From Nemertoderma westbladi (Eukaryota; Animalia; Xenacoelomorpha): a DNA stretch of 64,000 bases. The notes beneath the pieces are model-generated. The model was not told the origin of the DNA, made no database searches, and saw only the letters and a list, made by a program, of their open reading frames with translations. Numbering within the stretch: the stretch's first letter is position 1; every line of letters starts with the position of its first letter. Below, piece after piece: positions 1 through 64,000 of this stretch. Location: contig JAUCBJ010008799.1 in assembly GCA_032718475.1 (NCBI GenBank), positions 100,145 to 164,144 of the forward strand. Reading direction: 5' to 3'. A program made the position numbers and the translations under genes.

Positions 1-1608
1 GTCCGGTTTTAACCAGAGAACCAGAGATAACCAGAGACCAGATTCTGGTTAGGTCCTGAGCCACCATCATTTACAGCATCCATCAGTTTGGACAACAGAG
101 ATGGAAATACACTCTTTGGGAGCAAGTCTAGTTTCGGGTGTTTTGTTTTAAAGTCATGTAGTATGTTTCTCCAACGTTTTTTTAATGGACCAAAAAAGGC
201 CACATCTTGCGGTTGCAATTTATCTGTGGAATTTGCAGGAAGGCAAATAAATTGTATATTGTGCAACTCACAAAGCCGAAGCACTTCCATCGACAAATGC
301 GTAGAGAGATTATCACCAATGGTAATCTTCTTAGTTTCGTTACCATTTGCTTTTAGGACAGGTAATAGTATAGAAATGAACCACTCTTCAAAACCCTTAG
401 TTTCAAACCATCCCGATGGCGAACACGAATATCTACTTCCTTGTGGGCCCCCAAGTGTTTATGATGTATAGACTGACCCAGCCTTATAAACTACGAATGG
501 GGGTAGCAATTTTCCTGCGGCCGATTTGCCTTTGAGTGATCCCTAACCCTTTCAGGGTATTTGGTGATCATAAGAACTTTTTTTTTGCCAGGGTCATCAG
601 ACAAGTTGCTTTCGCATAGTTAAATAAACAGTCCGATGTAACTCCTTCAGCCTCTTTTTCGAACCGATCAAAAAATTCATTCACAACTGTAGCATCTACT
701 TGGGCACGTTTACGTTTGATATTATTTCCTGCTATTCGAGTAGTTAAGAGTTCATGCCTTCCCAAAGACGAATAAACGAATTCATTACTTGGGAGATTAT
801 CCTTAAAAACCTTGCTTCTAACTCCTTTGGTGTCTAAAATAGTCTTAACCAAAATGCGAAGATCAAACGAATCAATTGGAAATCCCCAATCACACATCAG
901 TTGAATGTGATTTACCAATACATTCTCTTGTTCAGTTGTTAAAACGGGAGGTTTTCCTGGGGGGTTTGGTTTAAGTTTTTTTAATCGACATTGCAAAGTT
1001 GCTCGTGAAATTTGAAATTGTTTCTCTGCTTCACGCTGACTCATGCCTTTCTTTATAGCATCTAGTGCCTTATCCACATCCTCTGAGGTATAATTTAAGT
1101 AATTTCGAGCACCTAATCGCTTTTTGTGTGCTCTTGGCATGGTAGTCAAATATATAGTTATAAGTTAGTTAATAGTTATATATAAGTTAAATATATATTT
1201 CGTGTGTTTGTTATTTAATCACCAGTAGCAGTAAGCCTACCCCTGCCTACACAACAATGTCATATGCCATGTGGCTAAAGTTAAAGTTAACTACTGTACT
1301 TCATGAACACAAAACTGGTTAGATGGCCAGACTCAGAATATAAAATAGATGACTTATGACTGATTATCATTACATGTACAGGTACATGTACTTTGTTTAC
1401 AAGTAGGCCTACTGGTATACAACTGTACAATCTGTAGAGGTACATATTGAATTTCCCACTCTTTTAGAAGCGATGCCTATTTAAAAATTGCCTAGTCTGC
1501 ACTGGATGTAGTATTTTAAAGAAGCAACCTGTACAATTTTCATGATATTAAATTTGGTGGCCAGAGAATCCCCATGAAAAAGAAGTGGCTCAAGTTACCA
1601 CATTTACC
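1..1608 (-). mobile_element. pogo/Tigger-like DNA transposon relic; runs off the left edge of the window
   Basis: Contains transposase fragments at 9-1149. A candidate terminal sequence GGTAAATGTGGTAACTTGAGCCAC (- strand) lies at 1585-1608; this boundary is tentative. Confidence 0.6.
9..1149 (-). pseudogene. pogo/Tigger (CENP-B-like) DDE transposase, frameshifted
   Basis: N-terminal HTH-psq (ALDAIKKGMSQREAEKQFQISRATL) and CENP-B HTH (MCDWGFPI) in ORF 568-1149. DDE_1-type motif LPANSTDKLQPQDVAFFGPLKKRW in ORF 9-296. Confidence 0.85.
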
Positions 1609-1791
1609 AATTATTACTTGTTGTCTAATATAAAGACAAATAAACCATTTTCAAAGTGCTAAGCATACAAAATTAAGTGTTTAAATCAATTCATTAGTGT
1701 CTATATTCATTAACAAACATTTGAAAGTACTTTTTGAAAGTTTTTTCAAACCCCCACGGATATTTATGTAAAATGATGAAAAGTCAGGATA

Positions 1792-2400
1792 GTGAACTCC
1801 CATTTACACAGGTTTTTGAGTTATGTAGGCAAGCAAACACACCCGGATAATAGTAACCGGTTACTAATGGAAGCAAATAGTTGGCAACAAAATGTATACA
1901 AACTTGTTGAGATACGTAATAGGATAAATAGCAAGTCTGGCTCTGCAACCAAGTTTGTTACTTATCGAACTGAGATGAATAAAGAATTACTACTTCACCC
2001 TGTATACCATAATTTGAAGCCATTTGTACCAGATTACATACGTGTATGGTTTACGAGAATTAGGGTCATCTCCCATAACCTAAGAATAGAGACGGGCAGG
2101 TGGTCAAGGACCCCTAGTGATCGAAGAGTCTGTGGTTGCAACAATAAATCGATACAAACAGAAGTACATGTGTTGCTAGAATGTCCGATCTCATTTGAGT
2201 TACGGGAGAGTCAATTTTTTCAAAGTAAATTAAATTTCTGCTCGCTAAACAGTTTATTCTCTTGTGACGATTATTATGTGTTGTGTAATCATTGATTTAT
2301 TTTGGACGCTAAGTGTATAATACAAAGTTATAGTTGTGTATTTTACAAACTTAATTATCTGTGCCATTTAATGAAACTTAGAGTCAATAAACAAATAAAC
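1792..2400 (+). mobile_element. 5'-truncated LINE 3' fragment (ORF2 C-terminal cysteine-rich region)
   Basis: Motif HNLRIETGRW...RVCGC...QTEVHVLLECP is typical of LINE ORF2 C-termini. It is followed by AATAAACAAATAAAC and (AT)n. Confidence 0.7.
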
Positions 2401-2673
2401 ATATATATATAATATAAAAATTTATTACGTTTACTATATTGGAATCCCTGTATTATTTCTTTGTGTTACAACATTTTGGTACACGAATGAGCTAAATTGT
2501 GTCAAAGCACAGTGCAGTGGTGTTTAAACATAACATGTCAAACATCAAGGGTAACAATGAAGTTGTAATCAATCATACTGTAGAACGAAAACCTAAGTAG
2601 TTCCGACCGATTAGGCAGCGATTAAAATTACTAAAACCTACAGATGATACAAACATCCTGTACATACACTCAC

Positions 2674-2788
2674 CTTCCCCTTGTTGTGTGCGCATTTGAG
2701 AATATTCGTGTATTGGTAATCTGCAGTTAAATTCTCGTGAAGAGGTCTAAAGAAATCATCGCCCCTAATTCTCCTGTATGATTGAATT
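2674..2788 (-). other. Possible isolated host exon (115 nt)
   Basis: Pyrimidine tract ending TTCTAAG before the segment, AAG|GTGAGT donor after it, and an open frame IQSYRRIRGDDFFRPLHENLTADYQYTNILKCAHNKGK. No homology recognised. Confidence 0.3.
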
Positions 2789-3009
2789 CTTAGAAATGGG
2801 AAAATGAAGAAGTAGAACCAAGGCAAAAAAGGATTGGTGTTAAAATAAGTATTCATTGTTCCGAGTTCTGAAAGATACAATGGTTTAATAGATAACGTAG
2901 TTAATGTACCACAAAGTCCTATCTACCGCGGTGTTCGCTCTCACTACGAATGCTGGACACTGAAATTAAACTAAAATGTCGGTTTCAGTTTGCCACTTAA
3001 TTCAGTGAC

Positions 3010-3557
3010 TGTGACAGGATCCAGGAAGGATCCCGGTTTATCCGGTTGTTTAGTTCACGCATCCCCGCCGTGTCTATGAAAGGTAAAAAGAGTTCGTGTC
3101 GTTCGTCGTATATAATGATCGGTTGTTCGGGTATATAGATATGAGTATAGATATATAGATAATATTGTCGTATACAGAAGGCGGGATACGGTAATTAAAG
3201 TCCCGGTCCTTCCCTAGCTAAACTAACTAACCTAACTAGCACCAATATGATACTGAGATAACTGAACTGAAATTATTACTGCCAATTGGCTATATTGCAC
3301 GGTTGGCCTTGTTACTCTACCTAATCGATGCCTTTCCCCCCTCTGATTGGTTGATACCCTTGTTGGCGCCCTTTGGAGTGTTTCCGTTCACTCCACCTGT
3401 TCTCTCTGGGTTAGGGGTTTGGCCCCTGACCCTCATTGTGTTTCTCCTTCCCATTTTGTTGGGGTGACACGAGTTGGTGATTACCCAATCTCGTGGCCCC
3501 CAATATTGCTTATCGGCTTAACTTTATGGGGTGTTAGCGGGATTGAATAAGCTAACA
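3010..3557 (-). repeat. 3' LTR of copy A
   Basis: Direct repeat of 14080-14627; reads TGTTAGC...GTCACA on the - strand. Confidence 0.95.
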
Positions 3558-3595
3558 CTCCCCCCCATGCTATCTTCCCGGTGAGAAGATAGCAT
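3558..3595 (-). promoter_or_regulatory. Polypurine tract (GGGGGGGAG) with adjacent 11-bp perfect hairpin
   Basis: PPT at 3558-3566 abuts the LTR. Stem ATGCTATCTTC/GAAGATAGCAT at 3567-3595. Same arrangement in B (PPT 36037-36045) and C (PPT 49914-49922). Confidence 0.85.
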
Positions 3596-4273
3596 CCACC
3601 TTAAGTGCGCTATAATCCCGCTGGATCCCGATCTAGTATCGGGTGTGGGGTGGAATTATTTTCTCTCGGAGCCGGCTTTCCAGGCCGCTCCCTATGGGTA
3701 TGATAACGCTACCCTGCATGCCTGGCGTCTCATGTCGGGCCGATCGCGCTCACCTCTCACGCGACTTTTGTTTCCCCAACACTTTCGCCCTATCTCTTCT
3801 CCACTCTCACCCTAACTCTCTCATACCCTCGGACCTCCTCGTCCCTCACTCAGCCTCTTATTCTCCCCCCCCCCCCCCATACACTAGAATTGCGTCCGCA
3901 CTCTCTCCGCACTTCGCACTATTACTCCGTCCCTCAACCCCACTTTGACTACCTCATCCCTTCTGACGAATCTCCCCCCCTCTTGTGCCGTCGCACTCAA
4001 GAAGTGTGAAGTTGTCTGGTGTCTCGTCCATAGTGCCATAGTCAGTTATCCCCCCAGTCCCAGTAGCTAATTGAGAAAGGTTGTATGACTATAGTACTTA
4101 CTCCGAACGATATGTATTTGTAGATTACTAATTACTACGTACGTACATACAAATTGCACTTATATGATTATTTGCATTAATTAAATTTGTACTTAATAGT
4201 TCGTACGTCCCACGCGGCGCCTTCCAGGCGTACCACGTCCAAGTCTCAGTTTCTCTCCCTCGGCCCTGGGAAC

Positions 4274-6820
4274 CTATCTGTTCCTCTGGGGATAGTTCCC
4301 CCTGGCGTCCTCTTCCCTGGGTCGTTTCTTGGTTACCACCGCTCCTCTGGGGTCCGCTTTCTGCTTTCGGACATTCGCCGCCACCTCCCTGCTGATTCCG
4401 GTTGTTGGCTCCTTGGGCGCTGGTGTTATTAGTGCCCGATATCGCTTCGCCGGTGGCCCCTCAGAGTGGCCCTGTTGTCTCCCTCTGGTGGCGTCCCATA
4501 GGATCATCTTCATTGCTCGCGGTACGTGCTCCGCCAAGAAATCCCTAAACTCCCCTCGGTTCTGTGGCGTCCACCTGTCCAAATATCTTTGTGTGTTCAT
4601 CACTCCGGCATACGACGCCGCCGTTGCTACCTCTTGATAGGTAAACGGTAGCCTCCGCTTTATGATTTCCATGTGAGCCTCCTGATTGATAAGGAAGAAA
4701 CCCCACTTGAACTCCTGGGCCTTCATGCGCTGGCGCGTCATGGCCCCGACGTCGGCCCACTCCTCGAATCTCCTGAACTTCTCTTCGTCGTCCATCCAGT
4801 CGCACTGGCGTCCGTAGTGTCCCCGAAAGTTGCACTTTGGACATCGGTTATGCAACCGTGGACACGCCCCCATCCTGTGGCTCGGCTCTCGGCAGTAGAG
4901 ACAAAAGGTTCCCTTTTGGAACCGGTACAAGCAGCTCCTTTCCTGGTGGGTCTGTCTCCCACAGTAGTCGCAGCCGAGTACCAATGTCTCCCGCCCCACG
5001 TCGTCTTTCGTCCCAAGCGATCTCCGCGGTCTGTGGAGTCGCTGGTAGGCGAACTTCTCCACGTTGGTGTCTCTGTCTACGTCGATCTCTCCGCCCCTCT
5101 CGGGCATCGTCTCCCCGAATACTATCCGTGGTGCCGTCCCCGGTTGCTCGCCCAACCTGATAGTGCTCCCCGCGAAATCCATCGCCGGCTCCTCGTGCAC
5201 CCAGGTCCGCTTGCCGGATCTGTTCCAGAAGGCCCTCGCCCCACTGGCCGTCACCACCCTTCCGCCAACCCAGTCCGTGTCCGAGTGGCCTATCCTCTCG
5301 ATGGGCGGCATCTCTCCGAACTCGTCGTCGTCGTCCTCCTCCTCTGGCAGTGGCTCCAACCCCGGTATCCCGATGGATCCACTATGTCCCTTCCCGCCTT
5401 GGCTCTCGCCCGTAGCTCTCCATCCCTCTAGCTCCCTTAACTTCCTTGGCGGTTGGTCGCCTTCGGCGCCCGCTGGTATGGGCATCGCTTGCAACCCCGA
5501 CGTCGACTGTTTCGGTGATCCCACCGTCCATCCCAGTTCTCGCCCTAGAGACTCCCCCGAACTCCCTGACGAAGTCCAATGAAGCTCGTCTAAGCCTGCC
5601 TGTTCCTCGAAGCCGTAACTCTGTGTCCTGGCCTCCTCTTCCCTCTCCTCTGCTTCTATCCTCTCCCGTCTAGCGACTTCTTCCAGTCGCTTTGCTTCTC
5701 GTCTATCCGTTTCTAGCTGCTCCCATCTCTGATACGGCGTATCTGTCTCCCCGTCTACCAGATGTCGGCTGTTGTAGTACACCGACTCGCCCTTCAGCCC
5801 CGGGTGGTCTACCAGACCGTCGAAGGCCATTTTAAAGGCTCTCCTGTAGCTTAGGGGTGATCCCGATAACAGAAATGCCGCTGGTTCCCTCTCGATAACC
5901 ACGGTCATAAATAAGTTAAGCAAACTTATCATCATCCAATCTTCCTGCAGGATATATCGCTTCTGATATACCTTTATCGCTCCTCTGCGGAATTGATATA
6001 CCTCTTGCTTTCCCGGTCTCGCTCCCCACTTTAGCGAGTTCGCTAGTTCTGCTCCGTATTCTTCCCTGAACTTCCCCCAGTCCATCGGTTTGTGGCACAC
6101 GAGCCCCAATAATTGGCCCATTGCCACCGCCCCGCATTGGCCTGTGTTTTCGACTACCCCCAACCCATCCGGTGCCGTCATAGCCATAAAGACCTTCTGC
6201 ATATCCAGGAGGTTGGTGGCGTCCGGACCGATGATTCTCTCCGCATCCTCGCGAATCGCCGATCCTACTTTCGTCGTCGACTTCTCTCTTACCAAGACTT
6301 GTACCGCTTTCGGTAACCGGTTTAATTTCGGCCCGTCCTTCTTCCCATACGTTCCTAGATCGAATAAGAAGATGTCCCCATTTGGCGCGGCCAAATGTAG
6401 GAGTATGGTCCTGGCCGACCCCGCCGATCCTCGTCTCGAACCCGCCTCGTCTTCCACGGTTCCCTCGTCGTCTAGGATCATATATCCTCCCCTGTTGACG
6501 GACTCTATGAATCTCTTCCAGTCCTTCCTCGGTGATTCCCTCGGGTACTTCGGAATCCCGAACTTCGCCTCGTCCCCTTTCACCACGTAGTGGAAGTGTT
6601 GGAAGATCGCGTTGTCCAGCGACGGCGTCCCGTAGGTCCCGACCAGCCGCTGTTCGTGCATCTCCCGGAAGTGATCCTGCAGCGCTCGTGCCGCGTGACC
6701 CCTTTCCAACCTCTCGTAGTATCCTCTCGTCTTCTCTTCCGGATGCCTCTCGGTGAAATCCACCAGTATCTCCTTTCCTCCTGACTCCGCCTTTCTCTTT
6801 CTGATCAATTTGCTCGCCAT
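4274..6820 (-). CDS. Accessory ORF: DEDDy (WRN/EXD/RNase D-like) 3'-5' exonuclease, coiled-coil/acidic linker, 3 CCHC zinc knuckles (~848 aa, open)
   Basis: ExoI YMILDDEG; LLHLAAPNGDIFLFDL; LPKAVQVLVREKSTTKVGSAIRED (ExoII); LLDMQ; QKRYILQED (ExoIII-like). Knuckles CDYCGRQTHQERSC, CLYCREPSHRMGAC, CPKCNFRGHYGRQC. Confidence 0.8.
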   Translation of the reverse strand: MASKLIRKRKAESGGKEILVDFTERHPEEKTRGYYERLERGHAARALQDHFREMHEQRLVGTYGTPSLDNAIFQHFHYVVKGDEAKFGIPKYPRESPRKDWKRFIESVNRGGYMILDDEGTVEDEAGSRRGSAGSARTILLHLAAPNGDIFLFDLGTYGKKDGPKLNRLPKAVQVLVREKSTTKVGSAIREDAERIIGPDATNLLDMQKVFMAMTAPDGLGVVENTGQCGAVAMGQLLGLVCHKPMDWGKFREEYGAELANSLKWGARPGKQEVYQFRRGAIKVYQKRYILQEDWMMISLLNLFMTVVIEREPAAFLLSGSPLSYRRAFKMAFDGLVDHPGLKGESVYYNSRHLVDGETDTPYQRWEQLETDRREAKRLEEVARRERIEAEEREEEARTQSYGFEEQAGLDELHWTSSGSSGESLGRELGWTVGSPKQSTSGLQAMPIPAGAEGDQPPRKLRELEGWRATGESQGGKGHSGSIGIPGLEPLPEEEDDDDEFGEMPPIERIGHSDTDWVGGRVVTASGARAFWNRSGKRTWVHEEPAMDFAGSTIRLGEQPGTAPRIVFGETMPERGGEIDVDRDTNVEKFAYQRLHRPRRSLGTKDDVGRETLVLGCDYCGRQTHQERSCLYRFQKGTFCLYCREPSHRMGACPRLHNRCPKCNFRGHYGRQCDWMDDEEKFRRFEEWADVGAMTRQRMKAQEFKWGFFLINQEAHMEIIKRRLPFTYQEVATAASYAGVMNTQRYLDRWTPQNRGEFRDFLAEHVPRAMKMILWDATRGRQQGHSEGPPAKRYRALITPAPKEPTTGISREVAANVRKQKADPRGAVVTKKRPREEDARGNYPQRNR

Positions 6821-7299
6821 TCCGAACACTCACTCGCTCACCTGCAAGGTGGTGCCTTACCAAGGCGCAATACAGATGAGTGATGTATCTAGGATGTTCT
6901 GTACGGTCCGATAATGGCCTATTCCTTACTTAACTGCGCCTTTTAGCCTAAATTATTACTAATTAATTCTGAAGCTAGTAAATACACCCTAATTTCGATT
7001 TCTGTCCGTTACTTTTATTATGTTCCAGAATAACTTTCCTAGTGTTGCCATAATTTGTAACTTTCAGCCCTATTCTATTTATTTTTAGTTATTTTAATTC
7101 TACTGTCCTACTACTTACTATTGCCTATGGATTATTCTATTCTCTAATCCACATTCTGGCCTACTCTGTGGGCCTGTGCAGTACAGCAGTATGCGTCGTG
7201 TGGCCACACGATTTACCCAGCTGTACTCATATGCCCCCCTCTCGCTACTAACTGCTAACTAATATCTATATCTTATATACCCTTTTACCTCTTACTCTC

Positions 7300-7990
7300 T
7301 CTCTAACTAACGGTACTACGTACCCTCTAACTCTTTCTCTAACTAACGGTACTACGTACCCTCTAACTCTCTAACTAACTAACGGTACTACGTACCCTCT
7401 AACTCTTCTCTAACTAACGGTACTACGTACCCTCTAACTCTCTAACTAACTAACGGTACTACGTACCCTCTAACTCTTCTCTAACTAACGGTACTACGTA
7501 CCCTCTAACTCTCTAACTAACTAACGGTACTACGTACCCTCTAACTCTCTCTAACTAACTAACGGTACTACGTACCCTCTAACTCTCTAACTAACTAACG
7601 GTACTACGTACCCTCTAACTCTTCTCTAACTAGCTAATGGTACTACGTACCCTCTAACTCTCTAACTAACTAACGGTACTACGTACCCTCTAACTCTTCT
7701 CTAACTAACGGTACTACGTACCCTCTAACTCTCTAACTAACTAACGGTACTACGTACCCTCTAACTCTTCTCTAACTAGCTACGGTACTACGTACCCTCT
7801 AACTCTCTAACTAACTAACGGTACTACGTACCCTCTAACTCTCTACTAACTAACGGTACTACGTACCCTCTAACTCTCTAACTAACTAGCGCTACTACGT
7901 ACCCTCTTAACTAACTAACTAACGCTAGGTACTACCGTACCTCTTAACTAACTAACTCTAGGTACTACGTACCTTCTTACTGACTAACTT
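7300..7990. repeat. Tandem hairpin array in copy A (~19 units of ~35-38 bp)
   Basis: Repeated core GGTACTACGTACCCTCT separated by CTAA/CT-rich spacers. Confidence 0.95.
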
Positions 7991-8174
7991 CTGCCTACTA
8001 ACTGCGTACCTACTATGTACTATTATTTTATTTTTATTTTTATTTTTTATGTGTGGGAAGGGCGTCTCGCCCTCAATCCCACCCCCCTCAGTCCAAACTT
8101 GGACGACTAAACTCATGACTAACTCCACTAAGGTGCCCCTTCTAACAGACAGGTAACACCTCTGCCCGCACCTT

Positions 8175-11100
8175 TTACGGATCTAACTCTTCCATCCCAG
8201 TCCAACCTATTGGACAACTCAGCGACCCAAGGGGTGATTCCTCCAGCAGGCAACTCTCCCACTGCCACCCTATAGGTCCTCTAATTCTTCGCTCCGCTCT
8301 CCTTGTCAATTCTGGTGGTCTTTTCTCCTGTCTTTGGAAATGCTGTCTGTTATTTATGTTTCTGATCTCGTGGTCGTCCCTTGGCGGCAAAGTGCCACCC
8401 TTCAACGTGTCACCCGGCGGTATAATGCCGCCCCTGTTCTTCTCCTTAATCTTAGATGCCACCTCTGCTGGCCTCCCCCTTAATATGTGTGCTGGCATTA
8501 AAGGCCTCGACGACCCCCGTTCGTCCTTCGGTATACACGATCTCTGCCCATGTAATGCCCCTTCGCACTCTGTCAGTCCCGCGTGCGTCTGCAGCACGCC
8601 TCCTACTTTCCCGGCTCCTTTGTCCATCACACGCCCACCCACGGGCTTCTCAGCCCCTGGTCTGGTCGTCTCAAGTCTTCTCCCTTTCCATTTAGTCCTC
8701 CTGCTCGGCCTCCCCCTTGTCGGCATGCCTCCCAACCGGACCGGCATCTCTTCCGGACACTCCTCCGGCCTGTCCCCCGGACATTTTGCCGTCCGCTCCT
8801 CTCCATCTCCATACCGATGCTTGCTGGGACTCTTGTTCCAACCCATCGTCTCTAGATCTTCTGCATCCATGCCATTCTCCTCCGCCCACTCTCTTGGTGT
8901 TGCTTCCACTTCTAGCTGTCTACCACTATTGCCCATCTCTGGCCTCTCCTCTATCTCGTCGACAGTTCCTGGCACCATGCATCCTGAACTCTCAGACACA
9001 TGGAATGGTATATTACTCTTAATTGGGCCTGTCAGTGTCCACCCGAATGGTGTTAATATCGCCACCGGGTCACACTGCTTGTCTTCGCCGAAGACCGTTT
9101 GCATTCTTTCGTGGGCCGTTGGGCAGTCCATTCCTACTATGATGGATACCTTCCTAACGTCCACGTCTGGGATTGAGAAGTCAATGTCGTCCAGGAATTT
9201 ATATTGCTCGACCTCGATGTTGGTTGGCCGCCTGGCATTGATATTAATTGACTCTATCACTTGGATGGGGTCGATGGTTGCCCCATAGTCGCATCCCGGT
9301 GCCACTGCTGCAATTGCGCACCGTCCTGTTCTCATCTCCAGGATCTCATCTTTGCTAGAGATGGTTGTTACCGCCATTCTGCTTGGCCTCGTTCTCAATC
9401 CTATCTCTTCGGCCACCCATTCCTCGACTAATGTGAAGGCAGCTCCACTATCAACCAGCATTAGTGTTGTTACTGATCGATTGCCTTCCCCAATCACTCG
9501 CACGGGTACTACTCCAAGTAACACCGTTCCTCTCTTCTTCGCCCCTACTGTGCTCGTTGCCATCGTTTGGCCTCTCCTTTGACCAAACTTGACCGGCTTC
9601 TCCTTGCATTCCCTTGCTCTATGTCCACTCATCACACATCGCGAGCAGATTTTATTGCTCAACGCATAATCTATCTGATCTTGCCTAGGTAGCGCCTGCC
9701 AGTACCTGCAGTTCATGGTTTGATGAAGCGCATTTGCGTGTAGCTGGCATTTGCTCTTTGGGTCGTAGCCCTCCTTATACAGCGCATTGCGTATCGCAGC
9801 TGCGTTTGTACCAAAGTCCCTACTATTCTTATTGTTTGGATTCGGCCTACTGGACGTACTGGGGTTATATTTATTCGTGTTGTTATTGTTCCCCTGTCCG
9901 TTCCATGGTGTTGTCTTATCTTCGGCTAGCTGTGGACTTGCAGTCCCCTGCGTCGCTGCATATGGCAATGATTGCCTGAGCCTCGGTAATGCGTTTGATG
10001 TATTGTGCTCTGGTTTCGGTCTATGGTAATCCGTCTTCGGTCCCTTTCCCAGGCTATCTTCGCTATAGACTGGGTCAGTTATTAGTTCAGCCTCGTAGTT
10101 TAAGAAGTTTGACATTTCTTCTAAACCCGGTTCCGCACCCTTCTTGTCTCGAGTGGAGAAAGCGATCTTCCTCCACTTGTTGCGCAGCCAGTTCGGTAGT
10201 GCCTGCGCTATCGTGGTGATGTTATTGGACGCGTTGAGCTCGTATGGCGCGTCTAGCGTCTTCAGCACGATTAGCGCCTTTTCGACTTTGTTAGCGAACG
10301 TCTTAATGCTAACGGGATTATCCTGTAGGCCACCCGATGTTATGCCTCTCAGTGTCTGTCTGATGATCTTGGCCGGGTGCCCGTATTCCCTGTCCAGTGC
10401 CCGCCATGCTGTCGTGAAGCCGCCCTCTATTCCTTGATATTGCCTCACGATATCGTATGCTGGGCCTCCCGTGTATACTTGCAGATACTTTAGGCACTCC
10501 GCCTGCGTCAAGTTTTTTGTTAGTATTTCGTTACTATACATGCGCCGAAACTGTAGATATTCTTCCGGCCTACTCCCATCGAATTTGAATGGTTCCACGG
10601 GTGGTAACTCGATCCTCGTTTTCAACGCATCGATCAACGTGGCCATCCCCATCGCCTGCGCTTCCAATGGATTCGATGGGTGCTGTATAGTTTCTCCTGT
10701 CTGGTGCGGTTCGTCCGTCCTATTTCTTGATTTTCTTTGACTTGGGTATGTCATCGGGGGTAGCGGCCCCCTCCATATCTCTGTGTCACACGACCTATTT
10801 TCATCCAAGGGTCTCGTTGTTCTTGCTCCTATCGGGGTATATTGTTGATATTGTGATGGGGGAATGTCACCCTGTCCCCCCCCCCACCGGTATGTTTGGT
10901 ACTGGGGTTGATGTTAATATATTGGGGCCCATACACCTATCCGCAATAATTCCCCCCTCCCCTGGGTATATGTTATGTCCCTGCATGCTGTAGTCATACT
11001 GCTGTACTGGTACCGGTATAGGCCTATCAGCTTCTGGCCTACTCGCCGGTATGTATTCCGCGACTTCCGGGTTTAATCCCGTTGTCCGCGCTATCCTATC

Positions 11101-14016
11101 GCCTACATTGCCTCTCTCAGTATGGCCTATGGTATGTGCAGTAAGGCCTACAGTATGTCCTACAGTCTGCATGTGTCGCTCGGGATCGAAGTTTATTCTT
11201 CTCGAATAGTCCTCCCCGTGGCTACCGTATTCTCGATCGGTAGGTACATTCCGTCGGAAAGTTTCTCTTCGACCCCCCTCTCTACTGTTCTCGTCTTCGT
11301 ACCGGTACATCGCGTACCCCTCCATCGGCGCGTAATGCACCTCACCAGGTCGCATCTCTCCGGGGTGACGGCAATCTCCCGGAGTCCGACCCTACTGACT
11401 CTCCGTTCTCATCTCGACTACCGACGGCTCGCTATCCGTCCTCGCTCTTCTATCGTTCGCGGCGATACTTTTACTACTGTCTTCTCTTCTTCTCCTTTCA
11501 GTGTAGTATTCCCGCTCGTGAGATCTCTCGTCGACCTCCTGGTTAAACCCCACTGTTCTTCTTCCCTCTTCTGATCGGGCTCGACGCTTCGTCCGCCCTC
11601 TCACGACGTCAACCTGTCTCTCTCTGCTCGGTCGCACGCCGCTGGGGATACTCCCAATCCCCCTATTACTCTCCGTTGCCGGGTGTTGCGGTTTACCTAT
11701 TTCGGCCCGCGCATTATCCGCTGACGGCTGTGGAGCACTCTCTGCCCCCCCCTTTCGCCGCTAACTCGCTGTTGTGGGGCTCTTTTAGCCCCCCCCCCAC
11801 TCGCCACATCTAACTTCGCTATCTCTCACCCCGCTACTATATCCCTCTCTCATCGACACATCAACCCTACCGCGGTCGGGTCTATTCACCCCCGCCTCTC
11901 CCTCTGCTATTGCGTGGCCTACCAGGCCCTCTACCTCCTGCCTACCAACTATGTGGCCTACCAGGCCCTCGCTGGGTCTACCCGACCCAGCCACTCCCTG
12001 CCTACCAACTACGTGGCCTACCAGGCCCTCTCTGGGTTGGCTCAATCCCGCCACTTCCGGCCTACCAATTGTACGGCCTACCAGGCCCCCGTCTGCCTGG
12101 CCATACACGCCCGACGTGTTTACGTTAATAGCACCCATATTGGAAACGGAATTAATTTGTTCGTTTGAAACAAAATCATTTGAATTATTTTGTAAATTCG
12201 GGCTTGGATCATTATTTAAATTATTTGAATTATTTTGCACGTTCAAATTGAAATTATTATTTGTACTTAAATTTAAATTACTGCTACTAGGTAAAGTATT
12301 ATTTGCTGCAATAAAAGGATTAGGGTTGTCCAATACGGTACTATTAATATTAATGACGTCTACTATAGCATTATTATTACCCCACCCCCCCCCCCCCCCC
12401 CCGCCCATACGGTCACACCAGTCTTGGGTCTGTCGTGCGGTCCCTGTAAGTGGGGTATTAATAAATGTATCCACGGCCCCTGGCTCCTCGAAAATACTCG
12501 AGCTAGCCCCACTCTCAGACGCCCCTACTCGCGCCAATTCCCGTTCGCGCGTATGTATAGCTTTGTATCCTGTAAGCTCACCTTGACGTCTTTCTAGTTC
12601 CTTTTGCTCACACTCCTTCCTTGCCATTCTCTCCTTACACTCCCGTGCGTCCCGTTCGGCCAATTCCAACTCTCTTCTAGCCCCCTCCCTTCATCTCGCC
12701 TCACGCTCTCTGCGTTCGTTTTCCTCTCTCGCCTCGCGTTCTTTGCACTCGTTTTCCTCTCTCGCCTCGCGTTCTCTGCACTCGTTTTCCTCTTTCGCCT
12801 CACGTTCCCTATGTTCCGCCTCACGCTCCTTGCGCTCAATTTTCTCTCTCGCTACACATTCCCTACGTTCCGCCTCACGCTCTTTGCGCTCATTTTTCTC
12901 TCTCGCCTCGCGCCCTTCTTGTTCCTTCCTCCCTACTTCCTCACACTCCCTAAGGCTTCTCGCGGCCCTTTCGGCCCTCTCTCCGGTTTCCTTAATCAAC
13001 GCCATTTCCCTCTCTAGCAGCACTCTCCCCTCCTCTAACCGTCTACCTACTTCCCTTTGACCTTGCTCTATTAAATCGAGACGGTACGTGGCATTTATCT
13101 CTCTCACCCGTCTTTCTTTCACGGAGGATGTAGCAGACTTATCGGTTGTAACGGATTCCCTCCGCCTCCCCGTCCTACTAACTTTCCCCCGCCTCCCGGA
13201 ACTTCCTCCGACCGACGAGGCCGAATCCTCGGGGTTAACCTCGGATTCGCCCTCCTCGGGTCTCTCCCAACCCACTAATTTTACTCCCTGGGCATCGACT
13301 AAGTATGGCCCTACGTACACTATGCTAGGTTCCATACCCCTACACCGCCATAGGTCATACAGTTCCTCGGCAACCCCTCTCGCTCTCTCCTTGGCCAGTT
13401 CTCTTTGCCCGAAGCGCATTAGATAATAAAAGTGTCTATTCGACTCACGTAGTCCTTTCTTTAGTTTTACCTTGTCTATCTTCGCCCCTCCTCTGGCCTC
13501 CTCTAATAGTCTCCGGGTCGCGTTGTAGGCCCGTCGAAGTCGATCAGAAACCCCGACGTCCTCGTCGCCGACCTCCCTTCCGTCTCTCCGGGTCCGGCGT
13601 CGTACCGTCGGCCCCACCGTCGCCGTTTCGGTGGGCCGCTCGTCGCCCTCGGCCTGTGGCTGGCCGGCGACGTCGGTACTGACATCTCCTCCATCTCTTC
13701 GGGTCCGGCGTCGTACCGTCGGCCCCACCGTCGCCGTTTCGGTGGGCCGCTCGTCGCCCTCGGCCTGTGGCTGGCCGGCGACATCAGTACGTCGACCCAC
13801 GTCTCGTGTCGACTCGTCTCCTTCTCCCTCCATCTCGCTCTCTCCTTCTCTCGGCTCGACCTCGGGTTCCAGGCGGCCCCCCTCATCCTGAGCTGCCGGA
13901 TGACCCGTTACCGATGGGTCCGGCATTGTGGGCCTGTACCGCCTGGTTGCGGCCTCGCGGATCGTTAACTCTTCGTCCGGGGTCCGCGTCGGCGTTGTCT
14001 CTCCCGACTGACTCAT
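8175..14016 (-). pseudogene. gag-protease of copy A with degenerate pol remnant (one stop plus frameshifts)
   Basis: ORFs 12691-14016, 11785-12669, 10867-11355 and 8175-10808. Contains FKFDGSRPEEYLQF (DUF1759-like), the CSRCVMSGHRAREC knuckle and LVDSGA protease. No YxDD RT motif. Confidence 0.9.
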
Positions 14017-14067
14017 CTCGCTTGGTGATTGGTGGCTGGTAGTTTAGCTAGCTAGGGCGGCAGCTCT

Positions 14068-14079
14068 GAGTTTAATTAC
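14068..14079 (-). promoter_or_regulatory. Non-tRNA PBS-position sequence of copy A (GTAATTAAACTC)
   Basis: Directly follows the 5' LTR. Complementary to the transcript of LTR 14261-14272 (11/12 match). No TGG tRNA-type PBS. Confidence 0.7.
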
Positions 14080-14627
14080 TGTGACGGGATCCAGGAAGGA
14101 TCCCGGTTTATCCGGTTGTTTAGTTCACGCGTCCCCGCCGTGTGTATGAAAGGTAAAAAGAGTTCGTGTCGTTCGTCGTATATAATGATCGGTTGTTCGG
14201 GTATATAGATATGAGTATAGATATATAGATAATATTGTCGTATACAGAAGGCGGGATACGGTAATTAAAGTCCCGGTCCTTCCCTAGCTAAACTAACTAA
14301 CCTAACTAGCACCAATATGATACTGAGATAACTGAACTGAAATGATTACTGCCAATTGGCTATATTGCACGGTTGGCCTTGTTACTCTACCTAATCGATG
14401 CCTTTCCCCCCTCTGATTGGTTGATACCCTTGTTGGCGCCCTTTGGAGTGTTTCCGTTCACTCCACCTGTTCTCTCTGGGTTAGGGGTTTGGCCCCTGAC
14501 CCTCATTGTGTTTCTCCTTCCCATTTTGTTGGGGTGACACGAGTTGGTGATTACCCAATCTCGTGGCCCCCAATATTGCTTATCGGCTTAACTTTATGGG
14601 GTGTTAGCGGGATTGAATAAGCTAACA
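14080..14627 (-). repeat. 5' LTR of copy A
   Basis: Direct repeat of 3010-3557, followed by TSD GTGAC. Confidence 0.95.
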
Positions 14628-14994
14628 GTGACAATTACCATATGATACACTTACTGTATAGTTGTGTGTGGATTTCAGTTGATTCTATTCAATATAAGTT
14701 ATACAATACTGAACAACAGTATACGGTATCATTGTTGTATTAATATTGTTCTATCAGTATAAATTAACATACGATAATCATAATGAAAATTATTTAATAA
14801 TTCCAGTTTTTAATTTCATTTTCAATTAGATAACAAATTTAGTAATATATTATTTCAGTTTTGGGTACACTGTTAGACAAAAGTTAGTAGGCCTACTACT
14901 GTACAACTGTATGAATAGTTGATGTTAGCGGACAGTAGGGTGTGTGAGGGAGACTTGAGTTAAGGGGAGACTTGATATTTTTGAATAACTCAAA

Positions 14995-17526
14995 CTACTA
15001 CTACTAGGTCGAGCGAACTCGGACAGTGGAAATGAGATCCTTCCAGGCTTCCCGATTCTCCATAGTTGTCGCAATGTCGTTTCTCCCAAGTTCAGTATCC
15101 CTTTCAAGTTGATCTATATATGTTATGGCAGGTCGTCCACGACTACGCTTTCCATGAGTTGGTTGCCAGAGAAGTAGATCTGGTATGACCTCGTCTTTAC
15201 TTCGCCAGCAGTGCCCACTGAATCTTAATCTGCGTTCACGGAGGGTGGTTGATACAGGTGGTATTGTACCATAAAGCTCGGCGTTTGTCATGTGTTGTCT
15301 CCAGCTGATGTTTAGGGCTGCCCTTAGTAGTCTTGTGTAGCAACCATCAATTCGTTGTTCAAGTGATTTAGTCCAGGTCTCACCCCCGTATAAAAATACA
15401 CTTTCCACTGTGGCTCGAAAGAACTTAGTCTTCAGGTGCCTGGAGAGATCTGATTTCCAGATGGTATCCATTTTTGATAGAGCTACCCAAGCCTTTGCTT
15501 TCCTAACTTCTATGTCCTTTTTGCTACTCTCTATCCATGATCCAAGGTACTGGAAGTCATCGACCTTCCTTAGTTGATTATTATCAATGGTTGTCAAGTT
15601 TCCATCAACATTAAAGGTCATGAATTCGGTCTTGGTAGCATTTATATGCAATCCAACCTCCTTAGCAGCCCTCTCCACTTTATTTAGTAGTAGCTGTGCA
15701 TCTGCTAGCGTATTAGAGAGCAGGGCGATGTCATCCGCAAAGTCGGTGTCTGTGACTGTAGTTGCCGGATATCTACTACTTCTGCGTTCTTGAAGTGTGA
15801 ATCCCAGATCTTCACCCTTTGTGGCCGTCCTCATTGCGTAATCCAGCACAATTACAAATAGTAATGGTGCTAATGTGTCACCTTGCAGTACGCCAGCCAG
15901 GATTGAGTAAAACTCAGTTTCACCATCTGGTGAGAGTACCTGCGCTTCTGTGTCACAATATAACAATCCAATGCCAGCAACAATTACTTCTGGTATTCCA
16001 TAAGCTCTTAGGATTTCAAGCATTTTACCTCTATGGATGGAGTCGAATGCCTTCTTGAAGTCCACAAAGGTCATGACTGCGGGAGGATTCTTTGACTTAA
16101 TTCCTTCAATCAGTCTCCGTAGTGCAAGTATCTGAGCTATTGTTGATCTACTTGGTCGAAATCCGTTTTGGCTCTTACGCAGTAGTTTCTCTATGTGAGG
16201 CCTAATCCTATAAAGAATCATTTTATTGTATATTTTGGCAGCTACCACAAGCAGACAGATCCCACGATAGTTTGTTGGTATGCCGAGGTCTCCTTTCTTG
16301 GGGAGAGGCTTTAGTTGACCTTTAGTCCAAATTTGTGGTGGCTTTTCCCCTTTTAACATCCGGTTGCAAACAATCAATAATGGTCTATTTAGCACTCCGG
16401 TTTTCCATACCTCCGCTGGGATTTCATCTAATCCACTCGCTTTATTATTGGACATGCTTTTAATGCTTCTTTGGAGTTCGGCAGGTGTGAAGTCCCCTGT
16501 TTCTATAAGTAGTGTCTTGTCATATATTTTCCTTGTAGGGCTGACCTCGATGTTTGGTGGCTGCCCAAGCAAGTTGCTGAAGTGATTTTTCCACTTCCCA
16601 ACACGTTCTTCAGGACTATCGGCTTTGAGGCGCCCCTTTGCACAACTTTTCCGACCAGATACCTCATTTACAGTTTGCCAGGTAAGTCTTGATTGTTGCT
16701 GTATGTGAGCAGTTGTAATTGCTTCGATTTTATCCTGTATGTACTTTTCCTGGCTGATGTTGTAGGCCAATTTAAGATCGTCCTTAGCTTTCTCACACCT
16801 TGTTAATGTTTTCGGTTGTTGGTTGTTCGGTTTTAACTTTGTAGGCTATCTTAAGATCTTCTCTCTTACAAGTAACCTCAGAGTTTTGCCATGGCACATA
16901 CTGTTTTCGTTTAGGTTTCTGGGGGATATGCCTCTTAGCTGATTCCTTGTGGGCTGTTATTATATTCTGGTATATTGAATCGGTGGATTGGTCTTCATCC
17001 ATTGACTGAAGTGCTTCAAAGCGGTTTTGAACTTCTACTGTATAAGCATCCTTTACAGCATTGTCAGTTCTGAGTTTCTCCCAGTCATAGTTGATTTGCT
17101 TGCTTGTCCTGGGTTTGCTGGCTCTCAAACTGAGTCTGATCTCTGCAGTCACAATTCTGTGGTCCGAACCAATTAGGTTGAACGAGCTGTATGCCTCGCA
17201 GTTGATCATGCTATTTCTCCACCTTTTGTTTATAAGGATGTAATCCAGTTGTGCTTTGGTTCCATTAGGGTATTGAAAGGTCCATAGCTTCCCCTTACTC
17301 TTTTCGAATGTGTTGTTTGTTGGTATCAATTCACATTCTTCCATTAGGTCTAAAAGTAAGTACCCATTTCTGTTAGAACTGGTGTTATAGGTGTAACCCT
17401 TGATGTCTTCTGGGCCAATTTGCGCATTCAGGTCACCAGCAATGACTTTAACATTGTGTTTCGGGATGTCCTTAATAAGTCCAGTCAGTTCTTCATAAAA
17501 CTTGACTGCTTGTTCTGGCTCTGATA
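14995..17526 (-). mobile_element. RTE-clade LINE, 5'-truncated
   Basis: APE endonuclease remnant (AQLDYILI, GSDHR) and RT (QGDTLAP, DFADD, RLRFSGHCWR). (TAG)n tail at 14995-15006. 14-bp TSD TTGAATAACTCAAA at 14981-14994 and 17527-17540. Confidence 0.93.
15004..17526 (-). pseudogene. RTE EN-RT ORF with one frameshift near 16780
   Basis: ORFs 16793-17539 (endonuclease) and 15004-16770 (RT) lie in different frames. Confidence 0.9.
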
Positions 17527-18205
17527 TTGAATAACTCAAAAACTATTGTAAATTATTTCACAATAACACACCATAATGTTCAAAATACTTGTAGGCTACA
17601 CCCACGCAACAGTGTTGTATTACCTTTTGGTTATTTTTTGTTTTATTGCCAATAAACGTTTTATGGGTTCAAAAGTAAATTGTTAACCTTTACAACGAAT
17701 GAAAATGCGCACCCTTTTCAAATTATATCATTTAATATAAAAAAAAGGGGTGCGGGTCGATTCGCCCCTTGACCTATTCGCACCAAGTCTATTCGCCCCA
17801 GTAATATAATATACAGTATGTAATATAATAATGAATAGGGTCTATACTATAACTAACTATCACTTTTCAAATATTTTTATCTTATCTAGGTATCATTTTT
17901 TATCATTCTAATTCAAAAAATCGAATTATAAAGGGAAAAGGTACACATGTTGGTCTAGTGCGATAATTTACCAATTACAATTACTATACGTGTTCTGTAC
18001 AGCTGTGTAGTATATTGCATACATAGTATGACATTAGCCTAGACATGCTAGAAAAATATTTAAAACAATAAACATGTCAGCATGTAGCCAGCCTGCTCAT
18101 AAGTCATAATTCATTCTACATCTTGCTGTTCTGTAATTATGCCCAACAATTTATTGTTGCACCATCAATACACAACAATTGAATCATCAAATGAGACAGG
18201 GGGGG

Positions 18206-18255
18206 CAGTGCCGGATTAACCTTAAGGCATATAAGGCACGTGCCTTTGGGCCAGC
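18206..18255 (+). mobile_element. Possible hAT-like DNA transposon terminus
   Basis: CAGTGCCGGATTAACC...AAGGCACGTGCC...GGGCC resembles hAT/Tip100-type ends from memory. No partner TIR found. Confidence 0.3.
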
Positions 18256-18660
18256 CGAAAATACGGGCCATTTTTTATCAACGAGTCATTCCTATGAAAA
18301 AAATATTTTCTAAAATTTGTAGAAAGCAGAGCAAGAAAGTGCATCTTTCGACTACATTCGATCCCTAAATTTGTGATAGAAAGTGAAAATTCTAGCTCAG
18401 TCGAGGAGTCAGGTGCTGTGTTATTAGTTCGAGACCTGATGGCAGGGAAATAATAATACATTGGTAGTAAAACTTTAAAGAGCTAATTATGAACAATGGA
18501 GAATTTAATTGAATTTTTTTCAATTTAATTTTAATTATTTGTCGTCAATAACATAATATTGCTGATATTTATGACTCTCTGTATAAAAGAGCTTCCGGTA
18601 ATTCTGTCGGGAATCGAAAACGTAAACTCGCCGAACGGTTCTAAAAAGGTAGTAACAAAA

Positions 18661-20085
18661 ATGACACACTCAGCAAAAAAAAATAAGCAGAAAAATAAAA
18701 GTGAAAAGGAAACTAAAGGCGGCAGTGGCCCTTTGGGTGCCTTCTTCCTCCCTTCCCATCCGACAACGAATGCGAGTGACACGGAACAAGAAGTCTCCGA
18801 GCCACAACTCAAAAACGATAGCGTCGAGGGAATCTCCACCCCGTTAGCGAATGTCGAGCACAATAAGGTCTTTGGAGAGGATGCGATTTCCCCCCCCGAC
18901 AGTGCCGATGGGCTGAGCGAGCCTATAAACCCCCCCTATACAAACCCCGCTAGTCTCGACAAACAACTATCGAGCGAGGAATCTCTTGAATCTCTAATTA
19001 GGAATTTGGGTACCCAAATGAACACCCAGACGAACACGCTTCGAGGTGACATGAAACTTCAGGCTTCCGAAATTAAGGAACAGATAGTGACCCTAAAAAA
19101 GGAATTTCGAAAAGAAATCAATGAGGTTATAGAGTCTGTCGACTTCAACAGCAATTCAATTCAGGAGACAAACGAAGCACTCGCTTCCTCAATTCAACAC
19201 AATCAAGCCGAGAATCGGGAAACTAGAAGACAAATTCTATCCAACGAGGTTAGGTTCTGTAAATGGAACTTAATAATATTCGGAGTCGAAGGAAACCAAA
19301 GAGAAAGTCACGAAAAATCAAAAGCGTCACTCGCGCGTTTAGCTGAAAGACTCGAACTTCCTCTTCCCATTGTCGCCAACTGTCACAGAATTTCCGGAAA
19401 GATAAACGCCCCACTATTCGTTCGTTTCATCCAGTTGGATGAGGTAATGGCGTGGTCACAAGCAATTGGTAATAAGAAAATCTCTCTGATTAATAACACA
19501 CAAGTTACAGCAACCCGTGATCTCCCCAAGTGCCTCCTTCCTCTACGAAAGGAACTAGTACAAATGCGAAAAAATTTGGATCCGGATCAACGCAAAGAAA
19601 CAAAAATTCACATCAACGAGAACTTTTACCCTTTTGTTTTCCTAAAAAAATCGGATGGCTCAATGCTCTCTCCACAGATGGATCCCAAGCTTCCAACAAT
19701 CCCTGCAGCCATAAAGATACCGCATCAAATAAGTAATGAACGCATGGAATGGCTCAACATCCCAAAATCCAACGAGGTAGATCAATCGGTTCGACAAAAG
19801 GTTCCACAGATCCCGAGCTCAGTACCACATGAAGGCGACGACATTCACGGAGAAAGTGAAGGTTTCGCAGGGAGTCGAGAAAGACAACGGGGTCTCGGCC
19901 GTTCCCGTGATGGCTCCCAAAGCCAATATCAGAGACAGCACGCACCGCGCGGACGAGGGTTACAATCCTCTGATTGGGGATACAATCCTCACGATGGTAA
20001 TAGATACTATCGAGGTGGTTATAGTAGCGACCATAACGGATGCATGAATGGAAGGGATGGTGGCTACTACAGTAGTTTATATTAA
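18661..20085 (+). CDS. LINE ORF1p (coiled coil, L1-type RRM/CTD, RG-rich tail)
   Basis: Heptad region followed by WNLIIFGVEG...ANCHRI...PLFVRF, upstream of ORF2. ATG at 18661. Confidence 0.85.
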   Translation: MTHSAKKNKQKNKSEKETKGGSGPLGAFFLPSHPTTNASDTEQEVSEPQLKNDSVEGISTPLANVEHNKVFGEDAISPPDSADGLSEPINPPYTNPASLDKQLSSEESLESLIRNLGTQMNTQTNTLRGDMKLQASEIKEQIVTLKKEFRKEINEVIESVDFNSNSIQETNEALASSIQHNQAENRETRRQILSNEVRFCKWNLIIFGVEGNQRESHEKSKASLARLAERLELPLPIVANCHRISGKINAPLFVRFIQLDEVMAWSQAIGNKKISLINNTQVTATRDLPKCLLPLRKELVQMRKNLDPDQRKETKIHINENFYPFVFLKKSDGSMLSPQMDPKLPTIPAAIKIPHQISNERMEWLNIPKSNEVDQSVRQKVPQIPSSVPHEGDDIHGESEGFAGSRERQRGLGRSRDGSQSQYQRQHAPRGRGLQSSDWGYNPHDGNRYYRGGYSSDHNGCMNGRDGGYYSSLY

Positions 20086-20927
20086 ATTCGAGTAGGTCAA
20101 CCCCTTGATACTCATTTAAGAATATTCCCATTTAGATTGGTCTAAATTACCGAATTTACAAATACTTTTGAAATAGGTTAATGGACTAATCTCATTGTTA
20201 GATTTAGCAGCCGAAGGTAGAATACATAAATCTGATGCAGAATCCAAGTACGAACTGGCTTTTTATGCACTGGCAAATGGCAGGCCTCAGTTATTTTTCA
20301 GTTATTTTCTTTCCGTTTTTGTATTTAGTCAGAGTTGCTGTTTTTGTGATTTATTCCATTTTTGTTTTTTTTTGTTTCACATTGCGAAAGAATACTGTGC
20401 GACTGTTTGTGTGGAAATAATCCTGCCAAAGGCATTATTAATTTTGTCGGCAGCGAACTGGTTGAACTCCATTATGATTATAGTGGACAAATACAGCTCG
20501 ATTTCTGCATTTCCTCTTATTTTTTTATTGAACTTCCTTATTGTATTAGTATTAAATTTAAATTTTTTTTTTTGCTATGCCATAAAAATACTCCTCCATC
20601 TCTCCACAATAATTGTTATATCGCTATACTCAAAAATCAATATGAATTTTCAGTACAGCAGCAGCGCCATAAATGTTTTTGATGTGAAGTTTGCATTCGA
20701 CCCAAGTGTCTACGTCCCTTTATTTGTACATGTACACTATTTTTTTATCCTTTTTTTCATGCAGGGTTTTAATATTAAACTATCAGCAATAGATTTCGAA
20801 ACAGCAGAAAATGATGGCAATATTTTCCTACACCAGCAATTTAAGTATCGAAATGTTCAACGAATTACTCAAAGAATTATCCAATTTTTTTTTTCCTTTA
20901 AAAGATATGAACTAATACAAACTCATT

Positions 20928-23900
20928 ATGGCGAATACTCCTATTAATATTGTATCTCTAAATTGTAGAGGGTTACAAAAAAATATCAAAAGAAAGGTTG
21001 TCTTTGACAAACTGACTGCCAACAATTTTGATATCTGCCTGCTCCAAGAAACTCACAGCTCCGACTCAGACTGCGAAGCCTGGTCGAAGCAGTGGAAGGG
21101 CCATACCGTTTTTACCAAAAAAAGTTCACAAAGTGTTGGGGTAGCGATCCTTTTTAACGAAAATTTACAATATAAAATAATTAAAAAAATCGTTGACCCT
21201 TCAGGAAGATTCATTATTCTAGATGTCGATATAAATAGTACAATTCTGACCCTTGTAAATATTTATAACTTTAATATTGATTCTAGTGTTCTGATTAAAC
21301 AAATAAAAAACGAAATGTTAAACTGTTTCGAAAGTGTAAACGTTATATGGGCGGGAGATTTCAACTGCGTCTTAGACATCACCAAGGACAAATTCGGTGG
21401 AGCTCCAAAGACAAATGAAAAAGTACGTTGTGAGGTCTTAGAAACTATGGAAAATATTAATTTAATCGATATATATCGGTCACTGCACCCAAATGGTATT
21501 TCCTTTTCACATAGACAAAAAGTATTCCAAGGATGGGTACGTACACGAAAAGATTTTTTTCTCGTTTCAAGTTCGATTGCATCTGTCACTAGTAAATGCG
21601 GATCAGTATCCGGATTTTACAGTGACCATTCGGCGGTTTTTTTACAATTCGAAATACCAAATAACTGGACAAACAGGAAAAAGGGACCCGGGTTCTGGAA
21701 ACACAATAATTCTTTACTAACTGATGAAGATTACATATGCCTTGTCAAAACAACCATCTCGGATACAGTGACCGAATATAAAGATAATATAAACCCACAT
21801 TTAAGGTGGGAAATGATAAAGTTAAATGTTCGAACAAAGGCTATAAGCTATGGCATTAACAAAAATAAGGAAAAGCACAAAAAACGAAATAGGTTAGAAA
21901 TTGAGATCGAAAATTTTCACAGAAGAGAAAAATTTCTTTCAAACAGCGAAATGCAATCATATCAAAATGCTCAAAATAACCTTATTAAATTAGAAGAAAA
22001 CGAGGCCCAAGCCTCAATGTTTCGGGCAAAATTACAAAATTATAATGCTGGAGAAAAACCAACGAAATTTTTTCTCAATTTAGAAAAAAGTAAATCAAAA
22101 AATAATACTATTCATAGACTTAAAACGAAAAGGGGTGAAAGTGTAACATCTGACAAGGAAATTCTCAATGAAGCAGTACAATTTTATAGTGATTTATACC
22201 AGTCTAAAAAATTTAATCATTGTCCGATCCTCAGAGATGAACAATCGTCAGCATTTTTCACAAAATGTGCCAACTTACCAAAACTTGATGAAATGTCAAA
22301 AAATTTTCTAGACAAAAATATATCAGAGCTCGAATGTTTGACTGCCTTAAAGGAAATGTCAAATGGGAAAAGTCCTGGTGGTGACGGGTTCCCTACAGAA
22401 TTTTATAAATTTTTTTGGACAGACATAAAAAAATATGTATATGAAAGTTTCCTTTTCTCGTTTGAAGAACAATCTTTATCAGTATCACAGCGTCAAGGTA
22501 TCATGTCCCTTTTCCCAAAAAAGGACAAAATACCATCTTTAATAGAAAATCGCAGACCGATCACTCTACTAAATACCGACTATAAAATCTTGAGCAAAGC
22601 CCTAGCCTCTCGAATGAAAACCGTCTTGGTAGCGATAATAAATTCAGACCAAACGGGCTCTGTAAAAGGCCGTTACATTGGTGAAAATATAAGACGCATA
22701 ATCGACACAATGGATATTCTTGATAATAGTGAACAATCCGGCCTAGTTGTGATGGCCGATTTTCAAAAAGCATTTGATTCTGTAGAATGGGATTTCTTGG
22801 AACAGGCATTGAAACATTTCAATTTTCCAGACTCTTTTCTCACTTGGTTTGGCATTTTATATAACAACAATTTTAAGTTAGTGATTCAAAATAACGGTTA
22901 TTTATCAAAATCTTTTGTTGCTTCAAGAGGTGTTCGTCAAGGATGTCCGTTATCGGCATATTTGTTTGTATTAGCTGTTGAAATACTTGCTGGGGTAGTT
23001 AGGAATACACATGAAATTAAAGGACTGCAAATGGGGAACAGCAATAATATAATTTCACAGTATGTGGATGATACCAATTTTTTCCTACAAGCATCTGCCG
23101 AATCGCTTATGGCTCTAATGGAGATCCTAGGGGTTTTCGGAAATATTTCTGGCTTAAAGCTAAACAAATCCAAAACAGAGGTAACTTGGATTGGCTCCAT
23201 GAAAAACAGAGCCAGCAAGATCTGTCCACAGCTAAGGCTCAAGTGGTTAATTCCCGGAGAGCCTTTCAAAATCCTCGGGATTCTACTTTCTACAAATATT
23301 TCCTCCATTGAATGCTTAAATTTTCCTGACGCCTTGGAAAAGGCAAAAAAAATAGTAGAAATTTGGTCACGCCACAAACTCTCTTTATTGGGTCGGATAT
23401 GCATCGCAAAAACTTTGGTGCTCTCAAAATTTACATATTTATTTGCATGTCTTGAAAACCCATCAGTGAACATGCAAAAAAATATCTCAGACCTATTAGA
23501 CAAATTCATCTGGGCTGGAAAACCGCCAAAACTTAAAAAAGCAGTAATGATTAACTTATATGAAGTTGGTGGTGCACAAATCCCCGACTTAAGTACCTTC
23601 ATAGAAAGTCAAAAAGTTAAATGGATTCAAAAACTCATAGAAAATAGTCATTCGGTGTGGAAAACACTCGCCTGCACGCAACTCGGGGATAGTGTTGCCA
23701 AAAATTTAAAATGGTTTGTAAATTTACTTCCAGATGATATAAAAAATATCAAGGTGTGTAAAGGTAATTTCTGGTGCAACGTCTTAACTGTCTGGTGCCG
23801 AATAAATTATGCAGTCAGAAACGGCATTGACAATGATGATTTTGTTAACTATCAAACTATATGGTTAAACTCCAATATTAAAATTGATAGTAAACCACTT

Positions 23901-24755
23901 TTTCATCAACAATGGATTAATAAAGGTATTTTTTTTATCCATAACATCAGAAACCTCCAACAAAACAGATTTCTTTCCTTTATTGAATTACAAGAAAAAT
24001 TCAATGTTTCCAAAAAAGACCATTTTTTCTACATGAGTGTAGTGGACGCCATTAATACTCAGTTAAGAACTGCGCTCAAAAAACAGGTACTTGGAGCTTC
24101 TGCGCCACTCTCTATGAACATAATTAACAAAGGTCGACGATCAACAAATACGGCATACAAATTATTTATAGATCAAATTGGTGAAACAAACACAGTAGCA
24201 AGTCAAAAATGGTGCTTAGAGTTACACACTGATGTAGATAAAATTTTGTGGAACAAATTTTTTCAAATGGCCAAAACAAATTCACGTGAAGTGAAAATGT
24301 GGTCCTTTCAATTCAAGTTACTGCACCGTAGGTTACCCACAAATACTTTGCTATTTAAAATAGGCATTTCATCATCAAACCTTTGTTCTTTTTGTAAAAC
24401 ACTCGAGGAAACTTATTTACATCTTTTCTGGGAGTGTGAAACTGTGAAAAAATTAATTGATGAATTTAAATTGTGGTGGTTAAAAAACACAAAACAGTCA
24501 TTAATTCTTACAAAGCTTTCAATGTTGTTTGGGTACCACACAAAAGTGCCGCCAATCATTAATTGCCTCCTACAGTTACTAAGATACTATATTTATTGCG
24601 AAAAATTCCAAAATACTCCGGCTCTACAAATGTCTGTTTTTCTACATCATGTTCGAAAAAATTTCCTTTATGAAAACTACATCGCAGTTCAGGAATCAAA
24701 AATTTACATTTTCGAGCAAAAATGGAAGCTAATCAATGATTACTTTTTAAGATAA
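20928..24755 (+). CDS. LINE ORF2p: APE endonuclease, RT and zinc finger (1275 aa, open)
   Basis: SLNCRGL, LQETH, GDFN, SDH (endonuclease); KSPGGDGF, QGCPLS, YVDD (RT); CSFC...ETYLHLFWEC. Confidence 0.95.
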   Translation: MANTPINIVSLNCRGLQKNIKRKVVFDKLTANNFDICLLQETHSSDSDCEAWSKQWKGHTVFTKKSSQSVGVAILFNENLQYKIIKKIVDPSGRFIILDVDINSTILTLVNIYNFNIDSSVLIKQIKNEMLNCFESVNVIWAGDFNCVLDITKDKFGGAPKTNEKVRCEVLETMENINLIDIYRSLHPNGISFSHRQKVFQGWVRTRKDFFLVSSSIASVTSKCGSVSGFYSDHSAVFLQFEIPNNWTNRKKGPGFWKHNNSLLTDEDYICLVKTTISDTVTEYKDNINPHLRWEMIKLNVRTKAISYGINKNKEKHKKRNRLEIEIENFHRREKFLSNSEMQSYQNAQNNLIKLEENEAQASMFRAKLQNYNAGEKPTKFFLNLEKSKSKNNTIHRLKTKRGESVTSDKEILNEAVQFYSDLYQSKKFNHCPILRDEQSSAFFTKCANLPKLDEMSKNFLDKNISELECLTALKEMSNGKSPGGDGFPTEFYKFFWTDIKKYVYESFLFSFEEQSLSVSQRQGIMSLFPKKDKIPSLIENRRPITLLNTDYKILSKALASRMKTVLVAIINSDQTGSVKGRYIGENIRRIIDTMDILDNSEQSGLVVMADFQKAFDSVEWDFLEQALKHFNFPDSFLTWFGILYNNNFKLVIQNNGYLSKSFVASRGVRQGCPLSAYLFVLAVEILAGVVRNTHEIKGLQMGNSNNIISQYVDDTNFFLQASAESLMALMEILGVFGNISGLKLNKSKTEVTWIGSMKNRASKICPQLRLKWLIPGEPFKILGILLSTNISSIECLNFPDALEKAKKIVEIWSRHKLSLLGRICIAKTLVLSKFTYLFACLENPSVNMQKNISDLLDKFIWAGKPPKLKKAVMINLYEVGGAQIPDLSTFIESQKVKWIQKLIENSHSVWKTLACTQLGDSVAKNLKWFVNLLPDDIKNIKVCKGNFWCNVLTVWCRINYAVRNGIDNDDFVNYQTIWLNSNIKIDSKPLFHQQWINKGIFFIHNIRNLQQNRFLSFIELQEKFNVSKKDHFFYMSVVDAINTQLRTALKKQVLGASAPLSMNIINKGRRSTNTAYKLFIDQIGETNTVASQKWCLELHTDVDKILWNKFFQMAKTNSREVKMWSFQFKLLHRRLPTNTLLFKIGISSSNLCSFCKTLEETYLHLFWECETVKKLIDEFKLWWLKNTKQSLILTKLSMLFGYHTKVPPIINCLLQLLRYYIYCEKFQNTPALQMSVFLHHVRKNFLYENYIAVQESKIYIFEQKWKLINDYFLR

Positions 24756-25888
24756 AATCATCAAATCTATTGCTAGTATGTTTCGATTTGTAATAGTGCG
24801 GTTTTTTTTTTCCTTTATTTTTCTGGTTTTTCTATCCTGTTCTGCGGGATTCCGAGTCCCAATAATAGTGCATTATATTATATTATATGGTGAATTATTT
24901 TCCGTCATTATGTTTATCTTACCTGCGCTACTTAAGCATTCAATACGGTAGCTATTAAGAACCTATGATGTTCTGGTTTTGTTTTTTTTTTTATTTTTTT
25001 GTCATATCCATAAGGCGCTGCTGTAGGTTAAGTGCATTTATCCACACGGTAAAATATTGAAAAAAGTCATACCGGTACTTTTTTGTTACTTTTTGTGTAA
25101 TTGCTTGCTGATTGCTTGTTGTTTAAAAATTTGTTATCTGTCGATGCGAATTTGAATTTAATTTGGACAATATATATGGACTGGAGAAGAAAAAAAAAAA
25201 ATATATATATATTGCCCAGCAACTCATTTGTAGGGCGCGACTCTTCCCCAAGAGTTGCTGCGCAATCACCATTTTTTGAGATTCGCATATTTGTTTAAAT
25301 TCCGCGCCATGCTTAGATTTTTTAGCTATTGGAGCATTGTATGGCGATTTCGGTGCTGGTCGACGAAAAACAACATCGCTCTCATCTCTCCAAATTTTGG
25401 AGCAACTACAGAACCGTACTTTTGTGTCCTTCGCTCTATTTCACCAGTCATTTCGAAAAGTTTATCACTTATCACTATTGAGAGATCGAATTTATCGTCA
25501 CTTTCTTCGCGGCCTCCCTCACCGACCCCTGTCGCGTTGGGTGAACAACTGTATGTCTGTGCGTCCTGCTTTGTTGCGTAATTCAGAAAAATGTAGGTTC
25601 ATTGAATAATTTCAGGTGTAATGTTCTGTTACCCTGTGTTTTTCTGAGCTTATCAGTATTTTGAATAACTATATTCAGTAACTATACCGATTCTGAAATA
25701 GTAAATAATTTTCGCTACAGTGTTGCAGCCGACATGTTAATTGAAAGATACAATGTTTAATAACAGTCTCTAATATTTATTTATAATAATTTAATTTAAT
25801 AATATTCAGTATGCTGAATTCAGCATACAGCTACCGGTACTATACCGGACGCAATTCTTACCAATTCTAAAGTGAAAGTAAATACTAG

Positions 25889-26494
25889 TGTGAGCGGATT
25901 CAATTCCGCCCAGCACCCCATAAAGTTGGGAAGTGGCGCCTTTTAGCAATATTGGGGATACGAGGTTAATCCCAAATTAACCTCGTATCACACACCCAAT
26001 AAACGGGGACAACAAACCCTGAAGGGCCACACAAAGGGAGGTCAGAGGTTAAACCTCCGGGAGAGGAAAGTGACAACAGCGGGGGGGGGGGGGGGGGGGG
26101 AACACTCCCACAGAGGTGAGAGCCGAGAATTAGGTTATTGGCCAATCAGAGCCAGGAAATGCATCCGCTAGGTACAAGTGCCACAAGTAATGTAGCTAAC
26201 CAATATATATTACCGGTCAATATCCATCAGTAGTTCAGTTATCTCAGTCACACAGGGCAGTACGGTGACACTTTAACACCGTCACCGCCGTCACCAAGTA
26301 ATATCATCATATCACATAATACCGGTCAACTGTGCTATCTTTTATTTCAACTTATATCGTATTCTATATCATATTATCGAACGCATATTATTAACAATAT
26401 TGGAAGAACTATAACAACAATAAACTCTTTTCATTCGCACGGCGGGGACGCGTAAATAAACCAAATCCAGTCGGGATCCCCTGATCCCGTCACA
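25889..26494 (+). repeat. 5' LTR of copy B
   Basis: TGTGAGC...GTCACA. Contains CCAAT boxes, TATATA near 26204, a TCAGT initiator-like cluster at ~26227-26249, and AATAAA at 26419 and 26455. Confidence 0.95.
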
Positions 26495-26504
26495 GTGTTA
26501 AAGT
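26495..26504 (+). promoter_or_regulatory. Non-tRNA PBS-position sequence of copy B (GTGTTAAAGT)
   Basis: Exact reverse complement of ACTTTAACAC at LTR 26270-26279. Confidence 0.75.
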
Positions 26505-29232
26505 CAAAGACAAAATTAGAGGGAGAGACGACACCGCCGTGGACCCCGGACGATACGAACGAAACGATCCGCGAGGCCGCGACGCGACGGTATCGACCCA
26601 CAACGCCGGACTCGCCAGAGAGGAACGAACTGGTAGCCCAGGCGGAGGGCGGCCGTCTACCAGAGCTGGAGGAAGAGTCGATGCACGACGGTGCACGACG
26701 TACCGATGTTGCTGGCCAGCCACAGGCCGAGGGCGACGGATGGCCCACCGGAACGGCGATGGTGGGGCCGCCGGTACGACGCCGAACCAGGAGGGGAGAA
26801 GGAGAGGTCGGCGACGAGGACGTCGGAGTCAGCGATCGGCTCTGACGGGCTTACAACGCCACGAAGAAACAGTTGAGGGAGGCCAGGGAAGGAGCGAAGG
26901 TGGACCAGGTAAAATTAGAGCAGCGACTAGGTGAGTCGAACAAACACTTTAAATACCTAGTTAGCTTCGGGCAGGGAGAACTAGCCAGTGAGAGAGCGAG
27001 GGGGGTCGCCACCGAACTATTTGAACTGTGGCGATCCGGGATTATGGAGCCCCAAATTGTGTAAATAGGGCCGTATTTAGTGGATGCCAGGGGGATTAAG
27101 TTAGTGGGTTGGGCAGACCCGCACGAGGGCGAATCCGAGATTAACCCCGAGGATTTGGTCTCGGCGGTTAGCGAGAACCCCAGAAAGCGGGGGAAAGTTA
27201 GCAGGACGGAGAGGCGACGGGAGTCCGTCACGACCGACAAGTCCGCTACATCCTCCGCAAAAGTAAGAAGGGTGTTAGAAATAGATCAGTCGTGCCAGTT
27301 GGATATGGTGGCGCTAGACCAAAAGGAATTGGAGAGGCAGTTGGAAGAGGGAACTGCGTTGTTGGAAAGAGAGAGAGAACTGGCGAGAGAGAATAAAGAG
27401 AGGGCTGAGAGGGTCGCGAGGAACTTTAGGGAATGTCAGAGGTAGAAATGAGGGAAGGAAAGGAGCGAGAAGAGCGAGAGGCGAAAGAGGCGAACAAACG
27501 CAAAGAGCGTGAGGCGGCGAGAGAGTCGAAAGAGGCGAGCGAACGTAAAGAGCGAGGGGCGAGAGAGGAGAGTGAGCATAGAGAGCGTGAAGCGAGAGAT
27601 GAGAGTGAGCGTAAAGAGCGTGAGGCGAGAGAGGAGAGTGGGCGTAAAGAGCGTGAGGCGAGGGAGGAGAGTGAGCGTAAAGAGCGTGAGGCGAGAGGTG
27701 CGACCGAGCGAAAAGAACGTGAGGCGAGACGACTTGAGAGGATTGCGAGAGAAGCGGAATTAGCTGAACGGAGTTTGCGAGAAGATAGGGAGAGAGAGAG
27801 AACGGGAAAGCGTGTGCGAGATGATATGCATGCCCGGCTGAGGGGGCTTATGCAATATCAGGCCAAACCAAAGCGCCGACTAGAACTGGCGCAGTTGGGG
27901 CTGTCAGAAAGTGAGGCTGGCTCGGGTAGTGGTTATGAGGAGCCAGAAGTTATGGAAACATTTGTTAATACCCCACTTACAGGGACTGGACGACAGACCC
28001 AAGACTGGTGTAACCGTACGGGCGGGGGGGGGGGGGGGGGGGGGGGTAATAATAATACGTTAGAGAACGTTAATATTAATAGTACCGTAGTGGATAACCC
28101 TAATCAAACTTTCATTGCAGGAAATAATATTTTGCCCGATAATAGTAATTTAAATCCGAACGACCCTAATTTAAATGTAGGAAATAATTCAAATAATCTA
28201 GATTCGAATATACAAAATAATTCCAATAATTTAAATTTAAATACGCAAATTAATCTAAATAATAATCTTAATTCGGACGAACAAAATAATCCGAATTCAG
28301 AAAACAATTCTAATAATTTAAATAATTTGGAAAATAATATTAATAATGGTGCTATTAATGTAAACGTGGCAGAGGTAGGTGGTCCGACCAGCGGGGGCCT
28401 GGTAGGCCACATAGCTAGTGTGCAGTGTGTAGAACCATTTAAATTCGATGGAAGTAGGCCGGAGGAATACCTGCAGTTTTGGCGCATGTATAGCAATGAA
28501 ATATTGACGAAGAATTTGACGCAGGCGGAGTGCCTAAAATATCTACAGGTGTATACAGTAGGCCCAGCATACGACATCGTGAGGCAGTACCAGGGCATCG
28601 AGGGCGGCTTCACGACAGCATGTCAGGTGCTAGACAGGGAGTACGGGCACCCGGCCAAGATCATCCGGCAAACCCTGAGAGGTATAACATCGGGTGGCCT
28701 ACAGGATAATCCCGTTAGCATAAAGACATTTGCGAACAAAGTCGAGAAGCGCTTATCATGTTAAAGACGCTAGACGCGCCATACGAACTCAACGCATCTA
28801 ATAACATCACCACGATAGCGCAGGGACTGCCGACCTGGCTGCACAACAAGTGGAGGAAGATCGCTTTCTCCACCCGAGAGAAGAAGGGTGCGGAACCGGG
28901 CCTAGAAGAAATGTCGAGCTTCCTGAACTACGAAGCCAAACTGATAACAGACCCAGTCTATAGCGAGGATAGCCTGGGAAAGGGGCCAAAGACCGAATAC
29001 AACAGGCCGAAACCAGAACACAACACGGCGAATGCATTGCCAAAGCTCAGACAATCGCTGCCATACGCGGCGACGCAGGGGACTGCTAGTCCACATGTAG
29101 CCGGGGGTAGGACTACACCATGGAGCGGACAGGGGAAAAATAACAACACAAATAAACATAACCCCAACACGCCCAGTAGGCCGAACCCAAACAATAAGAA
29201 CAGTAGGATATTACAGGATATAACAGTAGGGT

Positions 29233-29577
29233 ACGTGATAACCAGTCGACACGTCCCTTGGCCAGTCGCTTCACCTCCTCGACAACGTCCTTCCCGAACA
29301 CCCGGCAGATCTCCGCCTGTAGAAGATCGTCGTATAAGAAATCCTCGTGGGGTTCCTTCCGTTCTCCCGGGTGGATCTTTCGGTCGTTCCTCAAGGCGAT
29401 CTTCCACCACCGCCAGATGACGAACTCCTTGGTTACGAGTAGTTGGCAGAAATCCTTGCTCGGGGCCGGGGCCTGGCCTGTCACCTCGAACAGCGGGATC
29501 CAGGATCCGTGGTATCCCAGGGTTATCTCTGGGATTTTACTTTGGGCCGTAGATATGTGTAAATCGCCCATCGCCAT
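29233..29577 (-). pseudogene. FBXO36: Captured N-terminal fragment of F-box only protein 36
   Basis: LFEVTGQAPAPSKDFCQLLVTKEFVIWRWWKIALR...PGERKEPHEDFL...FG matches the remembered FBXO36 N-terminus (LFETVGQGPPPSKDYYQLLVT...FRWWKISLR...PGEAKETHEDFL). Truncated before the F-box. Confidence 0.8.
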
Positions 29578-29689
29578 GCTAAGTATTTATTTATTTAAAA
29601 TCGATCAATGATATAAGGAACAAAATTTAATTTGTATGTGCAAAGTATCATAAATATACTAATAAAGTTAAAGTAAAGCTTATATTGTA

Positions 29690-29785
29690 AGCTTATAAAG
29701 TAAGCTTATAAAGTAAGCTTATAAAGTAAGCTTATAAAGTAAGCTTATAAAGTAAGCTTATAAAGTAAGCTTATAAAGTAAACTT
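29690..29785. repeat. 13-bp tandem repeat (TAAAGTAAGCTTA) x ~6-7
   Basis: Seen directly, within the captured insert. Confidence 0.9.
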
Positions 29786-31879
29786 ATTCAATAATACTAT
29801 ATAACAAATTTCAGATTAATTCACTAATTTATTATGCTTTTGTTTTTACCGGTGTTTTGTGTTTCCTCATTCATCGTTAATTTATTTTACTTTACTTTAT
29901 TTTACATCTGGCGATCTGGGTAGTTTGGTAGGCCCAACTCGTTAACTAACTCCTAATAACAAACGCAAGTGCGATACGCAGCGCACTATATAAGGATGGC
30001 TATAACCCAAACAACAAATGCCAATTACACACGAACGCACTTCATCAGTCCATGAACTGCAGATATTGGCAAGCGCTACCCAGGGAAGATCAGATAGAAT
30101 ACGCGAGGAGGAACAAAGTCTGTCCTTGATGTGTGATGAGTGGACACAGAGCTAACCAATACAAGGAAACACCAATCAAGTTCGGTCAAAGCAAAGGACA
30201 GACGATGGCGACAAGCACCGTAGGGGCGAAGAAGAGAGGAACAGTACTACTCGGGGTAGTACCGGTGAGGGTGATCGGAGAAGGCGACCGATCAGTAACC
30301 ACACTGATGCTGGTCGACAGTGGAGCAGCCTTCACATTGGTCGAGAATTGGGTGGCCGAAGAGATAGGATTGAAAACGAGGCCAAGTAGAATGGCGGTAA
30401 CAACCATCTCCAGCAAAGATGAGGTCCTGGAGATGAGGACTGGACGGTGCGGGATAGCAGGGATAGCACCGGGATGCAATTATGGGGTGACGATCGACCC
30501 CATCCAGGTGATAGAGTCGATAAATATCAACGCCAGGCGACCAACCAACATCGAGGTCGAACAATGTAGATTCCTGGACATATCGACTTCTCAATACCAG
30601 AGGTGGACGTTAGGAAAGTATCCATTATAGTAGGAATGGACTGCCCGACGGCCCACGAGAGAATGCAGACGGTCTTCGGCGGAGACAGACAGTGTGACCC
30701 GGTGGCAATTTTAACACCATTCGGGTGGATGCTAACCGGCCCGATCAAAACCAATATACCATTTAGTGTGTCCGAGACTTCAGGGTGCATGGTGCCAGGG
30801 ACTGTTGAGGAGGTGGAGGATAAACCAGAAACGGGCGATAGGGGGAGACAGCTAGAAGTGGAAGCAACACCAAGAGAGTGGGCGGAGGAGAATGGCTTGG
30901 ATGCAGAAGACTTAGAGACAATGGGATGGAACAAGGATGCTCCCAGCAAGTATCGGTATGGGGATGGAGAGGAGTGGACGGCGGGATGTCCAGAGGACAA
31001 CAGTCCGGTGGAGTGTCCGGAGGAATGTCCGGAGGAGTGTCCAGAGAAGTGTCCGGAAGAGACGCCGGTCCGGTTGAGAGGTATACCGAAAAGGGGGAGG
31101 TCGAGTAAGAAGACAAGATGGAAAGGGAGAGGACGTGAGAGGATTAGACCAGGGGCAGAGAAGCCCAAGAGTAAAGGTAACAAAGAAGCCAGGAAAGTAG
31201 AAGGAGGCGTGTTGCACATGCACACGGGGCTGACAGAGTGCGAGGGGGCATGACATGGTGATACATCATGTATACCGAAGGACAACCGGGGGTCATCGAG
31301 GTCTTTAATGACAGCGCACATACTAAGGGGGAGGCCAGCAGAGGTAGTATGTAAGAATAAGGATGACATCAGGGGCAGCATTATACCGCCAAACGACAAG
31401 TTGAAGGGTGGCACTTTGCCGCCAGGGGACGACCACGAGGAGATCAGTAATACCGAGAGCAGGCAGCACTTACCAAATTTAAAGACAGGAGAGAAGGGAA
31501 GGTCAATTCCAAGAGACCTGGAATCGGCAAGGAGAGTGGGGTAGAGAATTAGAGGACCTACAGTGGGGCAGTGGGAGAGTTACCTGCTGGAAGAATGACC
31601 CCTTAGGTTGCTGAGTCGTCCAATAAGTTGGACTAAAGGGGGGCGAAGATGAAAGAGTTGGATCCGTAGAGGTGCCGGTAGGAAGTATTACCTGCTAGAG
31701 TGCGCACCGTAGAGTTTAGTCGTCCAAGTGCTGGACTGAGGGGGTGGGATTGAGGGGGAAACGCCCTTCCCACACAAATATAAAAATATAAAAAAATAAA
31801 ATAATAGAGAAAGAAAGAAAGAGAAAAGGAAAGTAATAGTACATAGTAGGTACGTAGTAAGTAAGTAGGCAGATAGAAG

Positions 31880-32280
31880 TTGGAGAGTTAGTTAGTAGTA
31901 AGAGGGTACGTAGCACCGTTAGTTAGAGAGTGGAGTTAGTTAGTTAGTAAGAGGGTACGTAGTACCAGTAGTAAGAGTTAGTGGAGTTGGTTAGTTAATA
32001 AGAGGGTACGTAGTACCGGCAGTAAGAGATAGTGGAGATAGTTAGTTAGTAAGAGGGTACGTAGTACCGGCAGTAAGAGTTAGTGGAGTTAGTAAGAGGG
32101 TACATAGTACCGTTAGTAAGAGTTAGTGGAGTTAGTTGGTAAGAGGGTACGTAGTACCGGTAGTAAGAGTTAGTGGAGTTAGTTAGTAAGAGGGTACATA
32201 TAGTACCGTTAGTAGTAAGAGTTAGTAGAGAAATTAGTAAGAGGGTACGTAGTACCATTAGTAGTAAGAGTTAGTGGTAG
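31880..32280. repeat. Tandem hairpin array in copy B (~8 units of ~45-50 bp)
   Basis: Core AGAGGGTACGTAGTACC with GTTAG-rich spacers. Confidence 0.9.
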
Positions 32281-32776
32281 GAGGATATGTAATATATAGT
32301 ATACAGTAAGATTTAGTAAGAGTTAGTAGAAATTAGTTAGTAAAGTTAGTAGTGAGTAGCGAGAGGGGGGCACGTGGGTACAGCTGGATAGATCATGTAG
32401 GTCACACGAGACATACTGCTTTACTACACAAGCCCATAGAGTAGGCCAGAATATGGATTAGAATAGAAAAATCCATTAGTAAATAGAATAGCACAGATGT
32501 AGGATTAAAATAAATATTAAAAAATTAGAAGTTAGACAAATTATGGTAACAGTAGGGAAAATATTCCAGAATATAATTAAAGTAACGGACAAAATTACGA
32601 AATTTAGAAGAAATTAGCACTTTTAGAAAATAAGGTAGGAAAATTAGGCAATAACCTGACATTCAGAGAGAGATAGGCCATTATCGGACCGCACAGACCA
32701 TCCTAACTACATCACTCACTTATATTGTGCCTTGGCAAGGCCCCACCTCATAGGTGAGCAATCGGGAGAGTTCGAA

Positions 32777-35349
32777 ATGGCAGAGAAACTTGTTCGAAAG
32801 AGAAAGCGGAGTTGGGAGGAAAGGAGATACTGGTGGATTTCATCGAAAGGCATCCGGAAGAGAAGACGAGGGGATACTACGAGCGGTTAGAGAGGGGTCA
32901 CAAAGCGCGAGCGCTGCAGGACCATTTCAGGGAGATGCACGAACGGCGACTGGTCGGGACCTACGGGACGCCGTCGCTAGACAATGCAATCTTCGAGCAT
33001 TTCCACTGCATGGTGAAGGGAGACGAGGCGAAGTTCGGGATTCCGAAGTACGCAAAGGAGCCACCGAGAAAGGATTGGAAGAGGTTCATAGAGTCCGTCA
33101 GCAGGGGAGGATACATGGTCCTAGACGATGAGGGGACTGTGGAAGACGAGGAAGGTTCGAGAAGAGGATCGGCGGGGTCAGCCAGAACCATACTCCTACA
33201 TTTGGCCGCGCCAAATGGGGACATTTTCCTATTCGACCTGGGAACGTATGGGAAGAAGAACGGGCCGAAGTTGAACCGGTTGCCAAAGGCGGTGCAAACC
33301 CTAGTAAGAGAGAAGTCGACGATAAAGGTGGGATCGGCGATCCACGACGATGCGGAGAGGATCATCGGTCTGGAGACCCCCAACCTCCAGGACATGCAGA
33401 TGGTCTACATGGCTATGACAGCGCCAGACGGGTTGGGACTAGTAGAGGACGCAGGCCATTGTGGAGTGGTGACGATGGGCCAGCTAATGGGGCTCGTATG
33501 TCACAAACCAATGGACTGGAGTAGATTCAGAGAGGAGTACAGAGCGGAGTTGGCAAACTCGCTGAAGTTGGGAGCGAGACCGGGGAAGCAAGAGGTGTAT
33601 CAACTCCGGAGAGGAGCGATAAAGGTATATCAGAAGCGATATATCCTGCAGGAGGACTGGATAATGATAGGTTTGCTAAACCTATTCATGACCGTGGTTA
33701 TCGAGAGAGAACCAACGGCATTCCTGCTATTGGGATCACCCCTGAACTACAGAAGAGCCTTCAAAGTGGCTTTCGAGGGTCTGGTAGACCACCCGGGGCT
33801 GAAGGGCAAGTCGGTATACTATAATTGCCGATATCTAGTAGACGGGGAGGTGGATACGCCATATCAGAGGTGGGAGCAGCTAGAGGCGGATAGACGAGAG
33901 GCGAAGCGATTGGAAGAAATCGCTAGGCGAGAAAGGAGGGAGGCAGAAGAAAGGGAGGCGGAAGCTGGAGGAGAGAGCTATGGATTCGAGGAACAGGTGG
34001 CCTTAGACGAGCTACACTGGACATCAGGGAGTTCGGGCGAGTCTCTAGGGCGAGAATTGGGGTGGACGGTGGGATCACCGAAACAGTCGACATCGGGATT
34101 GCAGATGATGCCCATACCAGTGGGCGCCGAGGGCGATTTCGCGCAGGGAAGGCCATGGGAACTGGAAGGATGGAGAGTCACGGGCGAGAGCCAAGGTGGG
34201 AAGGGTCACAGTGGATCCACCGGGATACCGGGATTGGAGCCACTCACAGAGGAGGACGAGGATGACGACGAGTTCGGAGAGATGCCGCCCATCGGGAGGA
34301 TCGGCCACTCGGACACGGACTGGGTTGGCGGGGGGGGGGGGGGGGGGGGTGGTGACGGCCAGCGGGGCGAGGGCCTTCTGGGATAGACCCGGCAAGCGGG
34401 CCTGGGTGCATGAGGAGCCGGCAATGGATTTCGCGGGGAGCACCATCAGGTTGGGCGAGCAACCGGGAACGGCACCATGGGTAGTATTCGGAGAGAGATG
34501 CCCGGGCGGGGCGAGGAGATAGACGTGGACAGGGACGCTAACGTCCAGAAGTTCGCTTACCAGCGACTCCACAGACCGAGGAAATCGCTTGGGACAAAAG
34601 ACGACGTGGGGCGGGAGGCATTGGTACTCGGCTGCGAGTACTGCGGGAGGCAAACTCACCAGGAAAGGAGCTGCTTGTACCGATTCCAGAAAGGGACTAG
34701 CTGTCTCTACTGCCGCAAGTCGAGTCACAGGATGGGGGCATGTCCACAGTTGCACAAGCGGTGTTCTAAGTGCAACTTCCGGGGGCACTACGGACGCCAG
34801 TGCGACTGGATGGACGACAAGGAGAAGTTTAGGATCTTCGAGGAGTGGGCCGATGTCGGCGCCATGACCCGGCAGCGGATGAAGGCCCAGGAATTCCGGT
34901 GGGGCTTCTTTAATATTAACCAGGAGGCCCAACTGGAGATCATCAAATGGAGACTTCCGTTTACTTATCAGGAGGTGTCAACAGCGGTGTCGTATGCCGG
35001 AGTGATAAATACGCAAAGGTATTTGGACAGGTGGACACCACAGAACCGAGGAGAGTTCAGCGATTTCTTGGCGGAGCATGTGCCGCGGGCTATGAAAGTG
35101 ATCCTATGGGACGCCATTAGGGGGAAACAACAGGGCCATTCGGAGGGGCCACCCGCGAAGCGATACCGGGAGCTAATAACACCAGCGCCCAGGGAGTCGA
35201 CGACAGGAATCAGAGAGGTGATGGCGAGGATCAGGAATCTAAAAGGGGATAAGAGCAAGGGAGCGGCAACGGCCAGGAAACGACCGAGGGAGGAGGACGA
35301 CAGAGGGAAGGAGTTGAGATGGTTCCCAAAGTCAGGTGAAACGAACTAG
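32777..35349 (+). pseudogene. DEDDy exonuclease/zinc-knuckle accessory ORF of copy B (frameshifted)
   Basis: ORFs 32812-34386, 34196-34522 and 34477-35349 are highly similar to the ORF in A; all motifs retained. Confidence 0.85.
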
Positions 35350-36045
35350 AACTTAGGTGTGGAGATGCCTGGAAGGCGCCACATGTGCAGTAATACGAAC
35401 TCCTAAGTGCAAATTTAATTAAAAGTGTAATTAGTATGTACGTATGAAATAATCATTAGTATATAGTCACATAGCAAATATAATCAAAGTAAGTACTATA
35501 GTCATATAACCTTTTCCAATTAGCTACTGGGACTGGGGACCAATTGACTATGACAGGACGAGACATTAGACGACTTCACACTTCTTGAGTGCGACGGCAC
35601 AGGAGGGGAGGGTGAGGCTCGCCAGGAGTGAGTGGGCTAGTTAGAGGTTGAGTATAGAACGCATGGAGGGAAGGCGAGTGCAATTCAAGTGTGGGGGGGG
35701 AGGAGTAAGAGGTAGAGTGATGGACAAGGAGGTCCGAGGGTTAGAGTGGAAGAAGAGTTAGAGTCAGTTAGAGTGGAGTTAGAGTGGAGAGAGTAGTGGG
35801 GAAGTAAAAATTGTGTGAGAAATCCACAATCGTCTCGACACGGGATGCCAGATGTCTTGGTGCAAGGTAGACGAAGTTGCACCAAGAGAGGGTAGCGATA
35901 TCATACCCATAGGGAGCGGCCTGGAAAGCCGGCTCCAAGAAAGAGAATTCCACCACACACCCGATAGTAGATCGGGATCCAGCGGAATTGAAGCGCACTC
36001 GCTGGTGATGCTATCTTCTCACCGGGAAGATAGCATGGGGGGGAG

Positions 36046-36641
36046 TGTGAGCGGATTCAATTCCGCCCACCACCCCATAAAGTTGGGAAGTGGCGCCTTT
36101 TAGCAATATTGGGGATATGAGGTTAATCCCCAATTAACCTCGTATCACACACCCAATAAACGGGGACAACAAACCCCGAAGGGCCACACAAAGGGAGGTC
36201 AGAGGTTAAACCTCTGGGAGAGGAAAGTGACAGCAGCGGGGGGGGGGGGGGAACACTCCCACAGAGGTGAGAGCCGAGAATTCGGTTATTGGCCAATCAG
36301 AGCCAGGAAATGCATCCGATAGGTACAAGGGCCACAAGTAATGTAGCTAACCAATATATATTACCGGTCAATATCTATCAGTAGTTCAGTTATCTCAGTC
36401 AAACAGGGCCGTACGGTGACACTTTAACACCGTCACCACCGTCACCAAGTAATATCATCATATCACATAATACCGGTCAACTGTGCTATCTGTTATCTCA
36501 ACTTATACCGTATACTATATCATATTATCGAACTGGATTAACAATATTGGAAGAACTATAACAACAATAAACTCTTTTCATTCGCACGGTGGGGACGCGT
36601 AAATAAACCAAAACCGGTCGGGATCCCCTGATCCCGTCACA
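36046..36641 (+). repeat. 3' LTR of copy B
   Basis: Direct repeat of 25889-26494 with a shorter poly-G run and scattered substitutions. Confidence 0.95.
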
Positions 36642-36852
36642 ACTAGTATCACACGGGTTAATCACACCAAATACCAGTAATTCAACAGCGGTAGGCCTAA
36701 CGGTACCGGTATTTGTAGCACGTCCTACTGTACTATACTACAGTACAGTGGGACCTGCCCTGAACCTATATTAATTAAGTGATATTATTTATATCACTTA
36801 GTAATATTTACTGAAAAAGTAACAGTAGGCCTAATATTGATCAAAATAAACA

Positions 36853-36943
36853 AAAATTACATAGATAACGTAGATAATGTACCGGTATATGATTAAAATT
36901 ACATAGATAACGTAGATAATGTACCGGTATATGATTAAAATTA
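36853..36943. repeat. 42-bp tandem duplication
   Basis: AAAATTACATAGATAACGTAGATAATGTACCGGTATATGATT repeated twice. Confidence 0.9.
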
Positions 36944-38149
36944 TATATCGTGGTAAATTCCTAAATTTTGTTGTTTATTTGTGATTTTCATTAAGATTAA
37001 CTCTCTCTATCGTCTATAACAGAAGGGCTATACTGCAATAGAACAATCCTTGCGTTCTATTATCGGTCAGCAACTGGGATGAAGTAAAAAGTTAATTGAT
37101 TTCGTAAAAAAAATTAAATTTCTTGATAAATAAATATTGTTCTTTATGAAAACATAATATGTTGTCTAATTAACGAAATTTAATGATATTTAGCTCATTT
37201 GGAAGCCACACATTCCGGCAATATAAATATGTAAATAAATCGTAATAAAACTCAAGGGAAGTTTATGTAATCAGATGGCGTTCTGATTACGTTGCGGCAC
37301 TCTTACTAAGAGTTTATGTGGATAGAAGGCCAATAGAGTATTTCCTTACATTCTCACTTGATGTTTCAACCCCCGGGACGTCCTACACCCTTGGGAGTGC
37401 AGATACAACAATTGGAATCGCAATACATAAGGAATACATGTCATAAATAAATAAAGAATGTATTTCGGAAAAGTATTTATTTAAACCTCAAGCATATAAC
37501 TAAATCGCTTTCCAATATTAAAGTTATGCTTCAAATTATCATTTTATACATTTGAATATCTGTTTAGACTGGTTGCCATGGTAACTAGAGCTAATTTTAT
37601 CTAAAAGTTGGTACTTGTTCGCGCTTTTAGACCTTTAGCAGTTTAACCTGCCAATTTTAGTTGTCCTCTTGTTTATAAATCGACTTTAGCCTTTATCAAT
37701 TACCTAGTGTACTGAAGTTACATCAGCCGAAGCCAGTCCGTGCGCGGCGTATGACCCACGGTGTGGGAGACTGGATTCGGATTCCTTGAGAGTTATTGCA
37801 GTGTCGACCTACTGTATTATTCGATTGATCGTTACTATATAATCTCTGACAACTATACTTACTTTCGGGGAAATATTAACAGTTCCTTTAGGACGTGGCG
37901 CTTTAAGTATAAAAACAGAGTTATGACTTATACTAATCACAACTAGATGGCCACAGAGTTTCGTAAATAGCGCATTCTTTAGGAGATGCTTTATTAACCT
38001 TCACACTACTTCACACGACTTCACACTACTTCACACTAATCTGCCGACCGTCACTGAATTTGATCATGTATAAGGAGGATTGCAAGTTGCAACTGACACA
38101 CGTAGGGATTATGAAATAGCATTTAATTCACACAAAACCACTATAATTT

Positions 38150-39330
38150 AAGTAAGTTAAAAGTTAAGTTTAAGTTAAGTTAAGTTTATCTCTTTTATTC
38201 ATTAAAACTCATAGTTAAGATAAATAACACATGAGGCAGTCTACATTAAGAGTAGACTGATAATCAAAATGAATAAGCGTCGTAGGGCCAAGGTGTTGCT
38301 TCGCAGCACCTGTACGTACAGTATGTAAGCTACTATAAAGTAATATACTTAAATTCAAGCTAACCAATTATAGCACAAACAAATTATAATAACTGAATAA
38401 AACATATGTAAATTTATATTAGCATCTATTTGTTAAGTTACCTCTTCCATTGCATATTTGGTTTGGTATATTTTCCATAATTTCGCCTTGAATTTTAATG
38501 AAGCAGCACCCGATACATTTAACGGTAGCTTATTCCATAATTTTATGAGAGATACTATGAGGCTGTCATGGCCGTGTTTGTTTTTCGTTTTAGGTATGAC
38601 TATATTGTTAGTGCGTTGGTTAATTTTCTGATTTTTGTTTGAATGAAAGGGTAAGTTTAAATTTTGGTAGGGCTTAGATATGTTATGTATGTATTTGTAA
38701 AAATAAATTAAAGCGAAATATTCTCGTTGGGCAGATAATAATGGGACCTTAGCTTTTTGTCGAAGTTCTGTACCTGTCGTGTCCCTTATTTTTTTTCCAA
38801 ATATTAAGCGAAGTGCATAATTTTGTACCTTTTCAAATTTATACAGTATGTCTTTGTAACCATGTTTTCCATGCAATGATACCAGTAATTGACTACAGTA
38901 GTTATGATAAGGTAATGTTAGAGCTTTGTATATATTTAATTTGGTTCTATTAGTTAATTGCCCCTTAATACTGCGTAAACTAGAAATGCTCAAGGTCATC
39001 TTTTGTAATTAATTATCTATATAATTCTTCCATTGTAATTTGTTATCTATTTCTACTCCTAAGTACTTTACTGATTTTGATTGGCTTATCGGTATTGCAG
39101 TTCCAACATTTAGTTCTATTTGTTCAGGTGTGTTTCGTTCTTTAGGGGATAAAAGTAAAAATTCCGTTTTTGATGGATTGAGTTTAAGGTGGTGAAGTCT
39201 GAATGTATCATTTAGTTTTATAACTTCCTGTTCCAATTTTTGTGATGCTTTTTTTGGATTTTTGTCTGTTGTAAATATAACTGTATCGTCCGCATATTGT
39301 ATCAAATCTGTGGTGCTGCTTAAGTCGCAG
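38150..39330 (-). mobile_element. 5'-truncated L2/CR1-like LINE
   Basis: QYADDT, LNPSKTEF, VKYLGVEID, KLWNKLP motifs. On the - strand, AATAAA is followed by an (ACTTA)n-like tail at ~38150-38200. Confidence 0.8.
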
Positions 39331-39422
39331 TTGCTACCGGTAAACTCTATTCCTCTTACCTCAGTAATCAAGAAGATTGAGGGGTTTATGATTATTTATC
39401 GGTATTCTCCAAATATAACAGC

Positions 39423-39980
39423 AATATCCATTAATATAACAACAATTAATAAAAGACCGCAAACAGAAGTAAAATAATGCGGTGAACAGTCAGTATGTGT
39501 TACTTATGTAGTTATGAAATGTGCAACGTAATGCATTGCATTTAGCCAGTTAATAGATTTACGTTCTTATAATCAAGGCCATCTGATGTTCCTAGGCCAA
39601 AGTCTGAAACTTCTACACAGAAGCACAGAAAATTCTGAGTTATTTCTGATGCTCAGAAAATAGTAAACAAAGACCGTAATGCATTGCGCGAGTTTCCATA
39701 GGTTTCTGTTAGACATAAAGTGAAAATTGCTCTGATTGGCTGAATAAGGCAGAACAAAGAACCTCCACGTTCACAAAGAATCAGCTGACAGATTTCGTCA
39801 TCTTGATTCTAATTCCTTCCCGTCGCGTAGTTGAATAAATTTAGGGCTATTTTAGAGTATTCTGCGCATCGCGTAAAATGACTTGTTATGTCCGCAAAAG
39901 CTTTTACAGTACCCGGTGTTATTTTTTTGTGCTCTTTCTATTTTCGACTGTGTTCGTTTGTGTTCGGCAGTTTTGAATTG
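39423..39980. repeat. 558-bp direct repeat, left copy
   Basis: Matches 47398-47955 with about 2 substitutions. No TG...CA ends. Confidence 0.95.
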
Positions 39981-42900
39981 CGATGGGATAATAGCTGCAT
40001 AAGTTGCCAAGTTTGTTGGCAGTATTCGTCTCTGCCCGTGATTTCCGATTGCGGGAGCATGGCTACAGGTTTCCTTAGTAGGACATGCGCGGGTGTTAGC
40101 ACTTCTAGGGAGTCGGGACTCGATGAGACTGGCATAAGCGGTCTCTCGTTAAGATAGGCGGCGATTTCTTCCATTAACGTCCGCAAAAGTTCGTCGGTGA
40201 GATACGCTCGGCACGGCACTATAAAGTGAAATGCGGTCTTCACGCTCCCTATTAGTCTCTCCCAACTTCCTCCTCACCAAGGGGCGTCGGCGGTGTTGAA
40301 GGTCCAGCTAGATGCCGTTACCCTTAGCTGATCATCCACCTGTCTTTGGTTCCAATCTTTCACGTAAGCTTTAATCTCATTATTGGCGCCAATGAAGTTC
40401 GTTCCTTTGTCGGATCTCATAGTGTTGCTAGTCCCGAAACAAGCGATCTGTCGGCGTAAACTCAGTATGAAGCTGTTGGTAGATAGATCGTTCACCATAT
40501 CTAGATGGATCGCTCTACAAGTCATACAGACAAAGATGACACACCATCGCTTGACTATAGTCCTAGCACGATATACTTCAATAGGGCCAAATAAATCCAC
40601 ACCAGTATTAGTAAAGGGTGGTTCATAGAAGCTTACTCGTTCCCTAGGTAATTCTGCCTCTCGCTATGTTAAAGGCCTACTAAATGATTTCCTACAGGGT
40701 ATACAGTTCCTAAGAACTTGGTTCAGAGCTCTACGGGGCTTATGGAAATAATAGCGAGTTCTAATTTCGCTAAGAACTCGTTCTCTACCAGCATGGTAAA
40801 GTCTACTGTGAATATCTACAATCATCTTGATTTGTATTTCAAGATTTCTAATGAGTATGGGAAATTTAGTGTCAAAGGACAATGGAGCATTAGTTAATCT
40901 CCCTCCGACATGTATTAACCCATCTATCATTGTGCTAGAGAAACGATCCCTTAAGTGCATCTGTGGATTTCTCAACAACAGGAAATACTTATCGGAATCT
41001 TCGTAGCATTGCAGGAGTCTCAGTATCTGCTTATTAGTATCCTCATGCTCTTGGAAACTGATCTTCTCAGTCAGAAACCTATCAGACACTTTATAAGTGG
41101 GAAGGTCTTTAATAACATGGACCTTTTCGGATATCATTGGAGCGGTATCACTAGCGATCTTCGTCCTGGAATAGTGATGATGGAAACATCTTTTAAGATA
41201 CACAACAGCCTTGCAAAGCCGATTCCAGGAGCTATAGTGATCTATTGCTCTCTGTAGGATAGGGGAGAGTCCTTGCGAGACATCTGGTGTTCCAGATTTC
41301 CAGTCTCTTTCTCTAATTTCTATAACGGATCTAGTCGTAATGGGTGAGTTTAGATCCACAGCGTCGTCCACGGAGGTGTGTAGTACAGACACATCTATCA
41401 CGGGTTTAAATAACTTTGATTTACTCGTCCGGGTTTTAGGTTTGACTTTCTCCGCTCCCTTGGCTTGTCTAATCTCCGCCGTGGTGAGATGAGGGGGCCA
41501 TTCATCCTCTTCTTTACTTAGGAAGTCGGGTCCACCTAACCAGTCTGGAGTATCTATCAGTTCTTGAGGGGTTGCTCCTCTAGAGGCGATGTCAGCTGGA
41601 TTAATCGTCCCAGGGCAATGTCTCCATTGATCTACATTAGAGCGACTGAGTATAATGGCTACTCTGTTGGTAACGAAGACGCTGAACTGGCAGACTTCAT
41701 TTGTTATATACTCCAGAACGAGTAAAGCATCAGTCCAATAGACAGTTTTCTCTAGTGGGTAGTCGATCTGTTCTGTTACATTCCGGCCGATGGCTGTAGC
41801 ATATAGAGCCGCCTTTAACTCCGCTCTAGGAACTCGTAGTTTGTTGTTTATTAGGGCCTTAGAGGCGACCAAGGCAACTTTAATTCCATCTGGAGTTTCA
41901 ACCCTCAGGTAGGCTACTATACCTATTCCCATATCGCTGGCGTCTCCAAACACATGGAGTTGATAGGAATACGTGGGGAGAACGTGACCAAAATATGAAC
42001 AGGAAATCTTAAAGTTCTCGATCGATGGTAGAGAATCTTCCCATTTCATCCACTTCTTTAGTAGTTCTCCCTTAAGTGGATCATCCCACGAGTGGTTTTC
42101 GAGCCACATTTGTTGCACTAAGCTCCGAGCAACTAATATAACTGGGCTAATAAATCCCAATGGATCGAAGTAAGTGCTCAGGATACTTAGACAAATCCGT
42201 TTAGTTCTAACTGGATTATCTCACTGTTTTAACTGAAAAAACAAGATATCTCTCTCCGTGACCCATTTTAATCCAAGCGTCTTGGTTTCCGGAAGGTCCA
42301 GATGAGGTCCAGATCCATAACACCTCGGTCTTCTACCGGGATCGATTCCAGAAACTCACGGGAGTTACTAGTGAATTTGGTTAGCCGAAATCCACCACGT
42401 TGCAAGCACTCTACCGTTCCCTTGGCAACATCAATGGCTTCTTCCACCGATGGGAGGGACTTTAAATTGTCGTCCATGTATATATCCCGTTTGATGTTGT
42501 CGATAACCGCTTTAGAGAAGGCGTCTCGGTTGTCATCGGCAGTGGTAAGCACTACCAAACAAGCATTCGAGGGGCTCGAGATGATCCCGAAAGCCTGGAT
42601 GGTCATCCAGTACTCCACCGGTTTTCGGTTGAGGTCTCCTTCAGGCCACCACAGAAATCGTAGGCTGTCTCGATCCCTATCCAGCGCCTTGAGTTGTAAG
42701 AACATGCCTTCTATGTCCGAAGCGAATGCTATAGAATATTGCCGCAGTCTTAGTAATATTCCCAACAAAGATTGGAGTAAGTTGGGTCCCGGCAACAGTT
42801 CTGAATTCAGGGATTGACCCATGTAAAGGGTGGAGCCGTCAAACACTACCCGGACTTCGTTGGGTTTACTGGGCTTAGGAACGTAATGATGTGTTAGATA

Positions 42901-45900
42901 ATACGTTCTCTCTGTTATAGGTGTTTCTTCCGGAACTCGCTCCGCGTATCAATAAATTTCTTCAGTTGGGTTTTATACATTTCCCTGGCTTGAACGTTAG
43001 CCGTCAGACGCCGATGTAGTTGTGCGATTCTCTTTTCTGCTAAAGGTCGGTTATTTACGAAGCAGGGTTCTCGCCGTTGGAACGGAAGACCAATCTCATA
43101 GCGACCTTCGTCCTTCAGATAACGTGTAGTCGTTTCCTGAATCTGCTTGGCTCTCTCTTCCTCGACAGACAAGGCTTTGTCGTAGGAATTAGGCTCTACG
43201 GCTTCTTGAGTAAAGAATCGTACGGCATGTTCATCGCGGATTTTGTTATTGTATCGATCTATTACTTCATTTAATTCATCGTTATAGGTAAATTGTCCAC
43301 CATGTTGATTGATGAGATGGCATAGGTTGACTTGGTTTAACCAAGTTTGGTTCTCAGTGAGAAGATCGATGGTATTTTCTTCATCATATAAGTGGTTGAT
43401 GTCGTCGTTGTCTGAGGAGTATGGAGTTTCCTCAGTTGGGGTTTCTTCCTCACTGATTTCTTCATCCCATTCACTCACCTGATGTATTCTTTCATTAGGG
43501 AGTCTTTCCATTAAGGTCCTACGGGAAGGTCAAGTGAAGTACCAACCTACTCTCGTTCCTCCCGCATACGTCTGCAGTGGTTGCGGTCGAGCAGGCCGTT
43601 TTTCTAATGTCTCAAGCGCTTCGTGCACATTTTGGCCGAGTAAGATCTGCACCCCTGGATAATCTGTGTTGAATCTAGGTATACTATGTTGCTGGGTAAA
43701 ATGGTCTTCATCCCAGTTGTAAGGCTCCACTTGGCTAGTAGCAAAGTTCTTTATCGCCACCATTTTGACCGACCTTACACTATGTCCTCCTAGTTCATCC
43801 TGGGGAGTGGACAACGCACCCACGTAGTAATCTGTGGCTACGGGTGGATTTCCAAACCTGCATAATTCCGGAAAGGTTCAACTTGGTTCGGAACTTGGGT
43901 TGTCCAGTAAAGATGTCTTCGGCTAGTTCTTTATCGATAAAGGTGCCTGTACTGCCGGAGTCAAGGAGGGCGTTTACTATCAAGCTCTTCCCTATCCCAT
44001 GGACCCTCAGTTGCACTACAGGGAATTCTTGGATCCCGACCGATGAAGTTGGCGCTTTCCAAGATGGCTGTTGATCCGGAATAGTTATCGAGGATCTTCC
44101 GCTTCTGATTCAGTCTCGTACATAAGTGCTCGATACACAGCTGTGTTAATCATATAACAGGATTCATTTTCGTCGGAGAATTCGTCCGTGTAGAATCCCT
44201 CCATCTCCAAACTGTGATCAGTGTCGTTCACATCACTGAATTGGACATGTAGTTCAGGCTCACTTACCTGACTCGTGCGGGTTCTGTCAAATTCTGTGTG
44301 CAGCAAGATGTGATGTTTCGCGCCGCACTTAGCACACTTCGCGTCTGAGTAACAGGTCCGTCGTTGATGTCCTCGTCTGAGGCATTTATAACACAACCGC
44401 TTATCCCACATGACATCACGTCTATCCTTCAGGGATTTCTTCAAGAATTAATCACACCCACTCAAGCGATGTGGCCCATCGCACAATACACATTTGGGTT
44501 TGATGTTACTTACTTTAACCTGTGTTGTGTTGTGCACACTTGTTCTTTCTTTGGGCTTTCTTCCATGAATTATCTTAGGAGATGTAGGATGAGTTGTTAC
44601 CTGTTCTCTCCTGTCACTGGTTCGAGACTTAGATTTACTTACGTCTTTCCTAACTTTATTGACATAATAAGATCTTTCGGTGTCCTTACCGCTGTTCTAA
44701 TCATAGGAAGTTTGGCTTTCGCCATCGTCCGTATAACACACTGGTGTTACCTTTCTCCTAGTAACGGGTTTTTCGCTTACCTTACTTTCCAGTGACTTCT
44801 CTCTGGACTGCTTTAGGAGCTGTAATCTTACCACTCCGTTTAAGAACGACATGAGATCAGCCATGGTGGGGTCTCTTTGTTGCTGGTCCATCATATAGAG
44901 AACCTTTTTGTCCCAGCGAGTACCTACTCCACCCTTTGGCAAAGTAGATGCTATGGCTCCAACAACCATAGAACTCTGGTATTCTTGAGACTTACCTAAC
45001 CAATCGAACTGTCTACAGATCTCCTGAATCTCATCGGAAAACTCTATAATCCCGCTGCTAAGAACTTTCGGGGCGCTACTAATTTCGCATATAAATACCT
45101 AGCTATGTTAGTCCTATTGCCATACCTGATGTTTAGTGTATCCCAAACTTGTCTTAATCCGTCTGGATGTCCAATAAACTTTAACGCCATTAACTTGGGA
45201 GGTCCTTCCAAGCACTCGATGAGGAATCTAAGTTTCTCTCCGTTGGATAGTACAGAGTTCTGTATGTTATCTTCATAATATTCATTAAAAGGTAACCATT
45301 TCATCTCATCTCCATTGAACTTGACGACCTCTCCCACCTTTACCGCTTGACGGGCTTCGGTTCTAGCCATTTGACGTGTAAAACTTTCTTGAGCCATCGT
45401 ATTATTTAATATCGAGTTATCGGTATATAAATTTCTAGGATTATGATCAGATCTGTATGGGATATCATTATCAACAGGTGTATCGTTACCCTTAATAGGG
45501 TTTACTATAGGAGTTTCTACTTCACTAGCAGTATAGATGCGTGTAGGCTCCACACCTTGCGCATGAAATACTTCAGACCTAACGGGTTGACACATTGTTA
45601 CAGGGGGTGGTGGTATACCCATTTGTATATTTACTAATTTATCGCGCTCTAAAGCGATACTTTGTTGTACTTCTTGCAACTCTAACCTACTCTCTCTTAC
45701 TGTTCCCTTTAACAGCTGAACAGTCCCTTCCAATTCTCGGACCTGCTGGGAAGACTGTTTCTTGTTGTCTTCCAGCTGTCCGAGCAGCTGATTCATCCCC
45801 CGTCATCCCTCGTCCACCCACTCAACCGCAGAGGCGGGAGCCACCAACATGGTAGCCGGGTGGTGGCGCGTAGGGACGACGGGAGACAATTCATTTATGT

Positions 45901-47397
45901 CTTGCTCGGCGTCCAGGACTGGGTGTGATTCCGGGGCTTGTCTACTGGGCACAGGTAATTTAGTACTGTGCAAAGGGAATTTAGAGTTAGGTTCTGGAAG
46001 TACAGGGGTCTCTATCAATGGAGTGGCTTTACTAATAGGCCTAATTATTTCGGGCTCATCTACTATAGTAGGGAGTCTTTCTACTCTAATAATTTGGTCT
46101 GTAGGTTCTTGATTACTTATGTCTACATTAGCTTGTTGCCTTCTCACCGCAGGAGGTAAATTAGGTAACTTCTGACGGTGTGGCACTCTTCTACGTCCGC
46201 TTGAACGAGATTTATTACCTCTACCCACGGGATCTGTTGTATCACCTTCATCAGAGGAGGTAAATCCCTGTCTTCTGGGAGTAGATCGACTCAATAGTTG
46301 CATCTGAGTAGCTGCCCTTTGTTTATTTAAGTAATCTTGTTTCGCCTGAAGATTCTCCAACTCTAGTTGGGTCGTCGCCTCAGATGTCCTCCGTTCTGCT
46401 TCTGCCACTGCCGCTGCTGCCTTTCTTTCAGATTCTGCTGCTGCCGCTGCCGCTGCCGCTTTCCTTTCAGATTCTGCCGCTGCCACTGCCGCTGCCGCTG
46501 CCGCTTTCCTTTCAGATTCTGCCACTGCCGCTGCCGCTTTCCTTTCAGCTTCTGCCACTGCCGCTGCTGCCTTTCTTTCAGATTCAGCTGCTGCCGCTGC
46601 CGCTGCCGCTTTCCTTTCAGATTCTGCCGCTGCCACTGCCGCTGCCGCTGCCGCTTTCCTTTCAGATTCTGCCACTGCCGCTGCCGCTTTCCTTTCAGCT
46701 TCTTCCGCCGCCGCTGCCGCCGCTGTTGCTAACTTTCGGTCTTCTATTTGCCTTTTCTTTACTTCTCCTTCTTGGTCCATAGCGATGAGGATGCTTTCAT
46801 CAAATTTAGCCTGTTCTGCAGCTAATATTTCCGCATCTAAAGAATCGAACACGAATTTGGCTCCCTCACTATTGGGATGAAGTCCAGCCTGCCATCTTCT
46901 GAGTTCTTTGTCACCTATAAATCATTGATAATCCGACAGATAGATGTCAATCGCATCCTTCTTCTGAGGTTTTTCGGATATCGCTTCACCTTCCACATGA
47001 GAAAAGGTGGCGTCTGTTGATTATCCGTGGGTCATGCGCTCAGTTAGCTGAACTTTCCATTGTGTCGTTCCCTGGACCTTAACACTCACTCGCTGGAACC
47101 AAGTCTTTACAGCCACTTGCAACGCCGTGTCTTGGCTTCTCTTCGAGGCCTCCTCAAAGGCTGAAAGTATTAATCTGATCCGTAAGATTAGTTCTCGCAC
47201 TTGATAAAGCAGCTCTCCCTGCTCTTGAGGTCCTAGTGATTGTTGAAATAGATGTTCTTCTAATCGTTCCAAGGAGTTGAAGAATCCTTGGACATATCCT
47301 GCTGCTGACCTCTTCCATACAGCTGGATCTCGAGTGTCCCTTACTATCCCCATTCGGTATAAGTCTTCCCAGGCAGCTTCCGATAAGTTAAACGGAT
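39981..47397 (-). mobile_element. Second BEL/Pao family (D): internal gag-pol fragment, truncated at both ends, many stops and frameshifts
   Basis: DUF1759-like gag (KFNGDEMKW), knuckles CYKCLRRGHQRRTC and CAKCGAKHHILLH, protease LLDSGS, RT YMDD, RNase H FGDAS...VPRAEL, integrase DLFGP...SDKGTNF. Confidence 0.92.
46390..46730 (-). repeat. Coding tandem repeat (AESERKAAAAA-type units) in gag of D
   Basis: GCC/GCT-rich units forming a higher-order duplication within ORF 45803-46852. Confidence 0.9.
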
Positions 47398-47955
47398 AAT
47401 ATCCATTAATATAACAACAATTAATAAAAGACCGTAAACAGAAGTAAAATAATGCGGTGAACAGTCAGTATGTGTTACTTATGTAGTTATGAAATGTGCA
47501 ACGTAATGCATTGCATTTAGCCAGTTAATAGATTTACGTTCTTATAATCAAGGCCATCTGATGTCCCTAGGCCAAAGTCTGAAACTTCTACACAGAAGCA
47601 CAGAAAATTCTGAGTTATTTCTGATGCTCAGAAAATAGTAAACAAAGACCGTAATGCATTGCGCGAGTTTCCATAGGTTTCTGTTAGACATAAAGTGAAA
47701 ATTGCTCTGATTGGCTGAATAAGGCAGAACAAAGAACCTCCACGTTCACAAAGAATCAGCTGACAGATTTCGTCATCTTGATTCTAATTCCTTCCCGTCG
47801 CGTAGTTGAATAAATTTAGGGCTATTTTAGAGTATTCTGCGCATCGCGTAAAATGACTTGTTATGTCCGCAAAAGCTTTTACAGTACCCGGTGTTATTTT
47901 TTTGTGCTCTTTCTATTTTCGACTGTGTTCGTTTGTGTTCGGCAGTTTTGAATTG
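47398..47955. repeat. 558-bp direct repeat, right copy
   Basis: Matches 39423-39980. Confidence 0.95.
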
Positions 47956-48419
47956 TGTTCGGGTGTGTTCGTGTGGGTTCGCTTGTGTTCTGTAAAAATA
48001 ACTATCCCTATTTTCACTTGCAGTCAATGTGCGCCACTATCTGATTTTGAGAATGAGAAATAGTTTTGAATGCAATGTTTTTTTCGCCCTAAATTTTACT
48101 TTATAGCCTATATAGTTGTTACAATGAAGTGCGTGGTTTTTTTAGAAATCCGCCATCTATCCATGGCAGTATTCATTAATACTACTTTCAACCAGGTTGT
48201 ACACTGGTGGTATGCTGATATAGGATGACCTATTTGCTGATTCAAGATTGATACAATTTATTAGAGTCCAATAAAAGTTCATTAGAGTAAAATAAAAGTT
48301 TATTCGAATAAGATTAAGTGAAATAGGAAATAAACATAATAAACTAAATACATCATGATCAACCCACGTAACTAAGATCCATATATCATTATGAATTAAA
48401 GAAGAAAATAATAAAAATA

Positions 48420-49341
48420 GTGCATGTAGAGCACTGAATCACCTACTGGATTTGTGCCCCCACAACTCCCTATCACTCATGACATTTGCTAGATTATCGT
48501 AAGGCCGGTGTCCTTTAAGATGCGTCTCAAGAAAGTCATTGGCTGTCCACCATGCTTATTCACTCCATGAGGCTGCCAAAGCACAATATTATGCACTGGC
48601 TGGTCCTTACGGCGAAAGCAATGTCCTGCAAAGCGGAGGCGGCTTTGTTCTAGTATCAAGCTTGGGAGAACCAATGAGACACCTCCAATGTTATACACTG
48701 TCTGGTTGGAAATGTGTGCATTATACTTGACACAATAAACCCGGCGTAGCATTCTTGTGAATGTGTCATCCAGAGATTTGGTGTCCTCAGCAGTTAGAGC
48801 CCAGCATGGACTCCCATGGAGGAGTACAGGAACTACTGCTGCTCTAAATAATCGGACCTTAAGTTTCCGATTACTTCTATGTGACTTCCAAATCCTGGAA
48901 AACCTATTCTAGGCTGTCCATGCCTTTCCATTACGTATTCGAAGGTCCTCGCCTGACTTACGGATCCATGATCCCAGGTAACAGAAGTCGTCCACATGCT
49001 CAAGCATACCATCACTTGAGTTTATGCTCATCCGATCAGAGAATTGCTGAGGACTTTCAAAGTTAACTGTCAAAATTGTGGTCTTTTTGGAGTTAATAAA
49101 AAGACCAACACTAGAAGCAGCATGTTCTAATGAGCTGAGGAGCCGTTGGGCTCCCTCTAGTGATTCTGAGAGTACTCCTAAGTCATCAGCAAAGTCTAGA
49201 TCAGTTAGGTACTTGGCAGGATTTCCTCGAATTCTGGAGCCAGTAGGTGGAGTTACTGTCACCCCATCATCATTATGATGATCTAAGGACATGCGTAGAA
49301 CATAGTCAACAACAATTATGAACAAGAATGGCGCAAGTGTG
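48420..49341 (-). mobile_element. Decayed RTE LINE, 3' part (interrupted by copy C)
   Basis: LAPFLFIIVVDYVLR, DLDFADDL, YLGSWI, RLRFAGHCFR. Continues from 62954-63583. Confidence 0.88.
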
Positions 49342-49913
49342 TGTGACGGGATCCGAGAATCCCAACCGGTTGTTTTATTTACGCGTCCCCGCCATGTGTG
49401 AAAAGAGTTTGTTGTTGGATTGAGAGTTCTGATGTTGTTGATCGATATGTATAAATATAATAATAGAGTAAAGCATAGACACAGTTAATGGATTGTAGGA
49501 TGTAAAAATACCGGTAAAACAATTGGTGATGGTGGCGGCAACGGTAATAAAAGTTACCGTTCTGCCCTAACTGAACTGACTAAGCTAAGTGAATGAATGA
49601 GAAACGTCAATAGGTAATATACTGCTCTAGGTTGGCCGTATTACTCAGCGGATGCCTGCCCCCCATTGGCTAGTAACCTAATTCTCGCCTCCCATCTCTC
49701 TGGGAGTGTTTTCCCCCGCTACTGTCACTCTCTCTCTCTCCCGGAGGTGTAACCTCTGACCCCCATTGTGTGTGGCCCTTTGGGGTTTGTCGTCCCCGTT
49801 TATTGGGGGTGACACAAGGTTGATTGGCAATCAACCTCGTACTCCCCAATATTGCTTAAAGGCACCGCTTTCCCAACTTTATGGGGTGGTTAGCGGAATT
49901 GAATTCGCTAACA
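49342..49913 (-). repeat. 3' LTR of copy C (572 bp)
   Basis: TGTTAGC...GTCACA on the - strand. AATAAA at 49374-49379. Confidence 0.93.
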
Positions 49914-50613
49914 CTCCCCCCCATGCTATCTTCCCGGTGAGAAGATAGCATCAACCTCTAGTGCGCTACAATTCCCCTGGATCCCGATTTACTATCGGGT
50001 GTGGGGTGGAGTTATTTTTCTCGGAGCCGGCTTTCCAGGCCGCTCCCTATGGGTATGATATCGCTACCCTGTCTTGGTGCAACTTTATCTATCTTGCACC
50101 AAGACATCTGGCGTCCCGTGTCGGGCCGATTGTGGGTTTCTCTCACACAATTTTTGTTTCCCCAACACTCTCACCACTCTAACTCGGCTCTAACTGACTC
50201 TAAGCTCTCTTTCACCCTATCTCTCGGACCTCCTTGTCCCTCGCTTTGCCTCTTGCTTCTCCCCCCCCCCCCCACACTTGAATTGCACCCGCACTCTCTC
50301 CGCGCTATTACTCAACCCCTATCTCAACCCACTCACTCCTGACGAGTCTCACCCCCCCTCCTGTGCCGTCGCACTCAAGAAGTGTGAAGTTGTCCAATGT
50401 CTCGTCTGTCATAGTCAATTGGTCCCCAGTCCCAGTAGCTAATTGGAAAAGGTTATATGACTATAGTACTTACTTTGATTATATTTGCTTATTTTAACTA
50501 AACTAACGATTATTACATACGTACATACTAATTGCACTTTTAATTATTTAAATTTTGCACTTAGGAGTTAGTACTTCTCATGTGGTGCCTTCCAGGCATC
50601 CCACATTCAAGTT

Positions 50614-53138
50614 CTAGTTCGTTCCACCTGACTTTGGGAACCATCTCAACTCCTTCCCTCTGTCGTCCTCCTCCCTTGGTCGTTTCCTGGCCGCTGCCGC
50701 TCCCTTGGCCTTATCTCCCTTCAGACTCCTGACCCTCGCCGTCACCTCTCTACTAATCCCCGTCGTCGACTGCTTGGGCGCTGGTGTTATCAGCTCCCGG
50801 TATCGCTTCGCTGGTGGCCCTTCCGAATGGCCCTGTTGTTTCCCCCTAGTGACGTCCCATAGGATCACTTTCATCGCCCACGGCACATGTTCCGCCAAGA
50901 AATATCTGAACTCTCCTCGGTTCTGTGGCGTCCACCTGTCCAAATACCTCTGCGTATTTATCACCCCGGCATACAACGCCCTGACGACGAGTGGGCCTCC
51001 TGGTTAATATTAAAGAAGCCCCACCGGAACTCCTGGGCCTTCATACGCTGCCGTGTCATGGCGCCGACGTCGGCCCACTCCTCGAAGATCCTAAACTTCT
51101 CTTCGTCGTCCATCCAGTCGCACTGGCGTCCGTAGTGCCCCTGGAAGTTGCACTTCGAACACCGGTTGTGCAACCGTGGACACACCCCCATCCTGTGGCT
51201 CGACTCGCGGCAGTAAAGACAACTAGTCCCTTTCTGGAATCGGTACAAACAGCTCCTTTCCTGGTGGGTTTGCCTCCCGCAGTAATCACAGCCGAGCACC
51301 AATGTCTCCTGCCCCACGTCGTCTTTCGTCCCAAGCGATCTCCGCGGTCTGTGGAGTCGCTGGTAAGCGAACTTTTGGACATTGGCGTCCCTGTCCACAT
51401 CTATCTCCTCGCCCCTCCCGGGCATCGTCTCTCCGAATACTACCCGTGGTGCCGTTCCCGGTTGCTCGCCCAACCTGATGGTGCTCCCCGCGAAATCCAT
51501 CGCCGGCTCCTCATGCACCCAGACCCGCTTGCTGGGTCTATCCCAGAAGGCTCTCGCCCCACTGGCCGTCACCATCCTCCCGCCAACCCAGTCCGTGTCC
51601 GAGTGGCCGATCCTCCCGATGGGTGGCATCTCTCCGAACTCGTCGTCATCCTCGTCCTCCTCTGGGAGTGGCTCCAACCCCGGTATCCCGGTGGACCCAC
51701 TGTGTCCCTTCCCACCTTGGCTCTCGCCCGTGATTCTCCATCCTTCCAGCTCCCCTGGCCTCCTCAGTGTATAATCGCCCTCGGCGCCCGCTGGTATGGG
51801 CGTCGTCTGCAATCCCGATGTCGACTGCTTCGGTGATCCCACCGTCCACCCTAATTCTCGCCCTAGAGACTCGCCCGAACTCCCTGATGATGTCCAACGA
51901 AGTTCGTCTAAGGCCGCCTGTTCCTCGAACCCGTAGCTTTCCCTTCTTGTTTCCTCCTCCCTTTCTTCTGCCTCCCTCCTTTCTCGCCTAGCGATTACTT
52001 CCAATCGCTTCGCCTCTCATCTATCCGCCTCTAGCTGCTCCCACCTCTGTTATGGCGTATCCACCTCCCCGTCTACTAGATATCGGCAATTATAGTATAC
52101 CGACTCGCCCTTCAGCCCCGGGTGATCTACCAGACCCTCGAAAGCCACTTTGAAGGCTCTTCTGTAGTTCAGGGGTGATCCCGATAGCAGGAATGCCGTT
52201 GGTTCTCTCTCAATAACCACAGTCATGAATAGGTTTAGCAAACCTATCATTATCCAGTCCTCCTGCAGGATATATTGCTTCTGATATACCTTTATCGCTC
52301 CTCTCCGGAATTGATACACCTCTTGCTTCCCCGGTCTCGCTCCCCACTTCAGCGAGTTTGCCAACTCCGCTCCGTACTCCTCTCTGAATTTACTCCAGTC
52401 CATTGGTTTGTGACATACGAGCCCCATTAGCTGGCCCATCGCCACCACTCCACAATGGCCTGCGTTCTCTACTAGCCCCAACCCGTCTGGCGCTGTCATA
52501 GCCATGTAGACCATCTGCATGTCCAGGAGGTTGGGGATCTCCGGACCGATGATCCTCTCTGCATCGTCGTGGATCGCCGATCCCACCTTTATCGTCGACT
52601 TCTCTCTTACTAGGGTTTGCACTGCCTTTGGCAACCGGTTCAACTTTGGCCCGTTCTTCTTCCCATACGTTCCCAGGTCGAACAGGAATATATCCCCATT
52701 TGGCGCGGCCAAATGCAGGAGTATGGTTCTGGCCGACCCCGCCGACCCTCTTCTCGAACCTCCCTCGTCTTCCACGGTCCCCTCATCGTCTAAGACCATG
52801 TATCCTCCCCTGCTGACGGACTCTACGAACCTCTTCCAGTCCTTTCTCGGTGGTTCCTTTGGATACTTCGGTATCCCAAACTTCGCCTCGTCTCCCTTCA
52901 CCACATAGTGGAATTGCTCGAAGATCGCGTTGTCTAGTGATGGTGTCCCGTAGGTCCCGACCAGCCGCTGTTCGTGCACCTCCCTGAAATGGTCCTGCAG
53001 CGCTCGCGCTTTGTGACCCCTCTCTAACCGCTCGTAGTATCCCCTCGTCTTCTCTTCCGGATGCCTTTCGGTGAAATCCACCAGTATCTCCTTTCCTCCC
53101 AACTCCGCATTTCTCTTTCGGACAAGTTTCTCCGCCAT
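50614..53138 (-). pseudogene. DEDDy exonuclease/zinc-knuckle accessory ORF of copy C (premature stops, small deletion)
   Basis: ORFs 52050-53249, 50961-52004 and 50614-50976 are homologous to those in A and B. Confidence 0.85.
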
Positions 53139-53659
53139 TTCGAACTCTCCCAATCGCTCACCCGTAAGGTGGTGCCTTGCCAAGGCGCAATACAGATGAG
53201 TGATAAAGTTAGGATGGTCTGTGCAGTTCGATAATGGCCTATCTCTCACTGAATCTTAGGTTATCGCCTAATTTTCCTACCTAATTTTCTAAACGTGCCA
53301 AATTGTACTAAATTTCGTAATTCTGTCCGTTACTTTAATTACGTTCCAGAATATTTCTCCTACTGTTACCATAATTTGTCTAATTTCTAATTTTATTTTA
53401 TTTTAATATTTAATTTAATCCTACTACTGTGCTATCAGTATTCCGCCAATGGATTATTCTATTTTATAATCCACATTCTGGCCTACTCTGTGGGCTTGTG
53501 CAGTACAACAGTATGCGTCGCGTGGCCTACACGATTTATCCAGCTGTACCCACGTGCCCCCCTCTCGCTACTCACTACTAGCTCTACTAACTTCCTAACT
53601 AATCTCTACTAACTCTCACTATATTTTATATTATACATACCCTCCTACCACTAACTCTT

Positions 53660-54170
53660 ACTGCTAATGGTACTATACGTACCGTTTTACTAACTTCTCT
53701 ACTAACTCCTACTACCAGTACTACGTACCCTCTTACTAACTTCTAACTCCACTAACTCTTATTAACCGGTACTACGTACCCTCTTACTAACTTCTAACTC
53801 CACTAACTCTTACTAACCGGTACTACGTACCCTCTTACTAACTTCTAACTTCACTAACTCTTACTAACCGGTACTACGTACCCTCTTACTAACTTCTAAC
53901 TCCACTAACTCTTACTAACCGGTACTATGTACCCTCTTACTAACTTCTAACTCCACTAACTTTTACTAACCGGTACTATGTACCCTCTTACTACTAACTA
54001 ACTCTCCCAACTAACGGTACTACGTACCCTCTTACTACTAACTAACTAACGGTACTACGTACCCTCTTACTACTAACTAACTCTCCCAACTAACGGTACT
54101 ATGAACCCTCTTACTACTAACCAACTCTCCAACTAATGGTACTACGTACCCTCTTACTACTAACTCTTAC
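53660..54170. repeat. Tandem hairpin array in copy C (~11 units of 36-51 bp)
   Basis: Core GGTACTACGTACCCTCTT with TACTAAC-rich spacers. Confidence 0.92.
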
Positions 54171-54328
54171 TAACTTCTATCTGCCTACTTACTTACTACG
54201 TACCTACTACGTACTATTACTCTCTCTTTCTCTTTCTTTATTTATTTATTTTTTTTATATTTGTGTGTGGGAAGGGCGTCTCGCCCTCAATCCCACCCCC
54301 CTCAGTCCAAAACTTGGACGACTAAACT

Positions 54329-57300
54329 CTACGGTGCGCCCTCTAGAAAGCAGCACTTCCCTACAGCCCTCCTGTAGGTCCTCCTATCTTTCGCTCCTAT
54401 CTTACCACCTATCCGCACTTCTACCGATCGGACTCTTCCATCCTCATTGGAGTAAGTGCCCACAACTCTCGCCAATCTCCATTGGTTGTTGATGATGGTA
54501 TCGTCCGTGACGATCACCAGATCACCCTCCTTCAACTCCCTATTTGTATTTCTCCACTTGCTTCTCCTGTGAAGTGTGGGTAGATATTCCTCGACCCACC
54601 TCCTCCAGTATTCCGCGCTTATCGCCTTGGCGACTTTCCAACTCTGTCGGGAGTGTATATTGTCTGGGTCTACACCCCGCATGTCAATGGTCGCCGGCCT
54701 CTCCATTAGAAAGTGACTGGGTGTCAGCAAATCTAATGACTCTGGGTCATCATTTTCTGGATATAGCGGTCTGCCATTAATGACACCCTCGCACTTCGCT
54801 AGTACTGTCCTTAGCACGTCTTCGGTTACCATGTGGGTGTTCATCAACTTCGTCATTAGACGCTTTGAACTACCCATGAGTCTCTCGACGCATCCTAGAG
54901 TATGCGGAGCATACGGCGTCCTCCTCTCCCACTTCACCTGTCATCTTCTCATGGCTGCCCTGACTTCCTCCCCTTCCATGATGTCCAAGGCATCTGCCAG
55001 CTCGTTCTCTGCCCCCACAAAGTTGGTTCCGTTGTCGGAGTATATTACTGCGATCGTCCCACCTTTGCGGTCTCTGAACCTTTCTAGGGCATTGATGAAT
55101 GCCGATGCGGTTGCATCTTGGGCGAGTTCTATCCCTACCGCCCGCGTGTTGTTACATACGAAGATAATGCCGTAGCGCTTCTCCGTGTGTCGCATCACCT
55201 TAATCTTTATCGGCCCGAACATATCCACACCGCAGTGCGTGAATGGCGGGTCATGCTGTCTCACCCTACTGGCCGGTAGTGGCGCCATCTCCTGTATGGC
55301 TCGCTCCTTCTTCGTTCGTCGGCAGCTCTGGCACTGCCCCACTACCGCCTTTACCTTCTTTCTTAACTGTTTGACCCAAAAGGTCCTTCGTATCTCCGTG
55401 AGGGTTCGGTTGGTGCCCCTGTGCAATATCGACTTGTGGGAGTCCCAGACGATCTGGTGGACTATCGGCGATCCATTAGGGATGATGATGGGCTTTGGTG
55501 GAATGATGATACTGTTGTTGTTCAACACCCTAGAGTTCATTACTAAGATTCCATCATCATTGAGTTGTGGCGACAGCGCGATCAGCTCACTGTCCCGTCG
55601 GAGATGCTGTTGTTTACCGACGCGTTCCACCTCGTCGCCGTAATTCTTTCTCTGTTCGTAGCGGATGACGGACTTGGCCGCTCCCTCCAGATCGATGGTT
55701 GTTTTATTTTTTATGTCTTTGCCGACTCCCTTGAGGAAATCCCCGAAGCCTCTCAAGTACGCCACTAAATTCTTGGTCTTGTACCAACTTGAGCTGTAGC
55801 TAAGGAGTTTTTCCATCGGGTTATCGCACAGTTCTTCCAGTTTTGGTTGCACGTTCCTTATCTCCCTCACCATCTGGCTATATATCTCTTCACCCTCTGA
55901 ATCTCCTCCCTCTTCCTCTCTGCCGCTCCATATGCCTCCAATGACGCATCGGAGAACATGTGTAGATCCAGATTCGTCATGTCCCCATTCGGGAAATACA
56001 CCCTTGGCATGCTGTATGTCCCCATCTGTTCTAAACTCTCTGTCCACTTACTCCATTGCTTGCTGATCTCTTCCGGGACCTCTGTATCCCATTCCTCCTT
56101 TAGTTTGTATACTTTCTTAAGTATCTGTTTCCCTGTGACTAGTAATGGGGATGCTAGGCCTAGGGGGTCGTATATCCTTGCTATGTACGACACATAGCCC
56201 CTCTTTGTCTGGATGTCTGCGCCCTCTTGGCTCAATTGGTACTTCAGTTCGTCTGTCTCTCAGTTCCACACGATCCCTAGTGCCTTCTGTTGGGACTCTA
56301 TCCTCTTGTTCGCCATGTCCTGTCCCTTGGCTGTCGTGGGATTATCCATGGTCGATTCTGGCCTCCTGTCTTCTATGGCTTTGATAAATTCTTCCGAACT
56401 GGATTGGAACTTGGTCAGGTTAAAGCCGGATCCTTTAAGGATGTCGCGAACCTCGCGCCCTTTATCCAGTAGTTCCTTAACCGTGTTTCCTGACTCCATG
56501 CCGTCGTCTACATAGAAGCCGCGTCGAATCATATCGACGGCTTTGGCGCTGTATCTCTCTTCTTTCCCTTCTACTGTGTCTCTTACGGCCACAGTCATCG
56601 TAAATGAAGACGACTTGGCTCCCATATTCTGCACCACCATCTTGTACATCGGTATTGTCGACGGTTCCTCGTCGCCGTTGTACCATAGGAAGCGCTGACT
56701 GTCGCTATCCTCTTCCGTTACACGGACTTGGTTGAACATGCCTTCGATGTCGCAGGTGAAGGCGTGCTTCCCGTTCCTGAATCTAAGTAGGACCTCGATC
56801 CCTGAGTTATAGATATTGGGACCCTCCAGCAGATAATCGTTTAGGCATTTGCCGTCGGTCTTGGCCGATGCGTCAACTACCATCCGCAGTTTACCTTTCT
56901 TCGGATCTAGAGCCACGTGGAGTGGCAGGTAATAGGTCCTGTCCGTGTTCGGTTCATCGACCGGTAACTCCACGGCCCATCCTTTCTCGACATACTTCCT
57001 AATCGTCTTATGATAGTACTCATTCTTTTCGGGGCTCCGTTTTAGCGTTTGCTTCAACTTACGAAGCCTCGTGAGTACCATTCCTTTGTTGTTGGGTAGC
57101 GGTAATTTTGGCTGTTTCCATACCATCCCTATGGTATACCGCCCCTCGTCGCATGTCATCGATTCCTTTACGCTTTGTAAAGCCTGTTTATCTTCCACCG
57201 AGGTTCTGACCCCGGTCTCTTTCAATCCCTCAAAATCCTGCCTGAGCAGTCTCCTGAGCTGCTCCTCCGCTCCCTCATCTCCCATCTCTCGCATAGTTCC

Positions 57301-60300
57301 CGCGAACATGCACCCTGATGTCTCCGACATCCTACACGGTATTTTGCTTCTAATTGGGCCGCTCAGCGTCCACCCGAATAGTGTTAAAATCGCCACCGGG
57401 TCACACTGCCTGTCTTCGCCGAAGACCGTTTGCATTCTCTCGTGGGCCGTCGGGCAGTCCATTCCTACTATAATGGATACCTTCCTAACGTCCACCTCTG
57501 GGATTGAGAAGTCGATACTGTCCAGGAATTTATATTGTTCGACCTCGATGTTGGTTGGTCGCCTGGCGTTGATATTTATCGACTCTATCACCTGGATGGG
57601 GTCGATGGTCGCCCCATAGTCGCATCCCGGTGCTATCGCTGCTATCCCGCACCGTCCGGTCCTCATCTCCAGGACCTCATCTTTGCTGGAGATGGTTGTT
57701 ACCGCCATTCTACTTGGCCTCGTTTTCAATCCTATCTCTTCGGCCACCCAATTCTCGACCAATGTGAAGGCTGCTCCACTGTCGACCAGCATCAGCGTGG
57801 TTACTGATCGGTCGCCTTCTCCGATCACCCTCACCGGTACTACCCCGAGTAGTACTGTTCCTCTCTTCTTCGCCCCTACGGTGCTTGTCGCCATCGTCTG
57901 TCCTTTGCTTTGACCGAACTTGATTGGTGTTTCCTTGCATTGGTTAGCTCTGTGTCCACTCATCACACATCGAGAACAAATTTCATTTCTCCTCGCGTAT
58001 TCTACCTGATCTTCCCTGGGTAGCGCTTGCCAATACCTGGAGTTCATGGTCTGATGAAGTGCATTTGTATGTAATTGGCATTTGTTCTTTGGGTTGTAGC
58101 CATCCTTATACAGTGCGCTGCATATCGCACTTGCGTTCGTACCAAAGTCCCTACTGTTCTTATTGTTTAGGTTCGGCCTACTGGGCGTGCTGGGGTTATG
58201 CTTATTCGTGTTGTTATTTTTCCCCTGTCCGCTCCATGATGTGGTCTTACCCCCGGCTACATGTGGACTAGCAGTCCCCTGCGTCGCCGCGTACGGCAGT
58301 GATTGTCTGAGCTTTGGCAATGTGTTTGCCGCGTTATGTTCTGGTTTCGACCTGTGGTATTCGGTCTTTGGTCCCTTTCCCAGGCTATCCTCGCTATAGA
58401 CTGGGTCCGTTATTAGTTCGGCTTCATAGTTTAAGAAGCTCGACATTTCTTCTAAGCCCGGTTCCGCACCCTTCTTGTCTCGAGTGGAGAAAGCAATCTT
58501 CCTCCACTTGTTGCGCAGCCACATCGGCAGTGCCTGCGCTATCGTGGTGATGTTATTAGACGCGTTGAGTTCGTATGGTGAGTCCAGCGTCTTATCAGCA
58601 CGATTAGCGCCTTCTCAACTTTGTTCGCGAATGTCTTTATGCTAACGGGGTTATCCTGTAGGCCACCCAATGTTATACCTCTCAGGGTCTGCCGGATGAT
58701 CTTGGCTGGGTGCCCGTACTCCCTGTCTAGTGCCCACCATGCTGTCGTGAAGCCGCCCTCGATGCCCTGGTATTGCCTCACGATGTCGTATGCTGGGCCT
58801 CCTGTATACACTTGCAGATATTTTAGGCACTCCGCTTGTGTCAAATTCTTCATTAGTATTTCATTACTATACATGCGCCGAAACTGCAGATACTCCTCCG
58901 GCCTACTTCCATCGAATTTAAATGGTTCTACAGGTGGTAACTCGATCCTGGTTTTTAATGCATCGATTAGTGTAGCCATTCCCATCGCTTGTGCTTCCAA
59001 TGGGTTCGATGGATGCTGTATAGATTCTCCCGTTGGGTGCGGTCCGTTCGTCCTATCTGCTGCCTTTCTTTGACTTGGATATATCATTGGGGGTAGCGGC
59101 CCCCTCCATATTTCGGTGTCGCACGATCTGTTTTCGTCCAAGGGGTTCGATGTTCTTATTCCTATTGGGGTATATTGTTGATATTGTGATGGGGGAATGT
59201 TTTCATCACTACACTGCATGATTATTGTCATCCCTTTTTGGCTCATATCGCATTTAGTGACATGCCTGATTTAGGAAATAAATAAACGGAAGGTTTTATA
59301 ATAAAGAATATTTATTTTAGAGGCCATTGGCAATTAACGTTTACATGCTCAGGTGATGAAATTACGCCAAGCGCGCCAGCACAGTAGAATACGGGCTGAC
59401 GGGCGTTAGTATTACAGCCGCCAAATGAAGGTTTTACCGGCAAAGCCTCATAAAATAACCAAAAGCGACCCAAACCGCTTTCCCACTGTTTAGCCGGGAC
59501 AGTTTTGTCCCCCCACCAGTATGTTTGATACTGGGGTTGATGTTAATATATTGGGGCCCATGCACCTATCCGCATTAACTCTCCCCTCCCCTGGATATAT
59601 GTTATGTCCTTGCATGCTGTAGTCATACTGCTGTGCTGGTACCGGTATAGGCCTATCCACTTCTGGCCTACCTGCCGGTATGTACTCGCGACTTCCGGGT
59701 TTAATCCCGTCGTCTGCGCTATCCTGTCACCTACATTATCTCTTCCAGCGTGGCCTATGGTATGTGCAGTAAGGCCTACAGTATGTCCTGTAGTCTGTAT
59801 GTGTCGCTCGGGATCGAAGTTTAACCTTCTCGAATAATCCTCCCCGCGGCTACCGTGTTCTCGATCGGCAGGTGTTTCCCGTCGGGAAGTTTCTCTTCGA
59901 TCCCCTCTTCTGCTCTCGTCCTCGTACCGGTACATCCTGTACCTCTCTCTCGGCGCGTAGTACGCCTCGTCAGGTCACGTCTCCCCGGGACGACGGCAAT
60001 CTCCCGGAGTTCGACCCCACTGACTCTCCGTCTCCATCTCTACTACCGATGGCTCGCTATCCATCCTCGCTCTCCTGTCGTTCGCGACGACACTTCTTCT
60101 ACTCTCTTCCCTTCTTCTCTCTGCAGTGCAGTATCCCCGTTCGTGAGATCTCTCGTCGACCTCCCGGTTAAACTCCACTGTTCTTCTTCCCTCTTCTGAT
60201 TTGGCTCGACGTCTCGTCGCTCGCCCTCTCGCGACGTCAACCTGCCTCTCTCTGCTCGATCGCACACCGCTGGGGATACTCGTAATCCCCCTACTATTCT

Positions 60301-62673
60301 CCATCGCCGGGTGCCGCGGTTCACCCAATTCGCCCCGCGCATTATCCGCCGATGCCTGTGGGACACCTTTTGCCCCCCCCCCTCTCGCCGCTGATCTCTC
60401 GTTGTGGGGCTCCTGTAGCCCCCCCCCCCCCCCCCCCCCACTCGCCACCTATTACCTCACTATCTCTTGCTTCGCCTCTACACCCCTCTCTAGTCGACAC
60501 ACTAACCCTACTGCGGCTGGGTCCGTTCACCCCCGCCTCTCCCTCTACTACTGTGTGGCCTACCAGGCCCCCCTCGGGTTGACTCAACCCCGCCACTTCC
60601 TGCCTACTAACTACGTGGCCTACCAGGCCCTCATTGGGGTTTCTCACCCCCGCCACCTCCTGCCTACTAACTACGTGGCCTACCAGGCCCTCATTGGGGT
60701 TTCTCACCCCCGCCACCTCCTGCCTACTAACTACATGGCCTACCAGGCCCTCATTGGGGTTTCTCACCCCCGCCACCTCCTGCCTACTAACTACGTGGCC
60801 TACCAGGCTCTCATTTGCCGGGCCATGCACGTCCGCCACGTTTATATTAATTGCACCATTATCAATATTGTCCTCTAGATCAATTAAATTATTTTGCACA
60901 CCTAAATTAGAAACGGGAATTATTTAATATTCGTATCTGAATTAAATTATTTGAATTATTTTGCGTAATTACATTATTTGAATTATTTTGTATATTCGGG
61001 TTTAGATTTAAATTTAAATTATCCGGACTACTTTGTACATTTATATTAGGGTTATTATTTGAATTATTTATATTTAAATTTAAATTAGAATCACCGGATA
61101 AAATATTATTCGCTGCAATAAAAGGTTGATTAGAATTATCCACTACGGTACTAATAATATTAACGTTCTCTACTATATTACTATTATTACCCCCCCCCCC
61201 CCCCCCCCCCCCCGCCCGTACGGTCACACCAGTCTTGGGTCTGTCGTCCGGTCCCTGAAGTGGGGTATTAATGAATGTTTCCACAGCTCCTGGCTCCTCG
61301 TAAACACTACTCGAGCCAGCCTCGCTCTCTGACAGCCCCATCTGCGTCAGTTCCAGTCGGTGCTTCTGTTTTGCCTGGTACTGCATAAGCCCCCTCAACC
61401 GGGCGTGCATGTCATCCCGCACACGCTTTCCCGTTCTCTCTCTCTCCCTGTCCTCTCATGAACTCTGCTCGCCCAATTCCGCCTCTCTCGTAACTCTCTC
61501 AAGTCGTCTCGCCTCGCGCTCTCTTCGCTCATTCTCCTCTCTCGCCCCACGCTCTTTACGTTCTTTCTCCTCTCTCGCCTCACGCTCTTTACGTTCATTC
61601 TCCTCTCTCACCTCACGCTCTTTACGTTCATTCTCCGCTCTCGCCTCACGCTCTTACGTTCATTCTCCGCTCTCGCCTCACTCTCTTTACGTTCACTCTC
61701 CGCTCTCTCCCCTCTCGCCTCTCTTGCCGCCTCACGCTCTTCTTGCTCCTTCCTTTCCCTCCTTCCTATTTCTTCACACTCCTTAAAGTTTCTCGCGACC
61801 CTCTCGGCCCTCTCTTTATTCTCTCTGGCCACCTCTCTCTCTCTTTCTCTAGTAACGCACTCCCTTCTTCCAACTGTCTCTTGTAATTCTCTCTGGTCTA
61901 GCGCCGCCAGATCTATTTCTAGCACCCGTCTTACTTTTGCGGAGGATGTAGCAGACTTATCGGTCGCGACGGACTCCCGCCGCCTTCCCGTCCTACTGAC
62001 TTTCCCCCGCTTTCTGGAATTTTCGCCGACTGACGAAACCGAATCCTCGGGGTTAACCTCAGATTTCCCCGGGCATCGACTAAGTATGGCCCTATGTACA
62101 CTACACCAGGCTCCATACCCCTACATTCCCACAGTTCAAACAGTTAGGTGGCGACCCTCTTGCTCTCTCATTGGCTAATTCTCCCTGCCCAAAGCGCACT
62201 AAATAATCAAAATGTTTATTCAACTCACCTAGCCGCTTCTCTAGCTTCGCCTGGTCTATCTTGGCCCCTTCTTTGGCTTCCCTCAGTTGCTTTCTGGTCG
62301 TGTTGTAGGCTCGTCGGAGCCGGTCGCTGACTCCGATGTCCTCGTCGCCGACGTCCCCTCTTTCTCTCCGTGTTCGGCGTCGTACCGGCGGCCCCACCGT
62401 CGCCGTTCCGGTGGGCCGTCCGTCGCCCTCGGCCTGTGGCTGGCCGGCGACATCGGTACGTTGACCACCGTCGTGTGTTGACTCGTCTTCCCTTTCTCTC
62501 GACTCGCTCGTCCCTCTTTGTGGTAGACAACCGCCCTCCGCTTGGGCTGCCGGATCGTTCGGGGTTGACGAGTCCGGCGTCCTGGGTCGATACCGTCGCG
62601 TCGCGGCCTTGCGGATCGTTTCGTTCGTATCGTCCGGGGTCCGCGGCAGTGTTGTCTCTCCTTCCTGACTCAT
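54329..62673 (-). pseudogene. gag-pol of copy C (BEL/Pao order PR-RT-RH-IN)
   Basis: LVDSGA; RT LLEGPN...CDIEGMFNQV...FYVDD; RIYDPLG; RNase H FSDAS (then deleted); integrase H..HRG..C..C, VDMFGP, SDNGTNF, VERLMG; C-terminus YWRRWVEEYL...WRLARV. Confidence 0.93.
59201..59503. other. ~300-bp unrelated insertion in gag of copy C
   Basis: Absent at the homologous site in A (~10865). No TSD seen. Confidence 0.75.
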
Positions 62674-62722
62674 CTTTAACTTTGCTTATCGGTGGCTGGC
62701 AGTCACAGTTTCAGGTAGTTGG

Positions 62723-62733
62723 ACTTTTATTAC
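62723..62733 (-). promoter_or_regulatory. Non-tRNA PBS-position sequence of copy C (GTAATAAAAGT)
   Basis: 11/11 complementary to the transcript of LTR segment 49544-49554. Confidence 0.75.
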
Positions 62734-62953
62734 TGTGACGGGATCCGAGAATCCCGACCGGTTGTTTTATTTACGCGTCCCCGCCGTGTGTGAAAAGAGT
62801 TTGTTGTTGGATTGAGAGTTCTGATGTTGTCGTCCCCGTTTATTGGGGGTGACACGAGGTTGATTGGCAATCAACCTCGTACTCCCCAATATTGCTTAAA
62901 GGCACCGCTTTCCCAACTTTATGGGGTGGTTAGCGGAATTGAATTCGCTAACA
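62734..62953 (-). repeat. 5' LTR of copy C with ~350-bp internal deletion
   Basis: Both ends match 49342-49913 and are joined at a TTGT microhomology near 62826-62830. Confidence 0.9.
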
Positions 62954-63583
62954 GTGTGTCTCCCTGGTGGACTCCCCATAACACTTCAAATGGTTCTGTG
63001 TCACCATCAACAGTAGACACAAATGTTGTCGAACCATCGTATACTGATCTGATTGCTGCAATAATTTCTTCAGAAACCCCATATAATGAAAGTATGCTGA
63101 ACATACGTGAGCCAGAGACCTTGAATAAGTCAACAAAGATAATAGCCAGATAGATGCCTGTCTTTCTTTTTTTTTGATAACTCTTCAATTATCCTTTCTA
63201 TGTGCCAAAATGGGCTCAATGCCAATGGTCCTAAGACCTTTATGGAACCCATTCTGATTTCCTCGGAGCAGTCTCTCAATGGGATCCCTGATGCGATTTA
63301 ATATAATTATATTGTATAGCTTTGCAGCAATCGAGATCAATGAGATTCCCCGAAAAGAACCATAGAGTGTTAGGTTGCCCTTCTTGGGAACTGGCACCAA
63401 CTTATTTGTTTTCATTTCTTGTGGGACTCTTGTTGTTCGGTACATGTCTACTATGATGGGATAGATGAGCTTTAAACACTCAGGTATTTTAAAGACCTCA
63501 GGGGGAACACCATCTACTCCACTGGCACGATTGGTCTTAGTGCTGTTTGCAGCAGCCTTCTGAAAACACACCACTCCAAACAC
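62954..63583 (-). mobile_element. Decayed RTE LINE, 5' part (RT N-half)
   Basis: RASGVDGVP, PKKGNL...FRGISL...AAKLYN, QNGF, GVHQGDT. Joins LAPFLF at 49341. Confidence 0.88.
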
Positions 63584-64000
63584 ACCACATAATTTTTATT
63601 GTCCGTTTAAATCCTTTTTTTGTCCTTTTTTTTTATTTTTTATGTCCTCCAAAAGTCTAATGTTAGGTTCCATGCTACCGGTTTCTCTACTGCTGTTCTC
63701 TCAGGCTATCAGTACCGGTATTAGTATATATAGCACTATTTTGCTGTATTGTATGTACAGATGTAGGTATAAAGCAGGTATTTCTGTATTTTAGTACCGG
63801 TACCGGCACCGGTACTGCTATAGGCCTACTGTGTAGCCTACCATTTAAATACGGTAATGGTAGGCCTACCGGTTGTGCTAATAAATTTTAAATAATTGAT
63901 AGGCCAAACTGGATTGCAGGATTGTGGAAAATGTGGATATACCTTTCACATAATTTAGGCCTATTACTGTATTAGTTTTATAATCAATAATGGATCATGA

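Follow-up and report, generated by a model that had tools for sequence, protein, structure and literature searches.

The stretch of 64,000 nucleotides of Nemertoderma westbladi DNA analysed here (the window) contains three related retroelements, referred to as A, B and C. Element A is a BEL/Pao LTR retrotransposon lying on the (-) strand, with 548-nt LTRs that are 99.3% identical and have TG...CA ends (3' LTR at 3010..3557; 5' LTR at 14080..14627), a 5-bp target duplication (3005-3009 and 14628-14632) and a PPT at 3558-3566. A perfect 11-bp hairpin (3567-3595) directly precedes the PPT, forming with it a unit at 3558..3595 on the (-) strand, and is kept in A, B and C. The empty insertion site of A is present in sequencing runs X1 and X2. 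Summed read depth is approximately 46,000-63,000 over most of ORF3, the open reading frame described below, and 66-78 on the flank, a ratio that is not to be read as a copy number.

The coding part of element A is reduced to a broken gag-protease (8175..14017, (-) strand; DUF1759 and aspartyl protease). RT, RNase H and integrase are replaced by about 850 nt of other sequence, which is common to B, where pol is deleted in the same region, and a tandem-repeat spacer (7242..8002, without strand) that occurs in B and C too lies between the pol remnant and ORF3. The assignment to BEL/Pao is based on DUF1759 in A, B and C, DUF5641 in C and Peptidase_A17 in relatives such as locus L059; the BEL-type order PR-RT-RH-IN is found in C and in L059, A and B having gag-protease only. 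In the pol tree the pol of the window forms a long branch, with a best identity of 33%. No element-encoded tRNA or ribozyme was detected by ARAGORN on the window and 60 loci, or with Rfam.

ORF3 of element A (4274..6820, (-) strand) encodes 848 amino acids and is open from ATG to stop. It runs in the sense of gag and pol, between the pol remnant (ORF end at 8175) and the PPT, and its 848-codon frame has remained open despite the deletion of pol, as an earlier note on this DNA had remarked. The same note had extended the feature to 6930; the frame itself was recovered, while the last 110 nt correspond to upstream non-coding sequence. This leader (6821..6930, (-) strand) is conserved in A, B and C and carries a splice-site-like motif, G/GTGAG, about 22 nt ahead of the ATG. 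The product has a basic N-terminus and its top 19-residue hydropathy window reaches 1.35, a maximum that falls inside a helix of the nuclease model, in agreement with the proposal that the protein has no signal peptide or TM segment and is not an envelope. Basic NLS-like motifs are located at aa 7, 789 and 831.

The N-terminal portion (aa ~60-342; 5795..6643, (-) strand) was assigned by model, Foldseek and profile to the DEDDy-type 3'-5' exonucleases. The model (pLDDT 79.9) adopts an RNase H-like DnaQ fold, and Foldseek retrieved 57 matches at E<=0.001; among the matches listed, all were of DEDD type. Structural neighbours were superimposed with Z 13-14 and rmsd 3.2-4.0 over 170-204 residues, the best wide match being the Nibbler EXO domain (Z 13.8, rmsd 3.3, 204 aligned), with EXD1 and Egalitarian also among the top ones; when full-length ORF3 was searched, all common matches fell within aa 52-363. 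By sequence, EXD2 was the best match of the family profile (2.1e-13), with ExoI and ExoII aligned and the ExoIII stretch pairing weakly, in a second stretch. The WRN/EXD2/MUT-7/RNase D-type fold anticipated by the note was therefore borne out by both structure and profile searches. The domain shares fold and motif spacing with EXD2, WRN, Nibbler (Mut-7), EXD1 and Egalitarian at 12-19% identity, but ORF3 has none of the partner domains of these cellular proteins. Pfam assigned no family to whole ORF3 or to the exonuclease domain alone; for PF01612 (DNA_pol_A_exo1; gathering cut-off 23.6 bits) the window protein gave no match and 3 of 41 relatives gave matches below the cut-off, the best at 23.3 bits. 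A single-sequence search of PDB sequences with ORF3 returned 0 matches.

The motifs quoted in the note are all found in the protein (LDDEG at 116, LLHLA at 140, IFLFDL at 150, KVG at 184, LLDMQ at 204 and YILQED at 289). The predicted active site consists of D117 and E119 (6464-6472), D192 (6245-6247), Y289 (5954-5956) and E293 (5942-5944), all on the (-) strand. D117, E119 and D192 are present in A, B and C, and neither D nor E varies among the 26 rows of alignment A6, which had been selected for being intact or almost intact. In ExoIII, Y289 is present and the acid is E293 in all three window copies; the acid column of alignment A1 holds D in 15 and E in 9 of 31 rows. The window protein thus reads D-E-D-(Y)-E, whereas DEDYD occurs in 20 of 22 intact rows; DEEYD was found in 1 of 42 complete rows.

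The exonuclease is followed, as had been described, by a long charged helix (aa 362-403; 5612..5737, (-) strand) and a disordered linker (aa ~409-610), which has an acidic segment at aa 493-500, so that in the model about 200 disordered residues part the nuclease from three exact CX2CX4HX4C zinc knuckles. These knuckles (aa 617-630, 640-653 and 660-673; 4802..4972, (-) strand), identified by motif and conservation, reach pLDDT 86-94 in the full-length model and resemble in profile matches the RNA binders Lin28, nucleocapsid and the RNase D of Trypanosoma brucei (TbRND). A derivation of the knuckles from the gag of the element found no support (probability 2%). Behind them, alignment and model delimit a conserved helical domain (aa ~678-782; 4475..4789, (-) strand) with E686, G692, T695, W706 and G707 as conserved residues, for which no family name was found.

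TbRND also consists of a DEDDy exonuclease followed by CCHC-type zinc fingers, and these fingers are reported to bind RNA and to raise cleavage greatly (PDB 7C42/7C45; PMC7797062). It was matched by profile at 1.5e-6, the knuckles accounting for most of this match, and by fold at Z 12. According to the same source, however, TbRND is a cellular guide-RNA trimmer, compact and with four fingers close to the nuclease, whereas ORF3 is mobile, holds three knuckles behind a helix and linker of ~270 aa and has the extra helical domain. The shared architecture is probably convergent.

Homologues of ORF3 occur in element B (25889-36641; ORF3 at 32777..35349, (+) strand; 80% amino acid identity to A) and element C (49342-62953; ORF3 at 50653..53138, (-) strand; 88% identity over aa 1-716). 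Both are broken, so that of the note's claim of an ~850-aa ORF in all three copies the homology holds, while the frame is open in A only. In B the long ORF is not in the frame of the ATG (32777), and a run of ~20 G is followed by a frame-shifted segment with two stops (34384-34386 and 34411-34413). C is interrupted by two stops (52050-52052, 52017-52019) and, near 50991, by a frameshift. Where a break coincides with a homopolymer run, it may reflect an assembly error. Element D (39423-47955) was considered as an ORF3-less control and rejected, as it is cut off inside the integrase.

The dN/dS check across copies that the note had suggested gave values of ~0.1, not near 1, indicating purifying selection: 0.118 (0.091-0.148) for A-B and 0.097 (0.070-0.135) for A-C, with 0.05-0.08 in the knuckles. 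Among the best-supported ORF3 variants listed from other sequencing runs, 22 of 25 are third-position and 21 of 25 synonymous. ORF3 is kept beside gag in the RT/integrase-deleted subfamily A/B. The ORF3 of B is far nearer to that of C (dS 0.19) than to that of A (dS 0.65), even though the pol deletion is common to A and B; recombination therefore occurs, and autonomous copies may have been the only ones under selection.

Relatives were collected by the knuckle-domain motif, so that the presence of knuckles is built into the sample and exonuclease-only relatives could not appear in it. The scan gave 80 flanked metagenomic loci, 42 of them with a BEL pol upstream; the exonuclease domain is found in 40 of these, and the other two (L047 and L059) have the knuckle domain only. 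Viral contigs gave 0 matches to the motif. An exhaustive protein search yielded 79 matches, and the N-terminal domain is common to 32 of 41 long protein matches (11 of them the seed). All 16 supported splits of the pol tree recur in the ORF3 tree (27 elements), an agreement pointing to one old acquisition followed by vertical inheritance with pol throughout a deep BEL lineage. ORF3 is thus a family-wide gene, which the note had not recognised. The reading of ORF3 as an envelope gene, or as a captured host exonuclease drifting neutrally, has only the env position in its favour and is hardly credible in view of the lack of TM segment and signal peptide, the nuclease fold, the dN/dS of ~0.1 and these congruent trees.

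The ExoI acids are missing in 17 of 42 complete rows. The 13 such elements in the pol tree group as a single clade (support 100) in which the domain is still conserved: identity there is 42.5% between exonuclease domains and 54.9% between pols, against 34.7% and 51.6%, respectively, in a ten-member intact group. As judged from these residues, catalysis is not universal in the ORF3 family, which qualifies the note's proposal of an RNA-processing, proofreading or anti-silencing enzyme.

The preferred explanation, to which about an even chance is given, is that ORF3, a vertically inherited BEL/Pao accessory gene, encodes an RNA-binding protein that serves the life cycle of the element and has 3' trimming as an auxiliary activity. 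Its product joins a predicted DEDDy fold to three knuckles; the knuckle domain would grip single-stranded RNA, the 3' end of which would be trimmed by the exonuclease in elements that, like the one in the window, have it intact. RNA is suggested as substrate by the analogy with TbRND, and the element's own RNA would be the target. Binding would be the conserved core and catalysis an auxiliary part open to loss, with which the conserved dead clade and the knuckle-only loci L047 and L059 are consistent. Several findings speak against this reading. The RNA enzymes Nibbler, NrnC and RNase D are tied with the DNA exonucleases of WRN and Pol A (Z within 1), and the fold thus favours neither substrate. 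The ExoIII acid of the window is Glu instead of the Asp of most intact relatives, the nuclease and the knuckles are far apart, unlike in the compact TbRND, and the recombination seen among the copies may mean that only autonomous ones were selected. A functional precedent is provided by CERV of the Caenorhabditis elegans element Cer1, an LTR accessory protein that handles the genomic RNA of its element (PMC10309623); Cer1 is however a Gypsy element, the words 'exonuclease' and 'DEDD' have 0 occurrences in the available text of that paper, and no homology was detected by anything tested.

The tie with WRN and family-A polymerase exonucleases, which score equal to the RNases, also speaks for a DNA-side enzyme that would proofread reverse transcription or clear untemplated additions and flaps from cDNA 3' ends ahead of strand transfer or integration. 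The NLS-like motifs fit such a role, and Dada DNA transposases offer a parallel in a transposon-encoded DEDDy domain with intact catalytic residues, for which 3'-end processing was proposed, although there the domain lies inside the DDE transposase of a DNA transposon and is described from a fungus and a brown alga (PMC3706591). Nevertheless, this function is improbable, given that a deep clade thrives without the catalytic acids, that the CCHC knuckles match RNA binders and that ORF3 is separate from pol.

Nibbler, EXD1 and Egalitarian, all among the top structural matches, have small-RNA and RNA-transport roles. ORF3 might accordingly counter silencing by trimming or degrading host piRNAs, siRNAs or their precursors, the dead clade acting as a decoy for the small-RNA machinery; this is possible, though clearly less probable than a role in the element's own life cycle. 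Roles of this kind for such DEDDy proteins are in part covered by PMC5408684. Retention of an env-position accessory gene over deep time, the high copy number of the family and the parallel between the conserved dead domain and EXD1 and Maelstrom agree with it. On the other hand, unrelated DEDDy enzymes score level with Nibbler, the sequence comparison puts EXD2 and not Mut-7 first, and purifying selection with strict pol co-inheritance would suit a partner within the element at least equally. It is tentatively conceivable, with similarly limited confidence, that an animal BEL/Pao lineage encodes a Nibbler/Mut-7-like counter-defence against piRNAs or siRNAs of which one branch has become a dead decoy, as happened in hosts with EXD1 and Maelstrom.

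A further candidate process is priming. The PBS of A (14071..14079, (-) strand) has no TGG and is complementary to a segment of the 5' LTR (14261-14269), the predicted self-primer. TGG sites are absent from A, B and C; instead, LTR and PBS can pair perfectly over 9, 10 and 11 nt, and the differences are compensatory. The tested word was held by 11, 1 and 14 of 5000 shuffled LTRs, and a further paired primer/PBS change is seen in population data. Judged by this complementarity, the BEL family of the window looks self-priming. In the minimum-energy structure of 241 nt of A (z -1.3) the primer-PBS duplex does not appear. A PBS complementary to the own LTR and not to a tRNA is known from Tf1/Tj1/sushi, Tcn1 and TAR (PMC4600332, PMC6317226), where self-priming is described for Gypsy and Copia groups; here it is predicted for BEL/Pao. 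ORF3 could then mature the primer, trimming element RNA back to the PBS duplex. In Tf1, however, the cut is made by the RNase H of RT (PMC4600332), and a TGG-type PBS is seen in 13 of the 14 LTR regions of relatives covered, among which are four with an intact and six with a dead exonuclease. As the sites of relatives are of tRNA type, ORF3 is no specialist for priming; a link between exonuclease and self-priming was rejected, and primer maturation is very unlikely.

DEDDy ORFs in the env position, RNase D-like and without TM segments, were described in the Gypsy-like Juno and Vesta LTR elements of bdelloid rotifers, and others in Athena/Terminon (PMC5408684, PMC6431247), with RNA 3' processing or silencing as proposed functions (PMC5408684). 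As presented in these sources, the rotifer LTR lineages are retrovirus-like and not BEL/Pao, their motif is DEED and not D-E-D-E or DEDD, and their ORF3 was gained at least 2 times on recent branches, whereas here it is fused to three knuckles and a helical domain and was inherited together with pol in a deep BEL lineage; 'Pao' and 'CCHC' have 0 occurrences in the available text of PMC5408684. Extra genes of BEL/Pao are described mainly as captured envelopes (PMC13524379). In the literature searched, which did not extend to Repbase, Dfam, GyDB and subscription journals, no report of a DEDDy ORF3 in BEL/Pao or of the knuckle fusion was found; only the rotifer, Terminon and Dada DEDDy reports appeared, in line with the earlier note.

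ORF3 therefore represents a non-envelope accessory gene that a deep BEL lineage has carried along with its pol. The rotifer study did not settle the activity or usefulness of DEDDy ORFs in retroelements (PMC5408684); the ORF3 family is clearly under purifying selection, comes in dozens of natural variants and allows intact, dead and domain-less forms to be contrasted. The role of a retrotransposon 3' exonuclease, be it RNA maturation, proofreading or anti-silencing, is by this means directly testable with single expressed proteins.

The open reading frame in the env position of BEL/Pao element A (ORF3-A; 848 aa, 4274-6820, on the element's sense strand) is flanked by the pol remnant on one side and the PPT on the other. 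The earlier note had described an ORF of about 850 aa in three related copies (A, B and C), with exonuclease motifs, three zinc knuckles and no TM segment, and this observation is partly confirmed: every motif quoted is present in the ORF3-A protein, the CX2CX4HX4C knuckles are all exact (aa 617, 640 and 660) and no hydropathy segment exceeds 1.35, while the frame is open in A and has homologues in B (80% identity) and C (88%) but is broken by stops and frameshifts in both. The dN/dS of ORF3 across copies is not near 1, being 0.118 for A-B (779 codons, with aa 520-572 excluded because B is frameshifted over that stretch), 0.097 for A-C (714 codons) and 0.244 for B-C; the values for the gag-protease controls were 0.064 and 0.196. 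Among the ORF3 variants listed from four other sequencing runs, 22 of 25 occupy third positions and 21 of 25 are synonymous, one silent variant falling in the codon of the predicted catalytic residue E293.

The window consists of nested transposons. Among them are three related BEL/Pao LTR elements, A and C on the minus strand (3010-14627 and 49342-62953) and B on the plus strand (25889-36641), A and B forming a non-autonomous subfamily that is recombinant with C in ORF3. A inserted recently, since its 548-nt LTRs are 99.3% identical, its target duplication is 5 bp and contigs of two other runs (X1, X2) join across its empty site (3003-14631), so that the insertion is polymorphic. A second BEL family, D (39423-47955), is truncated within the integrase and lies between direct repeats of 558 nt (99.6% identity) that lack TG...CA ends as aligned. 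Non-LTR retrotransposon ORFs (endonuclease-RT) and an HTH_psq transposase fragment occur at 15004-17542 (-), 18535-24755 (+), 48909-49484 (-) and 568-1164 (-); within the second stretch, 20916-24755 is open over 1279 aa. An RT-RNase H-integrase deletion is common to A (~8070-8950) and B (~30790-31680), the gap being filled by ~850 nt of other sequence that prolongs the gag-protease frame of A by ~260 codons and carries a homologous frame in B. A structured 3' UTR (z -2.4) occurs in A (3567-3740) and at the equivalent place in B and C; it ends in a perfect 11-bp hairpin abutting the PPT and has no match in Rfam.

The Pfam check proposed for DNA_pol_A_exo1 gave no family for the ORF3 protein, and a single-sequence search of the PDB returned no match. 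When 1.84 billion representatives were searched exhaustively, 79 matches emerged, nearly all via the knuckle region. A profile of the N-terminal domain, seeded with the N-terminal parts of 11 matches and leaving out the window protein, matched the latter at aa 99-311 (4e-26) and 32 of the 41 matches of at least 400 aa (the 11 seed sequences counted in); the two-domain architecture is therefore a family trait. EXD2 was the best match of the family profile (5e-12 at full length, 2.1e-13 for the nuclease part alone), followed by TbRND, Egalitarian and WRN; D117/E119 (ExoI) and D192 (ExoII) are well aligned to EXD2, and Y289/E293 (ExoIII) align no more than weakly, in a second stretch. AlphaFold modelled aa 85-335 with a pLDDT of 79.9. 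The top structural neighbours of this model, all scoring about equally (Z 12-14), are Nibbler EXO, TbRND, EXD2, NrnC, WRN and the exonucleases of family-A polymerases, and an Atlas feature match of 0.94 pointed to a cluster with PF01612 in 34% of members, three unnamed clusters ranking above it. Profile and predicted structure confirm the proposed WRN/EXD2/RNase D-type fold. In the full-length model the nuclease is accompanied by a 40-residue charged helix, a disordered stretch of ~200 residues and a confidently modelled knuckle-plus-helix domain, whose profile matched only TbRND, Lin28 and nucleocapsid knuckles.

By analogy, ORF3 would be an RNA-binding accessory protein, a reading given about an even chance: its knuckles would hold single-stranded RNA, probably that of the element itself, and the nuclease, where intact, would trim 3' ends. 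A precedent for this binding-plus-cleavage logic is TbRND, which depends on its zinc-finger domain to bind RNA and to cleave it efficiently (PMC7797062), and CERV sets one for the handling of element RNA by an accessory protein (PMC10309623). A counter-silencing factor, suggested by the non-specific likeness to Nibbler/EXD1, is doubtful.

A degenerate motif scan for knuckles 2-3 returned at least 120 metagenomic loci, of which 80 flanked loci were analysed and 40 short ones left out; one accession series supplies 67 of the 80, and locus counts are no gauge of host breadth. BEL/Pao is a metazoan group. Among the matches listed, the nuclease domain occurs in 62 of the 80 loci (the profile was built partly from them) and a same-strand BEL pol lies upstream of ORF3 in 42, 40 of which carry the nuclease; upstream sequence is too short in 27, and 11 have more than 1200 nt upstream with no pol match. 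Of these, L022 is a BEL element that has suffered a deletion, L071 looks like a chance match, and in several the contig is filled by a long ORF3 N-terminus. A BEL and one LINE query, with Pfam on 30 ORFs, found no other element class, and nuclease-only forms are invisible in a set chosen by knuckle motif. Three more of the 11 share one 507-codon ORF without pol nearby, which recurs in three metagenomes (L008:1481-3001, L032:1908-3428, L072:2822-4342); it combines two knuckles with a degenerate exonuclease and breaks off ahead of the helical domain. This stand-alone ORF is a relic or domesticated copy.

Trees of ORF3 and pol were compared by FastTree for 27 elements having both genes, C being represented by the ORF3 of A. 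Each of the 16 pol splits supported at 0.95 or above is found again in the ORF3 tree, which indicates that ORF3 was acquired long ago and has since been passed on together with pol; 15 recur with the nuclease alone and 12 with the knuckle domain alone, and patristic distances correlate (Spearman 0.89). In the pol tree the window's family sits on a long branch, and its exact position is uncertain.

Catalytic motifs were read in the 42 of 53 aligned nuclease domains that are ungapped at all five motif positions: 22 carry D-E-D/E-Y-D/E (intact), with the window protein as the sole DEDYE, three carry DEDHD, and the ExoI acids are missing from 17 (dead). All 13 dead elements placed in the pol tree make up a single clade (support 100), and homology of their domain to the intact version has a probability of 99.8%. 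Mean nuclease-domain identity is 42.5% at 54.9% pol identity in this clade versus 34.7% at 51.6% for ten intact elements, so the dead-clade domain is no less conserved. Judged by sequence, catalysis would be optional in the family. In sister BEL elements (L047:3341-6529, L059:6880-9648) ORF3 keeps the knuckle domain, and acidic low-complexity sequence replaces the exonuclease. DNA proofreading or end polishing, compatible as it is with the fold, is ill-suited to a thriving dead clade and is considered unlikely.

Primer maturation was considered because A, B and C have no tRNA site (TGG is absent after the 5' LTR) and show PBS-LTR complementarity with compensatory differences. The pairing, a self-priming signature, is exact over 9 nt in A (14071-14079 with 14261-14269), 10 nt in B (26495-26504 with 26270-26279) and 11 nt in C (62723-62733 with 49544-49554), the LTR segment lying ~190-220 nt upstream, and paired changes at 14075 and 14265 are carried by most of the depth in runs X1, X2 and X5. 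A TGG-type site is present in 13 of the 14 LTR regions examined from relatives with either an intact or a dead nuclease, so that ORF3 is not tied to self-priming and a primer maturation enzyme is very improbable, although a local primer role may exist within the window's family. A CCCCAC-motif precedes the PPT in 12 of 17 dead-exonuclease loci (L002, L027, L034, L037, L038, L039, L060, L062, L065, L066, L068, L069) versus 1 of 18 intact ones, some UTRs being too short to tell. The motif matches, in reverse complement, the long PBS of L039 and thus duplicates the 3' end of the primer tRNA, presumably tRNA-Lys; no tRNA gene was called at these loci.

ORF3 has partial counterparts in other mobile elements. 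In the accessible text, DEDDy ORF3s are known from rotifer Juno and Vesta (PMC5408684) and Terminons (PMC6431247), described there without evidence of selection or activity and lacking the CCHC knuckles present in the window ORF3, and a DEDDy insert is reported in Dada transposases (PMC3706591). No literature report of a DEDDy ORF3 in BEL/Pao was found, annotation in Repbase, Dfam or GyDB being possible, and the word "exonuclease" does not occur in the available portion of a 2026 survey of envelope-carrying elements (PMC13524379). A whole lineage of BEL/Pao elements possesses a non-envelope ORF3 combining an EXD2/RNase D-like domain with three zinc knuckles, which exists in intact, dead and nuclease-less forms.

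Follow-up and report, generated by a model that had tools for sequence, protein, structure and literature searches.

Candidate self-priming in a BEL/Pao retrotransposon family and predicted splice-built primers among its relatives

Introduction

The retrotransposons Tf1, Tf2 and Tj1 have no tRNA-type primer-binding site (PBS), and their PBS instead complements about 11 nt of their own R region (PMC7175516, PMC4600332). Self-priming has been reported or predicted for the Tf1/sushi group, Tcn1 and TAR (PMC6317226, PMC4600332), and hairpin priming has been argued to be possibly ancestral to LTR elements (PMC3601003). The replication of BEL/Pao elements is poorly understood and officially described as tRNA-primed, the ICTV profile of the Belpaoviridae giving an 18-nt PBS for host tRNA-Arg or tRNA-Gly in elements of 4.2-10 kb (PMC8742986). 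Searches of mostly open-access literature, by title listings and abstract openings, brought up no report of BEL/Pao self-priming or of splice-built primers; term look-ups in four BEL/Pao papers (PMC554778, PMC3118150, PMC6238403, PMC8220671) returned nothing on PBS type, and PMC12440569 gave no match. Here we analyse one 64,000-nt stretch of DNA from Nemertoderma westbladi (hereafter, the window), in which an initial annotation had proposed self-priming for a BEL/Pao family.

Results

Three related BEL/Pao elements lie in the window

Three LTR elements of 10.8-13.6 kb in the window are related to one another: A (minus strand), B (plus strand) and C (minus strand). The 548-nt 5′ LTR of A (14080..14627, minus) and its 3′ LTR (3010-3557, minus) are 99.3% identical, and A transposed recently. 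The 606-nt 5′ LTR of B (25889..26494, plus) shares 94.6% identity with its 3′ LTR (36046..36641, plus), and C has an internally deleted 5′ LTR (62734-62953, minus; 62723..62953 with its PBS) together with a 3′ LTR at 49342..49913 (minus). Because the LTRs have TG..CA ends and are bordered by exact 5-bp target site duplications (TSDs; GTCAC for A, ACTAG for B, CACAC for C), their ends are fixed without reference to any pairing. These TG..CA LTRs and 5-bp TSDs, together with a polypurine tract, are as expected of BEL/Pao elements. In C, a domain search recovers a DUF1759 gag followed by protease, RT and integrase, ordered as in BEL/Pao, within a gag-pol region (54329..59270, minus) that is interrupted by stops and frame changes; its RNase H, in a region spanning a break, is not recognised by Pfam. 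Among 2736 candidate proteins, the RT of C finds 27 matches at E 1e-40 or better, with 33-40% identity, of which 25 contain PF05380 and the other two PF03564, all BEL/Pao-type Pfam domains. By structure and by the pol of C, the three elements belong to BEL/Pao, and the Ty3/gypsy chromovirus RT and integrase of the Tf1/sushi group are not found. In an RT quick IQ-TREE (its careful tree search unfinished), an RT FastTree and an integrase FastTree, all built without named references, the window family forms a long, unstable branch; viral contigs contained no relatives.

RT, RNase H and the integrase core are absent from A and B, which keep gag and protease (in A, a DUF1759 gag and protease at 8175..14043, minus) and are non-autonomous. 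At the site expected for RT, RNase H and integrase, A (8114-8953) and B (30791-31681) carry a common replacement segment, and a faint integrase C-terminus remains. This replaced segment marks an old non-autonomous lineage that retains gag, protease and an extra exonuclease open reading frame (ORF). Between integrase and this extra ORF, all three elements contain tandem arrays of 35-75 nt units whose period varies by copy (7242-8000, 31849-32351 and 53562-54214). Elsewhere in the window, a fourth BEL/Pao element of another family, D (39423-47955), encodes a Peptidase_A17 domain and has no recognisable PBS within these coordinates; its flanking 558-nt direct repeats, 99.6% identical, lack TG..CA ends, intrude into the integrase end and do not look like its LTRs. 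LINE-type elements with endonuclease and RT occupy 15004-17542 and 18535-24755, one ORF2 being open over 1279 codons, and C itself is inserted within LINE-like sequence (63000-63400).

The post-LTR bases of each copy match its own LTR

None of the three copies has a TGG start after its 5′ LTR, as the initial annotation had noted, and none carries the 18-nt host-tRNA PBS of the ICTV profile, which most relatives lack as well; such a PBS is a descriptive trait, not a phylogenetic definition of BEL/Pao. The 64,000-nt window contains no tRNA and no Rfam family. The annotation had further claimed that the bases following each 5′ LTR complement a site within the element's own LTR, and its coordinates and letters proved exact on rechecking. 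In B, the PBS (26495..26504, plus) and the anti-PBS (26270..26279, plus; copied at 36421-36430 in the 3′ LTR) pair perfectly over 10 nt. In A (minus), 14068-14079 pairs with 14261-14272 at 11 of 12 positions, the single mismatch leaving a 9-nt perfect run, and a second 12-nt block, 14040-14051 with 14284-14295, is also present, so that the paired features span 14040..14079 and 14261..14295. In C, the PBS at 62723-62733 (minus) pairs perfectly over 11 nt with 49544-49554 in the 3′ LTR, and here the original claim holds in part, for the internal deletion has removed the site from the 5′ LTR. The pairing runs end 181 (A), 215 (B) and 202 (C) nt from the LTR end, in agreement with the earlier estimate of ~180-215 nt, and in all three copies the duplex ends at the first post-LTR base, flush with a boundary set by the TSDs. 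The resulting arrangement, in which the PBS complements the R region of the same element and sits flush at the LTR end, is of the Tf1 type, and self-pairing accounts for part only of the GTC/CTC end of the PBS.

The pairing is specific for the element's own LTR. Within the same element's LTR, the post-LTR bases find a perfect complement of at most 9 (A), 10 (B) and 11 nt (C), and perfect runs in the LTRs of the other two copies reach only 5-6 nt. Dinucleotide shuffles attained the observed run in 24 (A), 5 (B) and 1 (C) of 5000 trials.

Both sides of the pairing change together

The sequence of the duplex differs by copy and the pairing is retained, as had been claimed, with a diagonal PBS-by-LTR matrix and two-sided changes in contigs. 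Between A and C, a T/A change has occurred on both sides; B is set apart from C by a substitution on both sides together with the deletion of one base. When public contigs are mapped on A, both partners of PBS pair 5 are switched family-wide from A-U to G-C: by depth, 14075 A>G is found in 17702/21827 (X1), 15596/18000 (X3) and 165/245 (X4), that is 81, 87 and 68%, and its partner change, 14265 T>C, in 39057/56769, 37540/44849 and 340/340, that is 69, 84 and 100%, the two positions being counted separately and unphased in runs from three studies, of which X1 may be the source sample. At PBS position 5, and at the base that pairs with it, A thus departs from most copies of the family and represents a minority A-U variant. 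A second PBS variant, at 14073, would make a G-U pair; it comes from part of the variants on A, which number 85 more. A further run, X5, contributed a single 31-nt aligned piece, and on the PBS side of B coverage is too thin for a paired variant comparison. Altogether, the PBS/anti-PBS pairing has undergone at least three separate two-sided changes.

Contig depth on A and B peaks over the anti-PBS module and over the LTR end and drops 40- to more than 100-fold between them, which identifies these two regions as conserved islands; the anti-PBS island of B starts at about 26236. Chance complementarity inherited from one ancestor would have in its favour that the matches are short and AT-rich and that the three copies are related. 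It is nevertheless very improbable, in view of the two-sided changes, a shuffle tail of 0.0002-0.005 per copy and the recurrence of the same pattern in relatives described below (junction matches, GTAAG donors and the L072/L073 pair).

A predicted three-helix junction surrounds the putative primer end

In B, a TATA-like box (26204-26211) and initiator-like TCAGT words at 26227, 26235 and 26244 mark a predicted transcription start (26204..26248, plus) 35-75 nt upstream of the predicted primer end. Folding of a 294-nt native stretch of B predicts helix P1, the anti-PBS/PBS duplex in which 26270..26279 is the 5′ arm, with p 0.97. Immediately past the predicted primer end begins the 5′ arm of helix P2 (26280..26291, plus), which is predicted with p 0.88 to pair with a 12-base arm at 26439..26450 (plus) that all three copies have kept. 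Just before the LTR end, a hairpin in U5, P3 (26472..26489, plus), is predicted with p 1.00; among the copies its stem is kept and its loop varies. P2 and P3, which lie within the conserved islands, are also predicted in A and in the C 3′ LTR. In A, folding favours extended pairing of the 5′ region with the leader (p 0.92), and P1 has p 0.0 in the predicted ensemble, enforcing it costing 5 kcal/mol; the P1 region of A holds the minority A-U variant plus one mismatch. Compared with shuffles, the whole R-U5-leader fold is more stable in A (z -3.07) and not in B (z -0.98).

The anti-PBS of B had been placed in the loop of a CGGTGAC/GTCACCG hairpin. The inverted repeat exists, but its pairing has p 0.0 in the folded R-U5-leader RNA, because its bases are taken by long-range helices, and we rejected a local hairpin that displays the anti-PBS.

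The leader-ward extension of the duplex toward the gag start, about -41 kcal/mol in A and -27 kcal/mol in C, would suit a real structure that serves translation or splicing control or dimerisation, with priming by another route. We regard this as improbable: a structure of that kind leaves unexplained why the duplex stops, in three of three copies, at the first post-LTR base, the start required for a correct LTR end, and A, B and C contain no other PBS.

Most relatives match their own LTR across a predicted intron

A metagenome scan with an RT alignment yielded 489 related stretches, of which the best 80 were kept; 32 of these were readable, with a usable LTR end and body, and 48 were dropped as too short, without an LTR or family repeats. 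The LTR ends of 12 loci were set by LTR-pair alignment and those of the other 20 were picked from terminal repeats or position after the pattern had been seen, a possible bias. A tRNA-type TGG site occurs in two of the 32 (L052 and L075), where the self-match of 4 nt amounts to none; the PBS of L075 (3257-3275) equals the tRNA-Met PBS of metazoan GalEa copia elements as quoted in PMC5445492. No tRNA was detected in the 21 loci, out of the 80, that were searched.

Two of the 32 loci (L004 and L014) have a contiguous 10-11 nt match to their own LTR, like the window family. In most others the contiguous match is 5-7 nt and starts right after a pyrimidine tract that ends in AG. When any GT..AG intron of 40-450 nt in the LTR was allowed, 23/32 loci reached a PBS match of 10-15 perfect pairs only across a GT..AG junction, as compared with 54/1186 cross pairs, and the same held for 10 of the 12 loci with firm ends. 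An own-LTR match of 10 nt or more, contiguous or across a junction, is thus seen in 25/32 readable relatives, and the match is weak, absent or unreadable in 5/32. Donors that had been chosen by pairing alone read GTAAG in 16/27 loci versus 31/1216 GT sites of the same LTRs, and acceptors are more pyrimidine-rich (median 0.68 versus 0.53), figures that overstate independence since some of the 27 loci are related. L072, which is 90% identical to its sister L073, lacks exactly the predicted intron of L073 and has the matching PBS. This locus, the sole ready-made junction for the 23 predicted ones among the best 80 of 489 loci, is a spliced RNA assembly or an intron-loss copy, and either way it demonstrates use of the predicted splice sites. 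The exact difference lies in L072:1-190 compared with L073:480-900 and 7730-8083, and in L073 the donor of the 5′ LTR contains 3 inserted nt that the donor of the 3′ LTR lacks.

Judged by these alignments, the self-match is not peculiar to the window family and is common to a broad BEL/Pao set, mostly across a predicted intron. In its frame the window family agrees with the joined primers (their end reads AC then CG, and the PBS starts GT) and therefore reads as the intronless state of this wider trait. L014, one of the loci with a contiguous match, is nested among intron-bearing loci in trees. An intron beside the anti-PBS of A, B and C themselves was considered and rejected, as the match is not improved by any junction and an acceptor with a polypyrimidine tract is missing upstream. 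In the intron-bearing relatives L027, L040, L079, L024, L030, L055, L036 and L060, the PBS is flush with the LTR or follows a spacer of 2-4 nt, and this grouping tracks two polypurine-tract types.

These relatives also bear on whether a host tRNA half or small RNA primes the elements, while the self-pairing conceals the PBS in a helix that serves regulation or packaging. Half-tRNA priming is known from copia elements (PMC6317226), and by eye the PBS of C agrees at 8/11 positions with the half-tRNA-Lys PBS of fungal FunCo1 (PMC5445492). The agreement falls to 5/11 in A and 4/11 in B, however, the PBS changes by subfamily in step with the LTR site, and the PBSs of the relatives are many unrelated sequences, each matching its own LTR junction, which no one tRNA can fit. 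Host small-RNA priming is accordingly unlikely, though a little less so than a structure with no part in priming.

An extra 3′ ORF encodes a predicted DEDDy-type exonuclease

After the integrase position, A, B and C each contain an extra ORF of about 850 codons. It is open in A (4274..6829, minus; 851 codons stop to stop), broken and in two frames in B (32758..35349, plus) and in two pieces in C (50961..53255, minus), and combines a predicted DEDDy-type 3′-5′ exonuclease fold with Cys/His zinc knuckles. Pfam names no domain in it, and a word-index protein search found no relative. A full HMMER search recovered 79 distant relatives through the zinc-knuckle part; 2 of 39 scanned relatives match PF01612 (3′-5′ exonuclease) below the cut-off, and the N-terminal halves of the relatives align with the DEDDy motifs. 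By alignment, D-x-E, D and Y..E/D are present, the last position being shifted or Glu, as in some relatives. An AlphaFold model (mean pLDDT 64) has as its top Foldseek hits Egalitarian, RNase D, Nibbler and EXD2 at E 1e-5 to 1e-4, so the ORF is predicted to adopt an RNase D-like DEDDy exonuclease fold. Over ~300 codons its dN/dS values are 0.09, 0.11 and 0.33, the pattern of purifying selection, which holds even for A with its missing RT, RNase H and integrase. Among the recovered proteins, P0028-P0106 make up an unnamed, widely distributed family whose members, 500-1000 aa long, combine a DEDDy exonuclease with zinc knuckles at the C-terminus; of ten that were checked, several sit on contigs of 7-19 kb, the length of an entire retroelement.

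As a sub-case of self-priming, this exonuclease could trim an RNA 3′ end back to the P1 duplex, whether this end stems from the R copy at the 3′ terminus of the transcript, from a roughly made cut or from a short transcript of the LTR. The idea draws on the RNase D/Nibbler/EXD2-like fold with its acidic active-site residues kept, on the purifying selection and on the anti-PBS being present in the 3′ LTR as well. Against it, the exonuclease domain occurs in none of the best 80 of 489 BEL/Pao loci (L059 gives one weak match to the full-ORF profile; the alignment of extra-ORF relatives is too variable for a locus scan), yet 25 of the 32 readable ones self-match, so the exonuclease is not needed for self-priming generally. 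P2, lying just 3′ of the primer end, would also impede a single-strand exonuclease, and DEDDy ORFs occur in unrelated retroelements with no stated role in priming (PMC5408684). Trimming by the element's own exonuclease is thus a doubtful refinement, and a role of the ORF in either primer trimming or countering small-RNA silencing is speculation.

Discussion

We consider Tf1-like self-priming, with a predicted primer of 35-75 nt rather than the first 11 nt, to be the best explanation for the window family, at a probability of roughly 0.8. It is well supported by inference from the own-LTR specificity, the matched genomic changes, the conserved islands and the presence of the same trait in relatives, within the bounds of three full copies, all related, and a 5′ LTR site lost from C. 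The self-priming originally proposed is upheld to that extent, and the predicted geometry is unlike that of Tf1. The further proposal of an origin independent of Tf1 is tentative, the window family being a long branch without firm placement in the trees and hairpin priming having been argued to be possibly ancestral to LTR elements (PMC3601003). A known mechanism is thus likely to operate in a superfamily described as tRNA-primed.

In the proposed mechanism, the capped 5′ terminus of the transcript would fold back on the PBS and leader, and P1 (primer/PBS), P2, which begins at the base that follows, and the U5 hairpin would meet in a junction. A cut at the P1/P2 step would yield the primer, possibly by the RNase H of the element's RT, as suggested by Tf1; for A and B, RT RNase H would have to be supplied in trans. 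RT would then extend the primer through U5, and plus-strand synthesis would copy the primer into a new PBS. In this way a change at the LTR site would be passed to the PBS, which would explain the PBS/LTR covariation. Tf1 cDNA does carry PBS copies (PMC11042837).

In the intron-bearing relatives, splicing of the LTR intron would assemble the primer. If the cap-proximal intron were spliced and the 3′ copy mostly retained, the intron would be kept in progeny, and occasional splicing of the 3′ copy would give rise to intronless lines. Such a splice-built primer in BEL/Pao, with no exonuclease role, is probable on the sequence comparisons, and we hold it nearly as firmly as self-priming in the window family. 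A composite history, in which a broad BEL/Pao lineage dropped tRNA priming for a spliceosome-assembled primer and the window family then lost the intron and captured a DEDDy exonuclease that finishes the primer 3′ end, seems rather unlikely; if true, a primer built by the spliceosome and finished by an exonuclease would be a priming route without a described counterpart.

If self-priming is confirmed, BEL/Pao would be the third LTR superfamily to use it, and self-priming would be common in animals rather than exceptional. A splice-built primer would tie reverse transcription to first-intron splicing and poses the question of how the 3′ LTR intron is retained. Priming free of tRNA would evade the silencing that PBS-directed 3′ tRNA fragments bring about (PMC7472051), and element finders that require a tRNA PBS will overlook such BEL/Pao elements.

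As to described systems, the window family resembles the Belpaoviridae in its LTRs, polypurine tract, gag, PR-RT-RH-IN order and RT (33-40% identity to BEL/Pao proteins), and departs from their profile in lacking a tRNA PBS, in its length of 10.8-13.6 kb and in having, at the possible place of env, an exonuclease ORF. An exonuclease ORF is also present in some nematode BEL/Pao elements (Cer). The window contributes a BEL/Pao family that is intronless and carries an additional gene for a predicted DEDDy 3′-5′ exonuclease, subject to purifying selection, A and B being without RT, RNase H and integrase. The bdelloid elements Juno and Vesta share a DEDDy RNase D-like ORF3 but are gypsy elements, for which no link to priming is drawn (PMC5408684). 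Fungal GalEa copia elements likewise have a structure, the 'conserved hairpin site', instead of a tRNA PBS, but this hairpin is local, lies downstream of the LTR and has no LTR complement (PMC5445492). TAR (Houba/Osr-1) copia and Tcn1 gypsy elements of plants are, like the window family, predicted from sequence to self-prime, in other superfamilies and hosts (PMC6317226). The closest parallel is Tf1/sushi, with which the window family shares the absence of a tRNA PBS, a complement of about 11 nt in its own R region, helices beside the duplex and the need for cleavage at the duplex end, the last two as predictions in the window family. Tf1/sushi elements belong to Ty3/gypsy, however, and the window family to BEL/Pao; the Tf1 primer consists of the first 11 bases (PMC7175516), whereas that of the window family is predicted to end 35-75 nt in and to have a longer leader duplex. 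Finally, Tf1 has no described intron, whereas many BEL/Pao relatives would require splicing for their primer to match.
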